Of a stretch of DNA of 64,000 nt, positions 1 through 64,000 are shown in pieces. Numbering within the stretch: position 1 is the first letter of the stretch; every line of letters starts with the position of its first letter. The notes under the pieces are model-generated. The model had not been told where the DNA came from. It made no database searches and saw only the letters and a program-made list of their open reading frames with translations. The stretch is from positions 7,098 through 71,097 of the forward strand of contig JAISUL010000005.1 in the NCBI GenBank assembly GCA_031272145.1. The letters are read 5' to 3'. Source of the DNA: Synergistaceae bacterium (GTDB lineage Bacteria; Synergistota; Synergistia; Synergistales; Aminobacteriaceae). The position numbers and the translations under genes are program-made.

Positions 1-565
1 GCCGAAAGGCTATAGACAGGGGCTCGCCGTCGACGTTCAGCTCGACCAGGAACTCGTCCTTCGTCGGGAGGTCCTTCGCGGCGCGCTCAAGAAGCGACAG
101 GACTCCGCCTGTCTTTTCTTGGCCTGGGCCCGCGCCGCCGAACGCCTCCGCCGCAGCCCCGTTGAGGTATATCTTGCCGCGCCTGTGCATGGCCAGCCAG
201 ATGGGGGCAGTCCACCACACGGGGAACGCCGGGGTGCCGGGGTTCAACGCCTCCTTCAGGGTCGAGACCTCCGAGCCGTCGTCGCTCATGACCAGGGCGT
301 AGGTGTGCTCAAGCTCGAAGCTCGGCTCATTCAGCAGGTCGGCAGCGGCTATCGGCTTGAAAAGCCCGTCCGCCGCGAACGCCCTTATCTCGGAGACCTG
401 CCTCTCCGCGCTGCTCCTCTCGATCATCGCGACGAGCTGGTCTTTGGTGAATATCAGCATGTCCGGCGAGAGCATGACGCAGTAGTCGGCCCTCGCTAGG
501 TAGAGGGCGCGGAGCAGCTCGGCCAGAGTCGAGCTCTGGGTCGTGGACTCTGCGTTCGGCGGCAC
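1..565 (-). CDS. hypothetical protein (partial; continues beyond window start)
   Basis: Stop-free frame from GTG at 565 to position 1. The GTG lies 2 nt after the ftsY stop, with an AAGGTG SD about 7 nt upstream. Own translation VPPNAESTTQSSTLAELLRALYLARADYCVMLSPDMLIFTKDQLVAMIERS... has normal composition, unlike the Arg-rich track ORFs 119..499 and 327..575. Absent from the track because it is open-ended. Confidence 0.5.
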   Translation of the reverse strand, partial: MPPNAESTTQSSTLAELLRALYLARADYCVMLSPDMLIFTKDQLVAMIERSSAERQVSEIRAFAADGLFKPIAAADLLNEPSFELEHTYALVMSDDGSEVSTLKEALNPGTPAFPVWWTAPIWLAMHRRGKIYLNGAAAEAFGGAGPGQEKTGGVLSLLERAAKDLPTKDEFLVELNVDGEPLSIAFR

Positions 566-567
566 GG

Positions 568-1485
568 CTATTCACCTTCTTTCATTAGGGCGGCGGCGAA
601 CTCAGCTGGGTCGAACGGGCTGAGGTCGTCGATCCCCTCGCCGAGCCCGACGTATCGTACTGGCACGCCCATGCCGCAGGCTATCGGCAGGACGATCCCC
701 CCCTTGGCCGTGTTGTCGTACTTAGCGAGGATAACGGCGGACAGGGGCAGAGCCTGGCCGAACGTCTCCGCCTGAACCAGGCCGTTCTGCCCCATGACCG
801 CGTCGAGCGTCAGGACGACCCTTAGGCGCTCTGACCCCGCCTCGCGCTCCAGGACTCTGTGGATCTTCCGGAGCTCCTCCATGAGGTTGTGCTTGGCCTG
901 GAGCCTGCCGGCCGTGTCCACTATCAGGACGTCCGCGTGGTCGGCCAGGGCGGAGCGCCACGCGTCGAAGGCCACAGCCGCAGGGTCGCTGCCCTGCTTC
1001 TGCGACACGACTCTGGCGCCGGCCCTCTCGCCCCAGGTTATGAGCTGCTCAGCCGCCGCCGCCCGGAACGTGTCCGCCGCGGCCAGCACGACTCTCTTCC
1101 CGTCACGGGTGAACTGCGCCGCCAGCTTCCCGGCGGAGGTGGTCTTGCCGCTGCCGTTCACCCCGACCATCAGGAGCACGAGGGGCGAGCGCGACGGGTC
1201 TGGCTCGAAGGGCCTGCCCATGCCCGGCACGGACGACAGGCGCGCCGTGATGTTCGCAGCCAGCGACTCCCTCAGGGCGGACTTGATCGTGATGCCGCTC
1301 TTCTTGGCCTCGGCCCTCATGTCCCTCACGATCTCCTCGGAGAGGGAGGCGCCGACGTCGCCAGCGATCAGCGCCTCCTCGAGCTCCTCCCAAAAGGCGT
1401 CGTCGAACGGCTCGCTTCCGAACAGGGACGAGAGCCGATCTCTGACGCCCTTTAATCCGTCCTTAAGCTTTGAGAACAGGCTCAT
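568..1485 (-). CDS. ftsY: signal recognition particle receptor FtsY
   Basis: 305 aa with SRP-type GTPase motifs GVNGSGKTT, DTAGR and AKYDNTAKGG. Confidence 0.92.
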   Translation of the reverse strand: MSLFSKLKDGLKGVRDRLSSLFGSEPFDDAFWEELEEALIAGDVGASLSEEIVRDMRAEAKKSGITIKSALRESLAANITARLSSVPGMGRPFEPDPSRSPLVLLMVGVNGSGKTTSAGKLAAQFTRDGKRVVLAAADTFRAAAAEQLITWGERAGARVVSQKQGSDPAAVAFDAWRSALADHADVLIVDTAGRLQAKHNLMEELRKIHRVLEREAGSERLRVVLTLDAVMGQNGLVQAETFGQALPLSAVILAKYDNTAKGGIVLPIACGMGVPVRYVGLGEGIDDLSPFDPAEFAAALMKEGE

Positions 1486-2930
1486 GGCTTGCCGCCCTGC
1501 GGGGCCTGCTTATTATTGCTCCCGCCGCGCTGGCCCTGGCCGCCGCGCCGTCCCCTGCGCCGCGGCTGCGGTTGCTGTTGCTGCGGTTGTTGTTGTTTTA
1601 CTAACTCTTTTACCGGCTTTACCGGCTTTACCGGCTTCCCCGGCCCCTGCTCTTTCTGCCGAGTCGCGGTCTGCTGCTTAGGCGCCTGAGCCGCGGTACC
1701 GGGCTGCCTCGGCCCGCCGCCGCGCCGCCTGCCGGAGCCGGCGGGCCTGCTCTGCCCACCGGGCATGCTCTGCCCACTGGGTCTGCCCGACCCGTCGGGT
1801 CTGCTTTGCCCGCCGGGCCTGCTCTGTCTACCTGGCCTGCCTGGCCTGGCTGGGCCTGATTTTTCCTCGGCTATCGCGATCCTCGCGGCTATGTGCTCCT
1901 CGACCGTTATCTTCTCGGGCTTGTCGAGCTTTGGTTTTCTCGCCGCCAGGTCGGTTCTGCCCTTGTCGGCGGTGATGGAGCGCGTCCTGGCTATCTGTGC
2001 CAGGAACAGCGGCTTCTCGTAATACGCCTTGGCCTCCCTCCCGTCCTCCTCCCATGGCTCTCCGCGCGAGACCTTGTCTTTGAACTCCTGGTACCTCGAC
2101 ACGGGCAGGAATATAACCCTTCCGTCGGGGCCACGGACTAGGGCGCACTCGGTGGGAAGGTCGACGCCCTCAAAGACGTAGTTCCCCTCCGCCGTCTTGA
2201 GCTTCGACCCTGGCGCAGGGAGGGACTTCCAGAGGGCGGCGTAGGTGTCGTGCTCGTATGACATGCAGCACATCAGCCTTCCGCATATGCCGGATATTTT
2301 GATCGGGTTCAGCACGAGGTTCTGTTCCTTCACCATGCGTATGTTTATCGGGGAGAAGCCGTGCATCCACGCGCCGCAGCAGCACGGCCTGCCGCAGGAG
2401 GCGACGCCGCCCACGGTCTTGGCCTCGTCGCGCACGCCTATCTGCCTCAGCTCTATCCTCACGCGGAACTCCTTGGCCAGGTCGCGCACGTATTCGCGGA
2501 AGTCCACCCTCTGGTCGGCAGTGAAGTAGAAGAACAGCTTCCTGCGGTCAAGCGTGTACTCGACGTCGACCAGCTTCATAGGGAGCGCGTGGGCGCGGAG
2601 GAGCTCGCGGGCGCGCACGAGAACCCGCCCCTCCAATGCGAGGCGGTCGCGGCAGTCTCGCATGACCGCCTCGTCCGCCTCGCTCACGAAGGCCGCCTCC
2701 TGGAGCATCGGCTCGGCGCCCCTCGGAAGGTCGGAGCGCCTGCTGTCAAAGACGCGGTACCTCGCCTCCTGCTCCTTGGACAGGGCGCCGCCGAGGATGC
2801 CGAGCTCCACGCCCCTGACCGTCTTGAGGACGACCCAGCGCCGGGCGGCGGATATCCCTGCCGCCTCGTCGTCCATACGGACGAGGCCCAGGTACCTAGG
2901 CTTACCGAATACCGCCAAATAGACGCTCAA
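1482..2930 (-). CDS. ricT: PSP1 domain protein (YaaT/RicT family) with long low-complexity C-terminal tail
   Basis: 482 aa. PSP1 core with Cys clusters (SCGRPCCCGAWM, GICGRLMCCMSYEH). The C-terminal ~150 aa are Gly/Pro/Arg/Gln-rich. Lies downstream of holB, as in Bacillus. Confidence 0.85.
   Translation of the reverse strand: MSVYLAVFGKPRYLGLVRMDDEAAGISAARRWVVLKTVRGVELGILGGALSKEQEARYRVFDSRRSDLPRGAEPMLQEAAFVSEADEAVMRDCRDRLALEGRVLVRARELLRAHALPMKLVDVEYTLDRRKLFFYFTADQRVDFREYVRDLAKEFRVRIELRQIGVRDEAKTVGGVASCGRPCCCGAWMHGFSPINIRMVKEQNLVLNPIKISGICGRLMCCMSYEHDTYAALWKSLPAPGSKLKTAEGNYVFEGVDLPTECALVRGPDGRVIFLPVSRYQEFKDKVSRGEPWEEDGREAKAYYEKPLFLAQIARTRSITADKGRTDLAARKPKLDKPEKITVEEHIAARIAIAEEKSGPARPGRPGRQSRPGGQSRPDGSGRPSGQSMPGGQSRPAGSGRRRGGGPRQPGTAAQAPKQQTATRQKEQGPGKPVKPVKPVKELVKQQQPQQQQPQPRRRGRRGGQGQRGGSNNKQAPQGGKP
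1611..1637. repeat. perfect 3 x 9-bp tandem repeat (TACCGGCTT) encoding (KPV)3 in the PSP1 tail
   Basis: Read directly from the sequence. In frame. Confidence 0.9.
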
Positions 2931-3717
2931 AAGGAAGCGCCTCCTTGAGTGTCAGTATCAGCAGATCGCAGAGCATCGTCTGCGAGAGTTTTTTTTGCGC
3001 GGCGACCAGCCTCAGCTTCTCGACCCTCGCCGCGGCATTGGCGTCCCCGTTCTTCAGCAGGCCTGACGCCCATGACGACAGAAGCGCGTCAAACTCGTCC
3101 CCCTGCCCCGCGACTATGGCCAGCCACTCCGCCTCTGACCTAGGCATGGCAGCAGCCGGGGCCGCGGCCAGCGGAACGGCGAGCGACGTGAAGCGCGACC
3201 GGCTGCGCAGCGTGGGCAGCAGCCCGTCCCCCTCCAGTATAAAGAGGATGCACGCGTGAGACGGGGGCTCCTCCGCGAGCTTGAGCAGGCTGTTGGCCGC
3301 GCTGGGCAGCAGCTTGTCGGCGCAGAGCAGGACTCCGAGCCTGCGCTTAGCCGCAGCTGGCTTCGCCGGCATCTCCCGTATCAGGGCGCGGCATGCCTCA
3401 ACGTTGGCCGCCTTGTCGAACTCGCCTGCGACGACCATGTCCGGGTGGACGAGCCCGCTCTTTTCCTCGCCCTTTTCCTTGCCCTTTTCCTTGCCCTTTT
3501 CCTTCCCCTCGCCCTTGCGCCACCCCATGCAGCCGCCGCACCTGCCGCAGCCCGTGCCGCTGTCGCAGAGGTACAGACGCGACATATCGGCCAGCACCTC
3601 AGCGTGCGCCTCGGCCGGGGCGGACACTGCCCAGCAGTGCGGCACAGTCCCGTCCGCGAAGGCCTTTTTGACGGACTCCGGCAGGCCGGAGTTCATAACA
3701 GCAACGAAATCAGACAA
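2902..3717 (-). CDS. holB: DNA polymerase III subunit delta-prime
   Basis: 271 aa. Cys-rich zinc module CDSGTGCGRCGGC, HPD motif and NSLLKLAEEPP box. Synteny tmk-yaaR-holB-yaaT. Confidence 0.78.
   Translation of the reverse strand: MSDFVAVMNSGLPESVKKAFADGTVPHCWAVSAPAEAHAEVLADMSRLYLCDSGTGCGRCGGCMGWRKGEGKEKGKEKGKEKGEEKSGLVHPDMVVAGEFDKAANVEACRALIREMPAKPAAAKRRLGVLLCADKLLPSAANSLLKLAEEPPSHACILFILEGDGLLPTLRSRSRFTSLAVPLAAAPAAAMPRSEAEWLAIVAGQGDEFDALLSSWASGLLKNGDANAAARVEKLRLVAAQKKLSQTMLCDLLILTLKEALPFERLFGGIR
3469..3504. repeat. perfect 3 x 12-bp tandem repeat (GCCCTTTTCCTT) encoding (KEKG)3 inside holB
   Basis: Read directly from the sequence. In frame, between the zinc module and the HPD motif. Confidence 0.9.
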
Positions 3718-4145
3718 CCCTTTATCTCTCCCATCAGCCTCAGGGCCTCCGCCCGCCCTCCCTCGCGCTTGAAGACAGCCTCAAGCTCGGTGAGCGTCGC
3801 CTCGGTCTTCTCCACGATGACGAAGGTGCTGCGGTCGGTCTTGCGCCACCTCAGGTCTCTTTGGGTGCGGAAGCCCTTCAGCGCCCGCGCGAGGAGGCTC
3901 TTTATTATGTCACGGTACTCCACCAGCAGGCGCTCGGCTGGAAACACCGAGAGCTTCGCGGCGGTCGCGTCGAGCCTCTCCATCAGGACGTCTATCTCGA
4001 CCTCCTCGACCGCCTGCTCCAGCGACGTGCCGAACGAGCCCGAGACCCCGCCGACCCCGCGGTGCGAGTCCCCGCCCTTGCCCTGGGCAGGAGCGGCGGG
4101 AAAGCCCCCGCTCTTGCCGTCCCCCTTGACCTTTACGACGGACAC
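3693..4145 (-). CDS. YaaR/DUF327-like protein
   Basis: 150 aa. Assigned from its size and its position between tmk and holB. No diagnostic motif checked. Confidence 0.55.
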   Translation of the reverse strand: MSVVKVKGDGKSGGFPAAPAQGKGGDSHRGVGGVSGSFGTSLEQAVEEVEIDVLMERLDATAAKLSVFPAERLLVEYRDIIKSLLARALKGFRTQRDLRWRKTDRSTFVIVEKTEATLTELEAVFKREGGRAEALRLMGEIKGCLISLLL

Positions 4146-4762
4146 AACAGACGCCTCACCGCATGGAGCACGTCATCCGCCACGGCCTCGACCGGGGCGT
4201 CGGCGTTCACCTTGGCGATCCGATCTGGGAAGCTGTGCGCCAGCGCAGCGTAACCCTCGGCCACGCGCCGCATCATGTCCAGGTCAGCCTCCAGCCGGTC
4301 GGGCTTGCCTCGCAGGGCAACGCGCCTCATCGCGGCCTCAACTCCTATGTCGAGCAGTATCGTGGCGTCCGGCACGGGGAAGCAGCACCACGAGAGCAGC
4401 ATCTCCACCTCGCCGCGAGGAATCCCCCTCCCCCAAGACTGGTACGCCAAAGTGGAGTCGGAGTACCTCTCGCACACGACCCACCTCCCGGACTCGAGGG
4501 CAGGAGTTATGTCCTCGTCGACGTGGATGCTCCTGTCCGCGAGAAACAACAGGAGCTCCGAGCGGCTCGACATGGGAGGCCCGGCGCGGTGCAGCAGCGC
4601 GTCCCGAAGCACCTTGGGCTCGAACTCGCGCCTCGCCTCAGCAAAGCCGCTCAAGCGGCGGCAGAGGATGTCGGCCTGAGTGCTCTTGCCGCTGCCGTCT
4701 ATCCCCTCGATCGTGATAAATCTTCCTAGTCCTGGCCCTGCCCCTTGCTCCAGCCCCGTCAT
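4133..4762 (-). CDS. tmk: thymidylate (dTMP) kinase
   Basis: ATG at 4762 overlaps the upstream stop (ATGA). P-loop FITIEGIDGSGKSTQ. The Arg-rich 5' extension of track ORF 4133..5029 is discarded. Confidence 0.9.
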   Translation of the reverse strand: MTGLEQGAGPGLGRFITIEGIDGSGKSTQADILCRRLSGFAEARREFEPKVLRDALLHRAGPPMSSRSELLLFLADRSIHVDEDITPALESGRWVVCERYSDSTLAYQSWGRGIPRGEVEMLLSWCCFPVPDATILLDIGVEAAMRRVALRGKPDRLEADLDMMRRVAEGYAALAHSFPDRIAKVNADAPVEAVADDVLHAVRRLLCPS

Positions 4763-6468
4763 TTCGGCGACCCCAAATTTATGACCCGCTTCATGAAGCC
4801 CTCGACGACGTACTCTGTCTTGGATATTCGCAGGGTGCCCTCTTTTATGCGCCGGCTCTTCGTCTCGCTTAGGAACTCCCGCTCCTCGTCGTCGCGCCTG
4901 CCGTCCTTGGATTTCTTGTCGTCCTTCTTCGAGTCCTTTTTGTAGTTGAGCTCGACCACGAGCTCGTTGTTGGCGTCCGCCGCGCCCATCTCGGCCAGCA
5001 GCCTGTCGAAGCCGTCCACTGCCTTCCATCCCTCGTCTATGGCCGTCTGGGACATGGAGTTCACGCCGCCGCCCCGCACGACGAGCTCGCAGCTCTCTGG
5101 GGCGTCGTCCTCCGCCCTCGGTATGACGACCTCGAAGCGCTTTTTGATCGGCTCCTTACGCCAGGGGCGCAGCACGACCTCCAGCGGCAGCCTGCCGCCC
5201 GGTGCGGCGTCCTCGGAGACTATGACGTTCTCTATGGTCAAAAGCCGAGGCTCGCGCGTGACGGACACGTCGAGCCTGAACCCGATCGGAAACACCTCTT
5301 TGAAGGGCTGGGTGAGAAAGGTATCGATTATTTCTGCTGTCTCTCTGAGAAGCTCGTCGCCTATGGACGTGCCGGAGAAAAACGCGTTGGTGCGCGTCCA
5401 GCCCCCGGGCAGCCCGGCGCCGTCGACGCGCAGCGTGACTACAGCGGAGCCCTCGCCCTTGCGCCCCCACTGGTCGTCTATAAGGCCGCCGTAGACCCCC
5501 TCTATCAGCTTGGCGCTCAAAAACGCGTCTCGGGCCACGCGGAAGTTCTTGACTCGCCGCTCCCCTCTCCCGTCGGCGTCGCGAAACACCAAGGTCGAGG
5601 TCACGGACGGGGCGAAGTAGCCCATGCGCCCGCCGATCCCGTCCGGCCTGTCCTGAGTCGCTGTGCCGACCATTGCGACCGGCGAGGCCAGCTTGAACGG
5701 CGACATGCTGCCGTCCACTATTCCGTGGACGTATGCCCTAGCCACGGGGAAGCCCACGTCGCCCATCTCCATGAAGGGGTGCCCGAAGGCCAGGAAGCGC
5801 CCGTCCTTCGAGACGGCCGTAACGGTTCCCGTTGCGAACATGTTCACGTCCCCCCAGACCAGAAGCGCCGACACAGCCTCGCCTGGGGAGAACGGCGGGC
5901 CGTTCAGAGGAAGGTCGCCAGCGCCCCCCGCCCCCGGCGAGACGTCGGCTATGCCGGACAGCCTCGACGCGGCGGAGGCGCTGAGCCCCTCCACCGTGAG
6001 CGGAGCCGACGCCCCGGCAGTTGTTACAGCCCCTCCGCCGCCCAAGAAGACGCCCGCCATGTCGGCTATGGGGGTGACCAGGGCCATGCTGTTGTCGCTG
6101 AAGACCCACCCCGCTGCGAGCGCGCCTATCAATCTGTCTCCGACGAAGACGGGGGAGCCGCTCATGCCCTGGGCGACGCGCCCGGTCGGGTGCTCCTTCG
6201 ACGGCGACAGGCGAATCAGGATGCGGCGCCTGGCCCCGTTCCCCTCAGGGATCACGCCGGCCACCTCTATCGGCAGGCTAACCGGCTTCGTCCCCTTCAG
6301 AACCGTGAGCATGGAGCCCCTCATACCCTCCTTGACGCCGCTGACCGGCATGACGGGACAGTTCGGCACGAACTGGGCAGCCTCGCCGGGGAGAACCGCT
6401 ATTATTATTAATAGAAGAAGAACTAAAAAACGCTTCACGAAAACAACTCCGTTACACCTGATCGGCAT
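4759..6468 (-). CDS. SpoIVB-type (S55) serine peptidase, secreted or membrane-anchored
   Basis: 569 aa. N-terminal hydrophobic segment FLVLLLLIIIAVLPGEA and serine motif GMSGSPVF. An alternative GTG start at 6438 has a GGAG SD. Confidence 0.7.
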   Translation of the reverse strand: MPIRCNGVVFVKRFLVLLLLIIIAVLPGEAAQFVPNCPVMPVSGVKEGMRGSMLTVLKGTKPVSLPIEVAGVIPEGNGARRRILIRLSPSKEHPTGRVAQGMSGSPVFVGDRLIGALAAGWVFSDNSMALVTPIADMAGVFLGGGGAVTTAGASAPLTVEGLSASAASRLSGIADVSPGAGGAGDLPLNGPPFSPGEAVSALLVWGDVNMFATGTVTAVSKDGRFLAFGHPFMEMGDVGFPVARAYVHGIVDGSMSPFKLASPVAMVGTATQDRPDGIGGRMGYFAPSVTSTLVFRDADGRGERRVKNFRVARDAFLSAKLIEGVYGGLIDDQWGRKGEGSAVVTLRVDGAGLPGGWTRTNAFFSGTSIGDELLRETAEIIDTFLTQPFKEVFPIGFRLDVSVTREPRLLTIENVIVSEDAAPGGRLPLEVVLRPWRKEPIKKRFEVVIPRAEDDAPESCELVVRGGGVNSMSQTAIDEGWKAVDGFDRLLAEMGAADANNELVVELNYKKDSKKDDKKSKDGRRDDEEREFLSETKSRRIKEGTLRISKTEYVVEGFMKRVINLGSPK

Positions 6469-7565
6469 GCCCGTTTTTCCTGAAACGCAGGTAGCTCATT
6501 ATGAACTCGTCTATGTCCCCGTCGAGCACGGACTGAACGCCGCCCCTCTCGGCACCCGTGCGGTGGTCCTTGACCAGAGTGTAAGGATGGAGCACGTAGG
6601 AGCGTATCTGGCTGCCCCATGTGCTCTCCTTCTTGTCGCCGACCACCGAGGCCAGCGCGTCCTCGCGCTCGCGCATCGCCCTCTCGTAGAGCCTGCTTCG
6701 GAGGACGTGCATCGCGACCTGACGGTTCATGTGCTGCGAGCGCTCATTTTGACAGCTTACCACGATCCCCGTCGGGATATGGGTCACGCGAACGGCGGAA
6801 TCGGTTCGGTTGACGTACTGGCCTCCGGCCCCGCTCGCGCGGAACGTGTCCACGCGCAGGTCCTCCGGCTTGATGTCCACCTCGACGTCGTCCGATAGCT
6901 CTGGCGAGGCCCCGACCGAGGCGAAGCTGGTGTGCCGCCTGTGCGCGGCGTCGAACGGGGAGATGCGCACGAGGCGGTGGACGCCCCGCTCGGACTTCAG
7001 GTATCCGTAGGCGTAGTCCCCCTCTACGAGCACGGTCGCGCTCTTTATGCCGGCCTCCTCGTCCGAGGACGCCTCTATCACGGTCGTCTTGAACCCGTCG
7101 CGCTCCGCCCAGCGCAGGTACATCCGCAGGAGCATCTCCGCCCAGTCCTGCGAGTCGAGCCCGCCGGAGCCGGCGTGGACGGTCAGTATCGCGTTCGCCG
7201 AGTCGTAGTCCTCGCTCAGGAGCAAAAGAAGCTTCTGGCGCTCCATGTCGCGCTTGAGCGCGGAGGCACGGGCGTCAAACTCGCTCTGGAGCTCCGCGTC
7301 GCCCTCCTCGCCGAGAAGCTCCTCAAGAGCCTCCAGGTCGTCGGACTCGCGGCATATCCTGTCCCACTCGCCGAGTCTGCCCGTGACGGCGGACATCTCC
7401 CTCAGCGTCTCTTGGCCGCCCTCCCTCGACCAGAAGTCGGGCTTGGCCGTCTCCTCCGCAAGCTCCGCGGCGCGCGCGGACATCCCAGGCAGGTCAAAGG
7501 CTGTCCCGCAGCTCTTGTTTAAGAAAGCGCAGTTCCTCCAACGTGGAAGCGTTCGTCTGAAGCAT
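6452..7565 (-). CDS. prfB: peptide chain release factor 2, requires programmed +1 frameshift
   Basis: Frame 0 runs from ATG 7565 (AAGGAGG SD) through MLQTNASTLEELRFLKQELRDSL to an in-frame TGA at 7496-7494. The +1 frame continues DLPGMSARAAELAEETAKPDFW... into the 343-aa track ORF. That ORF carries the GGQ motif (SGAGGQYVN) and the SPF motif (RISPFD). Confidence 0.92.
7493..7499 (-). promoter_or_regulatory. RF2 +1 frameshift site CTT TGA C
   Basis: The canonical CUU UGA C heptamer is read directly on the minus strand. Confidence 0.85.
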
Positions 7566-7607
7566 GGCGCCCCTCCTTATCTCACGCGGCCATTCTAGCA
7601 GATCGTG

Positions 7608-7636
7608 TTTACAAAAACGCGCGGACACACTACAAT
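7608..7636 (+). promoter_or_regulatory. sigma70-like promoter for the acyl-CoA synthetase gene
   Basis: TTTACA (7608-7613), 17-nt spacer, TACAAT (7631-7636), about 60 nt upstream of ATG 7698. Confidence 0.45.
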
Positions 7637-7697
7637 GTGATGCGGTCGGCTCCGTATGCCAGCCCCGTTTGTTATTCGGAGGAGGAATTTACTCTTT

Positions 7698-9248
7698 ATG
7701 AGCGTGGATTTGCGGTCGGAAGACACAAGGCTCGAAAGCCTCATCGACTCCAAATTGAACGATAGCCCGGACTCGCGCTGCTTTTGGTGGGACGGCAAGT
7801 GGTACTCCAAGGCCGACCTGTCGCGGATGGCCAGTGGATGCGAAGCTACTCTCCGCGCAGCTGGGTTCGGTAGGGGACAGAGGCTGGCGGTGCTCATGCC
7901 GAACTGCCCCATGGTTCTTGCCCTTTCTCTCGCGGCGTGGAGGCTGGGAGGGAGCGTCTCGCCGCTGAACGTCAAGTCCGGCCTGCCATCCCTCACCGGC
8001 ACCCTCGGCCTCATAGAGCCGTTCGCGGTCGTGGCAGCCGACGCGGTTAAGAAGGAGGCAGGGGAGGCACTGCGCGAGCGCGGCTTCACCTGCGTGACCT
8101 GCCCGCCGCTCGGCCCGCTCCCCGAAATGAGCGGGCACCCGTCTCAGTTCGAGACGCCGGACGTCGCCGTGATATTCGCGACCTCCGGCACGACGGGCCT
8201 GCCCAAGGCAGTGCCCCTGACCCACGCCAACCTGGTGGACAACTGCCTGGTGACCCGCGAGGCCATCTACGGCCTAGCCCCTGGCGACGTGTTCCTCAGC
8301 GTGCTGCCAAACTTCCACTCGTTCGGCTTCACCGTCTCGCTGGTGCTGCCCATCACGATGGACGCCAGCATAGCCATTGTGCCGGGCTTCCTTCCTCCGT
8401 CCCTCACGATCAAGGCGATCAAGGAGGCAGGCACCAACGTGATCTTCGGAGTCCCGACGATATTCTCGTACCTGCTGTCGGCGATGGACCGCGGGGACGC
8501 GCCGAAGGACCTCTTCGCCCGGGCCAAGTACCTCATCACCGGCGGCGACCGCCTCGGGGCCAACCTCCACGACACGGCCGTGCGAGTCGCAGGCAGGGAC
8601 ATAATGGAGGGCTACGGCCTAACCGAGACGTCCCCAGTCGTGGCCGTGAACCGGGACTACAGCGAGCACAGGAGGGGAACGGTCGGGCCGTTCGTCAGAG
8701 GCTACGAGTGGCGGCTCTGCCCGGAGGGGAAAGCTCCGTCCGAGTCGGACGAGAAGAACCCCGAGAACGGCGAGGGAGTCCTTTGGCTGCGAGGCCCGTC
8801 GGTCACGGACGGGTACCTGCGCTCGCCCGAGACGACGGCGGAGCGCTTCAAGCCGGCGGGCAGCGGACGCCCGTGGTTCAACACCGGGGACTACGTCAAG
8901 ATGGACAACGGATACGTAAAAATCCTGGACAGGGTGACGGACATCATCATAGTCGGCGGCTTCAACGTCTACCCCCAGGAGGTCGAGCTGGTGCTCCACT
9001 CCCACCCAGCCGTCAAGACTGCCATAGTCGTCGGCATGCCGCACCACGTCAACGGCGAGGTTCCGAAGGCCTTCGTGCAGAAGGCCGAGGGCGCCGCGGT
9101 CACCGAGCTCGAAATAGTCAAGTTCTGCAAGGAGCACCTCTCGCATTTCAAGGTTCCGCGCAAGGTCGAGTTCGTGGACGACTTTCCCCTCTCCGGCACA
9201 GGCAAGATACTCCGCCGCATCCTGAGGGAAAGGGAGAGGCACGTCTAA
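7698..9248 (+). CDS. AMP-dependent synthetase/ligase (long-chain fatty-acid-CoA ligase-like)
   Basis: ATG 7698 follows a GGAGGA SD. AMP-binding motifs TSGTTGLPKAV, GYGLTETS and a C-terminal GKILRR. Confidence 0.85.
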   Translation: MSVDLRSEDTRLESLIDSKLNDSPDSRCFWWDGKWYSKADLSRMASGCEATLRAAGFGRGQRLAVLMPNCPMVLALSLAAWRLGGSVSPLNVKSGLPSLTGTLGLIEPFAVVAADAVKKEAGEALRERGFTCVTCPPLGPLPEMSGHPSQFETPDVAVIFATSGTTGLPKAVPLTHANLVDNCLVTREAIYGLAPGDVFLSVLPNFHSFGFTVSLVLPITMDASIAIVPGFLPPSLTIKAIKEAGTNVIFGVPTIFSYLLSAMDRGDAPKDLFARAKYLITGGDRLGANLHDTAVRVAGRDIMEGYGLTETSPVVAVNRDYSEHRRGTVGPFVRGYEWRLCPEGKAPSESDEKNPENGEGVLWLRGPSVTDGYLRSPETTAERFKPAGSGRPWFNTGDYVKMDNGYVKILDRVTDIIIVGGFNVYPQEVELVLHSHPAVKTAIVVGMPHHVNGEVPKAFVQKAEGAAVTELEIVKFCKEHLSHFKVPRKVEFVDDFPLSGTGKILRRILRERERHV

Positions 9249-10034
9249 GTGGCGCGCTTAAGGATCGCCACGTTCAACGTGAACTCCGTGAGGAGCCGGC
9301 TACCGATTCTGGAGCGCTGGCTGCCCGGCTCCGGCGTGGACATGCTCTTCCTTCAGGAGACCAAGGCGGTGGATCAGGACTTTCCCGCCGCGGCGCTAGC
9401 TTCCCTTGGATACAGCTCGGCCTTCCACGGGGAGAAGTCGTACAACGGCGTGGCGGTTCTGTTCAAGGGGGAACGTCCCGACGTGTCGTTCGGCTTCGGC
9501 GACGGAGAGCAGCCGGATTTTTCCACGCGCGTGCTCCTTGCGAGGACGCCTAAGTTATCCGTCTTGAACACCTACGTCCCCCAGGGCAAGGAGATAACCA
9601 ACCCCGACTACGAGAGTAAAAAGGCCTTTCTCGATCGCGTGGGGGCGTTTTGCGCGCGCGAGTGCGAAAACGAGCATGCTCTGTTCGCATGGGTCGGGGA
9701 TATGAACGTCGCCCCTACCGAGATGGACGTCACTCACCCTGAGGGCAAGAAGAACCACGTCTGCTTCCACATCGACATAAGGGAGAAGTTCGCCGAGACT
9801 GCGCGGGGGATGACCGACCTCCTGAGGCGGTTCAACCCTGGCGAGGGGGTCTTCACGTTCTTCGACTACCGGGTGAAGGACGCCGAGGCGCGCGGCATAG
9901 GCTGGAGAATAGACCACGTGATGGTGAACGGCGCGCTCGCGGCGCGGGCGTCGGGCTGCTTCGCCGACAGGGCGACGAGGGGTTGGGACAAGCCGTCCGA
10001 CCACGTTCCGGTCGTGGCGGACTTCGACATATAG
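9249..10034 (+). CDS. xth: exodeoxyribonuclease III
   Basis: 261 aa with a GTG start. Exo/endo/phosphatase fold signatures: FNVNSVRSR, LQETK, GDMNVAP, SDHVPV. Confidence 0.9.
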   Translation: MARLRIATFNVNSVRSRLPILERWLPGSGVDMLFLQETKAVDQDFPAAALASLGYSSAFHGEKSYNGVAVLFKGERPDVSFGFGDGEQPDFSTRVLLARTPKLSVLNTYVPQGKEITNPDYESKKAFLDRVGAFCARECENEHALFAWVGDMNVAPTEMDVTHPEGKKNHVCFHIDIREKFAETARGMTDLLRRFNPGEGVFTFFDYRVKDAEARGIGWRIDHVMVNGALAARASGCFADRATRGWDKPSDHVPVVADFDI

Positions 10035-10041
10035 CGGGGGC

Positions 10042-10881
10042 TTGGTTTTGCACAAGGTTTATCTTGGAAGGGACTCGCCCGTGGCCGACGCCGAGCATCC
10101 GCCGTTCTTCGCGGGCTTCTCGTGTCCCTCGGAGGGCTGTTCGATTTTCGGCGCGGTATATTACGCCGAGGGGTTGGGCAATCCCGCCGCGGTTTTCTGC
10201 CACGGCCTGCCGGGGCTCGATAAAAACGGCGACGTTGCCCAGGTTCTGCGATGCGCAGGGTTCAACTCGATAGTGTTCTCCTACAGGGGAACGTGGGGCA
10301 GCAGCGGCTCGTTCGCCTTCTCCGGCATAGCCGCCGACGTGGCCAGCGTGGTCGGCTTGGTGCGCAGGAGGAGGCTCTTGATGCCAGAGCGCTTCGACGG
10401 CAGGGTCGTTCTGATAGGCCACAGCACGGGAGGCTTCGCAGCCATCAAAGCCGCTCTGAGCCTGCCGGAGGTGCGGGATATAGTTCTGCTCTCGGTCTGG
10501 AACGTCGGAGTCGACGGGGCATTGGTCAGGCGAGACGCGGCGACGCGAGCGAGGGTGGAGGAGATACTGAGGAGCGCCGCGTGCTTTTACCACGGCACGA
10601 CCTCCGGCGCGCTGTTCAGCGAGATCACGCGCAACGCCGAGGCCTTCGACCTGAGGAACGACGCAGCGGGACTGTGCGGACGGCGCGTGCTGATGGTGTG
10701 CGGCGACGGCGACGCCTCGGTTCCGGTGGAGGTTCACCAGAAGCCACTGGCCGAGACGTTGAGGAAGGCCGGGTGCGACGTGACGGAGAGGTCGATCAAG
10801 AACTGCGACCACGGTTTTTCCGCCAAGCGCAACGCGCTGATGAGGACCGTCCTTAGGTGGCTGGCCGAGGGCGGGTATTGA
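10042..10881 (+). CDS. alpha/beta hydrolase
   Basis: 279 aa. Nucleophile elbow GHSTGG and a C-terminal DHGF. Start codon uncertain (TTG). Confidence 0.6.
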   Translation: MVLHKVYLGRDSPVADAEHPPFFAGFSCPSEGCSIFGAVYYAEGLGNPAAVFCHGLPGLDKNGDVAQVLRCAGFNSIVFSYRGTWGSSGSFAFSGIAADVASVVGLVRRRRLLMPERFDGRVVLIGHSTGGFAAIKAALSLPEVRDIVLLSVWNVGVDGALVRRDAATRARVEEILRSAACFYHGTTSGALFSEITRNAEAFDLRNDAAGLCGRRVLMVCGDGDASVPVEVHQKPLAETLRKAGCDVTERSIKNCDHGFSAKRNALMRTVLRWLAEGGY

Positions 10882-10910
10882 TATTGAAGGGAACTGCGGA
10901 GGTGTACGAA

Positions 10911-12572
10911 GTGAGTAGATTTTTCACAAACGCCAGCGCGGCATTGCTGGCAGTGCTGTTGGCGACGGGGGCAGCTTGGGCAGAGTACAAGGTTACCACT
11001 GGTGCCGACAGCGGCGCAGGCTCGCTGCGAGAGGTCGTTAAGGAGGCCACGCAATCAGGTACGGATAGCATCATAACCGTAGATGCTTCCGTGAAAAGCA
11101 TTTCTCTCTCGGCACAACTCTCGATCAATTTGATCAATTTGACGAGCAAGCTCACAATAGACGGCGGCGGCGCGACAGTCCGTGGTGCTGGAACACATCG
11201 TCTGCTTTTGATCCAGGGCTCGGGCCAGGTTGAATTCAACAGTCTGACCTTCACCAATGGAGTGCTCGACAGCAATCCCGGCGGCGCAGCTTATATAGAT
11301 GATGCAACCGCGACTGTAACGTTCACGAACTGCACGTTTTACGGCAACAAAGCCAGTAGCGGCGGCGCGGTGTGTGTTTACAACCAGGGAGTGGGCGTCA
11401 CAAAATTCGTCAACTGTACCATCACGGATAACAAGGGCGGCGGCGTCAGCGTCACCGACGGAGGAAGAGCCGCTTTCACGGCGTCGATAATAACGGGCAA
11501 TACGCCCTACGACGTACAAATCGAAGGTCAAGGCTCCATAACAACGGCTCTGTATAACGTCGCAGGCAATGTCAACGATCTCTTCACCTCCGACACCAAC
11601 AGCGTCGGCGTTTCGGCCTCGACTGTTTTCCGATCGGCTACGGTCGGTGACTTCACGCTTGCCTACCCTAGCCCAGCCGTTGACAAAGTCCCTGCAGGCC
11701 AGGGCACTCCAGCGATTGACGCGCTCGGCGTATCCCGACCCATGATGGCCCAAACGGACGCTGGAGCGTTCGAGCTTGTGCCGATTCCGCTTGAGGACGT
11801 TGAGATAGTCGGCCCCGACGAGCTTGAGGTCGGCGACGTCGAACAGTACACTGCCAAGGTTACGCCAGAAAACGCATACGTTTCGTTGAACTGGTCGGCT
11901 AAGGACAACGCCGTTCTAAACGTTATCAGCGATGACGGCGATACCGCGTCGGTCGACGCGCTATCTTACAGCCCGGAATCCGTACTCACGCTCACGGCCA
12001 ATGGCTGGGAGGAAAACGGCAAAACTCCGTTCATCATTCCGGACGAAAAGAAGATCAAGGTCTGGAACGTCCCAACAGAAGCCCCTAAGTCGGTGGACGT
12101 TACGTTTACCAAGTCGGTCGCCTCGATGACACTTGAGTCGGTGGACGTTACGTTTACCAAGTCGGTCGCCTCGATGACACTTGATAACGAGGCGACGTTC
12201 GAGGTAAACGAGGCGACGTTCGAGGTAGAGGTTTCGTATGAACCCAAAGACGCCCGCACAACGGTCAGCGTTGACTTCACGTCCGTCTCGCCCGACGTAG
12301 CGAGCGTGGTCTCGGTACTCTCCCCGAAAAGCGTCGTGGTAAGGGCACACGAGGTTGGTAATACCATCATAGAGGCGAAGGCCGTAGCTACGAACAGCAA
12401 AGGACCAAGCCTTCCAAACCAGGTGGGCACGCCACTTTCCGTCACGGCGCCCAGCGGCGGAGGCGGTACGGCGCCCAGCGGCGGAGGCGGTGGGGGGTGT
12501 GAGTTTGGGTTTGGGGTTACTACTGCTCTGGCCCTGCTCGCGCTTTGCCTGATCCGCTTCTCCAGGCGATGA
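10911..12572 (+). CDS. secreted surface protein with beta-helix-like repeats and a Gly-Cys C-terminal sorting tail
   Basis: GTG 10911 follows a GGAGGTG SD. Signal peptide ALLAVLLATGAAWA. Repeated TFTNCTF/FVNCTITDN motifs typical of polymorphic-membrane/pectin-lyase-like folds. Tail GGGGGGCEFGFGVTTALALLALCLIRFSRR. Confidence 0.7.
   Translation: MSRFFTNASAALLAVLLATGAAWAEYKVTTGADSGAGSLREVVKEATQSGTDSIITVDASVKSISLSAQLSINLINLTSKLTIDGGGATVRGAGTHRLLLIQGSGQVEFNSLTFTNGVLDSNPGGAAYIDDATATVTFTNCTFYGNKASSGGAVCVYNQGVGVTKFVNCTITDNKGGGVSVTDGGRAAFTASIITGNTPYDVQIEGQGSITTALYNVAGNVNDLFTSDTNSVGVSASTVFRSATVGDFTLAYPSPAVDKVPAGQGTPAIDALGVSRPMMAQTDAGAFELVPIPLEDVEIVGPDELEVGDVEQYTAKVTPENAYVSLNWSAKDNAVLNVISDDGDTASVDALSYSPESVLTLTANGWEENGKTPFIIPDEKKIKVWNVPTEAPKSVDVTFTKSVASMTLESVDVTFTKSVASMTLDNEATFEVNEATFEVEVSYEPKDARTTVSVDFTSVSPDVASVVSVLSPKSVVVRAHEVGNTIIEAKAVATNSKGPSLPNQVGTPLSVTAPSGGGGTAPSGGGGGGCEFGFGVTTALALLALCLIRFSRR
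12089..12184. repeat. perfect 2 x 48-bp tandem duplication within the CDS
   Basis: 12089-12136 equals 12137-12184. Encodes SVDVTFTKSVASMTL(E/D) twice. Confidence 0.95.
12186..12227. repeat. perfect 2 x 21-bp tandem duplication within the CDS
   Basis: AACGAGGCGACGTTCGAGGTA occurs twice. Encodes NEATFEV twice. Confidence 0.95.
12444..12491. repeat. perfect 2 x 24-bp tandem duplication within the CDS
   Basis: ACGGCGCCCAGCGGCGGAGGCGGT occurs twice. Encodes (T)APSGGGG twice, just before the sorting tail. Confidence 0.95.
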
Positions 12573-12579
12573 GGACGTT

Positions 12580-13125
12580 ATGGGAGAACCTAAGGACAAG
12601 GACAGGCTGCTCGCCGAGAACTTCCTGGACAGCTCGGCTCTGACGGTCAAACTGTATCCCGACCCGGCGCTGAAGATCCCCGCGGCGCCGGTCGAGAACT
12701 TCGACGACTCCCTTCGCGTCCTCACGGGCAAGATGCGCGCCGTGATGGACACGTTCCAGGGCGTCGGGCTTGCCGCGCCTCAGGTCGGCATATCCAAGCG
12801 CATCGCGATCGTCGCCCACGAAGACCTCTTCTACGTCCTCATCAACCCTCGGCTCGTCGACCAAGACGGCGAACAGGACGGCGACGAGGGCTGCCTCAGC
12901 TTCCCGGACATTTTCGTGCCAGTCAAGCGCCCTATGCGCGTCAAGGTCGCGGCCGCCGACGAAAGCGGGCGCGAGATCGTCCACGAGGTGGACGACTTCA
13001 TCGCTCGGGCGTTCCTCCACGAGATGGACCACCTCGACGGCACCCTCCTCATCGACCGGGTGTCCCCGCTTAAGCGCGAGATGATACGCAAGAAGATGAA
13101 AAAGCGGGGCCGCAAGGGGAAATGA
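12580..13125 (+). CDS. def: peptide deformylase
   Basis: 181 aa with motifs GVGLAAPQ, EGCLSFP and HEMDHL. Confidence 0.92.
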   Translation: MGEPKDKDRLLAENFLDSSALTVKLYPDPALKIPAAPVENFDDSLRVLTGKMRAVMDTFQGVGLAAPQVGISKRIAIVAHEDLFYVLINPRLVDQDGEQDGDEGCLSFPDIFVPVKRPMRVKVAAADESGREIVHEVDDFIARAFLHEMDHLDGTLLIDRVSPLKREMIRKKMKKRGRKGK

Positions 13126-14066
13126 CCAGCAATGCGCGCGCGTGGTTCGTAGGGAGCGGGTCGTTCGCGGCCATGTGCCTCGCGCGCATGAGCGCCGGCG
13201 TCCGGTTCGAGAGGGTGATCACCGGCCTCCCCACGGCGGCGGGAAGGGGATTAGGGAGCAGGCCGTCCCGCGTCGAGGAGGAGTGTACTTCTAATGGCAT
13301 CCCCGTCGAGCGCACCGGCCCCATCAGCGAAAACAACGCCCTGCTGACCGCTCTTCTTACTGATCCGCCTGACGCGATCTTTGTGGTTGACTTTGGGCAG
13401 GTGATACGCGAGCCGATGCTCAGCGCCCCGGCGTGGGGCTGCCTGAACGTGCACCCGTCTATGCTGCCGCGGCTGCGGGGGGCGGCGCCGGTTCAGAGGG
13501 CGCTCATGAACGGCGACGCCTCGACCGGCGTGACGGTCTTTCGCCTCGTGGAGGAGATGGACGCAGGGCCAGTTATGCTGCAGGAGGAGCTGCCGATACC
13601 GCCCGACGCGACCGGCGCGGAGGTCTTTGCCTCGCTGGCAGATCGCGGAGGAGAGCTGGCAGTACGGGCTCTCGGCGCGCTGTCCAGGGGGGAGCTCCGC
13701 GCCGTGCCGCAGAACGGTGCAGCTGCGACCTACGCCCGCAAGCTAGACAAGGCCGAGGCGCACGTGTCATGGACGTGGAGCGCGGAGCGGATACACAACA
13801 CGGTCAGAGCGTTCGACTTCTCGACCGGCGCGTTCGTGACGACCGGCGCGGGCAAGCGCCTAAAGCTATGGCGCGTCTCGCCAGAGGCCGACGAGAATAC
13901 CAGCGCTAACCCCGGAACCGTGCTATGTCTCGCGGACGACCCAATTATCATATGCGGGCGCGAAGCGCTCCGCCTACTAGAGGTGCAGGCGGAGGGGAAG
14001 AGGCGGATGAGCGGCGCTGAGTGGGCGCGTGGCGCCAGGCTTGAAGCAGGGAGCATGATCATATGA
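13122..14066 (+). CDS. fmt: methionyl-tRNA formyltransferase
   Basis: 314 aa. Overlaps the def stop. Motif LNVHPSMLPRLRGAAPVQRAL. def-fmt gene order. Confidence 0.9.
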   Translation: MTSNARAWFVGSGSFAAMCLARMSAGVRFERVITGLPTAAGRGLGSRPSRVEEECTSNGIPVERTGPISENNALLTALLTDPPDAIFVVDFGQVIREPMLSAPAWGCLNVHPSMLPRLRGAAPVQRALMNGDASTGVTVFRLVEEMDAGPVMLQEELPIPPDATGAEVFASLADRGGELAVRALGALSRGELRAVPQNGAAATYARKLDKAEAHVSWTWSAERIHNTVRAFDFSTGAFVTTGAGKRLKLWRVSPEADENTSANPGTVLCLADDPIIICGREALRLLEVQAEGKRRMSGAEWARGARLEAGSMII

Positions 14067-14806
14067 ACAGTGAATTGGACAGGCTAGCCGAGCGAGCTGG
14101 GCTGGGCCAACTGGCTCAGCTTGTCGACTGGCCCAGCGTGATCGCTGTGACCGGGGCCTTGGGGTCTGGGAAGACGGAGTTCGTCCTCAACCTGGCGCTT
14201 GGCCTGAAGCTAAGCGGCAAAAAGGTCACGATAGCCGACGCGGACATAATCAACCCGTACTTCTGCATCCGGCAGGTCACGGAGGCGCTTGAGAGGGACG
14301 GCTTTACAGTTCTGACCCCGCCGGAGGCCGCGAAGTGGTCGGACATGTCGGTCATCAACGCCGGGATAGGCAACGCCATAGCGGCTGGCGACGGCCACCT
14401 CATAATAGACGTAGGCGGGGACGCCGGCGGGGTCATGGCGCTGAAGCAGTTCGAGCCGCTCATAGACCGGGCCGGCTACCTGCTCGTGATGGTGGTCAAC
14501 GCCTACCGTCCGAAGACCTCCACCCCTGAGGGCACTGTGGCCATGGCCAAACGCATGGAGACGCTCTGCGGCCTGAAGGTCGGCGCCCTCGTGTGCAACT
14601 CGCACCTCATGGAGGACACCAAGCCGGAGGACGCGGAGAAGGGGCTGGAGGTCGTGCTGGAGGCCGGGCGAACCATGGGGCTGCCAGTGCTTTACTCAAT
14701 GGTGCGCCCGGAGCACGCAGCAGGCAGTTCCCCTTCCCCGGTTCCCCTGTGGCCTATGACCCGATTTATGAAGCGGCCCTGGGAGGGGTCGGAGATGTGG
14801 GCGTGA
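14063..14806 (+). CDS. P-loop NTPase (MinD/ParA-superfamily-like)
   Basis: 247 aa. Walker A GALGSGKTE and DVGGD. Function not assignable. Confidence 0.55.
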   Translation: MNSELDRLAERAGLGQLAQLVDWPSVIAVTGALGSGKTEFVLNLALGLKLSGKKVTIADADIINPYFCIRQVTEALERDGFTVLTPPEAAKWSDMSVINAGIGNAIAAGDGHLIIDVGGDAGGVMALKQFEPLIDRAGYLLVMVVNAYRPKTSTPEGTVAMAKRMETLCGLKVGALVCNSHLMEDTKPEDAEKGLEVVLEAGRTMGLPVLYSMVRPEHAAGSSPSPVPLWPMTRFMKRPWEGSEMWA

Positions 14807-15599
14807 TGAGCCATGTGACGTTCACCGGGTTGCGCTCCGGCAGGAGGCGGGCGCGCGGCACGTCGGGGTTGCCGAACATGATGGAGCCGGCGAGGAGCTC
14901 GTCCTCCTTCACCCCGATGCTGGCGAGAACCTCAGGGCTCTTGCGCGCGACCCTGTTGAATATCCCAGCCCAGCAGCAGCCGACCCCTAGGGCGTGAGCC
15001 GCCAGCTCGAAGTGGGCCAGGGCTATAGCCCCGTCCTCCGTCACGGTGTTCGGCACGATCGCGGCGGCTAGCTGCGGGGCCCCGCGGAAGATTACGTCGT
15101 GCCCCTTCTCCCACTCGGCTCCGACCCACTCGTCCCACTTCCGACCCGTCGCCCCGGACTTGAGCGCCCTCGCCGTGAGCCCGCCGATCTCCTCGAGCTT
15201 CTCCCTAGTCATGACGATGACCCACCTGACAGGCTGGCGGTTCGACGCGGTGGGGGCGTACCTGGCGGTCTCCAGGAGGCGCGACACCGTCTCCATGCTG
15301 ACGGGGGTCTTCTTGAAGTTCCTGACGCTTCGGCGCGAGCGGAGCAACGTCTCGGCGGAGGCCGGGTCTGGGAACTTAGACCAGTCCACTGCCACGCGGG
15401 GGCCGGTCTGGAAGCTCAGGGAGCAGCAGCCCTTGGGGCAAAACGCGACGCACTGGCCGCAGCGAAGGCACTTCTTCTCGTCCCCCTCAGCGACGAACGG
15501 CCTTTTATCGGGGCCTACCTTTATTATTCCGGACACGCAGACGCGGGAGCAGAGCCCGCAGGTAACGCAGTCCGAGCCTACGGCAAACACGGCCATCAT
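14766..15599 (-). CDS. nitroreductase family protein with N-terminal 2x[4Fe-4S] ferredoxin domain
   Basis: 277 aa. Cys clusters CVTCGLCSRVC and CLRCGQCVAFCP, then a nitroreductase core (RRSVRNF, PTASNRQP). Confidence 0.75.
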   Translation of the reverse strand: MMAVFAVGSDCVTCGLCSRVCVSGIIKVGPDKRPFVAEGDEKKCLRCGQCVAFCPKGCCSLSFQTGPRVAVDWSKFPDPASAETLLRSRRSVRNFKKTPVSMETVSRLLETARYAPTASNRQPVRWVIVMTREKLEEIGGLTARALKSGATGRKWDEWVGAEWEKGHDVIFRGAPQLAAAIVPNTVTEDGAIALAHFELAAHALGVGCCWAGIFNRVARKSPEVLASIGVKEDELLAGSIMFGNPDVPRARLLPERNPVNVTWLITPTSPTPPRAAS

Positions 15600-15611
15600 C
15601 TCCCTTAAAAA

Positions 15612-16112
15612 CTAAAAAAGCTTCTCCTCGGGCTGGAACAGGAAGCCCGTGACTGTCAGGAGCATCGTCTCGTTCTCGTCGTCGCGGCTGCCCATCAGGG
15701 TTATCCGCGCCGGGGTGCAGGTGCCGTCGGAGTGGAAGTAGACGATCTCCGGCTCGAGTTGCCAGCTGCTCCCCTCGATGCGGTACCTTGTGGCGACGGG
15801 CTTCCAGAGGAACTCGGGCGCGGGCGCCGCGAGGAGGAACTGCTGCTCCTCCGCCGCGTCGCCCCGCGTCAGGAGCTCGATGACTATCCGCCCTCTGTCC
15901 GCTCGCCCGTTGGCCAGGTCAACCCTCATCCTGAGCTCTCGCCCGCCAAGCGCCAGGTCGGAGAGCTCCGACACCGCCCGCTGCAGGGTGCGCTGGGTGT
16001 TGTCCATGGAGAGGAACGCAAAGCTCCGCGGCAGGGCCATCGCGGCGGCCAAGCCTATGATCGCCACGATCACCACGAGCTCGAACATAGTGAAGCCGCG
16101 TCTACTCCTCAT
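15612..16112 (-). CDS. pseudopilin (GspH-like), prepilin-type N-terminus
   Basis: 166 aa. N-terminal methylation motif RRGFTMFELVVIVAIIG. Confidence 0.7.
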   Translation of the reverse strand: MRSRRGFTMFELVVIVAIIGLAAAMALPRSFAFLSMDNTQRTLQRAVSELSDLALGGRELRMRVDLANGRADRGRIVIELLTRGDAAEEQQFLLAAPAPEFLWKPVATRYRIEGSSWQLEPEIVYFHSDGTCTPARITLMGSRDDENETMLLTVTGFLFQPEEKLF

Positions 16113-16557
16113 CGTGGTTCGTAACGTCGGCGTTCCTCCCCTCTCCTCCCTCTTCTCCGTCAGGGCCGGTCGAGATTATGTCGAACGCCCCCTTCTCGCC
16201 GGGGCAGCGGTAGATGTAGGGGTAGCCCCAAGGGTCGCTGGGGATGTTCTTCATGTAGGGCTCGGACGGGTACTTCTTCGGGATTGGAGGGACGGTCGGC
16301 TTGCGGACGAGCGCCTCCAGGCCCTGCTGAGTCGTCGGGTACGACCCGTTGTGGAGACGGTACATGTCGAGCGCGGAGGTGAGGGCCTCTATCTGAGACC
16401 GTGCCGCCGTGCGCCGCGCCTCCTCGCCCCTCGCCACGACGTTGGGGACGACTATGGCCGCGAGAAGGCCGAGGATGACCACGACCACCATGATCTCGAT
16501 GAGCGTGAAGCCGCGCCTCCTGCCCATCTTGGCGAACTTCTTAACGAACTTGCGCAT
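16102..16557 (-). CDS. gspG: type II secretion major pseudopilin GspG-like
   Basis: 151 aa. RRGFTLIEIMVVVVILGLLAAIVVPN, then a GspG-like core (DPWGYPYIY). Confidence 0.8.
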   Translation of the reverse strand: MRKFVKKFAKMGRRRGFTLIEIMVVVVILGLLAAIVVPNVVARGEEARRTAARSQIEALTSALDMYRLHNGSYPTTQQGLEALVRKPTVPPIPKKYPSEPYMKNIPSDPWGYPYIYRCPGEKGAFDIISTGPDGEEGGEGRNADVTNHDEE

Positions 16558-16627
16558 GTGCTGCTCCTCCTTAAAAAGCTGTGTGAGATATTATAGCCCG
16601 CTCCGCCCGATCCGAACCGCGTATTTT

Positions 16628-18652
16628 ATGTCCTTGAATCGATCGGCGCCACGAGGTATCCTTGCCTGTGTTGCCGCTAGAACGGCGGATACTGAAAGGC
16701 GAGTGGTTCTCTTGGCTAATCCCGTTGTTAATAAGAAGAGCAAGGCGAAGATCAAGCACGCGACGACGCCAGCACAGCTCCTTGCGCCCCTCCCGCTCGT
16801 CCCGGCCTACGTCGTCGTGCCGCTCTGGTTCGTGTCGCTGGCCCTGCCAAACCTCGTGTACTCCGGCATATACTGGTACGACACTCTGCACATCATGAAG
16901 TTCTTCGTGGCCGGGGTGCCGGTGGGGATAGCGGCGCTCGTGGCCGGGGTGAGGCTCGCACTCTACGGGGGGGAGCGCTTCAGGCTGCGCTTCGACCCGT
17001 TCGCGGCCCTTTGGTTCGCCCTGCTGGCGTACTCGGCGTCTCAGGCGCTCTTTTTGCGCATCTCCTCCTACGTGAGCTTCACTCAGGAGCTCCTCTGCTT
17101 CTCGGCGGTGTGGGCGTTCTACGTGGTCTCGCTGAATTCCTTCCCCAACCGCGCCATCCGCCCGCTGCTCTGGCTCGCAAACGTCAACGCGGCGATAAAC
17201 GTCCTGTTCGCCGAGCTTCAGATACGCGACATAAACGGCGTGCTCAACGTCGGGGACTTTTTCCGCCCGATCCTCCCGACGCCCTTCAACTACATCGGCA
17301 ACACCGGCCAGCAGAACATGTTCGGCCTGTGGATGGCCGTGTGCGTGATGAGCTCCGTCTACCTTTATATAGCCTACGCGACACTGCCCGACGGACGGAA
17401 GCGCCACCCAGCCGTGACCGTCCTGAACCTCGTCCTGATGGGGGTCAACTGCTGGGGGCTCTGGAGCAGCACGAGCCGGTCGGCCATACTCTCGCTGGCC
17501 GTGGGGCTGGCGCTGCTGGCCTTCGTGACGCTGCGGTGCTTCGGGAAGGAGTACACGAGGCGGCTCTGGCACGTCGCGGCGGTGCTGGGCGTCATACTCG
17601 CGGCGGTGTTCCTCATGAACTACGACAGGGCATGGGGGCTCGTCGCTAAGACCCTCGACATGGTGGAGCACTCCGAGACCTACGGCGGGCGCGACGGCAT
17701 ATGGGCGACCTCGCGGACGATGTTCAAGTCCCACCCAGTCCTCGGCGTCGGCATCGGGCAGTACAAGTGGCACTATATGGAGGCCCAAAGGGAGATGTTC
17801 AACTCCTACCCCCACAAGAGGTGGCAGTACACACACTGGGCCCACAACGAGTTCCTCCAGTGGTTCTGCGAGAGCGGCGCGGTCGGGGGAACGGTGCTGC
17901 TGCTCATGTGGGGGGTCTGGGGCTTCCGCCTGCTCAAGAGGGTCAAAAACAGGGAGGACATGGAGGCCGAGGTCATATGGGCATGCGCCTTGGTCGCCCT
18001 CGTGTCGTTCAACGCGTTCTGGACGCGCCCGTTCCACCGCATCGAGAACATCCTCTGGCTGTCGCTGGCCTTCGCCGTGTCTAACCGCGGGATGGACGGA
18101 GGAAGAGTATGGAGTATTTTGTCGAGCTTTTTCTCGCGGCTCGGCAGCGTGCCGGCAAGAACCCTTGGGGCCGCACTCGCTGCCGGGAGCTGCGCCGGAT
18201 TCTTTTTCCTCGGCGACGGGATGGTCGGCGACCGGATGATCCGCGAGGCGCTGAGCACCAGGGACGCCGTCGCGAGACAAAACCTGCTTGAGCGCGCGTC
18301 GACTCACTTCATGGCGAGCAACGACGCGCTGAAGAACCTCGGATACTTCTACCTTCAGGTCGGCCAGCAGACGCAGAACCCCCAGACCGCCGCGAAGGGC
18401 CTTCAGCTTATATGGGAGCACTTCCTCAAGGAGCCGCACTCCGAGGACATGGGCGTCCTGATAGACTGGGCGCAGCGCTTTCAGAACGTCGACATACTGA
18501 ACATCCTCGCCAGCTACCTCAAGCCCGGCACGTACTCCCTTGACGTCAAGCCGGCCACGACCTCCGACGGCAACACCATAAATGCGGTCGTCCTGCGCCA
18601 GTTCGTCGACCCCGACACGCTGCCGGAGGCCTCTGAGGGCAAGAGCGAGTGA
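16628..18652 (+). CDS. O-antigen ligase (Wzy_C) family membrane protein with C-terminal helical-repeat region
   Basis: In-frame ATG at 16628. Multi-TM protein with signature YTHWAHNEFLQWFCESGAVGG. The part of the track ORF 5' of 16628 overlaps gspG and is discarded. Confidence 0.7.
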   Translation: MSLNRSAPRGILACVAARTADTERRVVLLANPVVNKKSKAKIKHATTPAQLLAPLPLVPAYVVVPLWFVSLALPNLVYSGIYWYDTLHIMKFFVAGVPVGIAALVAGVRLALYGGERFRLRFDPFAALWFALLAYSASQALFLRISSYVSFTQELLCFSAVWAFYVVSLNSFPNRAIRPLLWLANVNAAINVLFAELQIRDINGVLNVGDFFRPILPTPFNYIGNTGQQNMFGLWMAVCVMSSVYLYIAYATLPDGRKRHPAVTVLNLVLMGVNCWGLWSSTSRSAILSLAVGLALLAFVTLRCFGKEYTRRLWHVAAVLGVILAAVFLMNYDRAWGLVAKTLDMVEHSETYGGRDGIWATSRTMFKSHPVLGVGIGQYKWHYMEAQREMFNSYPHKRWQYTHWAHNEFLQWFCESGAVGGTVLLLMWGVWGFRLLKRVKNREDMEAEVIWACALVALVSFNAFWTRPFHRIENILWLSLAFAVSNRGMDGGRVWSILSSFFSRLGSVPARTLGAALAAGSCAGFFFLGDGMVGDRMIREALSTRDAVARQNLLERASTHFMASNDALKNLGYFYLQVGQQTQNPQTAAKGLQLIWEHFLKEPHSEDMGVLIDWAQRFQNVDILNILASYLKPGTYSLDVKPATTSDGNTINAVVLRQFVDPDTLPEASEGKSE

Positions 18653-19257
18653 GGCGGGGGTTTACGCTTATAGAGGTCTTGGTCGCGTTCGGCCTGTTCG
18701 GGCTGGTGGCGGCGATGACCTTTGCGCCGGTGATCTACGCCGTGGCCCGCGTGGTCGAGGCGGAGGAGGCGTACTCCGACGCGGCGGCGCTGCGCCGGGC
18801 GGCGCTCTTCATGTCGCGGGACGTCGCTGGCGGGCTTCGCCTCTCGCGGGACATAGTGCGCCTGATCCCCCACGAGGAGTTCGGAGGCGACGGCGACGAC
18901 ACGTTGATCGTGGCGAGCATCACCCCCGCGCGGCAGAACATACCGGCGGGCAGCGTGGTCTACCGCATAGTAAGGAAGTCGTTCACGACCTCCGTGGTGC
19001 CGGGGCTCTACCGCTGGGTGCTGCCCGGCGTCCAGCCGCCCGACGTGAAGCACGACAGGCTGGACGAGAAGGCGGGGCAGCTCATAGTGCCATACGTGGC
19101 CTCGATGAAGCTGTCCGCCCACGCCGGAAGGGACTGGACGAACGAGTACCGCGGGGCAATCCCCTTAGGCCTCAAAATAAAGATGAAGCGCCGAAAGGAG
19201 AGCGAACCTCAGGATGCAGGCGTCGAGGAGGAGTTCATATTCGCGTTCCCGCGCTAG
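18649..19257 (+). CDS. pseudopilin (GspJ-like), prepilin-type N-terminus
   Basis: 202 aa. MRRGFTLIEVLVAFGLFGLV. Confidence 0.7.
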   Translation: MRRGFTLIEVLVAFGLFGLVAAMTFAPVIYAVARVVEAEEAYSDAAALRRAALFMSRDVAGGLRLSRDIVRLIPHEEFGGDGDDTLIVASITPARQNIPAGSVVYRIVRKSFTTSVVPGLYRWVLPGVQPPDVKHDRLDEKAGQLIVPYVASMKLSAHAGRDWTNEYRGAIPLGLKIKMKRRKESEPQDAGVEEEFIFAFPR

Positions 19258-20215
19258 GGGGCGCAGAGGGTTTGTTTTAGTGTCAGTCCTGCTGCTTGGC
19301 ACCGTGCTCATATCATGCGCGACGGCGTTCGCTTGGTTCTCGCGGGTTCAGGTGAGGTCCGCCCTGCGCGAGAAGGAGTCGCTGGAGCGCCGGAGCGCCG
19401 CCGAGGTGCTGGTCGCCGCGATAATAACCGGGATCAAGTCGAACGTGCTGGTCAAGTTCGACTCGCTGCTGCTTCCGTGGTTCAAGCCGTTCATCGCGCC
19501 CATCGACGACGCGGCTTGGGTGATACAGATAAGGCCGCTCGACGACAAGATACCTATAAGGAACATCTTCCTGCCCGACGGCAGCACGCTGCGCACGGAG
19601 ATGCGCGACATGTGGTACGACATGTGGGAGAAGATGAACCGCCGCGACATGGCCGACCTCGTGCTGGACTTCCTCGACCGCGACACCAAGGCGCGCTCCG
19701 GCAGCAACGAGCGCGAGACTCACGTCAACCGCACAGTGCTGGACATGTCGGAGCTGCTGATGCTGGAGGAGATGACCCCGGCAGTGCTCTACGGCCCTAA
19801 CTCCGAGAAGGCGGCGCTGACCCCCGCCACTGCGACTGCGAACGTGCAGCCGGCGCTGAACTCGGGGTTGGATGTAACGGCCGGCCTGACCGACTACTGC
19901 ACCCTATGGTGCGGCAGCAAGATAAACATCAACGTGGCCCCTGTCCGCGTGATGGAGATACTGCCCGGCCTGAACAGCTCCATCGCCGAGCGGATCGCCG
20001 AGGCCCGCGAGACCGCGCCCATAAAGAACATGAGCGACCTGAGGTCCATACCCGGCTTCCCCGCCTCGACCGCGCGGCTCAGCGGCCTGGTGGGGTTCAG
20101 CAGCCAGTACTTCGAGATACGCATGGAGATACTGGACGACAACGACACCGGGGGCGGCTTCGACGTGATATTCGACAAGTCAACGGGACTGATAGTCCTC
20201 TGGGAGGAGATCTGA
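19214..20215 (+). CDS. GspK-like pseudopilin/secretion protein
   Basis: 333 aa. RRGFVLVSVLLLG N-terminus and a helix-hairpin-helix-like segment VMEILPGLNSSIAERIAEAR...LRSIPGF. Confidence 0.62.
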   Translation: MQASRRSSYSRSRARGRRGFVLVSVLLLGTVLISCATAFAWFSRVQVRSALREKESLERRSAAEVLVAAIITGIKSNVLVKFDSLLLPWFKPFIAPIDDAAWVIQIRPLDDKIPIRNIFLPDGSTLRTEMRDMWYDMWEKMNRRDMADLVLDFLDRDTKARSGSNERETHVNRTVLDMSELLMLEEMTPAVLYGPNSEKAALTPATATANVQPALNSGLDVTAGLTDYCTLWCGSKININVAPVRVMEILPGLNSSIAERIAEARETAPIKNMSDLRSIPGFPASTARLSGLVGFSSQYFEIRMEILDDNDTGGGFDVIFDKSTGLIVLWEEI

Positions 20216-20217
20216 AA

Positions 20218-21417
20218 TTGGCGCGCTACGATAACATCGCGTTTTTCCGCGTCGACTCAAGCGGGGCGGAGAAGATCGGGCCGGCGGCGACAGGCAGGGC
20301 GTCTATGAGGCAGGCCAAGACCGCGGTGTCGCTTGTGCCGCTCAAGTCCCTGTCCGTGTCGTCCTTCGCGTTTCCGTTCGGCAACGTCCTTCGCGTGAGG
20401 GACGCGCTCAAGATGCAGAACCTGCCCTACGTCTCGGCGGGCGGCATGGAGCTCTTCCCCTCCGTCATCAAGCACGGGCGGCGCAGCAGCGAGGGAGTGG
20501 TGTGGTTCGCCTCGTCGAGCGAGCTGGGCGGCGTCCAATCCCCGATGGAGCGGCGCGACAACCGCGTGTGGCCCGCGGCACTGCCCTTGGTCTCGGAGAT
20601 CGGCGGCGACGGGGCCACCATCTGGATCGACGCCGAGAACATCTGCTCCATGCTGTGGCGAAACAAGGTTCCGACGTTCTACCGATGGCGGCCCAGACCG
20701 GCCGGAATGGACGACAGGTCAGCGGCCGAGTCGGAGACGTCGTGGCTGATGAACTACGCCGAGGCCGGAAGCGAGGTCGGCTCCGAGTGGGGAAACAAAC
20801 CGGTGTACGTGTTCCACTGGACGACCGAGGCGGAGCGGCTGCCGGAGATAATAAAGGCCAGCCTCGCCCTCTGCCCATGGATAGAGGACGTGAACCTCTC
20901 CGTAAACGCGCTCGACAGCGTGCTGGGCCTGGAGCGCATCGTGCGGTCTTTGTCGCGCGCCGCCATGTGGATATTGGTGATGGGCCTGCTGGTGCTCGTG
21001 GGCAACGCCATGAAGTACTGGGACGCTAAGCGGGACCTGGACGGCCTGCGCGACCGATCCTCCGACCTCTACCGCTCGGCGTTCGACCCGTCGAGGTCGG
21101 GCAGGATAGCCGACCCCCTTGGCCTGGCCCGGTCGAAGATGGCGGAGCTCCGCGGAGGGACATCCACGGGCAGGACACTCCCCGACGTCCTGGAGGACCT
21201 CGGCGGCATATTCGAGCGCAACCCCAGCATGGACGTCCAGCTGGACAGCATGAGGTACACGGCGGACGGGGTGGACTACACTGGCACGGCCAAGGAGATG
21301 GACACAGTCCAGCAGTTCCGCGAGGCGTGGGCGGAGAAGGCCGCCGCTGTGCCGTTCCCGAACCTGAGGAGCGCGCCTGGGATAGGGTACAGGTTCGACC
21401 TGAGCGTGAGGTGGTAG
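20218..21417 (+). CDS. GspL/PilM-N-like secretion or pilus assembly protein
   Basis: In-frame TTG at 20218, just after the gspK-like stop. Has an internal TM (MWILVMGLLVLVG). Assigned from context. Start is uncertain. Confidence 0.45.
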   Translation: MARYDNIAFFRVDSSGAEKIGPAATGRASMRQAKTAVSLVPLKSLSVSSFAFPFGNVLRVRDALKMQNLPYVSAGGMELFPSVIKHGRRSSEGVVWFASSSELGGVQSPMERRDNRVWPAALPLVSEIGGDGATIWIDAENICSMLWRNKVPTFYRWRPRPAGMDDRSAAESETSWLMNYAEAGSEVGSEWGNKPVYVFHWTTEAERLPEIIKASLALCPWIEDVNLSVNALDSVLGLERIVRSLSRAAMWILVMGLLVLVGNAMKYWDAKRDLDGLRDRSSDLYRSAFDPSRSGRIADPLGLARSKMAELRGGTSTGRTLPDVLEDLGGIFERNPSMDVQLDSMRYTADGVDYTGTAKEMDTVQQFREAWAEKAAAVPFPNLRSAPGIGYRFDLSVRW

Positions 21418-21425
21418 CGCCAAGC

Positions 21426-22079
21426 ATGAGCGGCGCCCTCCGCTCGTTATTATCGCTCTGCGCCCACATGCTCTGGCCGGTCTCCTGCCCTGTGTGCGGG
21501 GCTATGGGTGAGGTCATATGCGAGCCGTGCCTCACGCCGCTGCTGAAGCCCCCGCCTCCGCGCTGCCTTGAGTGCGGCGAGCCAGTCCCCTGCAAGCTGC
21601 ACAGGGGAGGAGGCAGGATATACTCGGCCGGCCTCTACGAGGGAGGCCTGAGGGAGGCGGTGCTGATGCTCAAGGGGAAGTACAGGGTGATGGGCGCGCG
21701 GCTGGGCAGGGCATGCGCGCGGGTGCTCGTCAGGCCGGACGCTGACCTCCTCGTGCCGGTTCCCCTGCATCTGGACAGCCCTAGGCGCTACAACCAGGCC
21801 CTCGTCATAGCGGAGGCGCTTGGCAGGGCGTGGGACATAGAGGCGCTGCCCGCCGCGCGCTGGACGAAGGACGCCCCGTCCCGCTCCGGCATGTCCGCCG
21901 CCCAGCGCGAGGCCCTGACCCCGGACTTCTTCGCCTTCGACTCCGTCGCCGGCGCACGGATAGCCCTCGTGGACGACGTGTGCACGACCGGCTCGACTCT
22001 CTCGCGCCTGGCCGAGGCGGCGAGAGGCGCCGGAGCCGACGTCCCCGCCGCCTTCACCGTTGCTCAGACGCCCTACTGA
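21426..22079 (+). CDS. comF: ComF family protein (phosphoribosyltransferase domain)
   Basis: ATG 21426. N-terminal Cys4 (CPVCG...CEPC, CLECG), PRT motif ALVDDVCTTGST. Confidence 0.8.
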   Translation: MSGALRSLLSLCAHMLWPVSCPVCGAMGEVICEPCLTPLLKPPPPRCLECGEPVPCKLHRGGGRIYSAGLYEGGLREAVLMLKGKYRVMGARLGRACARVLVRPDADLLVPVPLHLDSPRRYNQALVIAEALGRAWDIEALPAARWTKDAPSRSGMSAAQREALTPDFFAFDSVAGARIALVDDVCTTGSTLSRLAEAARGAGADVPAAFTVAQTPY

Positions 22080-23248
22080 GCCGCTCCGCTCTTCACCGCC
22101 GCGTCCGCGACAGCCCTCGCCACGGCGGGAACCACCGCCGGGTCCATCACGTCCGGCAGGATGCGGTCGGGCCTCGGGGCGCTGATCAGAGCGGCTATGG
22201 CCTTGGCCGCGGCCAGCTTCATCTCCTCGTTTATGCACCTGGCCCTCACGTCCAGCGCACCACGGAATATCCCTGGGAAGCCCAGGCAGTTGTTGACCTG
22301 GTTGGGGAAGTCGCTGCGCCCGGTGGCTATGACGGCCACCCCGGCCGCCTTTGCGTCGTCCGGGTATATCTCCGGCGTTGGGTTGGCCATCGCGAAGACC
22401 ACGGCGTCCTTCGCCATCGAGCGGGCCATCTCGACCGAGACCGTGTCAGGCGCGGATATGCCCATGAACACGTCCGCGCCCCTCAAGACCTCCGCCAGAG
22501 TCCCCCTCTCGCCGCTCATCAGGAGGGCCAGCTCCTCCTTGACCGGGTTCATGCCGGCCGAGCGGCCCTTGTATATCGCGCCGTTCCTGTCGCACATGAC
22601 GATGTGCTTGGCGCCGGCGCTGGCCAAGAACTTGCATATGGCGGTCCCGGCGGCGCCGGCGCCGTTCATCACGATCTTCACCTCGGACAGCTTCTTCCCG
22701 ACGACCTTCAGCGCGTTGAGAAGGCCGGCAAGGGCTATGACCGCCGTCCCGTGCTGGTCGTCGTGGAAGACCGGTATGTCGCAGAGGGCCTGAAGCCTGC
22801 GCTCGATGTCGAAGCACCGCGGCGCCGATATGTCCTCAAGGTTTATCCCGCCGAGCCCCGGCGTCAGAAGCGACACCGCGTCTATGAACCTATCCGCGTC
22901 CTTAGTGCGCAGCGCGAGCGGGAACGAGTCGATGTCCGCGAAGCGCTTGAACAGGACGCTCTTGCCCTCCATGACCGGCAGCGAGGCCTCAGGCCCTATG
23001 TCCCCGAGGCCGAGCACTGCGCTGCCGTCCGTGATGACCGCGACCGTGTTCCACTTGGACGTGACCTCGTAGACCGCGCTGGGGTGCCGGGCTATCTCGC
23101 GGCACGGCTCGGCCACGCCCGGCGTGTAGGCTACGGCGAGGTCGTCCATCGTGGCGAGCGGCATGCGGCAGGCCGTGGCCAGCTTTCCTCTGGCCTCTCT
23201 GTGCGCTTTCAGGGCGCGCGCCGATATGTCTTCGTCTTTATTAGGCAT
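22073..23248 (-). CDS. NAD(P)-dependent malic enzyme
   Basis: 391 aa. LAVAYTPGVAEPC, ITDGSAVLGLGDIG and GAGAAG dinucleotide fold. Confidence 0.9.
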   Translation of the reverse strand: MPNKDEDISARALKAHREARGKLATACRMPLATMDDLAVAYTPGVAEPCREIARHPSAVYEVTSKWNTVAVITDGSAVLGLGDIGPEASLPVMEGKSVLFKRFADIDSFPLALRTKDADRFIDAVSLLTPGLGGINLEDISAPRCFDIERRLQALCDIPVFHDDQHGTAVIALAGLLNALKVVGKKLSEVKIVMNGAGAAGTAICKFLASAGAKHIVMCDRNGAIYKGRSAGMNPVKEELALLMSGERGTLAEVLRGADVFMGISAPDTVSVEMARSMAKDAVVFAMANPTPEIYPDDAKAAGVAVIATGRSDFPNQVNNCLGFPGIFRGALDVRARCINEEMKLAAAKAIAALISAPRPDRILPDVMDPAVVPAVARAVADAAVKSGAAQ

Positions 23249-23423
23249 GATAAAAAAGTCCTTTCTGTTTTGGCTTGGGAGCGCGGAAGCAGCTATATGT
23301 TATCGCCTCCGCCAAGAAACGGCCTCGGCAAGTCTAGCGGTATTGTGAAAAAAACGCGCCCGCACCCCCGTTTGCGATATAATGCTCAGAGTAACAAAAC
23401 CACGCTCAGAGCGGGGAGTATTT

Positions 23424-24128
23424 ATGGACAGAAGCGGAGACAACAAAAGGAGCGGCCGCCGCGCCGTCAAAATCACAAAGGACAGCACGGAGGACGCGCA
23501 GCGCACGGTGCAGAGGCGGATGGCGCAGCGCAGGAAGCGCCCCAAAGAAAAGGCGCCGATCATGTTCCGCGTCCTGGTGTGGTGCGGCGTCATAATGCTC
23601 TGCTTCGTAGGGGGCTACGTCGGCACGTCATTTATGCTCGACCGGTTCATGAACCGCCAGAGCCTGCTCGACGCGGACTCAGTCAAGGCAAGCGCAGCCA
23701 AGGCCTCCGCCTCCGACGACTACGCGCCGGTCTTGGGCGACATGAAGGCTCAGAAGGTAACCCTCTTCTACCCCAAGAACGACGCGCTCATGGAGGAGAA
23801 GGCCGACTTCATAGCCGTCACGCGCGAGGACAGCATTCAGGACGCCGTGACGAAGCTGCTCTCCCTGTGCGGGATGTTCGGCGGCGACGTCACCCTGAGG
23901 CACGTGTTCCGCAACGTGGACACGGTGTACCTCGACTTCTACGGCCCGTTCGTGGCGGGGCTGGCCGACGCCGGCGAGAGGGCGAGCGCCCTTTTCATAA
24001 CCGGCATAGTGCGCACCATGATGGAGAACTTCTCGCCGATAACCAAGGTGCGCTTCCTAGTGGACTCGAAGCTCGTGACCGCCGGGGCCCCTGTGGACTT
24101 GGCCGCGACGTGGCAGCTCCCGAAATGA
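23424..24128 (+). CDS. GerMN domain-containing membrane-anchored protein
   Basis: ATG 23424 follows a GGGGAG SD. Basic N-terminus, one TM (VLVWCGVIMLCFVGGYVG), then a GerM-like domain (VTLFYP..., VYLDF). Family call from memory. Confidence 0.55.
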   Translation: MDRSGDNKRSGRRAVKITKDSTEDAQRTVQRRMAQRRKRPKEKAPIMFRVLVWCGVIMLCFVGGYVGTSFMLDRFMNRQSLLDADSVKASAAKASASDDYAPVLGDMKAQKVTLFYPKNDALMEEKADFIAVTREDSIQDAVTKLLSLCGMFGGDVTLRHVFRNVDTVYLDFYGPFVAGLADAGERASALFITGIVRTMMENFSPITKVRFLVDSKLVTAGAPVDLAATWQLPK

Positions 24129-24709
24129 TCGCCCGTCTGGCCCTCGCCACCAACAACAGAATGAAATATCTGGAGTTCCTGTCGCTGTGGCCGCCCGATG
24201 CCGGCGAGCTGGTGTGCTCGCCCGGCTTGGTCAGCGTCCCTGAGACGGGCTACACGTACGCGCAGAACGCCATGCTGAAGGCCAAGGCGTGGGCGGAGTT
24301 CACCGGACTCCCCGCCCTGGCGGACGACAGCGGCCTGGAGGTCAACGCCCTGTCCGGGCTTCCGGGCATCATGTCGGCCCGCATAGTCGAGGGCACGGAC
24401 GCCGACCGCAACGCGTGGCTTTTGTCCCAGATGGAGGGACAAAAGAACAGGCACGCCAGCTTTTTCGCCGCCGTTGCCCTGGCCCTGCCTGACCGCACCG
24501 TGGTGGGCTTCGGGGTCTGCAGGGGAAAGATCGGCACCGCACTTGAGGGCGAGAGCGGCTTTGGCTACGACCCCCTGTTCGTGCCGAACGGATACAGCCA
24601 CTCCTTCGGCTCTCTGCCCAAGGACGTGAAGAACGGCATCTCGCACAGGGCTGTGGCCGTCAGGAACCTTCTTGCCGCGCTCCGCGACGAGGGGATACTC
24701 CCGCGATGA
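24125..24709 (+). CDS. rdgB: non-canonical purine NTP pyrophosphatase (RdgB/HAM1)
   Basis: In-frame ATG 24125 overlaps the upstream stop. LATNNRMK, DDSGLEV, FGYDPLF and ISHRA motifs. The first 765 codons of track ORF 21830..24709 are antisense junk. Confidence 0.85.
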   Translation: MIARLALATNNRMKYLEFLSLWPPDAGELVCSPGLVSVPETGYTYAQNAMLKAKAWAEFTGLPALADDSGLEVNALSGLPGIMSARIVEGTDADRNAWLLSQMEGQKNRHASFFAAVALALPDRTVVGFGVCRGKIGTALEGESGFGYDPLFVPNGYSHSFGSLPKDVKNGISHRAVAVRNLLAALRDEGILPR

Positions 24710-25842
24710 ATGACGAACTCAGGACGAAGATGCTTCTGAACGCCTGCCGCGCCCCTCTCGCCGCGTGGGAGAAGATGCGCGGCAGGGACAGCGGCTTTTT
24801 GTCGCCAGACAACGCGGGCGCAGCGAAGGACGCCCTTGGCCTGCGCCAGTCCTCCGCCTTGATTTTGTCGAAGCTGCCGAGGGACTGGCCGGAGCGCGAG
24901 ATGGACAGGCTGGCGGCGTGCGGCGCTCGGTTCGTGTTCATCGACGGCCCGGGCTACCCTGTGCGAATGAAGGACCTGCCGAATCCGCCCATCGGCCTCT
25001 ACGTTAGGGGGAAGGCCGACCTCGACGCTCTGCCTCCGATGGTCGCCATAGTCGGGACCAGGGGGTGCAGCCGCTACGGGTTCACCGTCGCCGAGACGCT
25101 CGGGCGCCTCGTGGTTCGGGCTGGCTACGGGGTGGTCAGCGGCGGCGCCAAGGGGATAGACGCTGCCGGGCACAGCGGCTGCCTGGCCGAGGGCGGCACG
25201 ACTGTCGCGGTGTTCGGCACAGGCATAGACAGGGTTTACCCGGCGGACCACAAGCCCCTGTTCTTGGAGATAGCCAAGCGCGGGGCTCTGGTGTCGGAGT
25301 ACATCATGGGGTCTGGCGGCGAGGCATGGCGGTTCCCTGAGCGCAACCGCCTCATAGTCGGCCTGGGCGGACGCGTCATAGTGGTGGAGTCGCCAGAGGA
25401 CGGCGGCGCGATGATCACCGCCCGACTTGCCCTCAACATCGGGCGCGAGATATGGTGCGTGCCAGGCCGCATAACCGACCCTCAGGCCAAGGGCACGAAC
25501 TCCCTCATACGCGACGGGGCGAACCCGATAGTCGACCTCAGCGACGGCCCGTTCGTCCTGGACGAGTTCATAGGCAAGATAGCGGTGCCATACGAGTCGG
25601 CGCCGATGCCGAAGCCGCAGCCGAAAAAAATTCCGGCAAAGCCCGAGACGCCGCCCGACCCGCCGATGAGCGGCGACGAGCAGAGGGTCTTGGAGATACT
25701 GAAGTCGAAGGGTGGCCGCACCGCCGACGAGATCATGGCGGAGAGCGGCCTGGGCCTGCAGAGCGTGCAGGCGGCTCTGGCGACCCTGTTGGCCTACGGG
25801 TTTGTGCGGGAGTCCGGGCCGGGGCGCTACGGAGCAGTATAG
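24706..25842 (+). CDS. dprA: DNA processing protein DprA
   Basis: 378 aa. Rossmann-like core VSGGAKGIDAAGH, YPADH and a C-terminal winged-helix region. Confidence 0.9.
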   Translation: MNDELRTKMLLNACRAPLAAWEKMRGRDSGFLSPDNAGAAKDALGLRQSSALILSKLPRDWPEREMDRLAACGARFVFIDGPGYPVRMKDLPNPPIGLYVRGKADLDALPPMVAIVGTRGCSRYGFTVAETLGRLVVRAGYGVVSGGAKGIDAAGHSGCLAEGGTTVAVFGTGIDRVYPADHKPLFLEIAKRGALVSEYIMGSGGEAWRFPERNRLIVGLGGRVIVVESPEDGGAMITARLALNIGREIWCVPGRITDPQAKGTNSLIRDGANPIVDLSDGPFVLDEFIGKIAVPYESAPMPKPQPKKIPAKPETPPDPPMSGDEQRVLEILKSKGGRTADEIMAESGLGLQSVQAALATLLAYGFVRESGPGRYGAV

Positions 25843-25857
25843 TAGGAGGTCAAAAAC

Positions 25858-26073
25858 GTGAGGCTTTTCATCCTTTTCCTGTCGATGAGCTGCGTCATAG
25901 CTTACGGCTACGCGCTGGCAGGGTATCTGTCGGGGCAGTTCGGCCAGTACAAGGAGAACTACATAATATGGGGGCTGCTGGTCGGCACGGCGTGCGGGGT
26001 TCTGGCGATGTACCTGTGGAAGAAGCACATGGACGAGTGGTTCGAGCCGACGGACGAGGAGAATAAGAAGTAG
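25858..26073 (+). CDS. small membrane protein
   Basis: 71 aa with two predicted TM helices and a GTG start. No homology recognised. Confidence 0.4.
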   Translation: MRLFILFLSMSCVIAYGYALAGYLSGQFGQYKENYIIWGLLVGTACGVLAMYLWKKHMDEWFEPTDEENKK

Positions 26074-26078
26074 CCGAG

Positions 26079-26444
26079 CTACTCTTTGCGCTTCCCTGCG
26101 TTCCTTATGCGGTAAGTCCTGTTCGCCGGATTCGGGGTGAACGCGTCATCAGAGGCAGCTTCTTTTAGCGCCGCGCTGAGCTCTTTCTCTTGCTCCCTGC
26201 GCTCGCTGCTGCGCGCTCTATGGGACAGGACGGCCTTTGCCGCGAACAGAACCGCGCAGAGGCAGAACGCGAAGATGACCTTGCGGCTTATCTCTATCTG
26301 AACGCCGCTCATGTACCCTGCGCCGAAGATAACCGCGGCGGCGGCGGCGAAGCTGAGTAACGACATGAACAGCCCCCGACGCCGTATGGCCTCGGTCTTG
26401 CGGATCTCCTCGTCCCAGTCGACGCGCTGCCTGCGTCTGGTCAT
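26079..26444 (-). CDS. small membrane protein
   Basis: ATG 26444 overlaps the acpS stop (ATGA). Two TM helices. The 5' extension of the track ORF is discarded. Confidence 0.5.
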   Translation of the reverse strand: MTRRRQRVDWDEEIRKTEAIRRRGLFMSLLSFAAAAAVIFGAGYMSGVQIEISRKVIFAFCLCAVLFAAKAVLSHRARSSERREQEKELSAALKEAASDDAFTPNPANRTYRIRNAGKRKE

Positions 26445-26827
26445 GGAATCGCCTCCAGAGTGACGACAGCCGCAGCGTAGTCCCCGTCGTGGCTTATGGA
26501 GACCCACGCCCTCTTCGCGCCGCTCTCAAACGCCGCGTCGATCTCCGGCGGAACGTAGAGCGACGGCGCCCCGTCCTCGCCTCGCTCGAGGCTGAACCGC
26601 GACGACAGAGCCAGACGGTAAATCGAGACGCCCGACGCCTTGGCGAAAGCCTCGCGCGCCGCGAAGGCCGACGCGTACCTCGCAGCGCGCGTGGTTTTGT
26701 GCACGCGCCCCTTCTCCGCGTACTCGATCTCCGATGGGCTGAACACCCGCTCGACGAACCTGCGCGACCGCACTGCCCGCTCCATCCGCGGTATGCTGCA
26801 GAGGTCTATCCCAGTCCCGACGATCAT
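26441..26827 (-). CDS. acpS: holo-[acyl-carrier-protein] synthase
   Basis: Starts MIVGTGIDLCSIPR (the classic AcpS N-terminus). ATG 26827 overlaps the upstream stop. ISHDGDYA near the C-terminus. Confidence 0.85.
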   Translation of the reverse strand: MIVGTGIDLCSIPRMERAVRSRRFVERVFSPSEIEYAEKGRVHKTTRAARYASAFAAREAFAKASGVSIYRLALSSRFSLERGEDGAPSLYVPPEIDAAFESGAKRAWVSISHDGDYAAAVVTLEAIP

Positions 26828-27432
26828 GAGTTGAACGAGGCCAAGACCCGCCCTGCCTCCGAGGAGACGCGCTTCATCCACTCCCTTTTGGCCGCGACGT
26901 ACTCGGCGTCGCGTATGAAGGGGAGGTTGACCCTCACGTTCTCGACCGCGCCGAGGAGTCCGGCGTAGGCCTGAAGTGCGGCCACGACGAGGTCGCTAGC
27001 CGCCGAGGCGTTGCTCTTCCCAAGGAGGGACTCGGCCAAGGCCATGACCTCGGCGCACAAAGCGGCGATGCCCTCCGGCGAGGCCACCGCGTCCTTGTAG
27101 GCAGCCTGAAGCGCCTCCGACCTAGCGGCTCTGTGCTCCTCTGTGTCCTTCGGCATATCCAGGGCAGCGATGACCGAGTCGAACGCCGCCGCGTCCTTTT
27201 GCGCCGCGTAAATCAGGTCCTCCGAGAGAGCCTCGGCCTGCGCGCGCACGTCCTTGGCCAGCGCCGTGTCGTACTTCGGCCTGCCTATCGTGAGGGAGCA
27301 GACCATGGCGACGAGCGAGGCTCCGAGCGCGCCCGAGACCGCCGCGACCGCTCCGCCGCCTGGCGCGGGCGAGCTCGACGCCAGACTATCCAGAAAACCG
27401 CCTACTGTCATATCCGCAAAACTCACGTACAT
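26824..27432 (-). CDS. cyclodeaminase/cyclohydrolase family protein (FTCD C-terminal-like)
   Basis: ATG 27432 follows an AGGAGG SD. Signature SSSPAPGGGAVAAVSGALGASLVAMV. Confidence 0.75.
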   Translation of the reverse strand: MYVSFADMTVGGFLDSLASSSPAPGGGAVAAVSGALGASLVAMVCSLTIGRPKYDTALAKDVRAQAEALSEDLIYAAQKDAAAFDSVIAALDMPKDTEEHRAARSEALQAAYKDAVASPEGIAALCAEVMALAESLLGKSNASAASDLVVAALQAYAGLLGAVENVRVNLPFIRDAEYVAAKREWMKRVSSEAGRVLASFNS

Positions 27433-27497
27433 GTCCGCGAAAACCTCCTGGAATCTATTGACAAAGATTATACAACCAACCTGTTCACAAAAACCAC

Positions 27498-27576
27498 TTA
27501 TCCACAAAAACCGTTCGACGACGCGAATTCACGAGTTTCGCCGCGACATATCCACAATTTTATCCACTTGTCCACA
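27498..27576 (+). promoter_or_regulatory. cluster of four co-oriented DnaA-box-like 9-mers
   Basis: TTATCCACA (27498-27506, perfect consensus), ATATCCACA (27548-27556), TTATCCACT (27560-27568) and TTGTCCACA (27568-27576). A weaker CTGTTCACA lies at 27481-27489. Confidence 0.55.
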
Positions 27577-27593
27577 GAACGTCGAGGCCGAAG

Positions 27594-27622
27594 TTGACAA
27601 AAAACGGCGGCCGTGCTATACA
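27594..27622 (+). promoter_or_regulatory. sigma70-like promoter
   Basis: TTGACA (27594-27599), 17-nt spacer, TATACA (27617-27622). Lies immediately downstream of the DnaA boxes and upstream of the gene at 27672. Confidence 0.5.
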
Positions 27623-27671
27623 TGGGGCGGCTGAGTCGCAAGCGATGCCATCGGATAGGAGGCGGGCAAAT

Positions 27672-28091
27672 ATGGACGAGCAAGAGGAGAAGCTGTACAA
27701 CGAGAAGCTGGGGCGCACCGAAGACCGGCTGTCGGCGAAGATCAATGCCCTGGACTCTGAGGTAAAAGCCCTGGCGCAGCAAATGAACGAAATGAAGCAC
27801 GACATGCGGGAGCTGCTCGCGTCATATCGGCATGTTTTTTGGGCACTTGTAGCCCTTGCTGTCACCATTGCATTCAGCGCATGGGGCATCTCTAGATACG
27901 ACGAGGATCGGATCGTAGCCCGTGTTCTCGACGCCTTGAACCGCCAGAGCGCTCTGATCGAGAGGGCAGACGGAGCGTCCGCGAGGGTGGTGCCCGCTCC
28001 AACTGCCACAGCTGCGCCTGCGCAGCCCGCGGAGAATGCCAGCGCAGATGTCGCCGGCGTCCCACCATCGCCGCGGACGCGGCGGCAATAG
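27672..28091 (+). CDS. coiled-coil single-pass membrane protein
   Basis: ATG 27672 follows an AGGAGG SD. Coiled-coil N-terminus, one TM (VFWALVALAVTIAFSAWGI) and an Ala/Pro-rich tail. Confidence 0.5.
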   Translation: MDEQEEKLYNEKLGRTEDRLSAKINALDSEVKALAQQMNEMKHDMRELLASYRHVFWALVALAVTIAFSAWGISRYDEDRIVARVLDALNRQSALIERADGASARVVPAPTATAAPAQPAENASADVAGVPPSPRTRRQ

Positions 28092-28122
28092 GCTAAATAA
28101 CTCATAGGAGGCCGGAGCTTTC

Positions 28123-29436
28123 ATGCCTAGAATAGAGGGCTTCAGGGTGAAAAACTTCAGGGCGCTGAAGGACTTAACCCTTGGCCGGCTTTGGAACGGA
28201 GAGGGAGGAGTCAATAAAGCGCTTACGCCGGTCACCGCCGTCATCGGCAAGAACGGCACGGGCAAAAGCACCCTGTTCGACGCGTTCGGCTTCCTGGCGG
28301 ACTGCATGCGGGCAGGCGTGGAGGAGGCCTGCGACATGCGAGGGCGCGGCGGCTTCTCGCGCCTCAGGACGCAGGGCGTGGACGGCAGCATCGAATTCGA
28401 GGTCTACTACCGTGAGAAACCAAGTGACCGCCCCATCACCTACGAGCTTTCGATCGCCCTCGACTCCACTGGCCGCCCTTACGTGCAAAGAGAGCGGCTT
28501 AGGCAGCGCCGACATGGGCAGCAAAGAGGGCGTCCGTACTCGTTCCTAATTTTGGAGAACGGCGAGGGCGTGGCGTGGAAAGGAGAACAGGACGGATTAG
28601 ATGACAACGGCAAGATCGATCTGACGAGCCTTATAAGAGGGGCTAGCAATGAGGATATTGCCGAGTCAAACGTTCGCGAGCGCGTCGAGCTTGACGACAA
28701 CAGGAGGCTTGGAATAGCAGCCTTGGGCGTCTTGAGGCAGCACCCAAGGATAGCTGCCTTTCGTAAATTTATCGAGGGCTGGTATCTGTCCTATTTCACG
28801 CCAGACGCCGCCCGCAGCTTGCCTCTCGCCGGGCCGCAAAGACATCTGAACGTCCACGGCGACAACCTTGGGAACGTCGTCCAGTTCATGGAGCGCGAGC
28901 ATCCGACGGAGTTCAGGCGCATACTTGCCGACATCTCCAAAAAAATCCCAGGGCTTGAGAAGATAGCCACCGAATCCACGCCGGATGGACGCCTGCTTTT
29001 GAAGTTCAACGACTGCGGCTTTCAAGACCCGTTCTACGTGCAGCAGATGTCGGACGGAACGCTCAAGGTGTTCGCGTACCTTCTGCTGCTAGCCGATCCC
29101 ACGCCGCCGCCGCTTCTGTGCATAGAGGAGCCGGAAAACGGGCTGTATCACAAGCTGCTGACGGTACTGGCTCAGGAGTTTCGCGACTACGTCGGCAAGG
29201 GCAAGGCGGCTTCGCAGGTATTCGTAACGACCCATCAGCCGTATTTCGTCGACGCCCTTTCGCCGGAGGAGGTATGGGTGCTGGAAAAAGGCGCCGACGG
29301 CTTGGCGCACGTTAAACGCGCCGACAGCGACCCGACCGTAGCGACCCGACCGTCAAGGCACTGGCCGAGGAGGGGCTGCCGCTGGGCGGGCTTTGGTATA
29401 GCGACTATCTGGAGGGGAAATAAGAATGCACTTTGA
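28123..29436 (+). CDS. ABC/OLD-like AAA family ATPase; C-terminus frameshifted by a 14-bp tandem duplication
   Basis: Walker A GKNGTGKSTLFDA, signature-like MSDGT, Walker B LLCIEEPENGLY, and TTHQP. The last ~28 aa of the track ORF are Arg/Trp-rich junk. Removing one copy of the duplication restores ...DSDPTVKALAEEGLPLGGLWYSDYLEGK with a stop at 29421. Confidence 0.78.
   Translation: MPRIEGFRVKNFRALKDLTLGRLWNGEGGVNKALTPVTAVIGKNGTGKSTLFDAFGFLADCMRAGVEEACDMRGRGGFSRLRTQGVDGSIEFEVYYREKPSDRPITYELSIALDSTGRPYVQRERLRQRRHGQQRGRPYSFLILENGEGVAWKGEQDGLDDNGKIDLTSLIRGASNEDIAESNVRERVELDDNRRLGIAALGVLRQHPRIAAFRKFIEGWYLSYFTPDAARSLPLAGPQRHLNVHGDNLGNVVQFMEREHPTEFRRILADISKKIPGLEKIATESTPDGRLLLKFNDCGFQDPFYVQQMSDGTLKVFAYLLLLADPTPPPLLCIEEPENGLYHKLLTVLAQEFRDYVGKGKAASQVFVTTHQPYFVDALSPEEVWVLEKGADGLAHVKRADSDPTVATRPSRHWPRRGCRWAGFGIATIWRGNKNAL
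29326..29353. repeat. perfect 2 x 14-bp tandem duplication (AGCGACCCGACCGT) causing a frameshift
   Basis: 29326-29339 equals 29340-29353. Read directly from the sequence. Confidence 0.95.
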
Positions 29437-29740
29437 ATTTCTCGTCGAGGATCGTTCGTCTAAGACGGCGATCGATATTCTTTTCCATAAGATAGTCGGA
29501 GAAGAGCATACCCATAGGATACACCCGTACAGCGGTACGTGGGAACTCCTGGCCGAGGCCATATATGAAGGTGGCTATAAGGCTATTGTAAAGCAAAACG
29601 TTGGCGCTGAAAAATCCAAATGGGCGGCCAGCATATGCCCTAAGATGAACGTAAACGACAACAAATCGCCCAGTTTTAACTTCTTATGCGTGACCCTGCG
29701 GGAGTTGGCTGACTCAAAATCAGCGGCAAGTAGATTATAA
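29426..29740 (+). CDS. DUF4276-like protein, apparently internally deleted
   Basis: 104 aa. The N-terminus MHFEFLVEDRSSKTAIDILFHKIVG and the C-terminus GTWELLAEAI...NKSPSFNFL...L match my recollection of the two ends of DUF4276 proteins. Those proteins are usually about twice as long. The family call is from memory and not verified. Confidence 0.5.
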   Translation: MHFEFLVEDRSSKTAIDILFHKIVGEEHTHRIHPYSGTWELLAEAIYEGGYKAIVKQNVGAEKSKWAASICPKMNVNDNKSPSFNFLCVTLRELADSKSAASRL

Positions 29741-29743
29741 AAC

Positions 29744-29763
29744 GGGGAGGCTTGCGCCTCCCC
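29744..29763. terminator. GC-rich hairpin between convergent genes
   Basis: GGGGAGGC-TTGC-GCCTCCCC followed by TTCTCTC. Lies between the DUF4276-like gene (+) and the esterase gene (-). Confidence 0.5.
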
Positions 29764-29768
29764 TTCTC

Positions 29769-30590
29769 TCAGTTCTTGCTCGGGATGAACTTCTGGACGT
29801 ACCCCTTGTCCCTCTGCTTTATCGGCAGCCAGTCCAGAACCTTCTGGATGTTCCGGTCCCAGAAGCTCCACACGTGGTCGCCCTGCTCCTCGTGATACGT
29901 CAGGTTCAGGACGTCCTTCATCTCGTCGCGGAACTTCATGTTCGTCTTGTGCAGCGGATCCTCCGTCCCGCACGTCGCGTACAAGGCGGGCAGCGCGTCC
30001 TTGCCCTTCTCCTTCAACTGCCTCCTCGCTATCTCGTATATGTCGAACTCGCTGCCGCGCGGATCGGGCGTCCCGAAGCTCATGTACATCTCGTCCGCGG
30101 TTATCACGTCGGTGCCGACTAGAAAGCCCAAGTCGATGCAGCCGGAAAGGCTCGCGGCGCAAGAATAGCGCTCAGGGTAGGACAGAGCGGCCTTGAACGC
30201 GCCGTAGCCGCCCATCGACAGCCCGGCTATGAAGGTGTCCTCGCGGGCGCGGGAGATGTGGAACATCTTCGACATAACCTCAGGCAGCTCCTCGACTATG
30301 AAGTCCTCCCACCGATAGCCGTGCGCCTGATTCACAAACCAGCCCCGCTGCGTCGTCGGCATTATCACGGCCAAGCCCATGTCCATCACGTACTGCTCGA
30401 TCGACGAGAGGCGCTGCCACGAGGTCTCGTTCCTCATGAGGCCGTGAAGAAGGTAGAGCACCTGATAGGGCGGCTTGATGACGTCTCGCAGCGTGGGAGG
30501 CGTGCGGGTCGTGTTCTGCGGATACACTACGGACACGTTGCAGTCAATCCTGAGGACGTCGGAGTAGAAACATGCGTTAAGCCACGCCAT
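29769..30590 (-). CDS. esterase (esterase D / tributyrin esterase family)
   Basis: ATG 30590 follows a GAGGAGG SD. MAWLNACFYSDVL..., nucleophile elbow GLSMGGYGA. The 5' 194 codons of the track ORF overlap the aminotransferase gene and are discarded. Confidence 0.85.
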   Translation of the reverse strand: MAWLNACFYSDVLRIDCNVSVVYPQNTTRTPPTLRDVIKPPYQVLYLLHGLMRNETSWQRLSSIEQYVMDMGLAVIMPTTQRGWFVNQAHGYRWEDFIVEELPEVMSKMFHISRAREDTFIAGLSMGGYGAFKAALSYPERYSCAASLSGCIDLGFLVGTDVITADEMYMSFGTPDPRGSEFDIYEIARRQLKEKGKDALPALYATCGTEDPLHKTNMKFRDEMKDVLNLTYHEEQGDHVWSFWDRNIQKVLDWLPIKQRDKGYVQKFIPSKN

Positions 30591-30604
30591 TTTCCTTGCC
30601 TCCT

Positions 30605-31957
30605 CTACCAGCCCTTCACGGTGTCCAGCACGGAGTCCGGTATCTGGCCCTTCTCGAACTCCTCCATCGACTCCTCGATGATGTCGAGCGCCTTGTCCAT
30701 CTCGGCCTTCGTTATCACCAAGGGCGGCTGTATCCTCAGCACGGAGCCGCTGAAGAACGCCAGCAATAGGCCCTTCTCCCACGCGCGGTAGCATATCTTC
30801 GACGTGGCCACGCGGTTGCGCTCCTTCGTCTCGCGGTTCGTCACGAGGTCTACGCCGATCGAAAGCCCTATCCCGCGCACGTCGCCCACGAACTCGAACC
30901 TCTTCTGCATCTCGCGGAAGCGGTGCTGCGCGTGAGCCCCAACCTCGGCTGCGTGGGCTGGGATGTTCTCCTCCTTCAAGACCTTGATGGTGGCGAGGGC
31001 TGCAGCGCAGCAGACGGGGTTGCCGGCGGTCGTGAAGGTGTGCACCGGCGGGTTCAGCGGGTCCATGAGCTCGGCCCTGCTCACGACGCCGGAGAGCGGC
31101 AGGCCGGACGCTATGGCCTTCCCCATGATCATCGCGTCGGGCACCACGCCGAAGTTCTCTATGCCGAACCATTTCCCGGTCCGCCCGAAGCCCTGCTGAA
31201 CCTCCTCCGATATGAAGAGAATCCCGTACTCGTCGCAGAGCCTGCGCAGGTCATGCATGTACTTCACCGGCGGCACGATGAGGCCGGAGTCCCCCTGAAT
31301 CGGCTCGATGATAAACGCCGCCACCTCGTCGGCCGGCATATAGTTCGTGAAGGCGGTCTTGATGAAGTCGATGCAGTAGTCGGACACCTGATCGGGCGTC
31401 ATGCCAGGCACTGGCGGGCGGTACGGGTCAGGGTAGGGGACGTGGTAGATGTCGGGCAGGAGCGGCCCGACCCTGTGCCCCATCGGAAGGCTCACCGCCG
31501 ACAGGGTCATGGCGCCATAGGTGTTGCCGTGGTAAGAGCGGATGTAGGAGACGACCTTCGGCCTGCCGGTGGAGAAGCGCGCCATCTTTATCGCCCCGTC
31601 GTTGGCGTCAGAGCCGCTCAGCCCGTAAAACACGCGCTTGCGGAAGTCGCCCGGCGCCAGAGCCACTATCTCCTTGGAAAGGTGAACAAGCGGCTCGTGG
31701 TACATGTAAACCGTGGTGTAGAGCAGCATCTCCTCGGCCTGCTTCTTGACGGCCTCGACCACCTTGGGGTGGCAGTGCCCGGTGTTGACCGCGCCGGCGC
31801 TCGAAAGCATGTCTATGTAGCTGTTGCCGTCGAGGTCCTCGACTATGGCGCCGCGCCCCCTCTTGATGGCCAGCGGATAGTACGAGATCCTGCTGCCGGG
31901 CGAGAGCAGGGACTTGTCGGCCTCGACTAGCTCGAGGCACTTCGTGAGATTTTTCAT
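30605..31957 (-). CDS. class III (omega/GABA-type) aminotransferase
   Basis: 450 aa. Typical acetylornithine/GABA aminotransferase-like sequence (FISEEVQQGFGRTGKWF, with Lys in MGKAIASG). Confidence 0.9.
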   Translation of the reverse strand: MKNLTKCLELVEADKSLLSPGSRISYYPLAIKRGRGAIVEDLDGNSYIDMLSSAGAVNTGHCHPKVVEAVKKQAEEMLLYTTVYMYHEPLVHLSKEIVALAPGDFRKRVFYGLSGSDANDGAIKMARFSTGRPKVVSYIRSYHGNTYGAMTLSAVSLPMGHRVGPLLPDIYHVPYPDPYRPPVPGMTPDQVSDYCIDFIKTAFTNYMPADEVAAFIIEPIQGDSGLIVPPVKYMHDLRRLCDEYGILFISEEVQQGFGRTGKWFGIENFGVVPDAMIMGKAIASGLPLSGVVSRAELMDPLNPPVHTFTTAGNPVCCAAALATIKVLKEENIPAHAAEVGAHAQHRFREMQKRFEFVGDVRGIGLSIGVDLVTNRETKERNRVATSKICYRAWEKGLLLAFFSGSVLRIQPPLVITKAEMDKALDIIEESMEEFEKGQIPDSVLDTVKGW

Positions 31958-31981
31958 GCCGGTTCCTCCTTAGGTAAGTAT

Positions 31982-32007
31982 AAAAAAAGGCGGGGTGGCG
32001 CCCCGCC
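31982..32007 (-). terminator. rho-independent terminator after dctP
   Basis: Minus strand reads GGCGGGG-CGCCA-CCCCGCC followed by TTTTTTT. Confidence 0.6.
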
Positions 32008-32024
32008 CGCAAAAACTGAAACGC

Positions 32025-33059
32025 TTAGGGTCTCGGAATCCCGGACTCCTGATACACCTTGTCCATGAGCTCCTTGCCGATGGACTGCTCCAGAGACGGC
32101 CACACCGTCTTGCGAACGTGGTCGGCTATATTGGTGAGCTCCTCCGGCGTCAGAATGACTATCTCCCAGCCGTACTCGTCCTTCAGCTTCTGACGGTACT
32201 CCTCGTCGACCGCCGTTGCGCGGTCCCACTGGATGTCGGACTCCTCAAGCGCGGCGGCCTGAAGGATCTCCTGGTCCTCCTTGCTGAGCTTGTTCCACAG
32301 GTCGAGGTTGACCGTGAACCACCAGGACTCGAAGAAGTCGTTGTACTGAATCCAGACCTTGTTCACGTCCTTGAACTGCCAAGCCTGGAAGGGGGGCCCA
32401 CCCATCTGGCCGTCGGCGATGCCGGTCTGAATGGCGCTGTAAGCCTCGGCGTAGGGGATGGGCGTCGCGATGTAGCCCATGGCCTCGTACGTAAGCTCGC
32501 AGGCCTTGATGGGCATGACGCGAACCTTCATGTTCTTGGGCACCGTCGGATCGGCGTAGTTGTCCGGCTTCGTCCTAAGGGAAACGCCGGACATGCCGAC
32601 CGGAACGACCGCGAGGGCCTTCATGTTGTACTTCTCCCAAAGCCCCTGGATGACCTTGTACGCCCAGCCGTCCTTGCCGTAGACCTTCCTCGCCTCGTCC
32701 ACGTCCTTCACCAGATAGGGGAAGTAGTAGGCAAGGTCGAGCTCCGGCCCGAAGTTGGAGTTGGCCTGACCGAGGTTCACCTCAAGGGTGCCGCGGCGGT
32801 TCATCTCGAACGTCTCCGTCCAGTCGCCCAGGGAGTTGCCGGAGAACACGTCGATGTGGATGCGCCCCTTGGTGCGCTCCTCGACCTTCTTGGCAAACGA
32901 CTTCGCACGCTTGTCGTAGTCGCTGTCGACCGGGTGCGTCTGAGCCATGCGCCACTTCAGCTGCTCCGCCGCGCCTGCCGTGTCCGCCGCGCCGACCGTT
33001 AGAAACGCTACGGCCGCCACGAGCGCGAACACCGAACACAAAACGCAAAACTTCTTCAT
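32025..33059 (-). CDS. dctP: TRAP transporter substrate-binding protein
   Basis: ATG 33059 follows an AGGAGG SD. Signal peptide MKKFCVLCSVFALVAAVAFLTVGAA. DctP-family periplasmic protein next to dctQM. Confidence 0.88.
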   Translation of the reverse strand: MKKFCVLCSVFALVAAVAFLTVGAADTAGAAEQLKWRMAQTHPVDSDYDKRAKSFAKKVEERTKGRIHIDVFSGNSLGDWTETFEMNRRGTLEVNLGQANSNFGPELDLAYYFPYLVKDVDEARKVYGKDGWAYKVIQGLWEKYNMKALAVVPVGMSGVSLRTKPDNYADPTVPKNMKVRVMPIKACELTYEAMGYIATPIPYAEAYSAIQTGIADGQMGGPPFQAWQFKDVNKVWIQYNDFFESWWFTVNLDLWNKLSKEDQEILQAAALEESDIQWDRATAVDEEYRQKLKDEYGWEIVILTPEELTNIADHVRKTVWPSLEQSIGKELMDKVYQESGIPRP

Positions 33060-33105
33060 TAACTTACGCCTCCTGTACAAAAATAGGCCACATGTGGCCG
33101 CTAGA

Positions 33106-34416
33106 CTACTTTATGTGCATGATGAGCCGGGGGAGCCACAGGGAGAGGTCGGGGAAGTAGGTCGTCAGGATGATGACGGGCACGTTCCCAAAGAGCATGT
33201 AGACGAGGGCCGGCTTGATGTACTCGTTTATCGGCACGTTGCCGATGCGCCCGCCTAGGTAGAGTATCGGCGCCGTCGGCGGCGTGACGTTCCCAAGGCC
33301 GAGGTTCGTTCCAAGGATGGCCGCGAAGTGCACCGGGTGTATGCCTATCTGAACCATCAGCGGCATCAGGAGCGGAGCCGTGAGCATCGTGCCGCTGAGG
33401 TCGTCCATGAGCATCCCGATGATGATCAGGAACACGTTGACCATGAGCAGAATAACGTACTTGTTGTCCGAGAAGCTGAGCAGGAACTGCGCTATCTTCA
33501 TGGGCACCTGCTGCATCGTGTAGACGCGGCCCAGAATCGTGACGAAGAAAAGCATCAGGCATATGACGCCGCTGGTCGTCGCCGAGACGCAGAAGGCCTT
33601 CCATAGGGTCTTGATCTTGAGCTCCCTGTGGACGAAGAACCCTATCACGATGGAGTAGGCCACGGCCACAGCCGCGGACTCGGTGGGGGTGGTGACTCCG
33701 CCGTAGATGCCGCCCAGTATGATCACGGGCATGAGGAGGCTCCAAATTCCAAGCCGGAAGGCACGGACTATCTCGCGGTTGCGCTCGCGCGGGGGAAGGG
33801 GCGGGTCTACTTTGATGGACGGGAACCGCTTGCACATGAAGTAGTTGATGATGCAGAAGATGATCGTCAGGGTGATGCCGGGGCCGACGGTCGCGAGGAA
33901 ACACGCCGCGACGGACTGCTGTGTGACCCAGCCGTAAAGTATCATCGGCACGGACGGCGGGATGAGCTGGCCCAGGATCGACGCGCAGCTCACCATGGCC
34001 GTGCTGTAGTTTCTCGGGTAGCCGAGCTCCTCGAGGCGCGGGATCATGATGCTGCCGATGCATGCGACCGCGGAGGAACATGTGCCCGAGATGGCGCCGA
34101 AGATCGCGCAGGCGACGATCGTGGCCGCGCCCATGCCGCCGCGAATGCGCCCGAGCATCGAGTTGGCGAAGCCGGTCAGGCGCTCGGCTATTCCGGCGGA
34201 GCTCATCAGCGACCCCGCCATGATGAAGAACGGGATCGACAGAAGCGTGAGGGAGTTCAGCCCCCTGAAGCCGACGGTCGTGAGGAAGGAGAAGTCCGGG
34301 AAGTAGATGAGCCCCATGTATATGGCCGCGGCCATGAAGCAGAAGGGCACGGGGATGCCGAGGACGATGGTTCCGATGAGTATCGCTATGTCTATGGCTA
34401 TGTGCATCGCGCTCAC
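33106..34416 (-). CDS. dctM: TRAP transporter large permease
   Basis: 436 aa, polytopic, typical DctM sequence. Confidence 0.9.
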   Translation of the reverse strand: MSAMHIAIDIAILIGTIVLGIPVPFCFMAAAIYMGLIYFPDFSFLTTVGFRGLNSLTLLSIPFFIMAGSLMSSAGIAERLTGFANSMLGRIRGGMGAATIVACAIFGAISGTCSSAVACIGSIMIPRLEELGYPRNYSTAMVSCASILGQLIPPSVPMILYGWVTQQSVAACFLATVGPGITLTIIFCIINYFMCKRFPSIKVDPPLPPRERNREIVRAFRLGIWSLLMPVIILGGIYGGVTTPTESAAVAVAYSIVIGFFVHRELKIKTLWKAFCVSATTSGVICLMLFFVTILGRVYTMQQVPMKIAQFLLSFSDNKYVILLMVNVFLIIIGMLMDDLSGTMLTAPLLMPLMVQIGIHPVHFAAILGTNLGLGNVTPPTAPILYLGGRIGNVPINEYIKPALVYMLFGNVPVIILTTYFPDLSLWLPRLIMHIK

Positions 34417-34417
34417 C

Positions 34418-34933
34418 TCAGACCGTCAGGTCGAACGGCGGGTAGCCCCGCGCCTGCCGGACGTAGTCCACGAACTCCACGGCGAAGTAGAAGAACATGA
34501 GGATCGAGCTGACGAACAGGCTGGCCTGAGCGCAGACCATCGGAATGCGCAGGGAGGGCGAGCGCTCCCATGTCACGAACGACCACGACACGTAGCTCGA
34601 CGTCCACTCGATGAAGATGCCGGAGAGCACGAGCGTTATGAAGGCGATGACGGCCTTGGCGATGTTGAGCACCCGCTCGTTCGTGACGAAGACGTTGAGG
34701 ATGTCGGCCTTGATGTGGCTGCTCTCCCTCGACCCGTTGGCGGCGCCGATGAAGTAGAGCCAGAAGCCGAAGAGGCACGCGAGCTCCTCCACGCCGAAGA
34801 TCGGCATTCGGAAGAAGTACCTCAGCACCACCTGAACCAGAATGAGCGTGACGATGGAGACCGACGCGGCGACCATCACGATCTGCTGTGCCCAGTCCAG
34901 CAGACGCCACAGGAGCATAAAAGCGTGTTTCAT
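34418..34933 (-). CDS. dctQ: TRAP transporter small permease
   Basis: 171 aa with 4 TM helices, immediately upstream of dctM. Confidence 0.85.
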   Translation of the reverse strand: MKHAFMLLWRLLDWAQQIVMVAASVSIVTLILVQVVLRYFFRMPIFGVEELACLFGFWLYFIGAANGSRESSHIKADILNVFVTNERVLNIAKAVIAFITLVLSGIFIEWTSSYVSWSFVTWERSPSLRIPMVCAQASLFVSSILMFFYFAVEFVDYVRQARGYPPFDLTV

Positions 34934-35102
34934 CCTAATATATCCCCTCTTTCATATCGGGGGTCTCGCCGGGCGGCGATCAGACCCTCTGTAAGCTCGC
35001 TTAAGCTTATCACCCCACAATCCCTCCGTCAACACCTATCTCCTAGAATTCGCACTAGCTGCAGCGCGGTGGCGCGTGCTAGAATGCCCCGTTGGGAGGT
35101 GT

Positions 35103-35159
35103 CGGGTATAACCGCAAAACTTGTTCGGAACACGAAGTTTTTCGGGTATAACCGCAAAA
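35103..35159 (+). repeat. two identical 17-mers (CGGGTATAACCGCAAAA) 40 bp apart, ending 1 nt before the ATG
   Basis: 35103-35119 and 35143-35159. Read directly from the sequence. Confidence 0.85.
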
Positions 35160-35160
35160 A

Positions 35161-36381
35161 ATGAAAAATCGAGACATCTACCTGCGCCAGCTAACGGCGT
35201 TCAAGGACACGTCGCCCGTGAAGGTTGTGACGGGCGTCCGGCGCTGCGGCAAGTCCACGCTGCTCGACCTCTACGAGCGCCACCTGCGCTCGCTGGGCGC
35301 CAGCGCCATCCTGCGGATGAACTTCGAGTCCCTGGAGTTCGAGCATATAAAGACCTACCGAGACCTATACGCCTACATCAAGGCGTGGCTCAGGCCCGAG
35401 GCCCACGGGGCCGAGCCCCCTGGGGCTCACGCCCCTACCGCGTATATCCTGCTGGACGAGGTGCAGCAGGTCGAGGGGTGGGAGCGCGCCGTGAACTCGC
35501 TCCGGCTCGAGCGAGGCGTCGACCTGTACGTCACCGGGTCTAACGCGCGGCTGCTCTCGTCGGAGCTCTCGCCCCTGCTCTCGGGGCGCTACGTGGAGAT
35601 AAAGATGCTGCCCCTCTCCTTCGCCGAGTTCATGGACTTCAACGGCTACCCGCGCGAGGAGGCCGACGTGCGCTTCAACGACTACCTTAAGCGCGGGTCA
35701 TTCCCCGGCGTGACGGAGCTTCGAGACAACCCGACGGCGATCGAGCAGCTGGTCGAGGGGATATACGACACGATCATAATGAAGGACGTGATCATGCGGA
35801 ACTCGGTCCGCGACGCCGCGCTTCTGGACGGGGTGGTGCGCTTCCTGTGCGCCAGCGTCGGGAATTTTCTGTCCACGAAAAAAATCAGCGGCTATCTGAC
35901 CAGCGCCGGGAGGAAGACGAGCGCCGAGACGATCGACAGCTACGTCCGGATGCTGGAGGACGCGTTTTTCATATACCGGGCGCGGCGGTACGACCTCAAG
36001 GGGCACATGCATCTGAAGACGCAGGAGAAGTTCTACGTCGTGGACACGGGCATACGCCGCGCGCTCGTCGGGGCCGGAGACTACGGATTCCTTCTGGAGA
36101 ACGTGGTCTATCTGGAGCTCCTGCGGAGGGGGTACAGGGTCTCCGTTGGCAAGCTGGGCTCGCTGGAGGTGGACTTCGTGGCGGCCAAGGGCGACCGAAT
36201 CGTGTACTACCAGGTGACGGCGTCGGCGCTGGACAAGGGGACGCGGGAGCGAGAGCTGGCCCCGCTGCGCCGCATCCCCGACCACCACGAAAAGGTTCTC
36301 CTGTCGATGGACAGGACGCCGATCAGTAGCTTCGACGGGATACGAAACGTGAACATAGTGGATTTTCTGCTGGGAGCATGA
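35161..36381 (+). CDS. AAA ATPase with DUF4143 domain
   Basis: 406 aa. Walker A GVRRCGKST, Walker B YILLDEVQ. Architecture typical of the AAA_14/DUF4143 family. Confidence 0.8.
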   Translation: MKNRDIYLRQLTAFKDTSPVKVVTGVRRCGKSTLLDLYERHLRSLGASAILRMNFESLEFEHIKTYRDLYAYIKAWLRPEAHGAEPPGAHAPTAYILLDEVQQVEGWERAVNSLRLERGVDLYVTGSNARLLSSELSPLLSGRYVEIKMLPLSFAEFMDFNGYPREEADVRFNDYLKRGSFPGVTELRDNPTAIEQLVEGIYDTIIMKDVIMRNSVRDAALLDGVVRFLCASVGNFLSTKKISGYLTSAGRKTSAETIDSYVRMLEDAFFIYRARRYDLKGHMHLKTQEKFYVVDTGIRRALVGAGDYGFLLENVVYLELLRRGYRVSVGKLGSLEVDFVAAKGDRIVYYQVTASALDKGTRERELAPLRRIPDHHEKVLLSMDRTPISSFDGIRNVNIVDFLLGA

Positions 36382-36391
36382 GCCCCCCTGC

Positions 36392-36844
36392 CTAGCTCCG
36401 CCGCCTCCACGCGACCGCGGCGAGTATAAGCGCCAACGCGCCGAGCGACGCCGCGTCGCACCCGGTGCTGCTGTCCGACGTGTCGGGAACAGGCTCCTTC
36501 GTGCCGGTCGCAGTGAATTCCTGAAGTAGCGTGCTCTGTCCATCTGAGGTGGTCACCGTGTAGCTGATCTGATCGCCAGACTCAAGCCTAAAAGCAACAA
36601 TAACCTCCTCGCCATCGTTCACCACATCACGACTCCAAACCAGGAAGCTGCCACTAGGAATGATGGGAACATAAACAGTCACGCCTCCAGCTGTGTACGT
36701 CACGTCGACCTCCTTATTAGGCATCACTGCCTTCGGATCGACCGTGGTGCCGTCGTCATACGTAGGTCCAGTTATCACCAGCATGGCCCACGCTGCCGTC
36801 GGTAGGGAGAGGCAGAGGCAGAGCAAAAAAACCACCTTACGCAT
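36392..36844 (-). CDS. small secreted protein: stand-alone copy of the S8 C-terminal domain plus Gly-Cys sorting tail
   Basis: 150 aa. Signal peptide MRKVVFLLCLCLSLPTAAWA. The body aligns with the C-terminal domain of the adjacent S8 protein (YDDG..V...AV.PN.EV..TYTA, ISYTVT). Tail STGCDAASLGALALILAAVAWRRRS. Confidence 0.65.
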   Translation of the reverse strand: MRKVVFLLCLCLSLPTAAWAMLVITGPTYDDGTTVDPKAVMPNKEVDVTYTAGGVTVYVPIIPSGSFLVWSRDVVNDGEEVIVAFRLESGDQISYTVTTSDGQSTLLQEFTATGTKEPVPDTSDSSTGCDAASLGALALILAAVAWRRRS

Positions 36845-38704
36845 CTAACTACCCTTTCTAAACATGGCGAGCAGCGCCACCGCGGCCAAGGCGAACATGC
36901 CGGCCACTTCGCAGCCGCCACCGCCGCTGCCAGACGGGACGACGGGAGGCACCGGCACTGTGCCGGTCGCGACGAATACCTGATCCAACGTGCTCTTCTC
37001 CCCTGTTGAGTTATTGGTCGCCGTCACCGTGTAGCTGATCTGAGCGCCTGGCTCCAACACAAAAGAAACGTAGCCATCATCGCTGCTGCTCCCCGTCAGC
37101 CATTTTGATAACGAACCGGCTACAACAGTCGGGTAGAGGGGGAATGTAAACGTCGAGCCTACTGCCGTGTACGTCAGGTTGACTTCTTGGTTAGGAGTCA
37201 CCGCAGACGCATTGACCGGGCTGCCGTCGTCGTACGCAAGCTCTGTTACGGCTATCGCCGACTCCGGCTCCGGCGCCGGCGCCGCCGCGTTCATCGCCGT
37301 CCCCACGTCCAGCAGACCGTGGACAGAGACCTTGTAGCTCGACACGTTCGCGGAAGGCTGAACATACACCTTCGTCCCGTCGTAGTACTCGTAGTAGCCA
37401 CGCGCCTCAGGGTTCACACCCGCGTTTGCGTTGTCCAGAACGCGCTCCTTCAGCTGGGACGCTGTCTCGTCCGGGTATTTTGCGGCGAGCAGCGCCACTG
37501 CCCCGGCCACATGCGGGGCGGCCATCGATGTGCCGTCATCGGAACCGTAGGGCTCGTTCGGGTTTTCCGCCTTTTTGGACAGCACGGTGCTCCATATGGC
37601 GACGCCGGGCGCGGCTATGTCCACGTACTTCTCGCTCCAGTTCGTGAACTCCGCCGCCGCGTCATCGGCGTCCGTCGCCCCGACCACGATCATGTTCTTC
37701 AAGAACCGCCCAAAGGACGCAGGGTAGCAGTAATCCCCCTTATCAATGTAAGTCTCATAGACATCGTCGGCAATGTTCACCGGCGACGGAGCGCCGACCT
37801 CCAGGCTCTCGTTGCCCGCCGCAACCACTATGACGGTTCGGTTCAGATCGTCGAGCGCCTTAAAAGCCAGGAAGAATGGATTGCTCATGAGCTCTTCGGG
37901 CGAGGCTCCCTGCCAGCTGCCAAGCGACAGGTTGAGCGTCGGAACGTGCAGCGATGGGTCTTTTCTAAGGCAGTCCGCCAGGTAGTTCAGCCCTGCTATG
38001 ATGAGGCCGTTAGGCGCACCCTCGTCTGTGAACACCTTGAGGAATATCACCTGCGTGTTCCAGTTGACCCCGACGACTCCCACGCCGTTGTCGCCCAAGG
38101 CGGCGACGGTTCCGGTGACGTGCGTGCCGTGTCCGTCGTTGTCCTGGACGTTCTTGTCTGGCTCGTCCTTCGTGTCGAAGTTTCGGCTGTAATCCATGTT
38201 GATGACGCCCGCGAGGTCAGGATGGCTGACGTCAACGCCGGTGTCCATCACGGCAGCGTAGATGCTCTTGCCGCCCCCCGTGGTGGTGTCCCAAGCCTTC
38301 TCCGCCCCGATCCGCTTCATGCCCCACATACTGCCGTTCTGGTAGTACGGATCGTTGGGCGCCCTAAGCGCCCTGTTGATGTAGTTCGGCGTGGCGCTCA
38401 GCACGTTGGGGTTCTCCTTGAGCGAGGCGATGAGCTCCTCCGTGGTCTTGGTGTCGGACTTCACGTGGACGATGACCTTGCCCTGAAGCTCCGAGATGGC
38501 CGAGTAGGTGCGAGCCACCCGGGCCCCAGCAGCCTCAGCGGCGCTGCGAACATACCCGTCGGACATGGCCTGCGCCCCGCTCGTGCCGCCGCGCATGACG
38601 ACCAGCGCCTCCCCCTCGACGTAGCGGGCAGCTTCGGCTTCAGAAAAGACGGGGAATAAGAATACCGCGGCGAACAGGGCCGCCAGGGTCCTAAAAGCCT
38701 TCAT
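36845..38704 (-). CDS. subtilisin-like (S8) serine peptidase with I9-like propeptide and Gly-Cys sorting tail
   Basis: 619 aa. Signal peptide. Triad contexts MDTGVD, HGTHVTGTVAA and GTSMAAPHVAGAVALL. Tail GGGGCEVAGMFALAAVALLAMFRKGS. Confidence 0.9.
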   Translation of the reverse strand: MKAFRTLAALFAAVFLFPVFSEAEAARYVEGEALVVMRGGTSGAQAMSDGYVRSAAEAAGARVARTYSAISELQGKVIVHVKSDTKTTEELIASLKENPNVLSATPNYINRALRAPNDPYYQNGSMWGMKRIGAEKAWDTTTGGGKSIYAAVMDTGVDVSHPDLAGVINMDYSRNFDTKDEPDKNVQDNDGHGTHVTGTVAALGDNGVGVVGVNWNTQVIFLKVFTDEGAPNGLIIAGLNYLADCLRKDPSLHVPTLNLSLGSWQGASPEELMSNPFFLAFKALDDLNRTVIVVAAGNESLEVGAPSPVNIADDVYETYIDKGDYCYPASFGRFLKNMIVVGATDADDAAAEFTNWSEKYVDIAAPGVAIWSTVLSKKAENPNEPYGSDDGTSMAAPHVAGAVALLAAKYPDETASQLKERVLDNANAGVNPEARGYYEYYDGTKVYVQPSANVSSYKVSVHGLLDVGTAMNAAAPAPEPESAIAVTELAYDDGSPVNASAVTPNQEVNLTYTAVGSTFTFPLYPTVVAGSLSKWLTGSSSDDGYVSFVLEPGAQISYTVTATNNSTGEKSTLDQVFVATGTVPVPPVVPSGSGGGGCEVAGMFALAAVALLAMFRKGS

Positions 38705-39338
38705 TTAATACTCCACCTTTCTCTATGGCTATCGCGCGCCGAATCATCGGCTCGCGCTCAGCGATTATCTCCAGCGCGTCCCCATCCACGTTGTTCAAGT
38801 ACATCCCCCACATGGCCAGAGCCTCCGTGTCGCCGTCAAGCTTCCATTCCAGCAGCCGCGCAAGCTCTAGCACGTGAATCGCCAGCGCGTCCGTGAGCAG
38901 CGCGTTACTTTCAGCCGAGCGGACGTGAAACACTTCGTGGTACTCCTTCGGATCGTTCTCCTCGAAGAGCAGGGAGTCGGCGAGCAGGATGCTTATCACC
39001 TTCGGCAGAGCGAGGTAGAAATTCTCGTCACACGCGTCGTCCACGATCGCCTGGGTCAAGTAGTACATCGCCCGCCACCTCGCGTTCTCCTTGCTGACGC
39101 ACTGGAGTTCGATATGCAGCTTCTCGTGCGCCGCGCTGCGCCAGGCCAGGATGTTCAGCACTAACGGCTTGGGCTCGGTGCACTTCGGCGGCGTGATGGC
39201 ATCCAGCAGCATCAGCTCCTCCGGCAGAATCTCGACCTCCAGGACGAGGCTCAGGAAGCGGGCCAGGATGTCCTTCGTGTCGACGCGGCCAAAAATGCGC
39301 CTGAAGACGTCGTCGCTCTTCCTATCCACGCAACACAT
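38691..39338 (-). CDS. Rpn/YhgA-type PD-(D/E)XK nuclease family protein, truncated at both ends
   Basis: 215 aa from ATG 39338. Paralog of 43443..44357 ([29 protein letters not shown]). Lacks the N-terminal ~10 aa and C-terminal ~80 aa. LDI is replaced by LNI. The 3' end overlaps the S8 start by 14 nt. Confidence 0.65.
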   Translation of the reverse strand: MCCVDRKSDDVFRRIFGRVDTKDILARFLSLVLEVEILPEELMLLDAITPPKCTEPKPLVLNILAWRSAAHEKLHIELQCVSKENARWRAMYYLTQAIVDDACDENFYLALPKVISILLADSLLFEENDPKEYHEVFHVRSAESNALLTDALAIHVLELARLLEWKLDGDTEALAMWGMYLNNVDGDALEIIAEREPMIRRAIAIEKGGVLNEGF

Positions 39339-39342
39339 GACA

Positions 39343-42300
39343 TTACAACCCTCCACATCTGCTGCGCCGAAGCGCCAGCAGCGCCACTGCGGCAAAGGGC
39401 AAGGAAAAGGCCAAAGAAAACACTCCGGCCACCTCGCAGCCGCCGGAGGAACTGCGCCTGCCCGTGTCCTTCATATCCGAGAACTCCAAAGGCCTGGAGT
39501 ACGCCTGAGTATACCCCTTGCCGTCCTTCAAAGTGTACGTGATGCTGTCCAAGCTGCCCTTGTTCAGCTCCGCGGCGCTCGGCACGCCGAAGGTTACCAT
39601 CAGGCCAGGGTCAGAGGCGGCGCCGCTGATCTGCTGATCACCTACCCCTACTAGCTCCCAGTCGGGCGGCGAGACGAACGAGGCGATGCCCGTCACGTCC
39701 ACGCTGACGTCCTTGAGTTTTGCTCCGTCCGCGCCGGGGAGCAGGGGGACGAAGACGCTGACCTTGACGCCGTTCGCGTCCTGCTCGTATTCGAGTTTGC
39801 AGTCGGAGGGGGTCTGGGCGAAGTAGGCCTTCATCGCCGCCTCGAGGTCGAGCAGGCCGTGGGCCGAGACCGTGTAGCCCGAGACGTTGCTGGAGTGCGG
39901 GATCGTCACCTTCTTCGACCTGTCGTAGAACTCGTAGTACCCGTTCACCTCGGGGTTCACGTTCGCGTTTGCGCTGTTCAGGATGCGGGATTTCAGCTGC
40001 GAAGCGGTGGTGCCGGGGTAGGCCGCGGCGAGCAGGGCGACGGAGCCGGCCACGTGAGGCGCGGCCATCGACGTGCCCTGGAACGGGACGTAGAACACGT
40101 TAGAGGATGGGTTCTCATACACCTCGGGCGGGATGGTGCTCCATATCTCCATGCCCGGCGCCGCTATGTCGACGCACTTCTCGCTCCAGTTGGTGAAGTA
40201 CGCCGCCTTGTCGTTGGACGCCAACGCCCCGACCACGATCGCGTTCTTCAGGAGCTGCCCGAGGGACGACGGGTATTGGTACCAGCCCTTTTCAACGTAC
40301 AGGCCGTACTGATGCGGGTCGTCGATGGTGACAGGTGCTGGCACCCCCACCTCCATGCAGTTGTTGCTGGCCGCGATAACCATGACCGTGCTGTCCAGGT
40401 CGTCGAGCGCCTTGAAGAACTCTAGCGACGCGTCGTCCAGCGTGTCCGAGAAGCCGCCTATGGACATGTTCACCGCCGGTATGCGCAGCGCCGGGTCGTT
40501 CAGCAGAAGCCAGACGATGTAGTCGAGGGAGGCGTAGAGGGCGCGCCAGTCGCCCCTGCCGGTTGTGCCGAGCATCCTGAGGGCGATCACCTTGGTGTTC
40601 CAGTTGACTCCGACCACGCCCAGCCCGTTGTTACCCACCGCGGCTATGGTGCCGGAGACGTGGGTTCCGTGCCCGTTGCTGTCCGCGTAGTGGTCGTCCG
40701 GGTCGACGAAGTACTCTCCCTCGCTGTCCACGCTGATGAGCAGGTCGCCGCTGTCGTAGACGAAGTTGAGGCTGAGCTCGGTGTCGACGACGCCCGCGAG
40801 GTCGGGGTGGTCAACGTAGATGCCGCTGTCGATCACCGCCACGCGGATCTCGGAGTCCCCCGTGGTGACGTCCCAAGCCCCGTCGGCGTTGATCCGCTTC
40901 ATGCCCCAAAGGCGGCCGTCCTTGTAGTAAGGGTCGTCAGGCGCCACCTCTGACGGCTGGACGTCGACTGCCTCGATGACGCGGATAGGCGACGCGGCCA
41001 GCACGTCCGGGTTCGTCTTGAGCGAGGCTATGAGCGCCTCCGTGGTCTTCGGGGACTTCATAAGGACGATGATCTTGTTACGAACCTGAGAGACCGAGGC
41101 GAACGTGTGGACGACCTTGGCTCCCGCCGCTGCCGCCGTGCTCCGGACGTACCCGGCGCTGTTCGGCAGGGAGGCAGCGCTGACCGCCTCAGCCGTCTTG
41201 TTGCGCAGGACGACCAGAGCCGTCCCGTCGACATATGTCTCAGCAAACGCAGCGGGGATGACAACGGAGAAGGAAAGCCCCAGGGCAAACAAAAGCGCCC
41301 ACATGCCGCGCTTCCCGCGGAGCGCCAGCGCCAGCAGCAGCGCCACAACCCCGCCCGCGCCGAGCGAGACGGCGTAGCAGCCCACGTCCGAGTCCGGCCT
41401 CGGAGTCGGAGTTGGGGTCGGCACCGTGAAGGTTTGCCATAGCTGCGTGGATGTCCCAGTGGCTGCCGCCGTTGAAAGGCTCGTGGCTCTCACGATGTAG
41501 CTGAACACATCCCCGGAGCTTAGCGAAAACGTGGCCGTTATCTTAGCATCGCCAGGTACCGTCTTAAAATCCGATGGCGTGCCGCTGACCGTCTCGATCT
41601 CAAGGGACGAGTCCGGCACTTCATACGTTCGGCTTATCTGCTCGCCTGGCGTGACGTACGTGAGGGCCTCCGGGGTGACGCCGCTGTCGCTGGTGATCAC
41701 CATTGGCGCCTGCGCCGTCATGGCCTGAGCTAGGTTGATGAGCCCGTTGGCCGAGAGCGTCGTGCCGCTGGCCACGGGGGGGTTCACGCTCGTGTCCGTG
41801 TTTTGCAGAACGCGGGCCTTCAGACGGGGGGCGTCCTCGCCGGGGTGTTCAGCGGCGAGGAGCGCGACGGCGCCGGTCACGTGCGGCGTGGCCATCGACG
41901 TGCCGTGCTTGTAGCCGTAGAGCTCGTGATCCGTGTTGTACTCGTCGGTGGGCAGCATGGTGCTCCATATCCAGACGCCGGGCGCGGCCACGTCGACGTA
42001 CTTATCGCTCCAGTTCGAGAACTCCGCCGCCGTGTTGTCGGACGCCGTTGCCCCGACCACGATCATGTTGTTCAGGAACCGCCCGAGCGACGCGGGATAG
42101 ACGTACCAGCCCTCGGTGATGCCCTCGTCGTTGTGTGCTGGTGCCGGGGCGCCGACCTCAAGTCCCTCGTTGCCGGCGGCCACGACTATGACGACTCGGT
42201 TCAGGTCGTCGAGGGCCTTGTAGACCTCGAAGTACGCGCCGTCCTTGGCGTACTCTTCAGGCGTGGTTGGCTCCCAGCCGCCGAAGGACATGTTGACCGC

Positions 42301-43113
42301 CGGAACGCGCATCGATGTGTTGCGCCTCAGCAGCGTGGTCAGGTAATCGATGGCGTACATCTCGGCGGCGGTCGAGGCCTCGCCGGTGTCGTCGTCGAAT
42401 ATCTTAAGGAATATCACCGGCGCGTTCCAGTTTACGCCCGCGACGCCTATGCGGTTATTTCCAACGGCCGCGACGGTGCCGGTGACGTGGGTGCCGTGTC
42501 CCAGGGCGTCAGAGACGTCCATATCTGGCTGCCCGCTCTGCGTGGCGAAGTTCCGGCTGTAAGTCTTGTCGACGACGTCCTGAAGATCTTCGTGCGCGAG
42601 GTAGACGCCAGTGTCCATGATGGCGGCGTAGACTTTCTCGCCGCTAGCCGTTGCACCGCCCGTGTTGATGTCCCAAGCCTCCTCTGCCCTGATCGCCTTC
42701 ATGCCCCATAGCTGGCTGTAGTCTGGGTCGTCGGGCTCCTTGAACGTCTTCCTGATGTAGTTCGGCATGGCGCTGAGGACGTCCGGGTCTTCGTACAGGG
42801 CGTCGATGAGCTCCTCCGTTGTCTGAGTGCTGGACTTCATATGGACTATGACCTTATTCCGCACCTCCGAGACGGCCGAGTATGTGCGCACCGCCTCTGC
42901 CCCGGCTGCCTCCGCGACGCGGCGGACGTACCCCGCGCCAGCGCCGCCGGAGAGCGACGACGCGCTGAGCGCCCCGCCCGTGCTGTTGCGCAGGACGACC
43001 AAGGCCTCGCCCTCGACGTACCGGGCAGCTTCAGCTTCAGAAAAAGCAGAGGCGAGAAATAAAAACACCGCGACCGTGGCGAGCAGTGCCGCGAGGGGTC
43101 TGAAAATCTTCAT
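39343..43113 (-). CDS. fusion of two complete pre-pro-S8 peptidases in one reading frame
   Basis: ATG 43113 follows an AAAGGTGA SD; 1256 aa. Module 1 (43113-41305) has a signal peptide, propeptide, triad (MDTGVY, HGTHVTG, GTSMATPHVTG) and tail DVGCYAVSLGAGGVVALLLALALRGKRG. It is followed directly by M (41304) WALLFALGLSFSVVIPAAFA. Module 2 has its own triad (IDSGIY, HGTHVSG, GTSMAAPHVAG) and tail SSGGCEVAGVFSLAFSLPFAAVALLALRRSR. Confidence 0.8.
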   Translation of the reverse strand: MKIFRPLAALLATVAVFLFLASAFSEAEAARYVEGEALVVLRNSTGGALSASSLSGGAGAGYVRRVAEAAGAEAVRTYSAVSEVRNKVIVHMKSSTQTTEELIDALYEDPDVLSAMPNYIRKTFKEPDDPDYSQLWGMKAIRAEEAWDINTGGATASGEKVYAAIMDTGVYLAHEDLQDVVDKTYSRNFATQSGQPDMDVSDALGHGTHVTGTVAAVGNNRIGVAGVNWNAPVIFLKIFDDDTGEASTAAEMYAIDYLTTLLRRNTSMRVPAVNMSFGGWEPTTPEEYAKDGAYFEVYKALDDLNRVVIVVAAGNEGLEVGAPAPAHNDEGITEGWYVYPASLGRFLNNMIVVGATASDNTAAEFSNWSDKYVDVAAPGVWIWSTMLPTDEYNTDHELYGYKHGTSMATPHVTGAVALLAAEHPGEDAPRLKARVLQNTDTSVNPPVASGTTLSANGLINLAQAMTAQAPMVITSDSGVTPEALTYVTPGEQISRTYEVPDSSLEIETVSGTPSDFKTVPGDAKITATFSLSSGDVFSYIVRATSLSTAAATGTSTQLWQTFTVPTPTPTPRPDSDVGCYAVSLGAGGVVALLLALALRGKRGMWALLFALGLSFSVVIPAAFAETYVDGTALVVLRNKTAEAVSAASLPNSAGYVRSTAAAAGAKVVHTFASVSQVRNKIIVLMKSPKTTEALIASLKTNPDVLAASPIRVIEAVDVQPSEVAPDDPYYKDGRLWGMKRINADGAWDVTTGDSEIRVAVIDSGIYVDHPDLAGVVDTELSLNFVYDSGDLLISVDSEGEYFVDPDDHYADSNGHGTHVSGTIAAVGNNGLGVVGVNWNTKVIALRMLGTTGRGDWRALYASLDYIVWLLLNDPALRIPAVNMSIGGFSDTLDDASLEFFKALDDLDSTVMVIAASNNCMEVGVPAPVTIDDPHQYGLYVEKGWYQYPSSLGQLLKNAIVVGALASNDKAAYFTNWSEKCVDIAAPGMEIWSTIPPEVYENPSSNVFYVPFQGTSMAAPHVAGSVALLAAAYPGTTASQLKSRILNSANANVNPEVNGYYEFYDRSKKVTIPHSSNVSGYTVSAHGLLDLEAAMKAYFAQTPSDCKLEYEQDANGVKVSVFVPLLPGADGAKLKDVSVDVTGIASFVSPPDWELVGVGDQQISGAASDPGLMVTFGVPSAAELNKGSLDSITYTLKDGKGYTQAYSRPLEFSDMKDTGRRSSSGGCEVAGVFSLAFSLPFAAVALLALRRSRCGGL

Positions 43114-43185
43114 TTTAATATCACCTTTCTTGGGGGTAGGCTTACCCCCTGAACGCGGCAAGTATATCACGCAAGGGGCGGCCCC

Positions 43186-43390
43186 GCGGCAAGCTCCTCG
43201 CGGGTCAGGTCTGTGAAGCGAAGCACGTCATCGAAGGAGAGGCCACCGTCGAGCATCCTGCGGGCCGTTTCGAGACGGCCCTCCGTGCGGCCCTCCGCTC
43301 CTCAGCGCTCTGCATGAACGCCTCCTCTACGGTCATCGCACGCCGAATCATAGGTTCGCGCCTAGCGATCATATCCATCACGCTCCCCTC
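43186..43390 (-). pseudogene. remnant of the 3' end of an Rpn/YhgA-type nuclease gene
   Basis: Aligns with 43456-43788 of the intact paralog but has an internal deletion of about 125 bp. Includes a 97-bp exact match. No start codon or N-terminal domain. Confidence 0.65.
43292..43388. repeat. 97-bp exact direct repeat, copy 1 (partner at 43692..43788)
   Basis: Compared base by base. The offset is exactly 400 bp. Confidence 0.95.
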
Positions 43391-43442
43391 CAAAATCAGT
43401 TTTCTCTGACGGACTGGCGCGCGCTGTTCAAGGAGCTTCGGT

Positions 43443-44357
43443 TTAGGTATGCCAGCCCTGCGCAAGCTCCTCGCGGGTCAGGCCTGTGAGGTTGAGCACA
43501 TAGTCGAGGGAAGCGCCACCGTCGAGCATCTTGCGTGCGATTTCGAGACGACCTTCGAGGCGGCCCTCGCGGCGACCCTTTCGCAGGCCGACCCGCTCGC
43601 CCTTTTTGCGCCCGGTCTTCTCGCCGCGCTGCTTCGCGACGCTTATCGCGTTGCTCCAGTCCAGCCGGGTGCGCTCGCGGATGTCGTACAGCCTCCGCTC
43701 CTCAGCGCTCTGCATGAACGCCTCCTCTACGGTCATCGCACGCCGAATCATAGGTTCGCGCCTAGCGATCATATCCATCACGCTCCCCCTTATGTTGTTC
43801 AGATACATCCCCCACAGCACCAGGGCATCCGTGCCGTCGTCGAGCTTGCGCTTCATCAGGCGCGGAAGCTCTATGACGTGAATCTCCAGCGCGTCCGTAA
43901 AGAGCACGCGCTCCTCGTCGTCAGAGATGTGGAACACCCCGTGGTACTTCGCCTGGTCGCGCCACTTAAAGAGCCGGAAGTCCAGAATCAGGATGCTTAT
44001 CATCCTCGGCAAAGCTGAATAATTTCCCCCGACGGGCAAGTCCTCCGTGAACGCTCGGCCCCAATAGTACATCGCCCGACGCTCCGTGTTGCCCTCGTTG
44101 ACGCACTGGAGCTCTATGTGCAGCTTCTCGTGCGCCGCGCTGTGCTCGGCCATGATGTCCAGAACAGATGACTTGCCCGTGATGTACTTCGACGGCAGCG
44201 CGGGGTTCAGCAGCCTCAGCTCCTCCGGTCTAATCTCGACGTCCAAGACCAAGCTTAGAAAGCGGGCAAGGATGTCCTTCGTGTCCTCCTGGCCAAAGAT
44301 GCGCTTAAAAGCGTAGTCATTTTTGCGGTTCACTCGGTATGACTCCATGGGACGCAT
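43443..44357 (-). CDS. Rpn/YhgA-type recombination-promoting nuclease / putative transposase family protein
   Basis: ATG 44357 follows a GGAGG SD; 304 aa. N-terminus [25 protein letters not shown]...HIELQ nuclease-like motifs and a basic helical C-terminal tail. The 145-aa 5' extension of the track ORF overlaps the VOC gene and is discarded. Confidence 0.8.
43692..43788. repeat. 97-bp exact direct repeat, copy 2 (inside the intact Rpn-type gene)
   Basis: Identical to 43292..43388. Confidence 0.95.
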
Positions 44358-44389
44358 CCCTCCTTTCTCACAAACTATACCACACACCC

Positions 44390-44782
44390 CTACTCGGCCA
44401 GCTCCACCAGGCCGACATCCCGCCCGTACAAGAACGCCACTCTGCGCCCTCCCATCGCGGCGGCAGGGCTCGGGCGCTCCACCACTACGAACCCGCGGCC
44501 CCTCAGCTCCTCGACGGCGCGCTCGATGTCCGGGGCGGAGCAGCACACGTGATACGGGGACGGGCCGTTCTTGCTCAGCCACTGCCCAACAGGGGAAGGC
44601 CGGCCTTCGAGCGGCGCGATGAGCTCGATCTCCCCGCCCTCCCTCCCATGCATAAAGAGAATCCTGACGCCGCGGCCCGTGTCCTCGACCGCCGCGCCGC
44701 TGCGCTCGAAGCCGAGGAGCGCGAACTGCGCTGCGGCGGCCTCCAAATCCCTCACGGCGTAACCTACGTGCTCGATGCCCAT
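44390..44782 (-). CDS. VOC family protein (glyoxalase / methylmalonyl-CoA epimerase-like)
   Basis: ATG 44782; 130 aa. [16 protein letters not shown]... with HVC near the C-terminal half. Confidence 0.72.
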
Positions 44783-44897
44783 TTTCTTGCATCCCCTCCG
44801 AATTCTTTTCTTACGCAACCGCTTGACACATGGTGTATAGTCTAAGAGACGGGTTCGCGCCCTCAAACGCGAGCATACATGGAAACGGGGGATTTTC

Positions 44898-45821
44898 ATG
44901 CAGGAAGTGAAGAAGGTTATAACTGAAGTCGGGACGAACGAGTGGCAGGTTGTGGTCTTCTTCCTTGGAGATCAGTCCTTCGCCATCAACGTCGACAAGA
45001 CGCGCGAGATACTCCGCTGGCCGGGCTGCCGCGTCATCCCCGACTCGCCGGGCGCCATGATCGGGATCACGTCCGTGAGGGGCGAGGTGCTTCCTCTGGT
45101 CGACCTCAGGGTCTTCTTGAACGTCGGCTCGAAGATAGAGGCCGAGCAGAGCAAGGTCATCATAGCCGAGTTCAACGAGGTCAAGCTGGGCTTCGTCGTT
45201 GACGCCGTGGAGAGGATATACCGCATCAACTCCGAGGACCTGGACTCCACGCTCACCGGCAAGTACCTCGGAGAGTGGGTGCTCTACGTCATCAAGAGGG
45301 ACAAGAGGAACGTCCTTCTGCTGGACTACGAGGCCATAGTCCAGCACATAAGCCCGCGGCTCTCGATAGCCAACAACTGGAACCCCGAGGAACTCGAGGC
45401 CCTGACCTCGGAGATCGGCAACCCGGCGGACTTCCGCATCATCGTCGCCGAGGACTCGCCGCTGATCCGCGCTCAGATAAAGGACTCTCTCGCGTCGGGC
45501 GGCTTCACGAACCTCGTGATCTGCTCCGACGGCAAGGAGGCCTACGACCGCATAGCGCACGGTCTGGACGAGGGGAAGGGGTTCGACGTCCTCATCACCG
45601 ACGTTGAGATGCCCCGCCTCGACGGCCTGGCCCTGACCCGGCGGCTGAAGGAAAACGAGGCCACGCGCGACCTGCCCATCATAGTGTTCTCGTCCATAAT
45701 GGCCCAGGACATCAAGGTCAAGGCAGCCAGCGTCGGCGCCAAGTACCAGATAGCCAAGCCCGAGATCTCGCGGCTGGTCGAGTACGTCGTCAAGGTCATC
45801 AAGGAAGCAAAGGCCGCCTGA
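44898..45821 (+). CDS. cheV: chemotaxis protein CheV (CheW-like domain + receiver domain)
   Basis: 307 aa. N-terminal CheW-like domain (FAINVDKTREI) and a C-terminal REC domain (IIVAEDSPLIR, ITDVEMPRLDG, KP). Confidence 0.85.
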   Translation: MQEVKKVITEVGTNEWQVVVFFLGDQSFAINVDKTREILRWPGCRVIPDSPGAMIGITSVRGEVLPLVDLRVFLNVGSKIEAEQSKVIIAEFNEVKLGFVVDAVERIYRINSEDLDSTLTGKYLGEWVLYVIKRDKRNVLLLDYEAIVQHISPRLSIANNWNPEELEALTSEIGNPADFRIIVAEDSPLIRAQIKDSLASGGFTNLVICSDGKEAYDRIAHGLDEGKGFDVLITDVEMPRLDGLALTRRLKENEATRDLPIIVFSSIMAQDIKVKAASVGAKYQIAKPEISRLVEYVVKVIKEAKAA

Positions 45822-45853
45822 CGGGCCAAAAGATCCTTCCTATTATATATAGC

Positions 45854-46546
45854 ATGAAGGACATCGCCCGTGCCAGCTCGATTGGCCTGCGCTATTGGAA
45901 CTCCGATATAGACCTGGAAATAGCGTCGTGGTTCCCGTTCGGCGTGGACTACAAGCCGGTCTCCATAAACGAGCTCCACAGCCTGAAGCTGGAGCGGATA
46001 GCAGCGCGCTGCCTCGACGCTGGGAGCGAGTTTTTCTTCCTTTCGTCGATGTTTAGCGGCTGCGTTGGGAGCCTTATGAGGGATAATTTCTTCAGGGAGG
46101 GAGCGGCTGGCGGAGTGAACCTCGGCTTCATGATGCTTCTGGGCTACTCGCCGAAGATGGAGGAGCTCCTTGGCCGCAGCCTCGCCGGACGGCGCGACGT
46201 AAGGGCGGGGGTGGCGTTCTGCTCTCTGCGCAACAAGACCCTCGCGCTCGAAAACATGAAGGTCATAGTCCTCGTCAGCGACAGCATAATCTTCGGCGAG
46301 GAGGAGTTTTTGACGGACTTTGAGGCTATGTTCGACGGCATGGCTCCGTCCTGCACATCGTATTTCGCCGAGAAGTTCGGCTACCGGCGCTTCCACATGG
46401 CCTACGAGACGGACGACATGACCCAGCTGCGCATAGGCCGCCTGCTCTACGAGATGGAGTTTCCCGAGACGCGGCGCATGGTTGGTCCGTCGCCCGAGAT
46501 GCCGCTGCCGCCGTTTTTGAGGGTAAGCATCGGCTTCTTGGCTTAA
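45854..46546 (+). CDS. hypothetical protein
   Basis: 230 aa with normal composition. No recognised motif. Confidence 0.45.
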   Translation: MKDIARASSIGLRYWNSDIDLEIASWFPFGVDYKPVSINELHSLKLERIAARCLDAGSEFFFLSSMFSGCVGSLMRDNFFREGAAGGVNLGFMMLLGYSPKMEELLGRSLAGRRDVRAGVAFCSLRNKTLALENMKVIVLVSDSIIFGEEEFLTDFEAMFDGMAPSCTSYFAEKFGYRRFHMAYETDDMTQLRIGRLLYEMEFPETRRMVGPSPEMPLPPFLRVSIGFLA

Positions 46547-46549
46547 CAA

Positions 46550-47737
46550 TTGGGGGTGAAGGACTTGGAGATCGACGCTGAGGTCGGAACCGAAGAGGAA
46601 CTCGAAAACGAGGAAGAAACTGAGGAGAGCGGCGACGAGTCCGAGGACCGCAGGGGAGAGTACCTCGGCAAGGTTCGCAACCTGTTCCACGAGGGCCAGG
46701 GACGCGGCTTTGTGACGCATCAGGACATCGAGCGCCACGTCGCGTCTGACCTGAACTCCGACATGCTCGACACCATCCTGAGCAACCTTCAGGAGCTTGG
46801 AATAGAGGTAGTCGAGGAGGAGGGCGCGCAGCGGGGACGCGAGCCGATCATGGAGGGGGAGTCCGGCAAGTCGGACGACATCCCCTTGACCGACCCTGTG
46901 CGCATGTACCTGCGCGAGATAGGCAAAGTGGCGCTGCTGACGGCCGACGAGGAGGTAGACCTGGCCCGCAAGATGGAAAACGGCGACGAAGAAGCCAAAC
47001 GGAAGCTGACCGACGCCAACCTGCGTCTGGTCGTGAGCATCGCCAAAAAATACATAGGCAGGGGCATGCTGTTTTTGGACCTTATTCAGGAGGGCAACCT
47101 CGGCCTCATACGCGCGGTGGAGAAGTTCGACTACCACAAGGGGTTCAAGTTCAGCACCTACGCCACTTGGTGGATAAGGCAGGCGATAACGCGCGCCATA
47201 GCGGATCAGGCGAGGACTATCCGCGTTCCGGTGCACATGGTTGAGACCATCAACAAGATGGGGCGCGTGTCGCGCCAGCTCATCCAGCGCCTTGGCCGCG
47301 AGCCGACCGACGAGGAGATAGCGCGGGAGATGGAGATACTGCCGCGCCGCGTCGAGGAGATACGCAAGATAGCGCAGTTTCCTATCTCCATCGACACCCC
47401 GATAGGCGAGGAGGACGACAGCCTTCTCGGGGACTTCATACCGGACAAAGACCTGCCCGGCCCCGACGAGGTAGCCGAGGCGCACCTGCTGCGCGACATG
47501 CTGGAGAGGATACTGGAGACGCTCTCGGCGCGGGAGAGGGACATCCTGCGGTGCCGCTTCGGGCTGGAGGACGGGCATTTTTACACTCTTGAGGACGTGG
47601 GGCGGAAGTTCGGCGTGACGCGCGAGCGCATACGCCAGATAGAGGCCAAGGCCCTGCGCAAAATACGGCGAGTCGGCCAGAGCTGCCGTTTGACGGAGTT
47701 TCTGAGCGCACGGCCCAACAACCGACGGGAGGGGTGA
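46550..47737 (+). CDS. rpoD: RNA polymerase sigma factor RpoD (primary-type)
   Basis: 395 aa. Acidic N-terminus, region 1.2 [11 protein letters not shown], region 2 [25 protein letters not shown], region 4 [26 protein letters not shown]. Non-ATG start (TTG 46550 or GTG 46556). Confidence 0.9.
47117..47211. repeat. 95-bp tract identical between the two sigma genes (partner at 48270..48364)
   Basis: Compared base by base. Covers region 2.3-2.4 codons. Confidence 0.95.
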
Positions 47738-47741
47738 TGTC

Positions 47742-48860
47742 ATGGAAGTCGAGATGAGAGAAAACGAGCCGGATATCGCCGGCGTCCCTGAGTCAGACAC
47801 AATTCATGGTCTGGTGCGGGAAGGCCAGGCTCGCGGCTTCGTGACGCATCAGGACATCGAGCGGCACGTTCCTGTTGAGACGTGGAGCTCCGAAGGCCTT
47901 GACAGCATCCTGTCCGGCCTGCAGGAACTGGGCATCGAAGTGGTCGAGGACGAAGCGGACAAGGATGCGTCACACTTCGGCGAGGAGGTGCCCCTGCTTG
48001 ACGCCGCGGACGACGACGAGCTGGTGGAGGACATCCCCATCAGCGACCCGGTGCGCACGTACCTGCACGAGATAGGCAAAGTGGCGCTCCTGAACGCCGC
48101 CGACGAGGTAGACCTGGCCCGCAAGGTGGAGGACGGCGACGAGGAAGCCAAGAAGAAGCTCATCGGCGCGAACCTGCGCCTGGTCGTCAGCATCGCGAAA
48201 AAGTACATCGGCCGTGGCATGCTCTTCCTCGACCTGATCCAGGAGGGGAACATAGGGCTCATCCGCGCCGTGGAGAAGTTCGACTACCACAAGGGGTTCA
48301 AGTTCAGCACCTACGCCACTTGGTGGATAAGGCAGGCGATAACGCGCGCCATAGCGGATCAGGCTCGGACTATCCGCATCCCGGTGCACATGATCGAGAC
48401 CATCAACAGGATGGTGAGGGCCTCGCGCGCCTTGGTGCAGCGCTTGGGACGGGAGCCGACCAACGAGGAGATCGCCGACGAGATGGAGGTCGAGCTGTCG
48501 AAGGTCGAGGAGATACGCCGCATCGCGCAGGTCCCCGTCTCGCTGGAGACGCCCATAGGCGACGAGGAGGAGACCCAGCTAGGGGACTTCATAGAGGACG
48601 GCGACAAGCCCAGCCCTGAGGACGTCATGACCGCCCGCCTGCTTCACGATGAGATAGACGCTGTCATACACCTCCTGTCGCCGCGCGAGAGAGAGGTGGT
48701 CTGCCTGCGCTTCGGCCTGTACGACGGGCACTTCTACACTCTGGAGGACGTCGGGCAGAAGTTCGGCGTGACCCGCGAGCGCATACGCCAGATAGAGGCC
48801 AAGGCCCTGAGGAAGCTCCGCAACCCCACCAAGTGCCGCAGGCTGAAGGACTATGTGTAG
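47742..48860 (+). CDS. second RpoD-like (group 1/2) sigma-70 factor, tandem paralog
   Basis: 372 aa. Starts 4 nt after the rpoD stop, with a GGGAGGGG SD inside the end of the upstream gene. All sigma-70 regions are conserved. Confidence 0.85.
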
Positions 48861-49146
48861 CACGCGCGCGTTCGTCGCCGCCGCCGCGTGCCTCGTATTC
48901 CTGTACTCAATGCCGAGCGGTGAGTTCACGTATGGCGATCCTCTGAGCAAGGTCTGCCAGAATGCCGCGCTTCTGGGCTACGACCTGAAGGTGGTGCCTA
49001 CGGAGCCCAGCGCGATTGACGAGTCCTGCGCCCTCGCCGTAACCAAGGGAGGGCGCAGTATCTGCGTCCTTATTTTTGACCGCAGCCTGAAGCTGATGAG
49101 CGTGGAACGCCCCGCTCCGTCCGCAAAAAAAAATAAGAAAAAATAG
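48853..49146 (+). CDS. small secreted protein (hypothetical)
   Basis: 97 aa. Signal-like N-terminus, Lys-rich C-terminus. Overlaps the sigma gene stop by 8 nt. Confidence 0.4.
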
Positions 49147-49166
49147 GAGGCAGTCGCCCTCTCACT

Positions 49167-50345
49167 ATGCTAAAAAACTTTGGCGTTCTTAAGACGCCGG
49201 AGGCCAGGGTCGCGCTCATCTCTCTGGCGCACGGCATCAACGATATGTACGCGGCGTTCCTGTCCACGTTCCTCCCGTTCATCAAGGAGAACCTCGGCCT
49301 GTCGTACTCGCTTGCCGGGAGTTTCAACGTCATAGTCGGATTCTTCCATATAATAGGCCAGCCGGTCATAGGCTACCTCAGCGACCGCATGAGGCGCCCC
49401 ATCCTTATGATGCTTGGGCCTATTTTCTGCGGCGTGGGGGCGATAATGCTGCCCAACACTCGGTCGTACTGGCCGACCATCTTCTTCGCCGGGATGTGGG
49501 GCCTAGGCAGCGCCCTCTACCACCCCCAGGGCAACGGCGGCATAGGCTACGTTGCCCGCCCCGAAAAACTCACCGGCGCCCTCACATGGTTCAACATCGG
49601 CGGGATGCTCGGCGGGATGCTGAGCCCGCTGGTGGCCGTCGGAGTCGTGCATTTTTGGGGCTACAAAGGGCTCTTCGTGACGCTCATACCGGCCGTCATG
49701 CTGAGCGCGCTCATATTCTTCTCGATGCCGCTCCTGAGGCAGGACGTCGGCACCCACCGCGCCGGCCTCGTCAGGACTCTGGGCAGCTTGTTCAAATCCC
49801 TCTACCCCCTGTGGGTGGTCGCCGCGACGCGCGACCTGCTGTTCCAGTGCGTGCGCTTCTTCCTCCCGATGAAGATAGTCGCGGAGGGAGGCGACCTTGC
49901 CGCGGTCGGCTTGGTCGTGTTCCTGACGACGTTCGGCGGGACGGTGTCGATGCCGTTCGCGGTCGCGGCGGCGCGGCGGATAGGGGACTCGCGCACGATC
50001 TTCCGCAGCCTCCTGCTGGGCTTTATGGTGATGACGGCCGGGGGATTCGTGTCCGGCTGGTGGGTTGTGCTGTTCTACATCACGGGGCTTTCGTGCGTCT
50101 ACTCCACTCTGTCGATAACGAGCGCGATGGCGCAGCGCCTGATGCCCGACGAGCGCAGCGCCGGAAGCTCGATAGTGACCGGCCTGGCGTGGGGCGTGAG
50201 CAACATCCTCATACTCCCGTTCGGCGGCCTGGCCGACCTGGTGGGGATAGACATGTCGCTGGTTATCACGAGCATGCTGCCGCTGATTCCACTGCCGTTC
50301 TTCTTCATGAAGATGCGGGCGCTGCAGGACACGCGGAGGCCGTAG
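49167..50345 (+). CDS. MFS transporter
   Basis: 392 aa with ~12 TM helices and the MFS loop motif GYLSDRMRRP. Confidence 0.85.
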   Translation: MLKNFGVLKTPEARVALISLAHGINDMYAAFLSTFLPFIKENLGLSYSLAGSFNVIVGFFHIIGQPVIGYLSDRMRRPILMMLGPIFCGVGAIMLPNTRSYWPTIFFAGMWGLGSALYHPQGNGGIGYVARPEKLTGALTWFNIGGMLGGMLSPLVAVGVVHFWGYKGLFVTLIPAVMLSALIFFSMPLLRQDVGTHRAGLVRTLGSLFKSLYPLWVVAATRDLLFQCVRFFLPMKIVAEGGDLAAVGLVVFLTTFGGTVSMPFAVAAARRIGDSRTIFRSLLLGFMVMTAGGFVSGWWVVLFYITGLSCVYSTLSITSAMAQRLMPDERSAGSSIVTGLAWGVSNILILPFGGLADLVGIDMSLVITSMLPLIPLPFFFMKMRALQDTRRP

Positions 50346-50346
50346 G

Positions 50347-50374
50347 AGGCGCTCGATCAAAGGCGCTCGATCAA
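50347..50374. repeat. perfect 2 x 14-bp tandem duplication (AGGCGCTCGATCAA)
   Basis: 50347-50360 equals 50361-50374. Intergenic, 1 nt after the MFS stop. Confidence 0.95.
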
Positions 50375-50403
50375 AAAAGGGCCTCGCGGGATTCGCGAGG
50401 CCC
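50373..50403 (-). terminator. rho-independent terminator after the ankyrin gene (left island boundary)
   Basis: Hairpin GGGCCTCGCG-GGATT-CGCGAGGCCC with a T-run on the minus strand. Confidence 0.6.
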
Positions 50404-50429
50404 TGCCCCTACTGACTCAGCGACGCGCG

Positions 50430-51395
50430 CTAACCCTTCACGGCCTTTATCAGCTCGGCCATGGCGGGGGTGCATTGCAAGGTCTTGTTCTTGGCAGAGT
50501 GGGAGAGGATGCCCTCGCCGTTGCAGTCCCGCACTTTGGGGTCGGCACCGGCGTTGAGCAGGAGGGGTATTACCTCAGGGTTGCGGTTGGACATAGCGGC
50601 GCACATCAAAGCCGTCCAGTCAACATTGCTCTTAGCGTTGACGTCCGCTCCGGCATTGAGCAGGATGGAGAACGCCTCAAGACTGGTGTTGGATATGGCG
50701 GCCCTGATCAGGGCTGTCCAGCCGTACTTGTCCTTGGCGTTGACGTCTATCCCGGCATCGATCAGGACGGAGAGCACCTTAGGGTTGCGATTCTCGCCGG
50801 CGGCGGACATCAAGATTGTCCCGCCGTCCATGTTCTTCGCGTGGATGTCCGCCCCGGCCTTGATCAGGACGGAGAGCACCTCAGGGTTGTCGTTGTCCTT
50901 GGCGGCGCACAGCAAGACCGACCACCCGTACTTGTTCTCGGCGTTGACGTCCGCCCCGGCCTTGATCAGGGTGGAGAGCACCTCAGGGTTGCTGTTGAAC
51001 TTGGCGGCGTATATCAAGGCTGCCGCACCAGTGTCTTCATTCTTAGCTTCGATCTCTGCCCCGGCCTCGAGCAGGGCGGAGACCACCTCAGGGTTGCTGT
51101 TGAACCCGGCGGCCAACATCAAGGCTGTCATGCCGCCCTCGCCCTTTGCATTGACGTCTGCCCCGGCCTCTATGGCCGCTTTGACATCCTTGGGAGTGCC
51201 GCTGGAGGAAGATACCCAAAGCCGCTGATTAGCATCGTAGTCTGCCCGTGCTTCCGTCCCCAAAAAAACCACGCAAATCCCCCCTAAAAATAACTTGGGG
51301 CCTCTCGACCCCCGGGCCTGCGGCGCTTGTGGACTGCTTCGGCAGACCGCCCATCCCTCATTTCGGATTCTATCGCACCGAACATAAAAAATCAA
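50430..51395 (-). CDS. ankyrin-repeat protein; native start codon and half of the signal peptide deleted
   Basis: About 8 ANK repeats (G.TALM.AA..N.NPEV...L..AGADVNAK). Residues ...LFLGGICVVFLGTEARADYD align with the signal peptide of the 55277 copy. A ~40-bp deletion removed the RBS and ATG. The only upstream ATG (51395) adds a non-signal 46-aa extension. Confidence 0.65.
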   Translation of the reverse strand: MIFYVRCDRIRNEGWAVCRSSPQAPQARGSRGPKLFLGGICVVFLGTEARADYDANQRLWVSSSSGTPKDVKAAIEAGADVNAKGEGGMTALMLAAGFNSNPEVVSALLEAGAEIEAKNEDTGAAALIYAAKFNSNPEVLSTLIKAGADVNAENKYGWSVLLCAAKDNDNPEVLSVLIKAGADIHAKNMDGGTILMSAAGENRNPKVLSVLIDAGIDVNAKDKYGWTALIRAAISNTSLEAFSILLNAGADVNAKSNVDWTALMCAAMSNRNPEVIPLLLNAGADPKVRDCNGEGILSHSAKNKTLQCTPAMAELIKAVKG

Positions 51396-51437
51396 GGGGG
51401 GCGTTGGGCGGAGTGCGAAAATGCCCCCATGAACCCC

Positions 51438-51466
51438 TTGACAACTGGGCTCCGAAGTGGTATACT
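51438..51466 (+). promoter_or_regulatory. strong sigma70 promoter P1 (extended -10)
   Basis: TTGACA (51438-51443), 17-nt spacer ending in TGG, TATACT (51461-51466). Part of the repeat element 51343-51488. Confidence 0.65.
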
Positions 51467-51543
51467 TAGTATACCTAGTTCAGGAGGCAATACGTTGAGC
51501 GTCAGATTATTGGAAGGCAGCTATAGTTAGGAGGCGGTTTGCG

Positions 51544-51828
51544 ATGGCGGTTAGGGTTCACATTGTTACACCTGAGGAAGAGGCTAAGGAGGAGCGGGCG
51601 AAGACGATAGGTCTTTTGAACTTCACCATCTGCCTCGACATTATTGCTTTTGTTGTCGTTTATTTAGAGTCCGTCCAGAGTGGCGTCTGGTATTGGCAAG
51701 TGTTTATCTGGACGGTGACTATCGGCGCCGGGGTTGTGCTAGCCAGCTTGAGCAAGGTATTTCGTACCATACTGGCCTATGCTTTCGTTCTTTGGGCGGG
51801 GTGGCTCACCCTTACTGGAGGCATGTAA
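51544..51828 (+). CDS. small membrane protein
   Basis: 94 aa. AGGAGG SD 8 nt upstream. 3 hydrophobic helices. Downstream of P1. Confidence 0.55.
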   Translation: MAVRVHIVTPEEEAKEERAKTIGLLNFTICLDIIAFVVVYLESVQSGVWYWQVFIWTVTIGAGVVLASLSKVFRTILAYAFVLWAGWLTLTGGM

Positions 51829-51838
51829 TATACCGTCG

Positions 51839-51875
51839 AAAAAAGGCCTCGCGGGTACTCCGCCCCGCGAGGCCT
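51839..51875 (-). terminator. rho-independent terminator (minus strand; hairpin shared with the + gene)
   Basis: AGGCCTCGCGGG-8 nt-CCCGCGAGGCCT, with an A-run on plus that is a T-run on minus. Confidence 0.6.
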
Positions 51876-51920
51876 TCATAATTAAATCCCGACATATCCT
51901 AACCGTTCTTTTCGATAATC

Positions 51921-52781
51921 CTATCCCTTGAGGGCGTCGATCAGGGCGGATAGCACTGGAATATTGCTGTGCTTGGCGGCGTACATCAGGGGCGTCCAGC
52001 CGTCGCTGTTCTTCGCCCCGGCGTCCGCTCCGGCGTCGAGCAGGGCGAGGATCACGGGGGCGTTGTCGTCCATGGCGGCACACAGCAAGGCCGTCCAGCC
52101 GGCATTGTTCTCCGCGTTGACGTCGGCTCCGGCGTTGAGCAGAGCGGCGATCACGGGGATGTTGTTGTACTTAACGGCGTACAGCAGGGCCGTACAGCCG
52201 GCATTGTCCGCCGCGTTGACGTCGGCCCCAGCGTTGAGCAGGGCGGCGATCACGGGGGTGTTGTCGTCCCTTGCGGCGTACAACAACGCCGTCTGGCCGG
52301 CATTGTCCTTCGCGTTCACGTTTGCCCCGGCGTTTAGCAGGACGGAGATCACCTCAGGGCTGCTGTCGTACCGCACGGCGCACAACAACGCCGTCCAGCC
52401 TAGTAAATTGCCCCTCGCGTTGACGTCTGCCCCGGCGTCTAGCAGAACGGAGATCACCGGGGCGTTGTTGTGCTTGGCGGCGCACAACAGGGCAGCCATG
52501 CCGGCAGCGTCCTTCGCGTTCACGTCGGCTCCGGCGTCGACGGCCTCCTGAACCTCCTGTGGGGTGCCGGTTTTGCAGAGCGCGGCGAAATCCTCCGCGC
52601 TCATCCTTCCGGCCTCGGCGCAGCCTTCCCGCTCGTCCTTCGGCTTCGGCGCGGCAGGCTCGCTCGGCGGCGCGTAAATCGCCATGCTATCCTGTAAGAT
52701 GCGATCCAGCTTCGCCTCTAGTTCGGCCTTGAACTCCTTCCACGGGACTGTAAGCATTTGCAGCCTCTCCTTTGTACTCAT
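51921..52781 (-). CDS. ankyrin-repeat protein (cytoplasmic, coiled N-terminus)
   Basis: 286 aa. No signal peptide. About 6 ANK repeats after an EDFAALCKTGTPQEVQEAVDAGADVNAKD cap. Confidence 0.85.
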   Translation of the reverse strand: MSTKERLQMLTVPWKEFKAELEAKLDRILQDSMAIYAPPSEPAAPKPKDEREGCAEAGRMSAEDFAALCKTGTPQEVQEAVDAGADVNAKDAAGMAALLCAAKHNNAPVISVLLDAGADVNARGNLLGWTALLCAVRYDSSPEVISVLLNAGANVNAKDNAGQTALLYAARDDNTPVIAALLNAGADVNAADNAGCTALLYAVKYNNIPVIAALLNAGADVNAENNAGWTALLCAAMDDNAPVILALLDAGADAGAKNSDGWTPLMYAAKHSNIPVLSALIDALKG

Positions 52782-53611
52782 CGAGTCGCCGCCCTCAGCG
52801 CGGCGAGGGCGGCGGTATTCTCCAATGCCTTGTTACGGACGGCGTAGTCCAGGGCTTTGTTGCCGCCGGCGTCCTTTGCGTTGGCGTCGGCCCCGGGCCT
52901 GAACAGGTCGGCCTTGAACAGCAGGGCGGAGACCGCGTCGGGGCCGTTATGCGCGGCGGCAAGCATCAAAGCCGTGACGCCGCCCTCGCCCCTTGCCTCG
53001 ACATCTGCCCCGCCTCTGATAAGGGCGGAGAGCACGTCGGGGTTGCCGTTGTGCTGCGCGGCGAGCATCAATGCCGTAAAGCCGTCCTTGTTTTTCGCCT
53101 CGGCGTCTGCCCCGCGCCTGAGCAGGATGAAGGGCACGTCAGGGTCGCCGTTGAACTGCGCGGCCAACATTAAAGCCTTAACGCCGTCCTTGTTCTCCGC
53201 GTTCACATATGCCCCGGCGTCTATGGCCTCCTGAACCTCCTGAGGCGTTCCGGTTGCGCACGTCTCTAGGAAGTTCTTCGCTTTGCCGGTCTTAAAAATC
53301 TTCTCCAGCGCGGCGAAGTCGTCGGTGCTAGTTAAAACTCCGTCGATCAATGCTGACAGCACGTCGGAGTTGTCGTTATGCTCGGAGGCTAGCATCAAAG
53401 CCGTCCAGCCGTCCTTGTCCTCCGCGTTCACCTTGGCCCCTGCGTTGAGAAGGACTGAGATCACGTCCGCGCTGCCGTTGAAGGCGGCGGCGTACATCAG
53501 CGGCGTCCTGCCGCTCTCCTTGTCACGCGCGTTGACGTCGGCTCCGGCATAGATGGCATCCTGAACCTCCTGAGGCGTTCCGGCTCTGCACAGCGCGGCG
53601 AAATCCTCCAC
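52778..53611 (-). CDS. ankyrin-repeat protein (cytoplasmic)
   Basis: 277 aa with a GTG start. Two cap-plus-repeat blocks. 4-nt overlap with the downstream ANK gene. Confidence 0.85.
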   Translation of the reverse strand: MEDFAALCRAGTPQEVQDAIYAGADVNARDKESGRTPLMYAAAFNGSADVISVLLNAGAKVNAEDKDGWTALMLASEHNDNSDVLSALIDGVLTSTDDFAALEKIFKTGKAKNFLETCATGTPQEVQEAIDAGAYVNAENKDGVKALMLAAQFNGDPDVPFILLRRGADAEAKNKDGFTALMLAAQHNGNPDVLSALIRGGADVEARGEGGVTALMLAAAHNGPDAVSALLFKADLFRPGADANAKDAGGNKALDYAVRNKALENTAALAALRAATR

Positions 53612-53636
53612 GTCTTACGGCCTCCTATAACTGCCC

Positions 53637-54341
53637 CTACTCCCGCTGGCCGCGGCGTTTCGCGTTGTTGCGGATGTCGTCGAGGTCGGAGGACTCGATG
53701 ACGCCAGTCCTGCGAAACTTCCTCATGGTCTTGTCCATCGTCTTGAAGTTCGCGTCTACGCCGTCGCGGTCGGCCATCCAGTTGGCCGTTCTGTCCGCGC
53801 CTATGCCGACGCGGCGAGCGGTGCGCACGGCGTCGATGTTGGCACCGAGGAAGATAAACTCCCAGCCCGCCGCCTTCTGACGCTCGATCATCGCCTTGAC
53901 CTGCTCAGCGGAGTACTCGCGGCTGCTGTTTTCCTCGCCGTCCGTGATGATGACGAACATCACTTTCTCAGCGCGCTCGCCTTCCTCCGTTTGCGACTGG
54001 GTGTTGCTGACCTTGTTGATCGTCATCCCAATCGCATCAAGAAGCGCGGTGTTGCCTCCCGCCTGATACTCCTGTTCCGTGATCGGGCGGACTGACCCGA
54101 TGGGAACGCTGTCGTGGAGCAGCGTGTAGTTTGTGTCGAACAAAACCGTCGTGACGCGGCACTCGCCGTCGGACGCGTCGGGGGTGAATATCCCCTCGGA
54201 GGTGATTATCATGTCAGGCGGCACCGTCTCTCGCTGCTGGGCAAGCATTGAGTTGTAGCCTCCGATGGTGTCGGACTCCAAGCCGCTCATGGAGCCGCTT
54301 TTGTCGAGAATGAACACCAGTTCCGTTAAACCTTTTTTCAT
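53637..54341 (-). CDS. vWA domain protein
   Basis: ATG 54341 follows a GGGGGG SD; 234 aa. MIDAS DKSGSMS, GNTALLD and ITDGEENSS. First gene of the vWA-ANK-ANK operon. Confidence 0.85.
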   Translation of the reverse strand: MKKGLTELVFILDKSGSMSGLESDTIGGYNSMLAQQRETVPPDMIITSEGIFTPDASDGECRVTTVLFDTNYTLLHDSVPIGSVRPITEQEYQAGGNTALLDAIGMTINKVSNTQSQTEEGERAEKVMFVIITDGEENSSREYSAEQVKAMIERQKAAGWEFIFLGANIDAVRTARRVGIGADRTANWMADRDGVDANFKTMDKTMRKFRRTGVIESSDLDDIRNNAKRRGQRE

Positions 54342-54460
54342 AGTGAAACCCCCCATATAAAAGCCAAAGTAAAGTCCACCGGCGCAGACCGCCGTACCCA
54401 AGAACACCGCACAAATCCCTGCCGAAACAACCCGCGCAAAATCTACATACTAACCCCTCC
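54342..54460 (-). pseudogene. decayed ankyrin-type RBS, start and signal-peptide remnant upstream of the vWA gene
   Basis: Minus strand reads AGGAGGGGTTAGT ATG TAG ATT TTG CGC GGG ... and aligns with AGGAGGGGTTAGT ATG GTG AGT TTG CGC AGG of the copy at 55277. Stop at codon 2. Confidence 0.55.
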
Positions 54461-54590
54461 TATTCGGGGAAGGGGTTGCCAATCCCAAGCAGACCACTCA
54501 TCCCTCATATCGAATTATATCACACCGAACACAAAAAATCAAGTGGAACATGAGGGGCGGAGGTGCGAAAATATGACCCCCATGACCCCC

Positions 54591-54619
54591 TTGACAACTG
54601 GGTTCCGAAGTGGTATACT
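54591..54619 (+). promoter_or_regulatory. strong sigma70 promoter P2 (extended -10), paralog of P1
   Basis: TTGACA (54591-54596), 17-nt spacer ending in TGG, TATACT (54614-54619). Part of the repeat element 54490-54643. Confidence 0.65.
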
Positions 54620-54694
54620 TAAGTTACGCCACGTTCAGGAGGCGGTGCTGGCGTCCGTGGCGGCCAACGTTTGTTTAGAGAGGATGTGTTAGTT

Positions 54695-54910
54695 ATGTTG
54701 ACGGTGTCCCGTGAGGAGTTCGAGGCTGAGGAAGCGCGGATTAAGGACTTGGAGAAAATCTCGCCTATGTTTGCGCATGACTTGTGGAACCAGTACGTTG
54801 AGTTGGTGACCGTGCCTAACCCGCCGGAGCTTGACGCCAAGATCAGGCGATACATTAGGCGCCAGCTTTTTCCGGGGAGGCAGCTGATGTTGGAATGGCC
54901 AACATCTTGA
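54695..54910 (+). CDS. small hypothetical protein downstream of P2
   Basis: 71 aa from ATG 54695 (GAGAGGA upstream). Soluble, charged. No homology recognised. Confidence 0.35.
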   Translation: MLTVSREEFEAEEARIKDLEKISPMFAHDLWNQYVELVTVPNPPELDAKIRRYIRRQLFPGRQLMLEWPTS

Positions 54911-55055
54911 GCAATATTGCACCGCCGGCCACTTGCATGGACGCGTTTATCTGCCCGAATACGAACCGCGGCAGGAGGCGCTGCGGCACGGGAGTATAGG
55001 GGAAGTGAATCCCATGAAGATGATAAAGCAGCAGCCCCCGCGCCGCGTGCGAAGT

Positions 55056-55277
55056 AGGGTTGCTGCTGTATCTGGCAGCGTACATCAAGGCTGTCCAGCC
55101 GTCGTCCTTGTCCTTCGCCTTGACGTCGGCCCCGGCCTCAATAGCCGCCCTGACCTCCTCTGGGGTGCCACCAGCGCACAACTTCAAAAACGCCTCGTTA
55201 TCGTAGGCGCCGTACGCAACCGTCCCCAAGAACACCACGCAAACCCCCGCCAAAACCAGCCTGCGCAAACTCACCAT
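55056..55277 (-). pseudogene. truncated ankyrin-repeat gene (signal peptide + first repeat only)
   Basis: MVSLRRLVLAGVCVVFLGTVAYGAYDNEAFLKLCAGGTPEEVRAAIEAGADVKAKDKDDGWTALMYAARYSSNP. ANK similarity then stops, and the rest of track ORF 54855..55277 is unrelated. Confidence 0.6.
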
Positions 55278-55354
55278 ACTAACCCCTCCTAAATACTCGG
55301 GGAAGGCGCTCTCCGCACCCTCCCCGGCCCGTGGCGTCCGTGGACTGCGTTCCC

Positions 55355-57250
55355 CTACGCCGGTATGCTAGTCTCGTCCTTGAACTCCGGTATGCTAGCC
55401 TCGCCCTTGAGGAACCTCGTGATCAGGCCTATGAACTCTCGATCGCGATCGTAGACGTCCTCCTTGCGCCATTCGTGGATGACCTCGCCGTTGATCGTCT
55501 GCATATACCGCGTATCCTGCTCGGCCAAGTCCCACACGTCGGCTATCTTGGAGGGGTCGACCCCGGGTAGAGGTTTTTTGGGGGCCTTGGCGTAGTAGTT
55601 AGCCCGTTTAAACTCGAACGCGCCATTAGAAGCCTTGGTGTTCAGAGGTGCCTCGATAACCACCTTGTTTCCAAAAAGCTCCATGCACGCATTGGCATCC
55701 GCATCAGTCCAGTATTGAGAGTAGGCCTGTCTCCACTTCTTGGGGAGGATGTGCTCGATCGAGAACGGTCGCAGCTGCTCTTCCTGCTCCTTGTTGAGAT
55801 ATGCATGGAGAAGCAGGAAGACCTTGTCGAGCTTTGAACTCGGCGCGCTGCACTGCCTGAGCGCCTCGTCCGTCGGAATCTTTGGAGCGAAGATCGTGTT
55901 GAGCACCTCAGCCGTCGGATTCTTAGGAGCGTCAGGGCCGCCTACTAAATCGGCGCACTTCTTGACGAGCTCACCCCTAAGACTCACGCCGTGCTTCTCG
56001 AGGTACGCACAGCACATGAAGGCCAGCAGCTTCTCCAAAAAGAGGCAAAACTGCTCGTCGGAATAGCTGGTGCGCATATAGTTTATGAAAAACACGCTCA
56101 CTGCGTACCGCCATATTTCGACGGGGTAACAAGAAAAGCAGTGGAGGTATTTCCGAGCCCGGCGCGAAATGGAGTAGCCCTCAGCTTCGTCAGGGTCACT
56201 GCCGTAGACGTGTCCCCAGAACTTGGCCAGCGCCATAATGTTGTCCATAAGGTCAGGCTCTCGCAGATGCTCGTAGTTTTTGTCCGTGTAAAATGGACGC
56301 AAACCAGGAACAGTGGTATCCCTGTAGTTTGCACGAGCAAGAAGGACGTACATGTAATAGCGGAATATGTCGTTGATCGTGAAATCGTCGGGGTTGGACA
56401 CCGCATCTTTACACTTCGCGGAGAGTCGCTTCCATTGCTCAATGAAGTCCTTCTCGCGCCCCTCGGTTTTCTTAAAACCGTACAAATACGCCTTGAAGAC
56501 ATCGGAGTCTGTCAGAGGCTGCCCTCGATCGCTCATCCGGCTGAAGATCGTCAATGCCATATCTGTTGATGGACACTCGACGGGCAAGACGATGCATCGC
56601 CGCAGAAGCAAGCCGCAAAGCTTGTCCCAGTTCGGCTCGCTCTCGGCAAGTTTGTCGCAGCGCTCTCGGAAACGAAGGTAGTTCTTCGAGTAATTGTCCG
56701 TAGGTTTCGCGTCCTTAGCGTTAGCGTTTTGATCCGCCTCGCCGGTGCTGCCGGTGCTAAGTATGTTCACGAATATCTTCCAGTGGTCGTCAGCCACGGC
56801 ACGTGACTCGATGCGCACCCTGCTTGAATCGAGAACCTTCCCCGAATCAGGGTCAGTATGCCAAATACATGCCGCCATATCCCGCAGCAGTTGAGCAACG
56901 GCCGCTTTTGCGTCAGGGTTAAGCTGAGCATCCTCCAGCTTCTTGTAAAACATCCGAAGCATAAGGAGAAGCGACGTTATCCTTTGCTGACCATCAACGA
57001 TCTCCCAGACGCCCCTGCCGGGTTCGCGTTCGCTGACTACGCGTTCGCTGACTACGATAGTGCCGAGAAAATACTCATCATTTTCTCCAGCCTGTCGCCA
57101 GAACTCGACGATGTCATCCCAAAGCTGATCGCACGCGTCAGTATCCCAGGCGTACTCACGCTGGTACTCCGGAATGACGAATTGGCGCTCTCCCAAGAAA
57201 ACGCCAACTTTTTCCTTGAGCACAACAAGTGCTTTCACTGGCCCACTCAT
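55355..57250 (-). CDS. DUF262 + DUF1524 protein (GmrSD-type, putative type IV restriction / modified-DNA nuclease)
   Basis: ATG 57250; 631 aa. N-terminal DUF262 signature FVIPEYQREYAWD and DGQQR. C-terminal His-Me-like IEHILPKKW...LNTKASN. Visibly more AT-rich than the flanks. Confidence 0.85.
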   Translation of the reverse strand: MSGPVKALVVLKEKVGVFLGERQFVIPEYQREYAWDTDACDQLWDDIVEFWRQAGENDEYFLGTIVVSERVVSEREPGRGVWEIVDGQQRITSLLLMLRMFYKKLEDAQLNPDAKAAVAQLLRDMAACIWHTDPDSGKVLDSSRVRIESRAVADDHWKIFVNILSTGSTGEADQNANAKDAKPTDNYSKNYLRFRERCDKLAESEPNWDKLCGLLLRRCIVLPVECPSTDMALTIFSRMSDRGQPLTDSDVFKAYLYGFKKTEGREKDFIEQWKRLSAKCKDAVSNPDDFTINDIFRYYMYVLLARANYRDTTVPGLRPFYTDKNYEHLREPDLMDNIMALAKFWGHVYGSDPDEAEGYSISRRARKYLHCFSCYPVEIWRYAVSVFFINYMRTSYSDEQFCLFLEKLLAFMCCAYLEKHGVSLRGELVKKCADLVGGPDAPKNPTAEVLNTIFAPKIPTDEALRQCSAPSSKLDKVFLLLHAYLNKEQEEQLRPFSIEHILPKKWRQAYSQYWTDADANACMELFGNKVVIEAPLNTKASNGAFEFKRANYYAKAPKKPLPGVDPSKIADVWDLAEQDTRYMQTINGEVIHEWRKEDVYDRDREFIGLITRFLKGEASIPEFKDETSIPA

Positions 57251-57295
57251 AACTATACCCCTTTCCGGGTAATGGCCGAGAATTTGCAGATGATC

Positions 57296-57317
57296 CACAA
57301 GGTCTATTATAAGACAC
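57296..57317. repeat. third copy (19/22) of the 22-bp repeat, within the P4 leader
   Basis: CACAAGGTCTATTATAAGACAC versus CACAAGGTACATTATGAGACAC at 61766. Confidence 0.85.
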
Positions 57318-57350
57318 CGTCCCGGCCACCCCAATTTACTGACGTCAAAG

Positions 57351-57379
57351 ATTATACACCCAATCCGTAAAAAACGCAA
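57351..57379 (-). promoter_or_regulatory. sigma70 promoter P4 driving the DUF262/DUF1524 gene
   Basis: Minus strand: TTGCGT (57379-57374), 17-nt spacer, TATAAT (57356-57351). The leader AAATTGGGGTGGCCGGGACG (57337-57318) is identical to 62075-62094. Confidence 0.6.
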
Positions 57380-57539
57380 CCCCTTCCGTCGAGTTTCGAG
57401 CTTGCTTTTTCGGTCTGTCCCAACGGCGCGGGCAGTGACCCCTCCCCTACTCCTGAGGTATCTATCCCGTAGGTCGGCATGCTACCAAGCATACCTCGAT
57501 CCTGTCTGGCGCAACGTCTATATCCATGCATCAAAACAG

Positions 57540-59390
57540 CTAAAAATTTTTCACCACGTTCCAGTCCGCCACTGCCTGGGCGAGTGCTTTTGCAGCATCC
57601 ACGCCTTTGGGCGTCAAAGCGTCACGCGCTAACATAATTTCCTGTCGACAGCGCGTGACGGCTGAGAAGTAGGTACGCAGCTGGTTTTCTATACCTGCCT
57701 TGTAAGACAGGTATTTAGCGCGTATTTCATCTACGTCCTTCTGGCTAACCGTAGGTGCCTGGCTTTGTCTAAATCCCTCTGCGCACTTCTCGCGCCACAC
57801 CATCAGCCGTTTCGTTCGTACTGGCCCAAAGCCGCGTATCGCGCGAATCTTGTCCTCGGATACGTCCGCTGCCGTCGTGACACCGTGAGAGTAGAGAGTA
57901 GCCCTCAGTGAGCCGGTACTAGTGCCATAACTGCCCTTAAGGTACTCCTTATTAACGGCATCATCTAGCGAAAACGCCCTCAGAAACTTTTCTAGCTGCG
58001 CTCTTGAATCCGTACTGAGCGCGTTAATCTCGCGTTGCTCCTGCTGCATAAGTTCCACGTATTTGCCATGGAGTTTGTCTGCGGCCTCGCGAATATCCAG
58101 AAACCTACGCCGAGATGCCGTCTGATCCCACTGTGCCTTAAGGCCATCGTAGTGCTTTTGCGCGTCCTTGAGAGCTAGCTCGCGGCGTCTACGCACGGTG
58201 GCAACACCTACCCTAGGGCACGGTGTTGGGGTAACGCTGATCCTTTGCCAGTCGGGGAAATCAGCGCTCGGCGGCACCGGTACGGCCTTAATCTTAGCCC
58301 ATATCTCATCAACGCCGACATCGGGGCTGGTGGGTTGTTCGGTTGTGTTCGGCGGAAACATAAGTACACCTTGGCGCTCCAAAGCACACCACGGACACTC
58401 AGCGGCGCCCTTGGGGTAGACGTGCGACCTCCACACGTCACATTCCTTTAGCCCGTCGCAAAGGTCTTTCAGCGCGTGGTACCACTCCAGAGCGGTCGGA
58501 CGGCATTTCACTCCGTCTTCGGTAAACGCCCGCTCGAACATTGCCACCATATTTGACGGCAGCATAGATACTGGAATAGTCCCTTTGGGCGGTGCTATGC
58601 CACGAGACCTAGCATCTCTAGCATAAGCGTAACGGAACTCTTTTATCTTCTCTTCAAGCAGTTCCCCGATGCCAGCTCTCAAAGTGACACCAGCGTACGG
58701 ATGCCGTCCACAGAACAGCAAGTGAAATATGAGTATGGCAAGCCCAAAGTTATCGTGATTTTGGGTTCGTGTAATGTTGCTAAAAGATTTGCCCTGAAGC
58801 TCAGGCGGCGTGAAATTACCGACGCCGACTTCGCACAGATGCCATACGCCGTTGACCTTGATCTGAAAGGAATCGGCGTCGATGAGAACCACCTTGTCGT
58901 CGTACAATGCCTTTTGGTTATTCCAAGCTAAAGCATTGCCTTCGTTGACGTCGCCTATCACGTGTGCATTCTTGTGCATACCATAAAACGCGCCGGCCGT
59001 GCTCAGCGCGACGCGAAGCAAAAAACTCCACTTCGCGCCGGGCCTTGCTGCCATACGATCGCGAGGATTGTAAAGTTTGTGAAGAGGCGTGAGATTCCCG
59101 AAATTGGGCATCAAGAATCCCACGATGGGACCGCCGCGCCTTTCGCACAGCGTAGCAGTCGGCCACGCCGAAACCTCGCTAAGCTCTTTATTCGCGTGGG
59201 TCGCCATGAAATTCAACTTAGCTTGTTTGGCCGCGTTTGGCAACCGATTGGGGTGATAGATCTTAGCCACCATGCCACGGTGAGCTGGAACTGCTCCGAC
59301 CCAACCCTCTCCGCCAACACCTATTGGCTTGTCATCGATCTCAACCTGTGCACCGGCCGAGGTATAATAAAGTTTAAGCACCACAAGCAC
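57540..59390 (-). CDS. Ser/Thr protein kinase-like protein with C-terminal helix-hairpin-helix (TerY-P kinase)
   Basis: 616 aa. Kinase-like GVGGEG...VAKIY, catalytic HVIGDVNEGN, LIDADSF. C-terminal HhH IRAIRGFGPVRTKRL. Start codon (GTG region) uncertain. Confidence 0.8.
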   Translation of the reverse strand: MLVVLKLYYTSAGAQVEIDDKPIGVGGEGWVGAVPAHRGMVAKIYHPNRLPNAAKQAKLNFMATHANKELSEVSAWPTATLCERRGGPIVGFLMPNFGNLTPLHKLYNPRDRMAARPGAKWSFLLRVALSTAGAFYGMHKNAHVIGDVNEGNALAWNNQKALYDDKVVLIDADSFQIKVNGVWHLCEVGVGNFTPPELQGKSFSNITRTQNHDNFGLAILIFHLLFCGRHPYAGVTLRAGIGELLEEKIKEFRYAYARDARSRGIAPPKGTIPVSMLPSNMVAMFERAFTEDGVKCRPTALEWYHALKDLCDGLKECDVWRSHVYPKGAAECPWCALERQGVLMFPPNTTEQPTSPDVGVDEIWAKIKAVPVPPSADFPDWQRISVTPTPCPRVGVATVRRRRELALKDAQKHYDGLKAQWDQTASRRRFLDIREAADKLHGKYVELMQQEQREINALSTDSRAQLEKFLRAFSLDDAVNKEYLKGSYGTSTGSLRATLYSHGVTTAADVSEDKIRAIRGFGPVRTKRLMVWREKCAEGFRQSQAPTVSQKDVDEIRAKYLSYKAGIENQLRTYFSAVTRCRQEIMLARDALTPKGVDAAKALAQAVADWNVVKNF

Positions 59391-59409
59391 CTCCGAAATT
59401 CAATGCCAA

Positions 59410-60192
59410 CTACGCCATGCGGCACGCTAGAGCCAGCGTCTTGTCGTCGTCCGTACGACTATTGACGTTATCGCAGTCCAAGAAGTCAAGCAAGTCCGTA
59501 TAAAGCTCCCGCTCTCTTCCATGCTGTTTAGCCAACAGCATGTCAAAAAGCCGCCTAAAAAAGGGTTGATGCGGTAGCGGCGGTGCGTTCCTAAAATCCA
59601 GAGCCAGCCTTTCTAGACCGTCAGTGAACATCGCGACGTGGAGAGGCTTACGATGCTCAAAGACCCTGGTCCGCAATATGCCAAGCGCGTTATCGTCTGT
59701 GACGAAGTGTGTACTGTTGGCGTACTCACCATGCATAGGCGGAATGGCGAGCTGCAGCCCTAACCCGTTATCTACCTCGAACACAATGGCACCATCTCCG
59801 ATCTGCATGAACAATGCCACGTTCATGTAGCAAACGGCACCGAGAAACGTGGTCGCGAAGTCCTTATGCCGTAGGCCAAGATCATCAGCTTGTCGGAAGA
59901 TTCGAGCGCGAACCTCATTGACGCAGTCGAACGCTACGCTCTCCCAATCTTCGAGCAAAGCGAAACCTTCCTCTGCGCGCCTCTTGATAAACAGATTGGC
60001 AGTGTGCACAGCCCGCTCGGCGCCATCTGCACCCCGCGCTGCGCTACCAGCGCCGTCAGCTACGAACATGGACAATACTGGCCATCCGGAGGCTGCTACT
60101 CGCTCTCGAACGCAGTAACAGTCTTCGCAAGGTTTATTAACGTGCTTATGCGACACCCCCACGGATGACGCAGCAACTGTCGCCCACGTCAT
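59410..60192 (-). CDS. PP2C-family protein phosphatase (TerY-P phosphatase)
   Basis: ATG 60192 overlaps the upstream stop (ATGA); 260 aa. VADGAGSA, QIGDG and MFTDGL motifs. Confidence 0.75.
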   Translation of the reverse strand: MTWATVAASSVGVSHKHVNKPCEDCYCVRERVAASGWPVLSMFVADGAGSAARGADGAERAVHTANLFIKRRAEEGFALLEDWESVAFDCVNEVRARIFRQADDLGLRHKDFATTFLGAVCYMNVALFMQIGDGAIVFEVDNGLGLQLAIPPMHGEYANSTHFVTDDNALGILRTRVFEHRKPLHVAMFTDGLERLALDFRNAPPLPHQPFFRRLFDMLLAKQHGRERELYTDLLDFLDCDNVNSRTDDDKTLALACRMA

Positions 60193-60854
60193 CTCACGAT
60201 GCAGTCCTTGGGCGAAGGCGGCAAAACATCCGCGCCGGGCGTCGACGTCGAGGCACCCACCGAATTCCCAAGCCACTTGAACAATTCCTGGAATTTCAAT
60301 CCATCCAGCTTCAGCGGCTCTCGGATGCTGATCTGTTGTAATATATCCATGTTAGCGTCCATGACCCCAACAGCATAAAAAATGAACGCTTTCGCGTCTT
60401 CCCCTGTTTTTACTAAATCAGAGACAGAATACCAGTCGTCTGTGGGTTCGCCGTCGGTGACGAGGAATATCCACGGGCGGTAGTACGCGATACCGTTCTT
60501 CCTGTATATCCCCTTGCGTTCCTTCACGAGTCGGATCGCCTCGCTAATGGCCTCGCCCATCGGCGTGAGACCGCCAGCGGTTAGTATCGGAGGCTCAAAC
60601 CGCTCAGCTTCAGTGAACGGCATTTTGAGCACCACCGCTTCTCCAAACGTCACGATAGCCACCTCGACCCGCTTCATAGCGACAGGGTAGTCGACAAGAG
60701 CATCTTTGAACGTCGTCAATCCAGCGTTCAGCTCGTCGATAGGCTGGCCGACCATGGACTCTGAAACGTCGAGAAGCAGAACGCAAGGACACCTAGGTTC
60801 AGGGTTCCCGGCGAAATCGTCATCGGATGCAATCGTGCTCGCCCTTCGTGTCAT
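60189..60854 (-). CDS. TerY/YegL-type vWA protein, copy 2
   Basis: 221 aa. [25 protein letters not shown] and VTDGEPTD. Confidence 0.85.
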
Positions 60855-61525
60855 ACCGTTGCCCAGCCCTTAGGAGAAGATAGTTGGACATCTGTCCCTG
60901 GAGTCGAGCTCGACACGCTCCGCAGCGACGCCGAGAGCCACCGAAACAGCTCTTGAAACTTCAGCCCCTCCAACATAAGCGGCTCGCGCACGCTGATCTG
61001 CCGCAAGACCTCCATGTCGGCACCCTTAACAGCGATGGCAAAGAAGCTGAACTCCTTCCTCTCCTCTCCAGCTTGCACGGCATCAGGGACAGAGTCCCAT
61101 GCGTCGTTGGGCTCGCCGTCGGTTATGAGGAATATCCACGGGCGGTAGTACGCGATACCGTTCTCTTTATATATCTCCTTGCGTTCCTTCACGAGTCGGA
61201 TCGCCTCACCGATGGCAGCACCCATCGGCGTAAGACCGTTGGCGGTCAGACTCGGCGGCTCGAAGCCATCGGCATCGGTGAATGGCATCGCGAGCGTCAC
61301 CGCCCCCCCAAACGTCACTATGGCAACCTCGACCCGCTTCCTAGCGAGAGCATCGGCAGCGATTTCCTCTTTGAACGTAACCAACCCAGCGTTCAGCTCA
61401 CCGATAGGCTGGCCTGCCATTGAACCTGAAACATCAAGAAGTAGAACGCATGGACATCTCGGCTCAGGGTTGGAAGCAAATATATCATCGCTCGCCAGAG
61501 TCTCGAGCTGTTCGTCCATAGCCAT
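60851..61525 (-). CDS. TerY/YegL-type vWA protein, copy 1
   Basis: ATG 61525 follows a GGAGGTG SD; 224 aa. [25 protein letters not shown] and ITDGEPND. Confidence 0.85.
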
Positions 61526-61765
61526 TTCCGCACCTCCATACACGATACGCTAGTTTTCAGAACTAGCACAAAACCATAGGTGACTAAAGCACCATCGCCA
61601 GACCTCCGCACATGCACTATGTCGAGCCCCCACTCTAGCTCGCCGCGAAACTGACGTTGCGATGCTCCACTAACCCTAAGTGCCCTTGGGGCGGGGCGCG
61701 GAGGCCCCTGCAGTCCCCTAAACTCCGCGTTGTTCCTTGGAATGGCTTAGGGTCTCACAATGAAC

Positions 61766-61787
61766 CACAAGGTACATTATGAGACAC
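61766..61787. repeat. 22-bp inverted repeat, left arm (CACAAGGTACATTATGAGACAC)
   Basis: Exact reverse complement of 62095..62116. Confidence 0.95.
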
Positions 61788-62032
61788 GCCCTAATCCCTA
61801 TGGCCAGCCCCCCAGTTTTGCCAGCTTGAACTTCGCGAGCGAGTAGGGGGAGTCCGGAGGATGGCCGAGGGCAGAGCAAGAGGCAGGTCAGGGGCAGGCC
61901 GGCCTCCCGGAGGGCGCTTCCGAAAAAAAATCCCCGACCCACCCAGGAGTAGGGGAGGGGATAGGGGAGCGCCGTTGGGAGATTGGGGGGGGGTGAATTT
62001 TAGAAAAGTTGAAAGATTGTGTATGAAAGGGG

Positions 62033-62059
62033 TTGCATTTTCCATGAACATGGTATACT
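62033..62059 (+). promoter_or_regulatory. extended -10 promoter P3 inside the repeat-bracketed segment, pointing away from TerY-P
   Basis: TTGCAT (62033-62038), 15-nt spacer ending in TGG, TATACT (62054-62059). Followed by a leader homologous to the P4 leader. Confidence 0.55.
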
Positions 62060-62094
62060 ATACCAGGCATCAGGAAATTGGGGTGGCCGGGACG

Positions 62095-62116
62095 GTGTCT
62101 CATAATGTACCTTGTG
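62095..62116. repeat. 22-bp inverted repeat, right arm
   Basis: GTGTCTCATAATGTACCTTGTG is the reverse complement of 61766..61787. Confidence 0.95.
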
Positions 62117-62230
62117 TACGCTCCACGAAGCTCAAGTCATACCGAGGCTTCCCGCACAGTTTAACATTGCGCTGGTGCCCTGGCTCCCGCAGCTAGGACT
62201 CTTTCCCACTGCCAAGCTGCGCAGCCACAG

Positions 62231-62269
62231 CAAAAATAGCCCCGCGGGGTACTCTACCCCCCGCGAGGC
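62231..62269 (-). terminator. rho-independent terminator after the PPIase gene (right island boundary)
   Basis: Minus strand: GCCTCGCGGGG-GGTAGAGTA-CCCCGCGGGGC (11-bp stem with one G-U pair) followed by TATTTTTG. Confidence 0.65.
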
Positions 62270-62318
62270 CCTGCCTGCGGACTCAGGCTACCGCTGCCCC
62301 CCGTCACGAACCAGCGCT

Positions 62319-63182
62319 CTACGAATCCGCCTTCTTCTCCACCTTGTACCGCTTCTTCAGCTCCTCAAGGACGCTCTGGTACTTCTCGCCCTTCTTCTCG
62401 TTGGTCAGGAACTGGATGATCTGCGCCTTCACGTCCTCATAGGGCGTCAGGGCGGCGGGCTTCTTCTCCTCCAGCTTGATGATGTGCCAGCCAAAGGCGC
62501 TCTTCACCGGCGCGGACACGTCGCCGGGCTTCTCTAGGGCGAAGGCCGCCTCCTCGAACTCCGGCACCATCTGGCCCTTGCCGAAGAAGCCAAGGTCGCC
62601 GCCGTTCGCAGCCGAGCCAGGGTCCTTCGAGTACTCGATGGCCACTGCGTCGAACGACGCGCCGTCCTTGAGCTTGCCCTGCACTTCCTCCACCTCGGCC
62701 TTGGCGTCGTTGTCGCCGCTCAGCAGGATGTGCCGAACCCTGATCTGCTCAGGCGTGGTGAACCTGTCCTTGTGCTCGTCGTAGAACTTCTTCGCATCGG
62801 CGTCCGAAACCTTGACGTCCTTCAGAGCCTCGTCGATGTCGGTCTTCGCCAGAGCCTGAGTGCGGAAGTTCGCCATCAGCTCCTTGAAGCTAGCTGTGTC
62901 GGCCAGCCCGCGCTTCTCCCCGTCCAGAGCGAACAGCCTCACGGCTATGAGCTCGTCGAGGATCGCGGCCCGCCCCTGCTCGTTGTCGTAGACCATGGTG
63001 CCCTGAGGCCCCATCGCGGTTATGACCTTGTCGACGTCGCCGGCTTTGATCTCCTGCCCCTCGACCACGGCCAAGACCTTGTCCGCCGACACAGCCGCCT
63101 CAAGCGGCGAGGCGAGCGCCCCAAGCCCAAGGATCAGAACCAAGGCCACCAAAGACGGAATAAACTTTCTTGTGCTGCCCAT
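62319..63182 (-). CDS. parvulin-type peptidyl-prolyl isomerase (PrsA/SurA-like), secreted
   Basis: Signal/anchor FIPSLVALVLILGLGALA. PpiC domain with RVRHILL and FGWHIIKLEEKK. Start at ATG 63182 (alternatives 63200 and 63227). Confidence 0.8.
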   Translation of the reverse strand: MGSTRKFIPSLVALVLILGLGALASPLEAAVSADKVLAVVEGQEIKAGDVDKVITAMGPQGTMVYDNEQGRAAILDELIAVRLFALDGEKRGLADTASFKELMANFRTQALAKTDIDEALKDVKVSDADAKKFYDEHKDRFTTPEQIRVRHILLSGDNDAKAEVEEVQGKLKDGASFDAVAIEYSKDPGSAANGGDLGFFGKGQMVPEFEEAAFALEKPGDVSAPVKSAFGWHIIKLEEKKPAALTPYEDVKAQIIQFLTNEKKGEKYQSVLEELKKRYKVEKKADS

Positions 63183-63316
63183 ACTCAAACGACCTTTCAT
63201 AAGGCTGAATTGTGAAGCTCGGCGCATTCTATCACAAAGCGCCCGCCTCGAAGAGCGTTTTGCGTTGTATTCCTCACACGAAATAACGTAAAATTTGAGG
63301 ACAAGGGGGTGCTTTC

Positions 63317-64000
63317 ATGCGCGGATATTCGCGTATCGGTATCAGAAATGCTGGCAAAAAAATTTTTATGGCTTTGACTCTGGCCGCGGCGTGCCTTTTC
63401 TCGGCTGCGGCGTGGGCAGCGGACGTCCCGATGAGAGGCGACGACTTCCGAGTCGACCTCAAGGACGACGCGTACGTGGGGGCAGAGGTCACCCTGTTCC
63501 TGTCCGGCTGGCGCACCGAGGAGACCGGCGTCTACTTTGAGTGGTCGATCGAGGGCAACACGAGGTCGATGACGCTGCGCGGGAACGGGGCCGAGTGCCG
63601 CTTCATTCCCTGCGACACGGAGCCCGTCGCCGTGTCGGTCTTGGCTCGGAGCGCGAGCGGGCAGACCTTGGCCGACGCCGCGCTGCTCCTGACCGCCAAG
63701 GAGTTCACCGTTAACATAGTCAAGGTCGAGTCGCCGAAGATAGTCCTTTGGGATTCCGAGGCGAAGAAGGACGTCGAGGTGGACGGCATAGTCATAGGCG
63801 AGCCAGCCGTGTTCGAGGCGAGGCTTACGCCGGCGTACAGGGGCAGGCTGACCTCCAGCTGGAGCACCGACGCTATGACGGCCATCGTGGAGGAGGAAGG
63901 GGTGCGCATCACGGTCGAGCGCGGCGACGTCGGCGACATGGAGCTGGCAGTGTCCCTGGCCGACGACAAGGGGTTCCCACTTGGGCACGCGTCCGGCAGG
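63317..64000 (+). CDS. secreted hypothetical protein (partial; continues beyond window end)
   Basis: ATG 63317 follows an AAGGGGG SD. Own translation MRGYSRIGIRNAGKKIFMALTLAAACLFSAAAWAADVPMRGDDFRVDLKDD... has no stop through 64000. Absent from the track because it is open-ended. Confidence 0.6.
   Translation, partial: MRGYSRIGIRNAGKKIFMALTLAAACLFSAAAWAADVPMRGDDFRVDLKDDAYVGAEVTLFLSGWRTEETGVYFEWSIEGNTRSMTLRGNGAECRFIPCDTEPVAVSVLARSASGQTLADAALLLTAKEFTVNIVKVESPKIVLWDSEAKKDVEVDGIVIGEPAVFEARLTPAYRGRLTSSWSTDAMTAIVEEEGVRITVERGDVGDMELAVSLADDKGFPLGHASGR

Follow-up and report, generated by a model that had tools for sequence, protein, structure and literature searches.

What is the two-gene locus at positions 28123-29740 of this window (the whole 64,000-nucleotide stretch of DNA analysed, from a Synergistales genome), and could it still act as a defence system? 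A sequence-only reading had proposed an ATPase gene and a small partner gene, both damaged. We consider it very probable that the locus is a copy of HEC-01, a candidate anti-phage module of two genes, that it was acquired horizontally and that it was inactivated twice, by a deletion of the partner's core and by a duplication that shifted the frame of the ATPase. The features of the first gene are as follows.

28106..28111, plus strand: Shine-Dalgarno-like AGGAGG, 11 nt upstream of the ATPase ATG (read directly)
28123..29436, plus strand: HEC-01A ABC-type (AAA_21) ATPase open reading frame as it stands, 437 aa (PADLOC, Pfam, alignment)
29326..29353, plus strand: perfect tandem duplication, 2 x AGCGACCCGACCGT (repeat family D6, 100% identity)
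29354..29423, plus strand: stranded native 3' end of the ATPase gene, KALAEEGLPLGGLWYSDYLEGK + TAA, out of frame (alignment)

The first gene encodes an ABC-type ATPase, as had been proposed. It matched the PADLOC model HEC-01A (PDLC04182, E 3.4e-177, 587 bits, profile positions 1-382 of 406) and Pfam AAA_21 (E 1.2e-39), and AAA_15 was also matched. An alignment with relatives matched its Walker A motif (GKNGTGKS), its signature (QMSDGT), its Walker B motif (LLCIEEPE) and its H-loop (TTHQP) to theirs. Identity to relatives of 426-433 aa was 69-72%. Its relatives number in the thousands, and the best 120 were 66-72% identical and almost all 426-433 aa long. The full-length layout is an ATPase of 426-433 aa and a partner of 213-224 aa, 3-7 nt apart. 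At three loci with gene calls, the ATPase had 429-430 aa and was followed after 3-4 nt by a DUF4276 protein of 219-224 aa. The hosts of the best relatives include cyanobacteria, Desulfobacterota, Pseudomonadota, Planctomycetota and a Methanolobus archaeon, and this breadth suggests wide horizontal spread.

In the window, the reading frame of the ATPase is broken near its end. Direct reading and a repeat search both showed two perfect adjacent copies of the 14-mer AGCGACCCGACCGT, at 29326-29339 and 29340-29353 (...GCCGAC AGCGACCCGACCGT AGCGACCCGACCGT CAAGG...). All coordinates that the sequence-only reading had given, those of this repeat included, were correct. The duplication adds 14 nt and shifts the frame after residue 406; residues 1-406 of the 437-aa product are native, and the last 31, an Arg/Trp-rich tail ending ...DSDPTVATRPSRHWPRRGCRWAGFGIATIWRGNKNAL, are out of frame. 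When one copy of the 14-mer was read, the ATPase regained the near-invariant family C-terminus GLPLGGLWYSDYL. The one-copy product ends ...DSDPTVKALAEEGLPLGGLWYSDYLEGK, with its TAA at 29421-29423, 2 nt ahead of the partner ATG at 29426. Its KALAEEGLPLGGLWYSDYLEGK aligned with GLPLGGLWYSDYLDAR of the relatives, whose ATPases all end GLPLGGLWYSDYLD(A/K)R, in agreement with the one-copy reading. The match to PDLC04182 rose from 587 to 624 bits and extended to profile positions 1-401 of 406. The alignment and the score bear out the earlier claim that a single copy restores the C-terminus and brings the stop to just before the partner gene.

Relatives encode the AGCGACCCGACCGT segment without any repeat (alignment). 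Because a perfect adjacent 14-mer repeat is expected by chance only ~2e-4 times in 64 kb (64000 x 4^-14), the duplication is real and not random. Direct reading showed CGAC/CGACC repeats in the 14-mer unit and its left flank, which form a slippage substrate. The duplication most likely arose by replication slippage in this CGAC-rich stretch, and it swapped the conserved last 22 residues of the ATPase for 31 unrelated ones. The window ATPase was alone in its cluster, on a single contig. Metagenome contigs scanned for the exact pattern, with one or two 14-mer copies allowed, gave no match, and the nearest ATPase relative in the collections was 72% identical. Because no relative exceeded 72% identity and the metagenome scan was empty, we infer the ancestral intact allele rather than observe it.

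The second gene and its surroundings contain the following features.

29426..29740, plus strand: HEC-01B / DUF4276-family remnant, 104 aa (PADLOC PDLC04205 and alignments)
29528..29536, plus strand: in-frame deletion junction TAC AGC GGT (Y-S-G) (codon comparison, four full-length relatives)
29744..29763, unstranded: G+C-rich terminator-like hairpin located between the partner and the esterase gene convergent with it; the stem has 8 pairs (7 G-C), and the minus strand shows a T-run (consensus match only)

The 104-aa partner matched PADLOC HEC-01B (PDLC04205, E 4.4e-27) as two separate segments. When the genome was searched in six frames, profile positions 1-39 and 152-211 of 213 fell next to each other within a single open frame. 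With only these positions covered, the protein fails a full-length HEC-01B match; an intact relative matched the model over positions 1-211 with 317 bits. Pfam DUF4276 (PF14103, gathering threshold 30.2 bits) did not match the 104-aa protein even at E 0.1, and an NCBIfam search with it returned nothing. The full-length 213-aa partner of a same-family genome, G006, scored 45.8 bits against Pfam DUF4276 over profile positions 1-191 of 192. Because the full-length relative scores and the 104-aa protein does not, we regard the gene as a remnant of a DUF4276 member and not as a scoring member. The earlier assignment to DUF4276 thus held through the HEC-01B matches and the alignments with DUF4276-scoring relatives, which override the absent Pfam match, and not through a Pfam match of its own. 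That reading had also allowed that DUF4276 members of ~100 aa may be normal. This did not hold, since a search of 57-182-aa proteins in 5.8 billion sequences returned only the window's own protein and no look-alike.

To its 213-224-aa relatives the 104-aa partner aligned at its two ends only. Residues 1-35 are kept, and the protein then jumps to GTWE at about residue 156. This is an in-frame loss of ~115 residues that includes the invariant DxD and ExE acidic motifs, as had been anticipated for a half-length partner without its middle acidic residues. E8, C87, D88, L89, D90, E121, E122 and E124 were invariant in 36 aligned full-length partners; among E8, D88, D90, E121, E122 and E124, the window partner keeps E8 only, and the others fall in the deleted segment. 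Toprim proteins are recognised by a conserved Glu following strand 1 and a DxD following strand 3; in the window partner the DxD is deleted. At the junction, the left-hand sequence in relatives is TAC AA(A/G) GGx and the right-hand one TG(C/T) GGx ACx TGG. The junction Ser codon looks like a chimera, which we infer to join the first base of a Lys codon (A.., after HPY) to the last two of a Cys codon (.GC, before GTWE).

An AF2 model of the full-length partner (pLDDT 80.8) showed strand 1 (2-7), a helix (10-23), strand 2 (30-35), strand 3 (81-87), a helix (94-106), strand 4 (116-120) and a helical C-terminal domain (157-218), in this order. In the model, D88/D90 lie directly after strand 3 and E121-E124 directly after strand 4. 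Mapped on it, the window partner retains the first two strands, the helix between them and the helical C-terminal domain; half the central sheet is missing, as is most of the acidic centre. When the full-length model was compared with the PDB in Foldseek, the best E was 0.026, which is not significant, and the 50 chains listed included no Toprim protein. Neither the partner profile nor the ATPase matched any PDB sequence. Because Foldseek returned no Toprim, we base the nuclease fold of the partner on its motifs and on the literature (PMC12065111, PMC13662399 and 10.1101/2024.01.29.577857). The first of these counts DUF4276 as a Toprim superfamily member whose Glu and DxD are conserved.

We also observed an excess of substitutions in both genes. 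Over the first 405 residues of the ATPase, which the frameshift leaves untouched, the window protein was deviant at 9 of 219 columns conserved at ≥97%; in 117 other ATPases the same columns gave a median of 1 deviation and a maximum of 6. The second-highest count (6) belongs to the other Synergistales ATPase, and lineage could account for part of the excess substitutions. The partner remnant was deviant at 4 of 31 columns conserved at ≥97% (maximum among others, 2), and the changes at invariant positions in its retained parts include G12S and P21H. The excess at conserved positions in both remnants fits relaxed constraint for some time.

The G+C content of the module was 57.0%, compared to 61.9% for the window (11th percentile of same-sized windows), and that of the partner gene was 46.7%. 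The earlier impression that the region is less GC-rich than its flanks is therefore real but modest. GC3 was 0.74 in the ATPase and 0.54 in the partner; of five neighbouring host genes measured, four lay at 0.79-0.90. The neighbours are housekeeping genes (dprA, acpS, an FTCD_C cyclodeaminase, an esterase, a class-III aminotransferase and a TRAP transporter), and the module lies between a lineage-specific 165-aa open reading frame and the esterase gene. The module is foreign in composition and was very probably acquired horizontally. We found no convincing flanking repeats or mobile-element ends between 27000 and 30600. No homologues of the upstream 165-aa frame were found in 40 related genomes, so that no empty site is demonstrable.

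The 165-aa frame itself (27594-28091, plus strand), directly upstream of the module, had no Pfam match and a GC3 of 0.68, below that of host genes. Its own genome contains five paralogous pieces of it (contigs C57, C59 and C83), three of them with internal stops. Just upstream of it, positions 27496-27577 carry three co-oriented 12-mer copies with a TTATCCACA-like (DnaA-box-like) core.

[quoted passage not shown] In E. coli K-12 it gave no protection against BASEL phages (10.1101/2024.01.29.577857), and in E. coli B one cold-seep HEC-01 representative was protective against one or more of T4, T5 and T7 (PMC12881386). Anti-phage activity of HEC-01 itself is uncertain. Both window genes match the HEC-01A and HEC-01B models best, and their order and spacing are those of intact relatives. 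The locus differs in that both genes are damaged and that it is not embedded in an Hma system. The sequence-only reading had spoken of split OLD-family, PARIS or AbiL-type logic; the pairing of an ATPase with a Toprim-like partner was upheld, but the precise name is PADLOC HEC-01, not PARIS or AbiL.

Three known systems resemble the module. MAD3-MAD4, of the methylation-associated defence system (MADS) of Pseudomonas aeruginosa, also combines an ABC-type ATPase with a separate DUF4276/Toprim-like nuclease. The window ATPase matched the mad3 model (PADLOC E 4e-22), but NCBIfam NF047739 gave 90.5 bits, far below the equivalog cut-off of 420, and neither a methyltransferase nor other MADS genes lie near the module. 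The relationship is distant. The Mg-binding pocket of MAD4 consists of D12, D55, D81, E83, E119 and E121 (PMC13662399); the acidic motifs of the HEC-01B family parallel D12, D81/E83 and E119/E121 by order, not by structure-based alignment. PARIS (AriA/AriB) and other OLD-like ATPase/Toprim systems share an AAA_15/AAA_21 ATPase with a Toprim-superfamily effector, and the tree of AAA15/21 defence ATPases in the PARIS paper includes DUF4276 among the partner domains (PMC11464382). However, the AriA models gave 124 and 64 bits on the window ATPase compared to 587 for HEC-01A, and the window partner is DUF4276, not DUF4435, with no AriB match. Scores and partner type rule out membership of MADS or PARIS. 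Menshen NsnC has a Toprim-like effector domain (a C-terminal DUF4276 domain) with a conserved Glu and DxD (PMC12065111), but Menshen has three genes, and its ATPase, NsnB, is a different one; an NsnB match was seen for a relative only, and it was weak.

MAD3-MAD4 forms a 2:2 heterotetramer that has ATPase and DNA-cleavage activities only in complex; MAD3 alone has no detectable ATPase activity, and MAD4 alone is insoluble (PMC13662399). By analogy, an intact HEC-01 pair is probably an assembly-dependent ATPase-nuclease. The in-frame deletion of ~115 codons took the third and fourth core strands of the partner together with DxD and ExE, and with these motifs lost its metal-binding nuclease centre should no longer form. 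On the same analogy, a partner without its core and an ATPase without its tail should both be inactive. The partner was probably lost first, and the ATPase would have drifted afterwards.

Damage to the partner is not confined to the window. We surveyed 80 one-per-species loci picked for a good ATPase match, a sample biased toward intact ATPases. The partner was uninterrupted at 68 loci and cut off by a contig end at 2. The damaged partners were as follows.

2 loci (L024, L038): partner frameshift
1 locus (L040): partner nonsense codon
4 loci (L047, L069, L078, L097): partner deletion or truncation
3 cyanobacterial loci (L074, L089, L094): partner replaced after HPYKG by a GIY-YIG open reading frame

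A damaged partner thus stood beside a full-length ATPase at 10 of 78 assessable loci (13%). Two same-family genomes carry deletions of their own. G022 (Synergistales bacterium PG1894_187; L069, 3001-4435, plus strand) has an intact 424-aa HEC-01A followed by a 51-aa in-frame partner stub that joins the N-terminal 10 residues to HEC-01B positions 177-211, a larger core deletion than that in the window. G018 (L004, 1480-2259, minus strand) has a 259-aa in-frame fusion of HEC-01A positions 1-158 and HEC-01B positions 116-210, with one deletion across the ATPase end and the partner start; another AAA ATPase gene adjoins it. In G006, also of the same family, the partner is intact. The 10 of 78 loci and the deletions in same-family genomes show loss of the nuclease core to be a frequent fate of HEC-01. 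A wider proposal would be that the Toprim partner is repeatedly and preferentially lost while the ATPase is kept, reflecting self-damage as a recurring cost of the nuclease, and perhaps a nuclease-independent role of the ATPase or the stubs, with the window at a late stage; we hold this to be unlikely.

At the three loci with a replaced partner (Microcoleus and a Sericytochromatia MAG), the partner gene, which lies just past the ATPase stop, ceases to match after HPYKG (residue 37), and the GIY-YIG assignment of the replacing frame rests on a Pfam score of 27.1 bits. This HPYKG break coincides with the left edge of the deletion in the window partner.

Instead, the 14-bp duplication might be an artefact of assembly or polishing, or the consensus might have fixed a minority variant; in either case the ATPase would be intact and only the partner damaged. 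The genome is a 107-contig draft with a shortest contig of 2.6 kb, which fits a metagenome bin, and a full-length ATPase beside a broken partner is common in other species. However, the 28-bp tract is shorter than typical assembler words, so that the path presumably exists in the reads. Genome-wide, we counted 106 perfect tandem duplications with a unit of 10-40 nt; most had unit lengths divisible by 3 or were palindromic intergenic elements of 17-18 nt. No more than two or three others looked frame-breaking, and this survey gave no sign of a systematic assembly problem. The excess substitutions of the ATPase at conserved sites are, moreover, independent of the duplication. We therefore judge an artefact distinctly improbable.

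Some of the other repeats deserve mention in their own right. Removing one copy of a perfect 11-nt tandem duplication at C105:19520 would lengthen an open frame from 309 to 376 aa, and removing one copy of a perfect 10-nt duplication at C4:12445 would lengthen another from ~141 to ~186 aa; both may be further slippage frameshifts. The window holds a second perfect 14-bp tandem duplication, AGGCGCTCGATCAA x2, at 50347-50374. It starts one base past the stop of the open reading frame at 49167-50345, and is intergenic and apparently harmless. Palindromic units of 17-18 nt (GGGGTCTCAGACCCC-like) form perfect tandem pairs on many contigs (e.g. C38:25263, C43:12693 and C82:3521), and these pairs are apparently intergenic and REP-like.

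A selected function for the short partner would be a further explanation: a nuclease-dead adaptor that keeps the ATPase-contacting ends, the pair having taken on a new non-nuclease role. The deletion is in frame, and the partner frame is open with its own ATG. The 51-aa stub and the ATPase-partner fusion are in-frame deletions at two other Synergistales loci, and the contacts of MAD4 to MAD3 include residues near both protein ends (PMC13662399). However, the three deletions differ in their end points and do not define a conserved short family, and three of three in frame has a chance probability of ~1 in 27 before correction for looking. Invariant positions are changed in the retained parts (G12S, P21H and others), the ATPase of the same locus is itself frameshifted, and lesions elsewhere include frameshifts, a nonsense codon and replacements. 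We consider such an adaptor very improbable.

Two 14-mer copies are a poor slippage tract compared to known contingency loci. We give almost no credence to a reversible slippage switch (phase variation) that would turn the module on and off by 14-mer copy number: the repeat is perfect, local CGAC-rich sequence favours slippage and the genome holds other perfect recent tandem duplications, but relatives carry no repeat in the AGCGACCCGACCGT segment, and the ~115-codon partner deletion is irreversible, so that restoring the ATPase frame with one copy would not revive the system; on this ground we reject phase variation. We read the module as dead and not as a slippage switch; of the earlier alternatives, decaying or varying by slippage, the first stood and the second fell, since the partner deletion cannot revert.

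Taken as a doubly inactivated HEC-01 module, the locus matters for annotation: defence finders that score HMM matches could call it a HEC-01 system when it is actually a double pseudogene. The survey provides a usable but small base rate, with ~13% of sampled loci carrying a damaged nuclease partner beside a full-length ATPase. The case is an ordinary one within a known candidate defence family. It offers a clean example of module death, by in-frame deletion of the nuclease core and a probable slippage duplication in the ATPase, and an example of what would be nuclease-first decay.

Follow-up and report, generated by a model that had tools for sequence, protein, structure and literature searches.

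Introduction

In Clostridioides difficile, CspBA combines two S8-type modules in one ORF, and these are later separated by proteolysis. In the envelope precursors of flaviviruses and pestiviruses, as in FbcH of Bradyrhizobium, an internal signal sequence comes after a stop-transfer helix, and the products are released from each other by signal peptidase. For FbcH, a cytochrome b-c1 precursor, the fusion has been documented (PMC4986455). In Myxococcus xanthus, MXAN_5598 carries an internal MYXO-CTERM motif and was proposed to be a gene fusion (mBio 2025, PMC11980579); according to its authors, two genes were fused and the N-terminal part is still expected to be processed. MYXO-CTERM is cleaved by MrtX, internal sorting tags are said to stay functional, and cleavage of a Cys-type tag has been tested only for the MYXO-CTERM/MrtX pair (PMC11980579). 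The related Synerg-CTERM/MrtS/T2SS system (Haft, bioRxiv 10.1101/2023.06.07.544157) was defined for C-terminal tags, and the preprint mentions neither fusions nor internal tags. In its tag model, TIGR04564, a Gly/Ser-rich motif closes with an invariant Cys, to which a helix is attached without a spacer, and a basic cluster comes last.

Here, we describe an ORF of a Synergistota bacterium in which two subtilase precursors follow each other without a stop codon. Like MXAN_5598, it has a Cys-type tripartite tag (of the CPBP/myxosortase-processed class) in the middle of the protein, and another envelope module lies beyond this tag; the tag belongs to Synerg-CTERM/MrtS rather than MYXO-CTERM/MrtX. 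The downstream part of MXAN_5598, an outer-membrane beta-barrel/OmpA module, is not paralogous to the upstream part, whereas our ORF joins paralogs, and neither a cleavable second signal peptide nor a common basic loop has been described for MXAN_5598 (PMC11980579). The fusion is similar to gene fusions of a kind that has rarely been noted, and the general idea was raised before for this one Myxococcus protein. The genome shares MrtS, a Synerg-type GspL and a paralog tail passing TIGR04564 with the Synerg-CTERM system; in contrast to the tags for which that system was defined, one tag of the fused ORF is internal and has no Gly/Ser cluster.

The remaining systems are more distant. CspBA is a spore protein that has no signal peptides, membrane hairpin or sorting tag, and it includes a pseudoprotease module; membership of the fused ORF in this family was rejected, as NF040809 gave only weak matches (37 bits versus a cut-off of 1250). 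The viral polyproteins and FbcH are unrelated to subtilases and have no C-terminal-type sorting tag; in them, the arrangement is conserved and its function established. Giant multi-S8 proteins (e.g., P0126, P0170 and P0188) resemble the fused ORF in having two or three subtilase catalytic domains per chain, but a TM-like segment between these domains is absent in nearly all of them, and at none of the inspected junctions does a signal peptide follow a sorting tail. By this layout, they are multidomain proteins and not two complete precursors.

The fused ORF and its two modules

The window, i.e., the whole stretch of DNA that was analysed, is 64 kb long, and all features given below with window coordinates lie on its minus strand. 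A single open frame starts at 43170 (GTG) or 43113 (ATG) and ends with a stop at 39343-39345. From the ATG, which is preceded at a distance of 7 nt by the Shine-Dalgarno-like AAAGGTGA (43121..43128), the fused ORF (39343..43113) encodes 1256 aa plus the stop, with residues 1-603 corresponding to module 1 and residues 604-1256 to module 2. Peptidase_S8 was matched in two stretches (302 bits for the whole protein versus a PF00082 cut-off of 21.8 in Pfam), and both modules matched solved subtilases (E 1e-24 to 1e-30).

Module 1 is characterized, from the N- to the C-terminus, by signal peptide 1 (MKIFRPLAALLATVAVFLFLASAFSEAEA; 43027..43113), with a cleavage site predicted from the AxA rule alone, a pro-region (residues 30-135; 42709..43026), an S8 catalytic domain (41704..42708), and a C-terminal domain with a Pro/Thr linker (41389..41703), followed by the internal tail. 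In module 2, a pro-region (residues 625-735; 40909..41241), an S8 catalytic domain (39889..40908) and a C-terminal domain (39454..39888) precede the terminal tail. The module 1 pro-region is homologous to the part of a neighbouring 619-aa subtilase that matches the propeptide model PF22148; only this paralog scored (26.7 bits), and the region aligns well in both modules, neither of which scores alone. The catalytic Asp-His-Ser and the oxyanion Asn are all present, in order, in module 1 (D167/H206/N315/S406) and in module 2 (D762/H815/N917/S1015), within DTG/DSG, GHGTH, GN/SN and GTSMA motifs. Judged from its sequence, this ORF genuinely joins, in frame, two complete pre-pro-subtilases that are predicted to be exported, in agreement with the earlier note, which had described two complete pre-pro-subtilisins with apparently intact triads in one continuous frame.

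Structure of the junction

The junction sequence reads ...DVGCYAVSLGAGGVVALLLALALRGKRG, followed by MWALLFALGLSFSVVIPAAFA and then ETYVDG, with the ATG at 41304-41302 and no stop codon in frame nearby. The Cys/helix/basic tail of module 1 (residues 576-603) directly adjoins Met604, so that the codon right after the tail is indeed the ATG at 41304, as had been noted before. This internal tail, DVGC-YAVSLGAGGVVALLLALAL-RGKRG (41305..41388), is composed of Cys579, a helix at residues 580-598 (41320-41376) and a basic loop at residues 599-603 (41305-41319). The earlier note had called it a full sorting tail: the Cys, the helix and the basic cluster are present, but the Gly/Ser-rich motif, the position of which is occupied by RPDSDVG, is not, and no match to TIGR04564 (Synerg-CTERM) was obtained at E<=10. 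Moreover, the tail is not at the extreme C-terminus, as 653 residues come after it. The terminal tail of module 2, SSSGGC-EVAGVFSLAFSLPFAAVALLAL-RRSRCGGL (39346..39453), is Synerg-CTERM-like, with a TIGR04564 score of 14.1 bits, below the cut-off of 22.5. In all tails, the Cys directly abuts the helix, which is followed by basic residues.

The segment MWALLFALGLSFSVVIPAAFA, which begins with Met604 (41242..41304), resembles a second signal peptide. Residues 604-624 show an h-region hydropathy of about 2.2, a Pro at -5 and A-F-A at -3 to -1; a signal peptidase I (SPase I) site, placed by the -3/-1 rule alone, is predicted between A624 and the following E. Its basic residues come only from the preceding loop RGKRG. 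Hydropathy analysis revealed TM-like segments at 577-600 and 603-625, with RGKRG between them, and a low-confidence AF2 model (pLDDT 59) gave helices at 576-598 and 603-627 with a break at RGKR. The junction is predicted to form a membrane hairpin consisting of helix 580-598, the loop RGKRG and helix 605-621, followed by the AFA site. Such a hairpin had been put forward previously, and the layout is compatible with it: two hydrophobic segments of 19 and approximately 17-21 residues, a 5-residue basic loop, and an AxA site after the second segment.

A base-level sequencing or consensus error, by which the stop between G603 and M604 of two adjacent genes was lost or miscalled, would produce the same reading. 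The fused protein occurs in just a single contig from a single assembly, and the fused boundary and the unfused paralog boundary described below are essentially one codon apart. We nevertheless consider this quite improbable: the error would have to remove precisely three nucleotides or turn a stop into a sense codon, either of which is rare in short-read consensus, and a second stop-less tail-to-signal join was found on another contig of the same genome, with two more in independent metagenome assemblies. An assembly chimera is also unlikely, since no k-mer of at least 21 nt recurs at the join, which is located 48 kb inside a 102-kb contig.

Neighbouring genes and origin of the fusion

The two modules are 44% identical. 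The tree grouped them with the neighbouring 619-aa subtilase (36845..38704) as (m2,(m1, 619-aa paralog)), with an SH-aLRT of 99%; on this basis, the modules are old tandem paralogs in a lineage-specific clade. Root-to-tip lengths were alike for the three (0.70, 0.60 and 0.48), so there is no sign of decay in either module.

The 619-aa paralog, sister of module 1, is unfused and its Synerg-CTERM tail passes TIGR04564 (25.3 bits versus 22.5). About 4.5 kb downstream of the fusion junction, its tail (…LLAMFRKGS) ends at a TAG/ATG boundary (36842..36847) at which the next signal-peptide gene starts in the same frame with zero spacer (...AAVALLAMFRKGS-TAG-ATG-RKVVFLLCLCLSLPTAAWA); the signal c-region here, PTAAWA, resembles the PAAFA of module 2. 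In the product of this next gene (150 aa; 36392..36844), a signal peptide (MRKVVFLLCLCLSLPTAAWA) precedes a C-terminal domain of the protease type, and the tail is Synerg-CTERM-like. If a single stop of this kind were lost, the fusion would result.

Rpn-type genes do lie beside the subtilases, as previously reported. Two Rpn-family (PDDEXK_2; PF12784/TIGR01784) genes flank the cluster, one upstream of the fusion (43443..44792) and a truncated copy, 53% identical to it, between module 2 and the 619-aa paralog (38691..39395). Deletion of an Rpn spacer, which had been proposed as the origin of the fusion, is probably not the explanation, as no Rpn-derived sequence is left at the junction and a simpler stop-loss path is visible at 36842-36847. 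The fused and unfused boundaries are too diverged at the nucleotide level to tell from their alignment which codon was lost.

We favour, with a probability of roughly 0.55, the reading that two tandem Synerg-CTERM subtilase genes were fused by stop loss at a tail-STOP-ATG boundary, and that the hairpin self-corrects the topology so that two pro-subtilases are still made. The ancestral genes would have been translationally coupled, and the stop codon between them would have been either deleted (3 nt) or mutated to a sense codon. Led by signal peptide 1, module 1 would cross the inner membrane via Sec until transfer is halted by the tail helix 580-598, with RGKRG on the cytoplasmic side. This loop would double as the n-region of segment 605-621, which would re-insert N-in/C-out as an internal signal sequence and export module 2. 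Cleavage by SPase I after AFA624 would then leave the cell with two separate pro-subtilases from the fused ORF. Module 2, with its normal, Synerg-CTERM-like tail, would be modified at its Cys, cleaved by MrtS and displayed on the surface through the T2SS; the module 1 tail would stay extended by 26 residues, made up of the loop and the spent signal peptide. We infer this course of stop loss, hairpin insertion, the two cleavages and any surface display, and the fusion itself is probably harmless.

The corresponding machinery is encoded in the genome: SPase I (177.7 bits), the predicted Synerg-CTERM sorting protease MrtS (NF040589, 235 bits versus a cut-off of 130), and a Synerg-type T2SS whose GspL gene lies within the window (NF041617, 250 bits versus a cut-off of 150). 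Given these three, it is plausible that the fusion polypeptide would be cut back into two separate proteases. Processing of module 1 by MrtS appears doubtful because of its divergent tail.

Possible translation from the internal ATG

The earlier note had also raised translation of module 2 from the internal ATG. In such a case, module 2 would mainly be a separate protein, with initiation at ATG 41304 inside the ORF or on a transcript that begins internally, and the fusion would be irrelevant for it. The Met is kept exactly at the join, both here and in one metagenomic protein (P0122), and an SD of low score (-4.2) likewise precedes the 150-aa gene that starts at the unfused boundary, meaning that such weak sites can be used by genes of this cluster. 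The signals at the ATG speak against this, and we regard it as very improbable. The absence of a clear SD had been recognized earlier; indeed, the duplex energy of -4.3 kcal/mol corresponds to the 45th percentile of the ORF-internal background (mean -4.2), whereas the real start codons of module 1 and of the 619-aa paralog reach about -7 kcal/mol. Neither promoter-like nor terminator-like sites were found at the junction on the minus strand. In addition, there is no upstream stop and hence no termination-reinitiation coupling, MWALLF... alone would have no basic n-region, and the join on the other contig of this genome has no Met at all.

Similar joins and their conservation

Three further joins of a tail to a second module were identified, one in the same genome and two in metagenomes. 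The join in the same genome (C60), on another contig and with unrelated cargo, is part of a 2015-aa open frame and reads ...GSGC-TM-HHKRRSGRS-FISLLIFILALLAVSTPAMA, then ASD; that of P0122 reads ...GGGC-TM-PG-MKSLKILALVCIIVPAFSVAIA, then SEY. The third, P0003, has one long hydrophobic stretch instead of two, which precludes a hairpin, so not every such fusion preserves topology.

None of these joins, nor the fusion itself, was conserved in relatives: no ortholog of the fused protein above approximately 51% identity was found among 1.84 billion representatives, and the C60 fusion was absent from 107 genomes of the family. No same-genus genome was found for comparison and the fusion was seen in one assembly only; the case is limited to a single genome and is lineage-specific.

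This pattern would suit a fusion that is real but damaging, a recent, slightly deleterious accident by which one or both proteases are effectively lost, through failure of SPase cleavage, retention of module 1 in the inner membrane (its degenerate tail being no MrtS substrate) or poor export of module 2. The internal tail, with neither a TIGR04564 match nor a Gly/Ser cluster, points the same way; P0003 shows that topologically bad fusions occur, and at least four other subtilase loci in the genome could compensate. We find such damage unlikely, given the long open frame, the full set of catalytic residues and branch lengths like those of the unfused paralog in both modules, as well as a junction that retains all elements for stop-transfer, re-insertion and AxA cleavage.

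More tentatively, tail-to-signal-peptide hairpins may be recurrent, selectively tolerated and perhaps useful polyprotein linkers for cargo of Cys-type sorting systems, in which case the ORF would be a working two-protease precursor with a fixed 1:1 output rather than an accident in decay. Any stop loss between packed tandem cargo genes would then give a precursor from which signal peptidase and MrtS restore two surface proteins, the stop-transfer helix and basic cluster of the tag being what the next signal peptide needs, and the four independent joins, three of them hairpin-compatible, would form a general class not described in Synergistota.

If the hairpin is processed as predicted by our preferred stop-loss reading, the sorting tag at the end of one protein and the signal peptide at the start of the next would be topologically complementary parts, bacteria could merge adjacent surface-protein genes at no cost, and such ORFs should be split or flagged by annotation pipelines. 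As a natural substrate, the fused ORF could show whether MrtS recognizes an internal, non-canonical Synerg-CTERM tag and whether an internal signal sequence is cleaved by SPase I in a diderm bacterium. Should processing fail, the ORF is a clean example of how packed in-frame tandem genes stand one mutation from fusion.

Among relatives, subtilase genes were single-module in 40 out of 40, and tandem unfused pairs were observed in three of the contigs (G012:C21, G011:C18 and G017:C4). In G012:C21, the two genes share one frame and are split by a single TGA and eight codons (...RRGSNR-TGA-RVRRKKVT-MKRRFWL...); this relative is one mutation from a fusion.

A continuous reading frame encoding two subtilase modules

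On the minus strand, a single open frame ran without a break from a GTG at 43170 to the stop codon at 39343-39345. The fused ORF (39343..43113) likely starts at the ATG at 43113, which follows AAAGGTGA at 43121-43128. A Pfam search of the 1256-aa product returned two Peptidase_S8 stretches, and the protein split cleanly at Met604 (ATG 41304-41302, minus strand) into module 1 (residues 1-603) and module 2 (residues 604-1256). The junction read DVGC-YAVSLGAGGVVALLLALAL-RGKRG-MWALLFALGLSFSVVIPAAFA-ETYVDG, with no in-frame stop codon; the assembled codons at the join were GGC-ATG. Solved subtilases could be aligned to both modules, with D167/H206/N315/S406 retained in module 1 and D762/H815/N917/S1015 in module 2. 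An earlier note had described two complete subtilisins in one stop-less ORF, both with apparently intact catalytic triads; the two S8 stretches, the stop-less junction and the kept catalytic residues (triads D167/H206/S406 and D762/H815/S1015) therefore confirmed this observation.

The genome of the host, an amino-acid-fermenting Synergistota bacterium, comprised 2.05 Mb in 107 contigs, with the window at positions 7098-71097 of contig C30. We considered it unlikely that the frame is an artefact, in which a stop codon between the modules was miscalled or dropped in the assembly. An assembly chimera is argued against by the position of the join, 48 kb inside a 102-kb contig, by the lack of any k-mer of at least 21 nt from 41230-41400 repeated in the genome, and by the divergence of the modules, which were only 65-79% identical at the nucleotide level with no conversion tract. 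We conclude that the fusion, which joins two tandem genes for Synerg-CTERM subtilases, is real, well-formed and lineage-specific.

Translation of module 2 from the internal ATG had been proposed as an alternative to a single polypeptide, although no clear SD had been seen there. The SD duplex energy at this ATG was -4.3, equal to the ORF-internal background (mean of -4.2; about -7 at true starts), and no promoter-like or terminator-like site was found at the join on the minus strand. The weak SD was thus borne out, and independent expression of module 2 is therefore not supported. An equally weak SD (-4.2) preceded the 150-aa gene that lies downstream of the unfused 619-aa subtilase paralog (36845..38704, minus strand); the TAG-ATG of this gene can allow termination-reinitiation, which is impossible in the fused version.

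Sorting tails and sorting system

The tails in the cluster were of the Synerg-CTERM type (TIGR04564), with scores of 25.3 bits for the 619-aa paralog and 14.1 bits for module 2's own tail (cut-off 22.5). In the internal tail of module 1, previously regarded as a full sorting tail, Cys, helix and basic cluster are present and the Gly/Ser-rich motif is missing; this tail did not match TIGR04564 in the profile search.

The genome was found to encode the predicted sorting protease MrtS (NF040589, 235 bits versus a cut-off of 130; contig C75, 9069-9581), as well as signal peptidase I (SPase I). GspL of the Synerg-CTERM-associated T2SS was identified in the window at about 20311-21417 (ORF 19906..21417, plus strand; NF041617, 250 bits). 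The protease cluster is only about 18 kb away, so the dedicated secretion operon has several cargo genes as neighbours. In the Haft preprint, MrtS, a CPBP intramembrane protease, is predicted to process Synerg-CTERM, and a dedicated T2SS is linked to it (10.1101/2023.06.07.544157). Cleavage of MYXO-CTERM by the sister enzyme MrtX has been shown experimentally, with TraA and MrtX studied in a laboratory E. coli strain, and has led to a working model that runs from Cys lipidation through helix removal to T2SS-dependent surface display (PMC11980579). Given their Synerg-CTERM-type tails, the presence of MrtS and a Synerg-type T2SS in the genome, and the analogy with the MrtX/MYXO-CTERM model, the modules are best read as surface-displayed proteases of a Synergistota bacterium.

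Predicted topology of the junction

Hydropathy analysis gave four TM-like segments (2-27, 577-600, 603-625 and 1228-1249), the second and third of which are separated by RGKRG. In an AF2 single-sequence model of the junction, of low confidence (pLDDT 59), the helix was broken at RGKR. The hydropathy prediction and, weakly, this break agree with the helical-hairpin layout suggested in the earlier note, and the junction is predicted to function as a membrane hairpin that can be cleaved.

In the proposed pathway, module 1 would be exported by signal peptide 1, and its tail helix would act as a transfer stop that leaves RGKRG in the cytoplasm. The second segment would be re-inserted N-in/C-out, with RGKRG doubling as its n-region, and module 2 would be exported. 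SPase I would cut after A-F-A624, with Pro at -5. Following this cut, module 2 would present a normal terminal tail to MrtS and the T2SS, and module 1 would carry a tail 26 residues longer; its processing by MrtS is uncertain, since the tail motif is degenerate.

Relatives and history of the modules

Modules 1 and 2 were 44% identical to each other, and the 619-aa subtilase was 53% and 48% identical to them, respectively. In a tree of 43 relatives, these three sequences formed a clade (module 2, (module 1, 619-aa paralog)) with an SH-aLRT support of 99%. Root-to-tip lengths of both modules and of the paralog were comparable, so neither module resembles a copy in decay. The duplications behind the modules are old and lineage-specific.

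Only single-module genes were found in the related genomes searched (40 out of 40, a set with no same-genus genome), the best match being 48% identical. The query itself apart, no ortholog above about 51% identity was present among 1.84 billion representative proteins, and JGI metagenome contigs contained no close match to the fused protein. A junction-only protein search (residues 570-730), dominated by low-complexity words, returned the query alone.

Origin of the fusion

The earlier note had pointed to Rpn-type genes as spacers between the other paralogs, and Rpn-family genes at 43443..44792 and 38691..39395 do flank the cluster. Within 36000-45600, the Rpn-plus-subtilase unit was duplicated at 65-87% nucleotide identity. 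The Rpn copies (38691-39395 versus 43443-44792) were spaced by 5004 nt and the subtilase copies (36845-38704 versus 41305-43113) by about 4380 nt, and these spacings point to an old segmental duplication of the unit. Deletion of an Rpn spacer, put forward earlier as the origin of the fusion, was rejected: no Rpn-like remnant was present at the join, the duplication is old, and the repeat analysis of this region detected no tract of recent conversion where the modules meet. The downstream Rpn copy was truncated at both ends (234 versus 449 aa, 53% identity). A perfect 97-nt direct repeat (43292-43388 and 43692-43788, 400 nt apart) was also observed; through it, some of the 3' sequence of the Rpn-family gene is duplicated within the spacer that precedes the fused protease gene. 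A further repeat of 107 nt, 80% identical, was located at 43189-43295 and 43462-43568.

The fusion most likely arose through the loss of one stop codon, judging from unfused boundaries of the same kind. At a boundary 4.5 kb downstream of the join, the 619-aa paralog ends in ...AAVALLAMFRKGS and a TAG, after which the 150-aa gene begins at once with its ATG, without a change of frame. This gene (36392..36844; 36392-36847 with the preceding TAG) comprises no more than a signal peptide (MRKVVFLLCLCLSLPTAAWA), a C-terminal domain of the protease type and a Synerg-CTERM-like tail, and appears to be a free-standing copy of that domain. The c-region of its signal peptide, PTAAWA, resembles the PAAFA of module 2, and loss or mutation of the TAG would recreate the fused-junction architecture. 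Its C-terminal domain was most similar to that of the 619-aa paralog (83% over 47 nt, repeat D17).

In a genome of a related genus (G012:C21, L032 3893-3922), two tandem subtilase genes share one frame and are separated by one TGA and 8 sense codons, which include the AGGAGG of the second gene (...RRGSNR-stop-RVRRKKVTMKRRFWL...); on its sequence, this pair is one point mutation short of the same kind of fusion. Another in-frame boundary, RR-stop-PGMKKSLILALVV, was found on contig C95 of the host genome. Given these in-frame boundaries, the loss of a single stop codon is the most economical origin. A 3-nt deletion and a stop-to-sense change could not be distinguished by alignment, the nucleotides of the fused and unfused boundaries being too diverged. 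On C95 (frame +1, about aa 408-450), a cargo tail (…FFVRKTLRR) was followed by a stop, the two codons PG and, in frame, MKKSLILALVVLTTTLLSAC, which resembles a lipoprotein-type signal.

Other stop-less joins

Three further stop-less joins were found, on contig C60 of the host genome and in the metagenomic proteins P0122 and P0003. On C60, two adhesin-like modules were joined in a 2015-aa open frame (nt 83-6130; ...GDGSGC-TAGSWPFIAVLCAVAGLIGLA-HHKRRSGRS-FISLLIFILALLAVSTPAMA/ASD). An internal Cys/helix/HHKRRSGRS tail was followed here by a second signal-peptide-like segment ending in AMA/A; locus L039 spans 749-5728 of the contig, and no Met occurred within residues 1-120 of the frame. This fusion was conserved in none of the 107 genomes of the family, in which matches covered either half and never spanned the join.

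P0122 (L037 3074-6991) and P0003 (L027 254-3265) were both Synergistota-type subtilases with internal Synerg-CTERM-like tails. The hairpin-type join of P0122 read ...GGSGGGC-NSGGLWLIIAAAVFLFV-PG-MKSLKILALVCIIVPAFSVAIA/SEYREGEALVV..., and its second subtilase broke off once the propeptide was complete; the scaffold is gapped and contains 10 N. The PG-M-K spacing on C95 was similar to that of this join. P0003 (1003 aa), with two complete S8 modules, was the only other double-S8 protein with a tail between its modules in a search of 5.8 billion proteins restricted to 691-2198 aa. Its join is a single 27-residue hydrophobic stretch without a basic loop and so, as predicted from the sequence, cannot form a hairpin. 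A common origin with P0003 was rejected: its modules fell outside the clade of the window's subtilases, which makes it an independent event, and its genomic context was different. Hairpin-compatible joins thus numbered three out of four, a proportion that selection for topology would explain, as would a mutational route that is simply the most frequent.

Many multi-S8 proteins in public data (P0085, P0086, P0126, P0170, P0188 and others) were 1200-6500 aa long, with two or three subtilase catalytic domains per chain, nearly all without a TM-like segment between these domains. The combination of sorting tail and signal peptide was absent from all inspected junctions of these giant proteins.

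Comparison with known systems

This kind of fusion has already been noted in the sister sorting system, the closest published case being MXAN_5598 of M. xanthus, a protein with an internal MYXO-CTERM motif that is proposed to be a gene fusion (PMC11980579). The Synerg-CTERM preprint makes no mention of fusions (10.1101/2023.06.07.544157), and we found nothing directly relevant in the literature on bacterial internal-signal-peptide polyproteins or on Synergistota subtilases. The present fusion would have no precedent for Synerg-CTERM or for a pair of paralogous proteases. Comparable in mechanism are the envelope polyproteins of viruses and the cytochrome b-c1 precursor of Bradyrhizobium, which are cleaved by signal peptidase. 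PMC4986455 documents the b-c1 fusion. CspBA of C. difficile is alike only in having two subtilase modules per chain, and the scores obtained here were far below the CspBA cut-off.

Follow-up and report, generated by a model that had tools for sequence, protein, structure and literature searches.

Five ORFs on the minus strand were verified within a 64,000-nt stretch of contig JAISUL010000005.1 from a Synergistaceae bacterium (GCA_031272145.1), hereafter called the window, to which all coordinates refer. The first encodes TerY1 (60851..61525), a YegL-type vWA protein of 224 amino acids that begins with the ATG at 61525 (Pfam VWA, 7.6e-11), and the second encodes its tandem paralogue TerY2 (60189..60854; 221 amino acids; Pfam VWA, 6.5e-10). 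These genes are followed by one for a PP2C-type Ser/Thr phosphatase of 260 amino acids, orthologous to E. coli PphC/YegK (59410..60192; PP2C_2, 3e-38), and by one for a 614-amino-acid YegI-type Ser/Thr kinase that uses a GTG start at 59384 (57540..59384) and is assigned by its homology to YegI. The last ORF encodes a GmrSD-family type IV restriction protein of 631 amino acids (55355..57250). Searches with hmmscan against Pfam recovered the two vWA genes, the PP2C gene and the DUF262/DUF1524 gene that had been named in a preliminary description of this DNA.

Organization and origin of the locus

ATGA overlaps occur at the TerY1/TerY2 and TerY2/PP2C junctions. The GTG of the kinase gene lies 25 nt beyond the PP2C stop codon, and this gap carries its own GGAGG sequence, located 5 nt before the GTG. 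Therefore, only three of the four triad genes are coupled by overlap and the kinase gene is merely tightly spaced, which narrows the earlier proposal that all four are translationally coupled. The distance from the kinase stop codon (57540) to the ATG of the GmrSD gene (57250) is 289 nt, close to the spacing of about 290 bp on the same strand that had been given before.

The GmrSD protein carries an N-terminal DUF262 domain with a DGQQR motif and a C-terminal DUF1524 domain with an IEHILP motif, and both exceed the Pfam gathering thresholds (GmrSD_N, 2.9e-34; GmrSD_C, 2.3e-12), as expected if this is the GmrSD-type domain pair that was first proposed. It shares this composition with the type IV enzymes GmrSD, BrxU and SspE. 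However, its best match in PADLOC is the model for the candidate system HEC-06 (2.8e-40) rather than one for a characterised enzyme, and its gene differs from theirs in a tandem duplication of 27 nt at the 3' end. The Orf5 and SspE models of PADLOC were also matched, as were DUF262 and SspE chains in the PDB.

The GC content of this block is 54.4%, versus 62.4% for the genome, and only 0.6% of the 6-kb windows of the genome are that low. Within the family, a YegI homologue is confined to 2 of 107 genomes, and the other Synergistaceae TerY is placed in a different clade in our phylogeny. Given these three features, the operon appears to have been acquired horizontally.

The signalling components

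The kinase aligns over its full length with E. coli YegI (37% identity, E = 2e-123), a member of a family named ‘DNA-binding HhH protein with protein kinase domain’. Sequence searches of Pfam, NCBIfam, PADLOC and the PDB yielded no match to the protein, and the Pkinase and HHH domains expected from the preliminary description were not recovered by hmmscan even at E = 10. Typical YegI-type members likewise score below threshold for the Pfam HHH model (E = 1e-3 to 2.5e-2). In the alignment, however, the catalytic motifs of the kinase are kept (the G-loop, VAK, GDVN, IDxDSF, TPPE, HDNFGLA and RP). E. coli YegI requires K39 and D141, and S162 is also important for it (10.1101/819920); these residues correspond to K43, D147 and S174, all conserved, with a numbering offset of 2. 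When an AlphaFold2 model of the protein was compared with known structures by Foldseek, 450 PDB entries matched at E ≤ 1e-3, and the 50 listed were all protein kinase structures. Full-length homology to YegI, conserved catalytic residues and the predicted fold thus identify the protein as a probable active-type Hanks Ser/Thr kinase.

The kinase domain is followed by a C-x5-H-x8-C-x2-C zinc ribbon, a coiled coil, a degenerate (HhH)2 region and a long C-terminal helix. In the AlphaFold2 model, the C-terminal half consists of a zinc knuckle and then of helices only. Although the protein had been described as kinase-like and ending in a helix-hairpin-helix, and its kinase nature is borne out by homology and fold, the model places a helix of about 65 residues after the HhH region. 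Moreover, alignment to YegI indicates that the first hairpin is degenerate, with STG in place of GVG and an insert of eight residues. No such change affects the second hairpin (GFG) or the TAAD motif, both of which are invariant. Together, the zinc ribbon and the HhH tail might place the kinase on nucleic acid.

The two-pass membrane hairpin that has been shown experimentally for E. coli YegI (10.1101/819920) is deleted from this kinase, and all remaining elements of the YegI architecture align. Maximum hydrophobicity reaches 0.5, compared with at least 1.95 in the 119 top homologues, every one of which has the hairpin. Loss of the hairpin leads us to predict that signalling is cytoplasmic. 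YegI-type kinases that lack this hairpin are also encoded at two cyanobacterial loci.

The phosphatase is 44% identical to E. coli PphC (E = 2e-61), which dephosphorylates YegI (10.1101/303594). By homology to these biochemically studied proteins, the kinase would be expected to autophosphorylate and the phosphatase to reset it.

TerY1 and TerY2 share a common N-terminal motif and 68% of their residues, which accords with their initial description as paralogues, and they are 65% and 57% identical to E. coli YegL, respectively. Both retain an intact MIDAS site (DVSGS in TerY1, DVSES in TerY2), together with the TPMG and TDGEP motifs, and through this site the proteins may bind a ligand or a partner protein and thereby gate the kinase. 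The phylogeny that had been suggested as a means to date the duplication recovers the two copies as sisters (support 100/98), with branch lengths of 0.18 for TerY1 and 0.62 for TerY2. Of 79 columns conserved in the family, TerY1 departs from 5 and TerY2 from 10, and the conserved WLS..VS..GW tail is altered at the C-terminus of TerY2. Synonymous divergence between the copies is saturated (dS > 1) and dN/dS is 0.13-0.22. These values point to an old, lineage-specific duplication in which both copies appear to be under purifying selection, with TerY2 evolving faster.

The duplication had been singled out as unusual, and the comparison agrees: exactly one TerY gene is found at 76 of 80 comparable loci and two are found at none of these 76 (0/76), nor does a second copy occur in any of the 80 YegI-type triads sampled. 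Duplicated VWA genes have been reported in some CoCoNuT type III-A extensions (PMC11090510). The faster evolution and altered tail of TerY2 suggest that the proteins serve as two distinct sensors or form a TerY1-TerY2 heteromer.

A candidate invertible promoter segment

Upstream of TerY1 lies a leader of 240 nt (61526..61765, minus strand), the first ~40 nt of which are common to the leaders of other copies of a dispersed promoter module. The leader is bordered by the proximal arm of a perfect 22-nt inverted repeat (61766..61787), which reads CACAAGGTACATTATGAGACAC on the plus strand and is 100% complementary to the distal arm (62095..62116). Between the arms is a candidate invertible segment of 307 nt (61788..62094), which was aligned with the GmrSD-side copy of the module. 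This segment carries a promoter-like pair of hexamers on the plus strand, TTGCAT (62033-62038) and TACTAT (62056-62061) with a 17-nt spacer, that points away from TerY1. A terminator scan additionally located a terminator-like hairpin with a T-run on the minus strand (61948-61932).

A complete, forward-facing copy of the module precedes the GmrSD gene (57258..57459, minus strand), as judged from alignment to the TerY-side copies. It contains TTGCGT (57379-57374), a 17-nt spacer and TATAAT (57356-57351), and it has a single repeat-like site (57296-57317). The promoter hexamers are no more than consensus matches, and the scan did not call them. The module is fused in opposite orientations before the two genes, so that the ‘shared promoter-leader module’ of the preliminary description holds in full for GmrSD only; before TerY1, the repeat and leader alone face the operon, and the promoter part is inverted within the 307-nt segment. 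The break in an independent Logan contig falls exactly at position 57378, inside the GmrSD-side copy. Further copies of the module are present on contigs C14, C93, C47 and C107 of the genome.

Searches for the 22-nt repeat motif gave 13 occurrences in this genome, as against none in the control with reversed sequence and one across the 106 further genomes from the family. Six inverted-repeat pairs are found in the genome, spaced 224-318 nt apart, and their arms co-vary within each locus. Other pairs precede NeuB/cytidylyltransferase genes and a gene for a He_PIG-domain protein with a signal-peptide-like N-terminus. All five loci that carry the full module are oriented ‘away’, which would also fit a fixed element.

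Because a promoter-like sequence that faces away from the operon lies between inverted repeats, together with a terminator-like hairpin, the 307-nt segment is probably an invertible switch by which site-specific inversion turns expression ON or OFF. The operon promoter would reside on this segment, and the hairpin would meet incoming read-through, such that the operon would be OFF in the orientation represented by this assembly. Invertible promoters that act at multiple loci are familiar from fimS of E. coli and from the capsule invertons of Bacteroides fragilis. The arrangement described here resembles these systems in having short inverted repeats around promoter segments of roughly 250-320 nt, a single repeat consensus over several loci, and neighbours that include genes for surface glycans and surface proteins. 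Unlike those systems, two of the loci that would be controlled here are defence-type operons and no recombinase gene is adjacent to the candidate switch. The genome encodes five recombinases of the tyrosine type and none of the serine type. A search for other assemblies that cover the locus found none.

Affiliation and possible function of the operon

Modules that combine a vWA protein, a phosphatase and a kinase are widespread, and the best known is yegL-pphC-yegI of E. coli. The earlier designation of this operon as a TerY-phosphorylation triad is upheld, since vWA proteins with intact MIDAS sites, a PP2C phosphatase and a Hanks-type kinase with its catalytic residues are encoded in one operon, as in triads defined by comparative genomics. 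More specifically, its sequences assign it to the YegL/PphC/YegI branch. The same three families appear in the same order in E. coli K-12 yegL-pphC(yegK)-yegI, and the kinases are alike in their essential Lys and Asp, activating Ser, CxH..CxxC zinc ribbon, coiled coil and HhH region. In contrast to that single-vWA operon, the present copy has two vWA genes, no yegJ insert, and a kinase with no membrane hairpin and a degenerate first HhH hairpin; of these, the second vWA gene and the missing membrane anchor are what make it unusual. A further difference is its setting: it belongs to an accessory island of low GC content, has GmrSD as its neighbour and is preceded by a candidate invertible promoter. 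The triads of Anantharaman, Iyer and Aravind (2012), as portrayed in two sources (PMC11090510, PMC4978471), similarly include a TerY-like vWA protein, a PP2C and a Ser/Thr kinase with a C-terminal zinc ribbon, and have restriction or DNA-processing genes nearby. The CoCoNuT/McrBC, WXG100-FtsK and ter operon contexts given for them are absent here.

Equating the operon with the anti-phage TerY-P modules validated by Gao et al. (2020), as was done initially, finds no support. Both comprise a vWA protein, a PP2C and a Ser/Thr kinase with a presumed phosphorylation switch; TerY-P is described as active against T7-like phages (PMC7699616), and the low-GC island with its adjoining restriction gene would suit a bona fide member that protects in the same way. 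However, PADLOC holds a TerY model (PDLC02224), and none of the four triad proteins matches this or any other PADLOC model at E ≤ 10. These models also miss the E. coli proteins, which served as a control, with YegL reaching only E = 0.032 and PphC and YegI remaining unmatched. Furthermore, the kinase of the validated modules is fused to an OB fold, according to Bell et al. (PMC11090510), whereas the zinc ribbon here precedes an all-helical coiled coil and HhH region. The Gao et al. subtype was rejected on these grounds, and membership in it is quite unlikely. It is still harder to credit that the triad and GmrSD form one system, in which the kinase or phosphatase would either permit or hold back the action of the restriction enzyme, with triad and GmrSD co-expressed by transcription that continues from the TerY-P promoter. 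The genes are co-oriented, the terminator scan found no terminator-like site on the minus strand of the 289-nt gap, and TerY-P triads are reported beside DNA-processing and restriction modules (PMC11090510, PMC4978471). Nevertheless, GmrSD has a complete promoter module of its own, a GmrSD-like neighbour occurs at only 2 of 80 triad loci (both in Klebsiella and several kb away), and a GmrSD paralogue on contig C14 (52% identical) is encoded with no triad. The adjacency is not conserved, and from its sequence context GmrSD is best regarded as a type IV restriction gene apart from the triad, served by a fixed module copy of its own.

A more serious, if still rather unlikely, alternative is that the operon is a signalling module for stress or physiological cues, perhaps for sensing metals, the envelope or DNA damage, that has no role against phages and that came to adjoin GmrSD by chance insertion into a variable region. 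The E. coli orthologues have housekeeping genes as neighbours and are characterized solely as a kinase/phosphatase pair, a GmrSD-like neighbour is missing from 78 of the 80 homologous loci, and TerY-P triads were first tied to tellurite and stress responses (PMC11090510). A literature search found no experiment that ties YegL/PphC/YegI-type triads to phage defence. Against this proposal are the sporadic distribution and atypical GC content of the operon and the fact that its switch family also precedes surface-variation genes and another GmrSD operon, all of which are hallmarks of accessory, conflict-related genes. It is very unlikely that TerY2 is a redundant copy in decay and its duplication functionally meaningless. 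The 3.4-fold longer branch and the 10 lost family-conserved residues, the terminal GW among them, would fit such a fate, but the ORF and MIDAS site are intact, translational coupling is retained on both sides, and dN/dS is near 0.2 despite saturated synonymous divergence.

We therefore favour, with a probability of about 0.6, a horizontally acquired triad of the YegL-PphC-YegI type, with a kinase that would autophosphorylate, a PP2C that would reset it and paired TerY proteins that would gate it, all predicted to be cytoplasmic and inverton-switched. From the low-GC block, the sporadic distribution and the restriction neighbour, we infer that a role against phages or in other conflicts is the likeliest function, and phage defence is plausible. 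A fuller version of this proposal is speculative and on balance doubtful: a phase-variable, cytoplasmic, YegI-type TerY-P anti-phage module would rely on its two diverged vWA proteins, either each a distinct sensor or the two joined in a heteromer, and lineage-specific invertons would switch it ON or OFF while also controlling a second restriction operon and genes for surface structures. If this were true, kinase-based immunity in Synergistaceae would be among the traits subject to bet-hedging through DNA inversion.

Operon architecture and family assignment

Five co-oriented ORFs occupy the minus strand between positions 55355 and 61525. The first two genes, TerY1 (60851-61525; Pfam VWA, 7.6e-11) and TerY2 (60189-60854; VWA, 6.5e-10), are followed by a PP2C phosphatase gene (59410-60192; PP2C_2, 3e-38), a kinase gene (57540-59384) and, last, a GmrSD gene (55355-57250; GmrSD_N, 2.9e-34; GmrSD_C, 2.3e-12). 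This five-gene arrangement and the GmrSD-type DUF262/DUF1524 domain pair had been described previously from sequence, and the ORFs and their VWA, PP2C and GmrSD domains were recovered by Pfam searches. Four translationally coupled genes had also been proposed. ATGA overlaps do join TerY1 to TerY2 and TerY2 to PP2C, but the kinase gene is only closely spaced, its GTG start codon (preceded by GGAGG) lying 25 nt past the PP2C stop. The product initiated at this GTG is 614 aa long and is itself recorded in a public protein collection. The GmrSD gene begins with ATG at position 57250, 289 nt past the kinase stop and on the same strand, in agreement with the earlier estimate of about 290 bp. A longer, TTG-initiated GmrSD ORF extends into a repeated promoter module.

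The kinase matches nothing in Pfam, NCBIfam or PADLOC, even at E=10, and no match was returned by PDB sequence searches with either this protein or TerY1. Typical YegI-family members score below threshold against Pkinase and HHH_5, and therefore the negative hmmscan result reflects the divergence of the family rather than missing domains. The identity given to the fourth gene in the preliminary description is supported not by the hmmscan search proposed there, but by homology, named relatives, conserved motifs and predicted fold. E. coli YegI aligns over the full length of the kinase (37% identity, E 2e-123), and the named entries among its 2,919 homologues are called ‘DNA-binding helix-hairpin-helix protein with protein kinase domain’. 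An 18-sequence kinase alignment retains the G-loop (GVGGEG), VAK, HxxGDVN, IDxDSF, TPPE, HDNFGLA and subdomain-XI RP motifs, as well as a C-x5-H-x8-C-x2-C zinc-ribbon signature. YegI autophosphorylates, with K39 and D141 being essential and S162 important (Rajagopalan and Dworkin, 10.1101/819920; numbering offset by two from RefSeq YegI), and all three residues are conserved here as K43, D147 and S174. Finally, an AlphaFold2 model (mean pLDDT 73.7) yields 450 PDB matches at E<=1e-3; all 50 of the matches listed are structures of protein kinases, and among them isolated kinase domains mostly reach target TM-scores of 0.5-0.63. As a separate observation, two kinase-type defence models in PADLOC, PD-T4-6 (1.2e-4) and MkoA (3.4e-4), are weakly matched by E. 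coli K-12 YegI (locus L009) but not by the Synergistaceae kinase.

The remaining triad members are likewise related to E. coli proteins: PP2C is 44% identical to PphC, the phosphatase that dephosphorylates YegI (10.1101/303594), and TerY1 and TerY2 are 65% and 57% identical to YegL, respectively. Judged by these homologies, the operon is a TerY-P triad (vWA, PP2C and kinase) of the YegL-PphC-YegI type. The TerY-phosphorylation composition recognized earlier therefore stands, but the equation with the anti-phage TerY-P system of Gao et al. 2020 does not. PADLOC, which had been suggested as a check, matched no model to TerY1, TerY2, PP2C or the kinase at E<=10. Its database holds a TerY model (PDLC02224), which even E. 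coli YegL reaches only at E=0.032, and E. coli PphC has no PADLOC match. In phage-defending modules the kinase is fused to an OB fold, whereas classical triads carry a zinc ribbon (Bell et al., PMC11090510). The kinase described here has a zinc ribbon followed by an all-helical coiled-coil and helix-hairpin-helix (HhH) half instead of the OB fold. This difference and the PADLOC mismatch led us to reject membership in the validated defence family, and a literature search yielded no paper tying yegI-type triads to phage defence. Because the operon falls outside the validated family, any defence label must be drawn from genomic context rather than from family membership.

Duplicated TerY genes and a kinase without a membrane hairpin

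Homologous loci were collected from one-genome-per-species contigs by kinase alignment, with TerY, PP2C and GmrSD genes located by tblastn. A single TerY gene is present in 76 of the 80 loci and two are present in none, which bears out the earlier remark that the tandem duplication is unusual. TerY is absent from the other four. In three of these the locus seems to be truncated, at the end of a contig or because the kinase match is partial, but not in L019. The two copies are paralogues with a common N-terminus, as first noted, and are 68% identical in protein sequence. In a maximum-likelihood tree of 75 TerY proteins, a check proposed at the outset, they are sisters (support 100/98) with terminal branches of 0.18 (TerY1) and 0.62 (TerY2), and G105 (locus L085), the one other Synergistaceae genome that carries the system, has a TerY belonging to a different clade.

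Pairwise comparison of the copies gives a dN of approximately 0.23, a dS of 1.1-1.7 and a dN/dS of 0.13-0.22, with 71% DNA identity. The duplication is thus old, both copies are under purifying selection, and an assembly artefact was rejected. One alternative is that TerY2 is a decaying copy. Its longer branch is accompanied by 10 departures among the 79 columns showing conservation of at least 95% across the remaining 73 TerY proteins (TerY1 has five), and its Ser/Thr-rich C-terminal tail is altered (WLS to WLG, a deleted Val, and terminal GW to DC). The MIDAS residues are intact in both proteins, and decay fits the pattern less well than does sub-functionalisation or neo-functionalisation. 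Since some CoCoNuT type III-A operons also carry duplicated TerY-like VWA genes (PMC11090510), such duplication is rare in the YegI-type branch but not unprecedented. Taken jointly, the family assignment and the lineage-specific duplication have, in our estimate, a probability of about 0.9.

The kinase departs from its relatives through a clean deletion of approximately 50 residues where homologues carry a hydrophobic central segment, which experiments on E. coli YegI have mapped as a two-pass membrane hairpin (10.1101/819920). The maximum 19-residue Kyte-Doolittle mean is 0.5 here, compared with at least 1.95 in all 119 other homologues listed. Among 60 genome loci scored, the hairpin is also absent from two cyanobacterial YegI-type kinases of 613 aa (L074 and L083; Spirulina subsalsa and Leptolyngbyaceae), in which its absence appears to be an independent loss. 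The hairpin-less kinase is therefore a minority variant and not unique, as had been considered.

The accessory island and its candidate promoter switch

The TerY-P and GmrSD block has a GC content of 54.4%, compared with 62.4% for the 2.05-Mb genome, and only 0.6% of the 6-kb windows in the genome have values that low. A YegI homologue occurs in two of 107 Synergistaceae genomes, namely this one and G105. A conserved pairing of GmrSD with the triad was rejected. Within 8 kb of the kinase, strict tblastn located a GmrSD-like gene at none of the 80 loci and relaxed tblastn at two; both are Klebsiella loci, and several kb separate the two genes. The adjacency in this genome appears to reflect co-location in a defence island and not a conserved association. 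A GmrSD paralogue (52% identical) resides on another contig of the genome, C14.

Several other features of the island were recorded. The GmrSD 3ʹ end contains a 27-nt tandem duplication (55357-55410) that repeats the C-terminal ...SIP(E/A) peptide, whereas the C14 paralogue has a single unit. Two ankyrin-repeat genes share a tight operon (51921-54407) with a third vWA gene, which is not TerY-like; a truncated ankyrin gene is found at 54855-55277, and most direct-repeat families in the island are ankyrin repeats. Two 45-nt near-consensus promoter copies (51424-51468 and 54577-54621; 96% identical; TTGACA, 17 nt, TATACT) lie on the plus strand and point in the opposite direction from the ankyrin and vWA genes next to them. 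In an Rfam search of 50000-64000, a chance lncRNA match was the only hit.

The 240-nt leader of TerY1 is immediately preceded by a 22-nt perfect inverted repeat (61766-61787 and 62095-62116) that brackets a 307-nt segment (61788-62094). A promoter-like element (TTGCAT, 17-nt spacer, TACTAT) at the distal end of this segment is on the plus strand, facing away from the operon, and a terminator-like hairpin with a T-run (61948-61932) faces any read-through from upstream. The same module, of about 200 nt, precedes GmrSD as a single forward-facing piece (TTGCGT, 17 nt, TATAAT, repeat, leader, ATG) without a partner repeat. The shared promoter-leader module reported earlier is thus present before both TerY1 and GmrSD, but its promoter part faces away at TerY1. 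Genome-wide, there are six pairs of the 22-nt repeat (consensus GTGTCNNATAATNNACCTTGTG; spacing 224-318 nt), whose arms co-vary within each locus: the window pair (61766-62116) and those on contigs C14 (11520-11813), C27 (4500-4767), C47 (19067-19360), C93 (19971-20264) and C107 (24604-24965). The motif occurs 13 times in the genome and never in a reversed-sequence control; the 106 other genomes of the family together contain one copy. Other pairs precede an ankyrin/HSDR_N/GmrSD operon, a NeuB and cytidylyltransferase operon, and a He_PIG-domain protein with a signal-peptide-like N-terminus.

From its sequence anatomy, this set is a putative multi-locus inverton family whose TerY-P copy was assembled in the OFF orientation. 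Active inversion itself is a proposition to which we give even odds. The repeats may alternatively delimit a fixed, non-inverting element, and all five full-module loci do face ‘away’. A serine invertase was rejected as the switch enzyme because the genome encodes none; it has five tyrosine recombinases, none of them adjacent to the switch. An exact look-up with TerY1 found no record, and that with the kinase found one 3-kb Logan contig (SRR14710912, L101) that is 100% identical to positions 57378-60405. This sole other assembly of the operon found stops short of the switch: it breaks inside TerY2 and where the repeated promoter module begins, presumably because of repeats. Metagenomes scanned for the inverted repeat together with the TerY leader contained no match.

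Proposed operation and meaning for the family

By homology to the studied E. coli proteins, the Ser/Thr kinase is predicted to autophosphorylate and the PP2C phosphatase to reverse this modification. Binding that depends on the MIDAS sites would allow the vWA proteins to gate the kinase, which would be tethered to nucleic acid by its zinc ribbon and HhH tail, and two diverged TerY proteins might broaden the sensing step or divide it between them. Signalling would be cytoplasmic, expression could be phase-variable, and the biological role may be in conflict or defence. We moderately favour this composite scheme, and consider the defence role alone to fall slightly short of an even prospect.

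To our knowledge, the YegL-PphC-YegI module, which is carried by E. coli K-12 and thousands of other genomes, has no known biological role. The locus described here is a variant of this well-known and very common module, distinguished by its doubled sensor, its soluble kinase and its candidate switch. It also corrects a labelling trap, in that vWA, PP2C and kinase genes alone are insufficient to establish membership in the validated TerY-P defence family. For work in vitro, the soluble kinase should be more tractable than E. coli YegI, which is membrane-bound. Moreover, the residence of this variant in an accessory island, beside a restriction enzyme and behind an apparent ON/OFF DNA switch, is a concrete and testable hint that the entire YegL-PphC-YegI family may act in conflict or defence.
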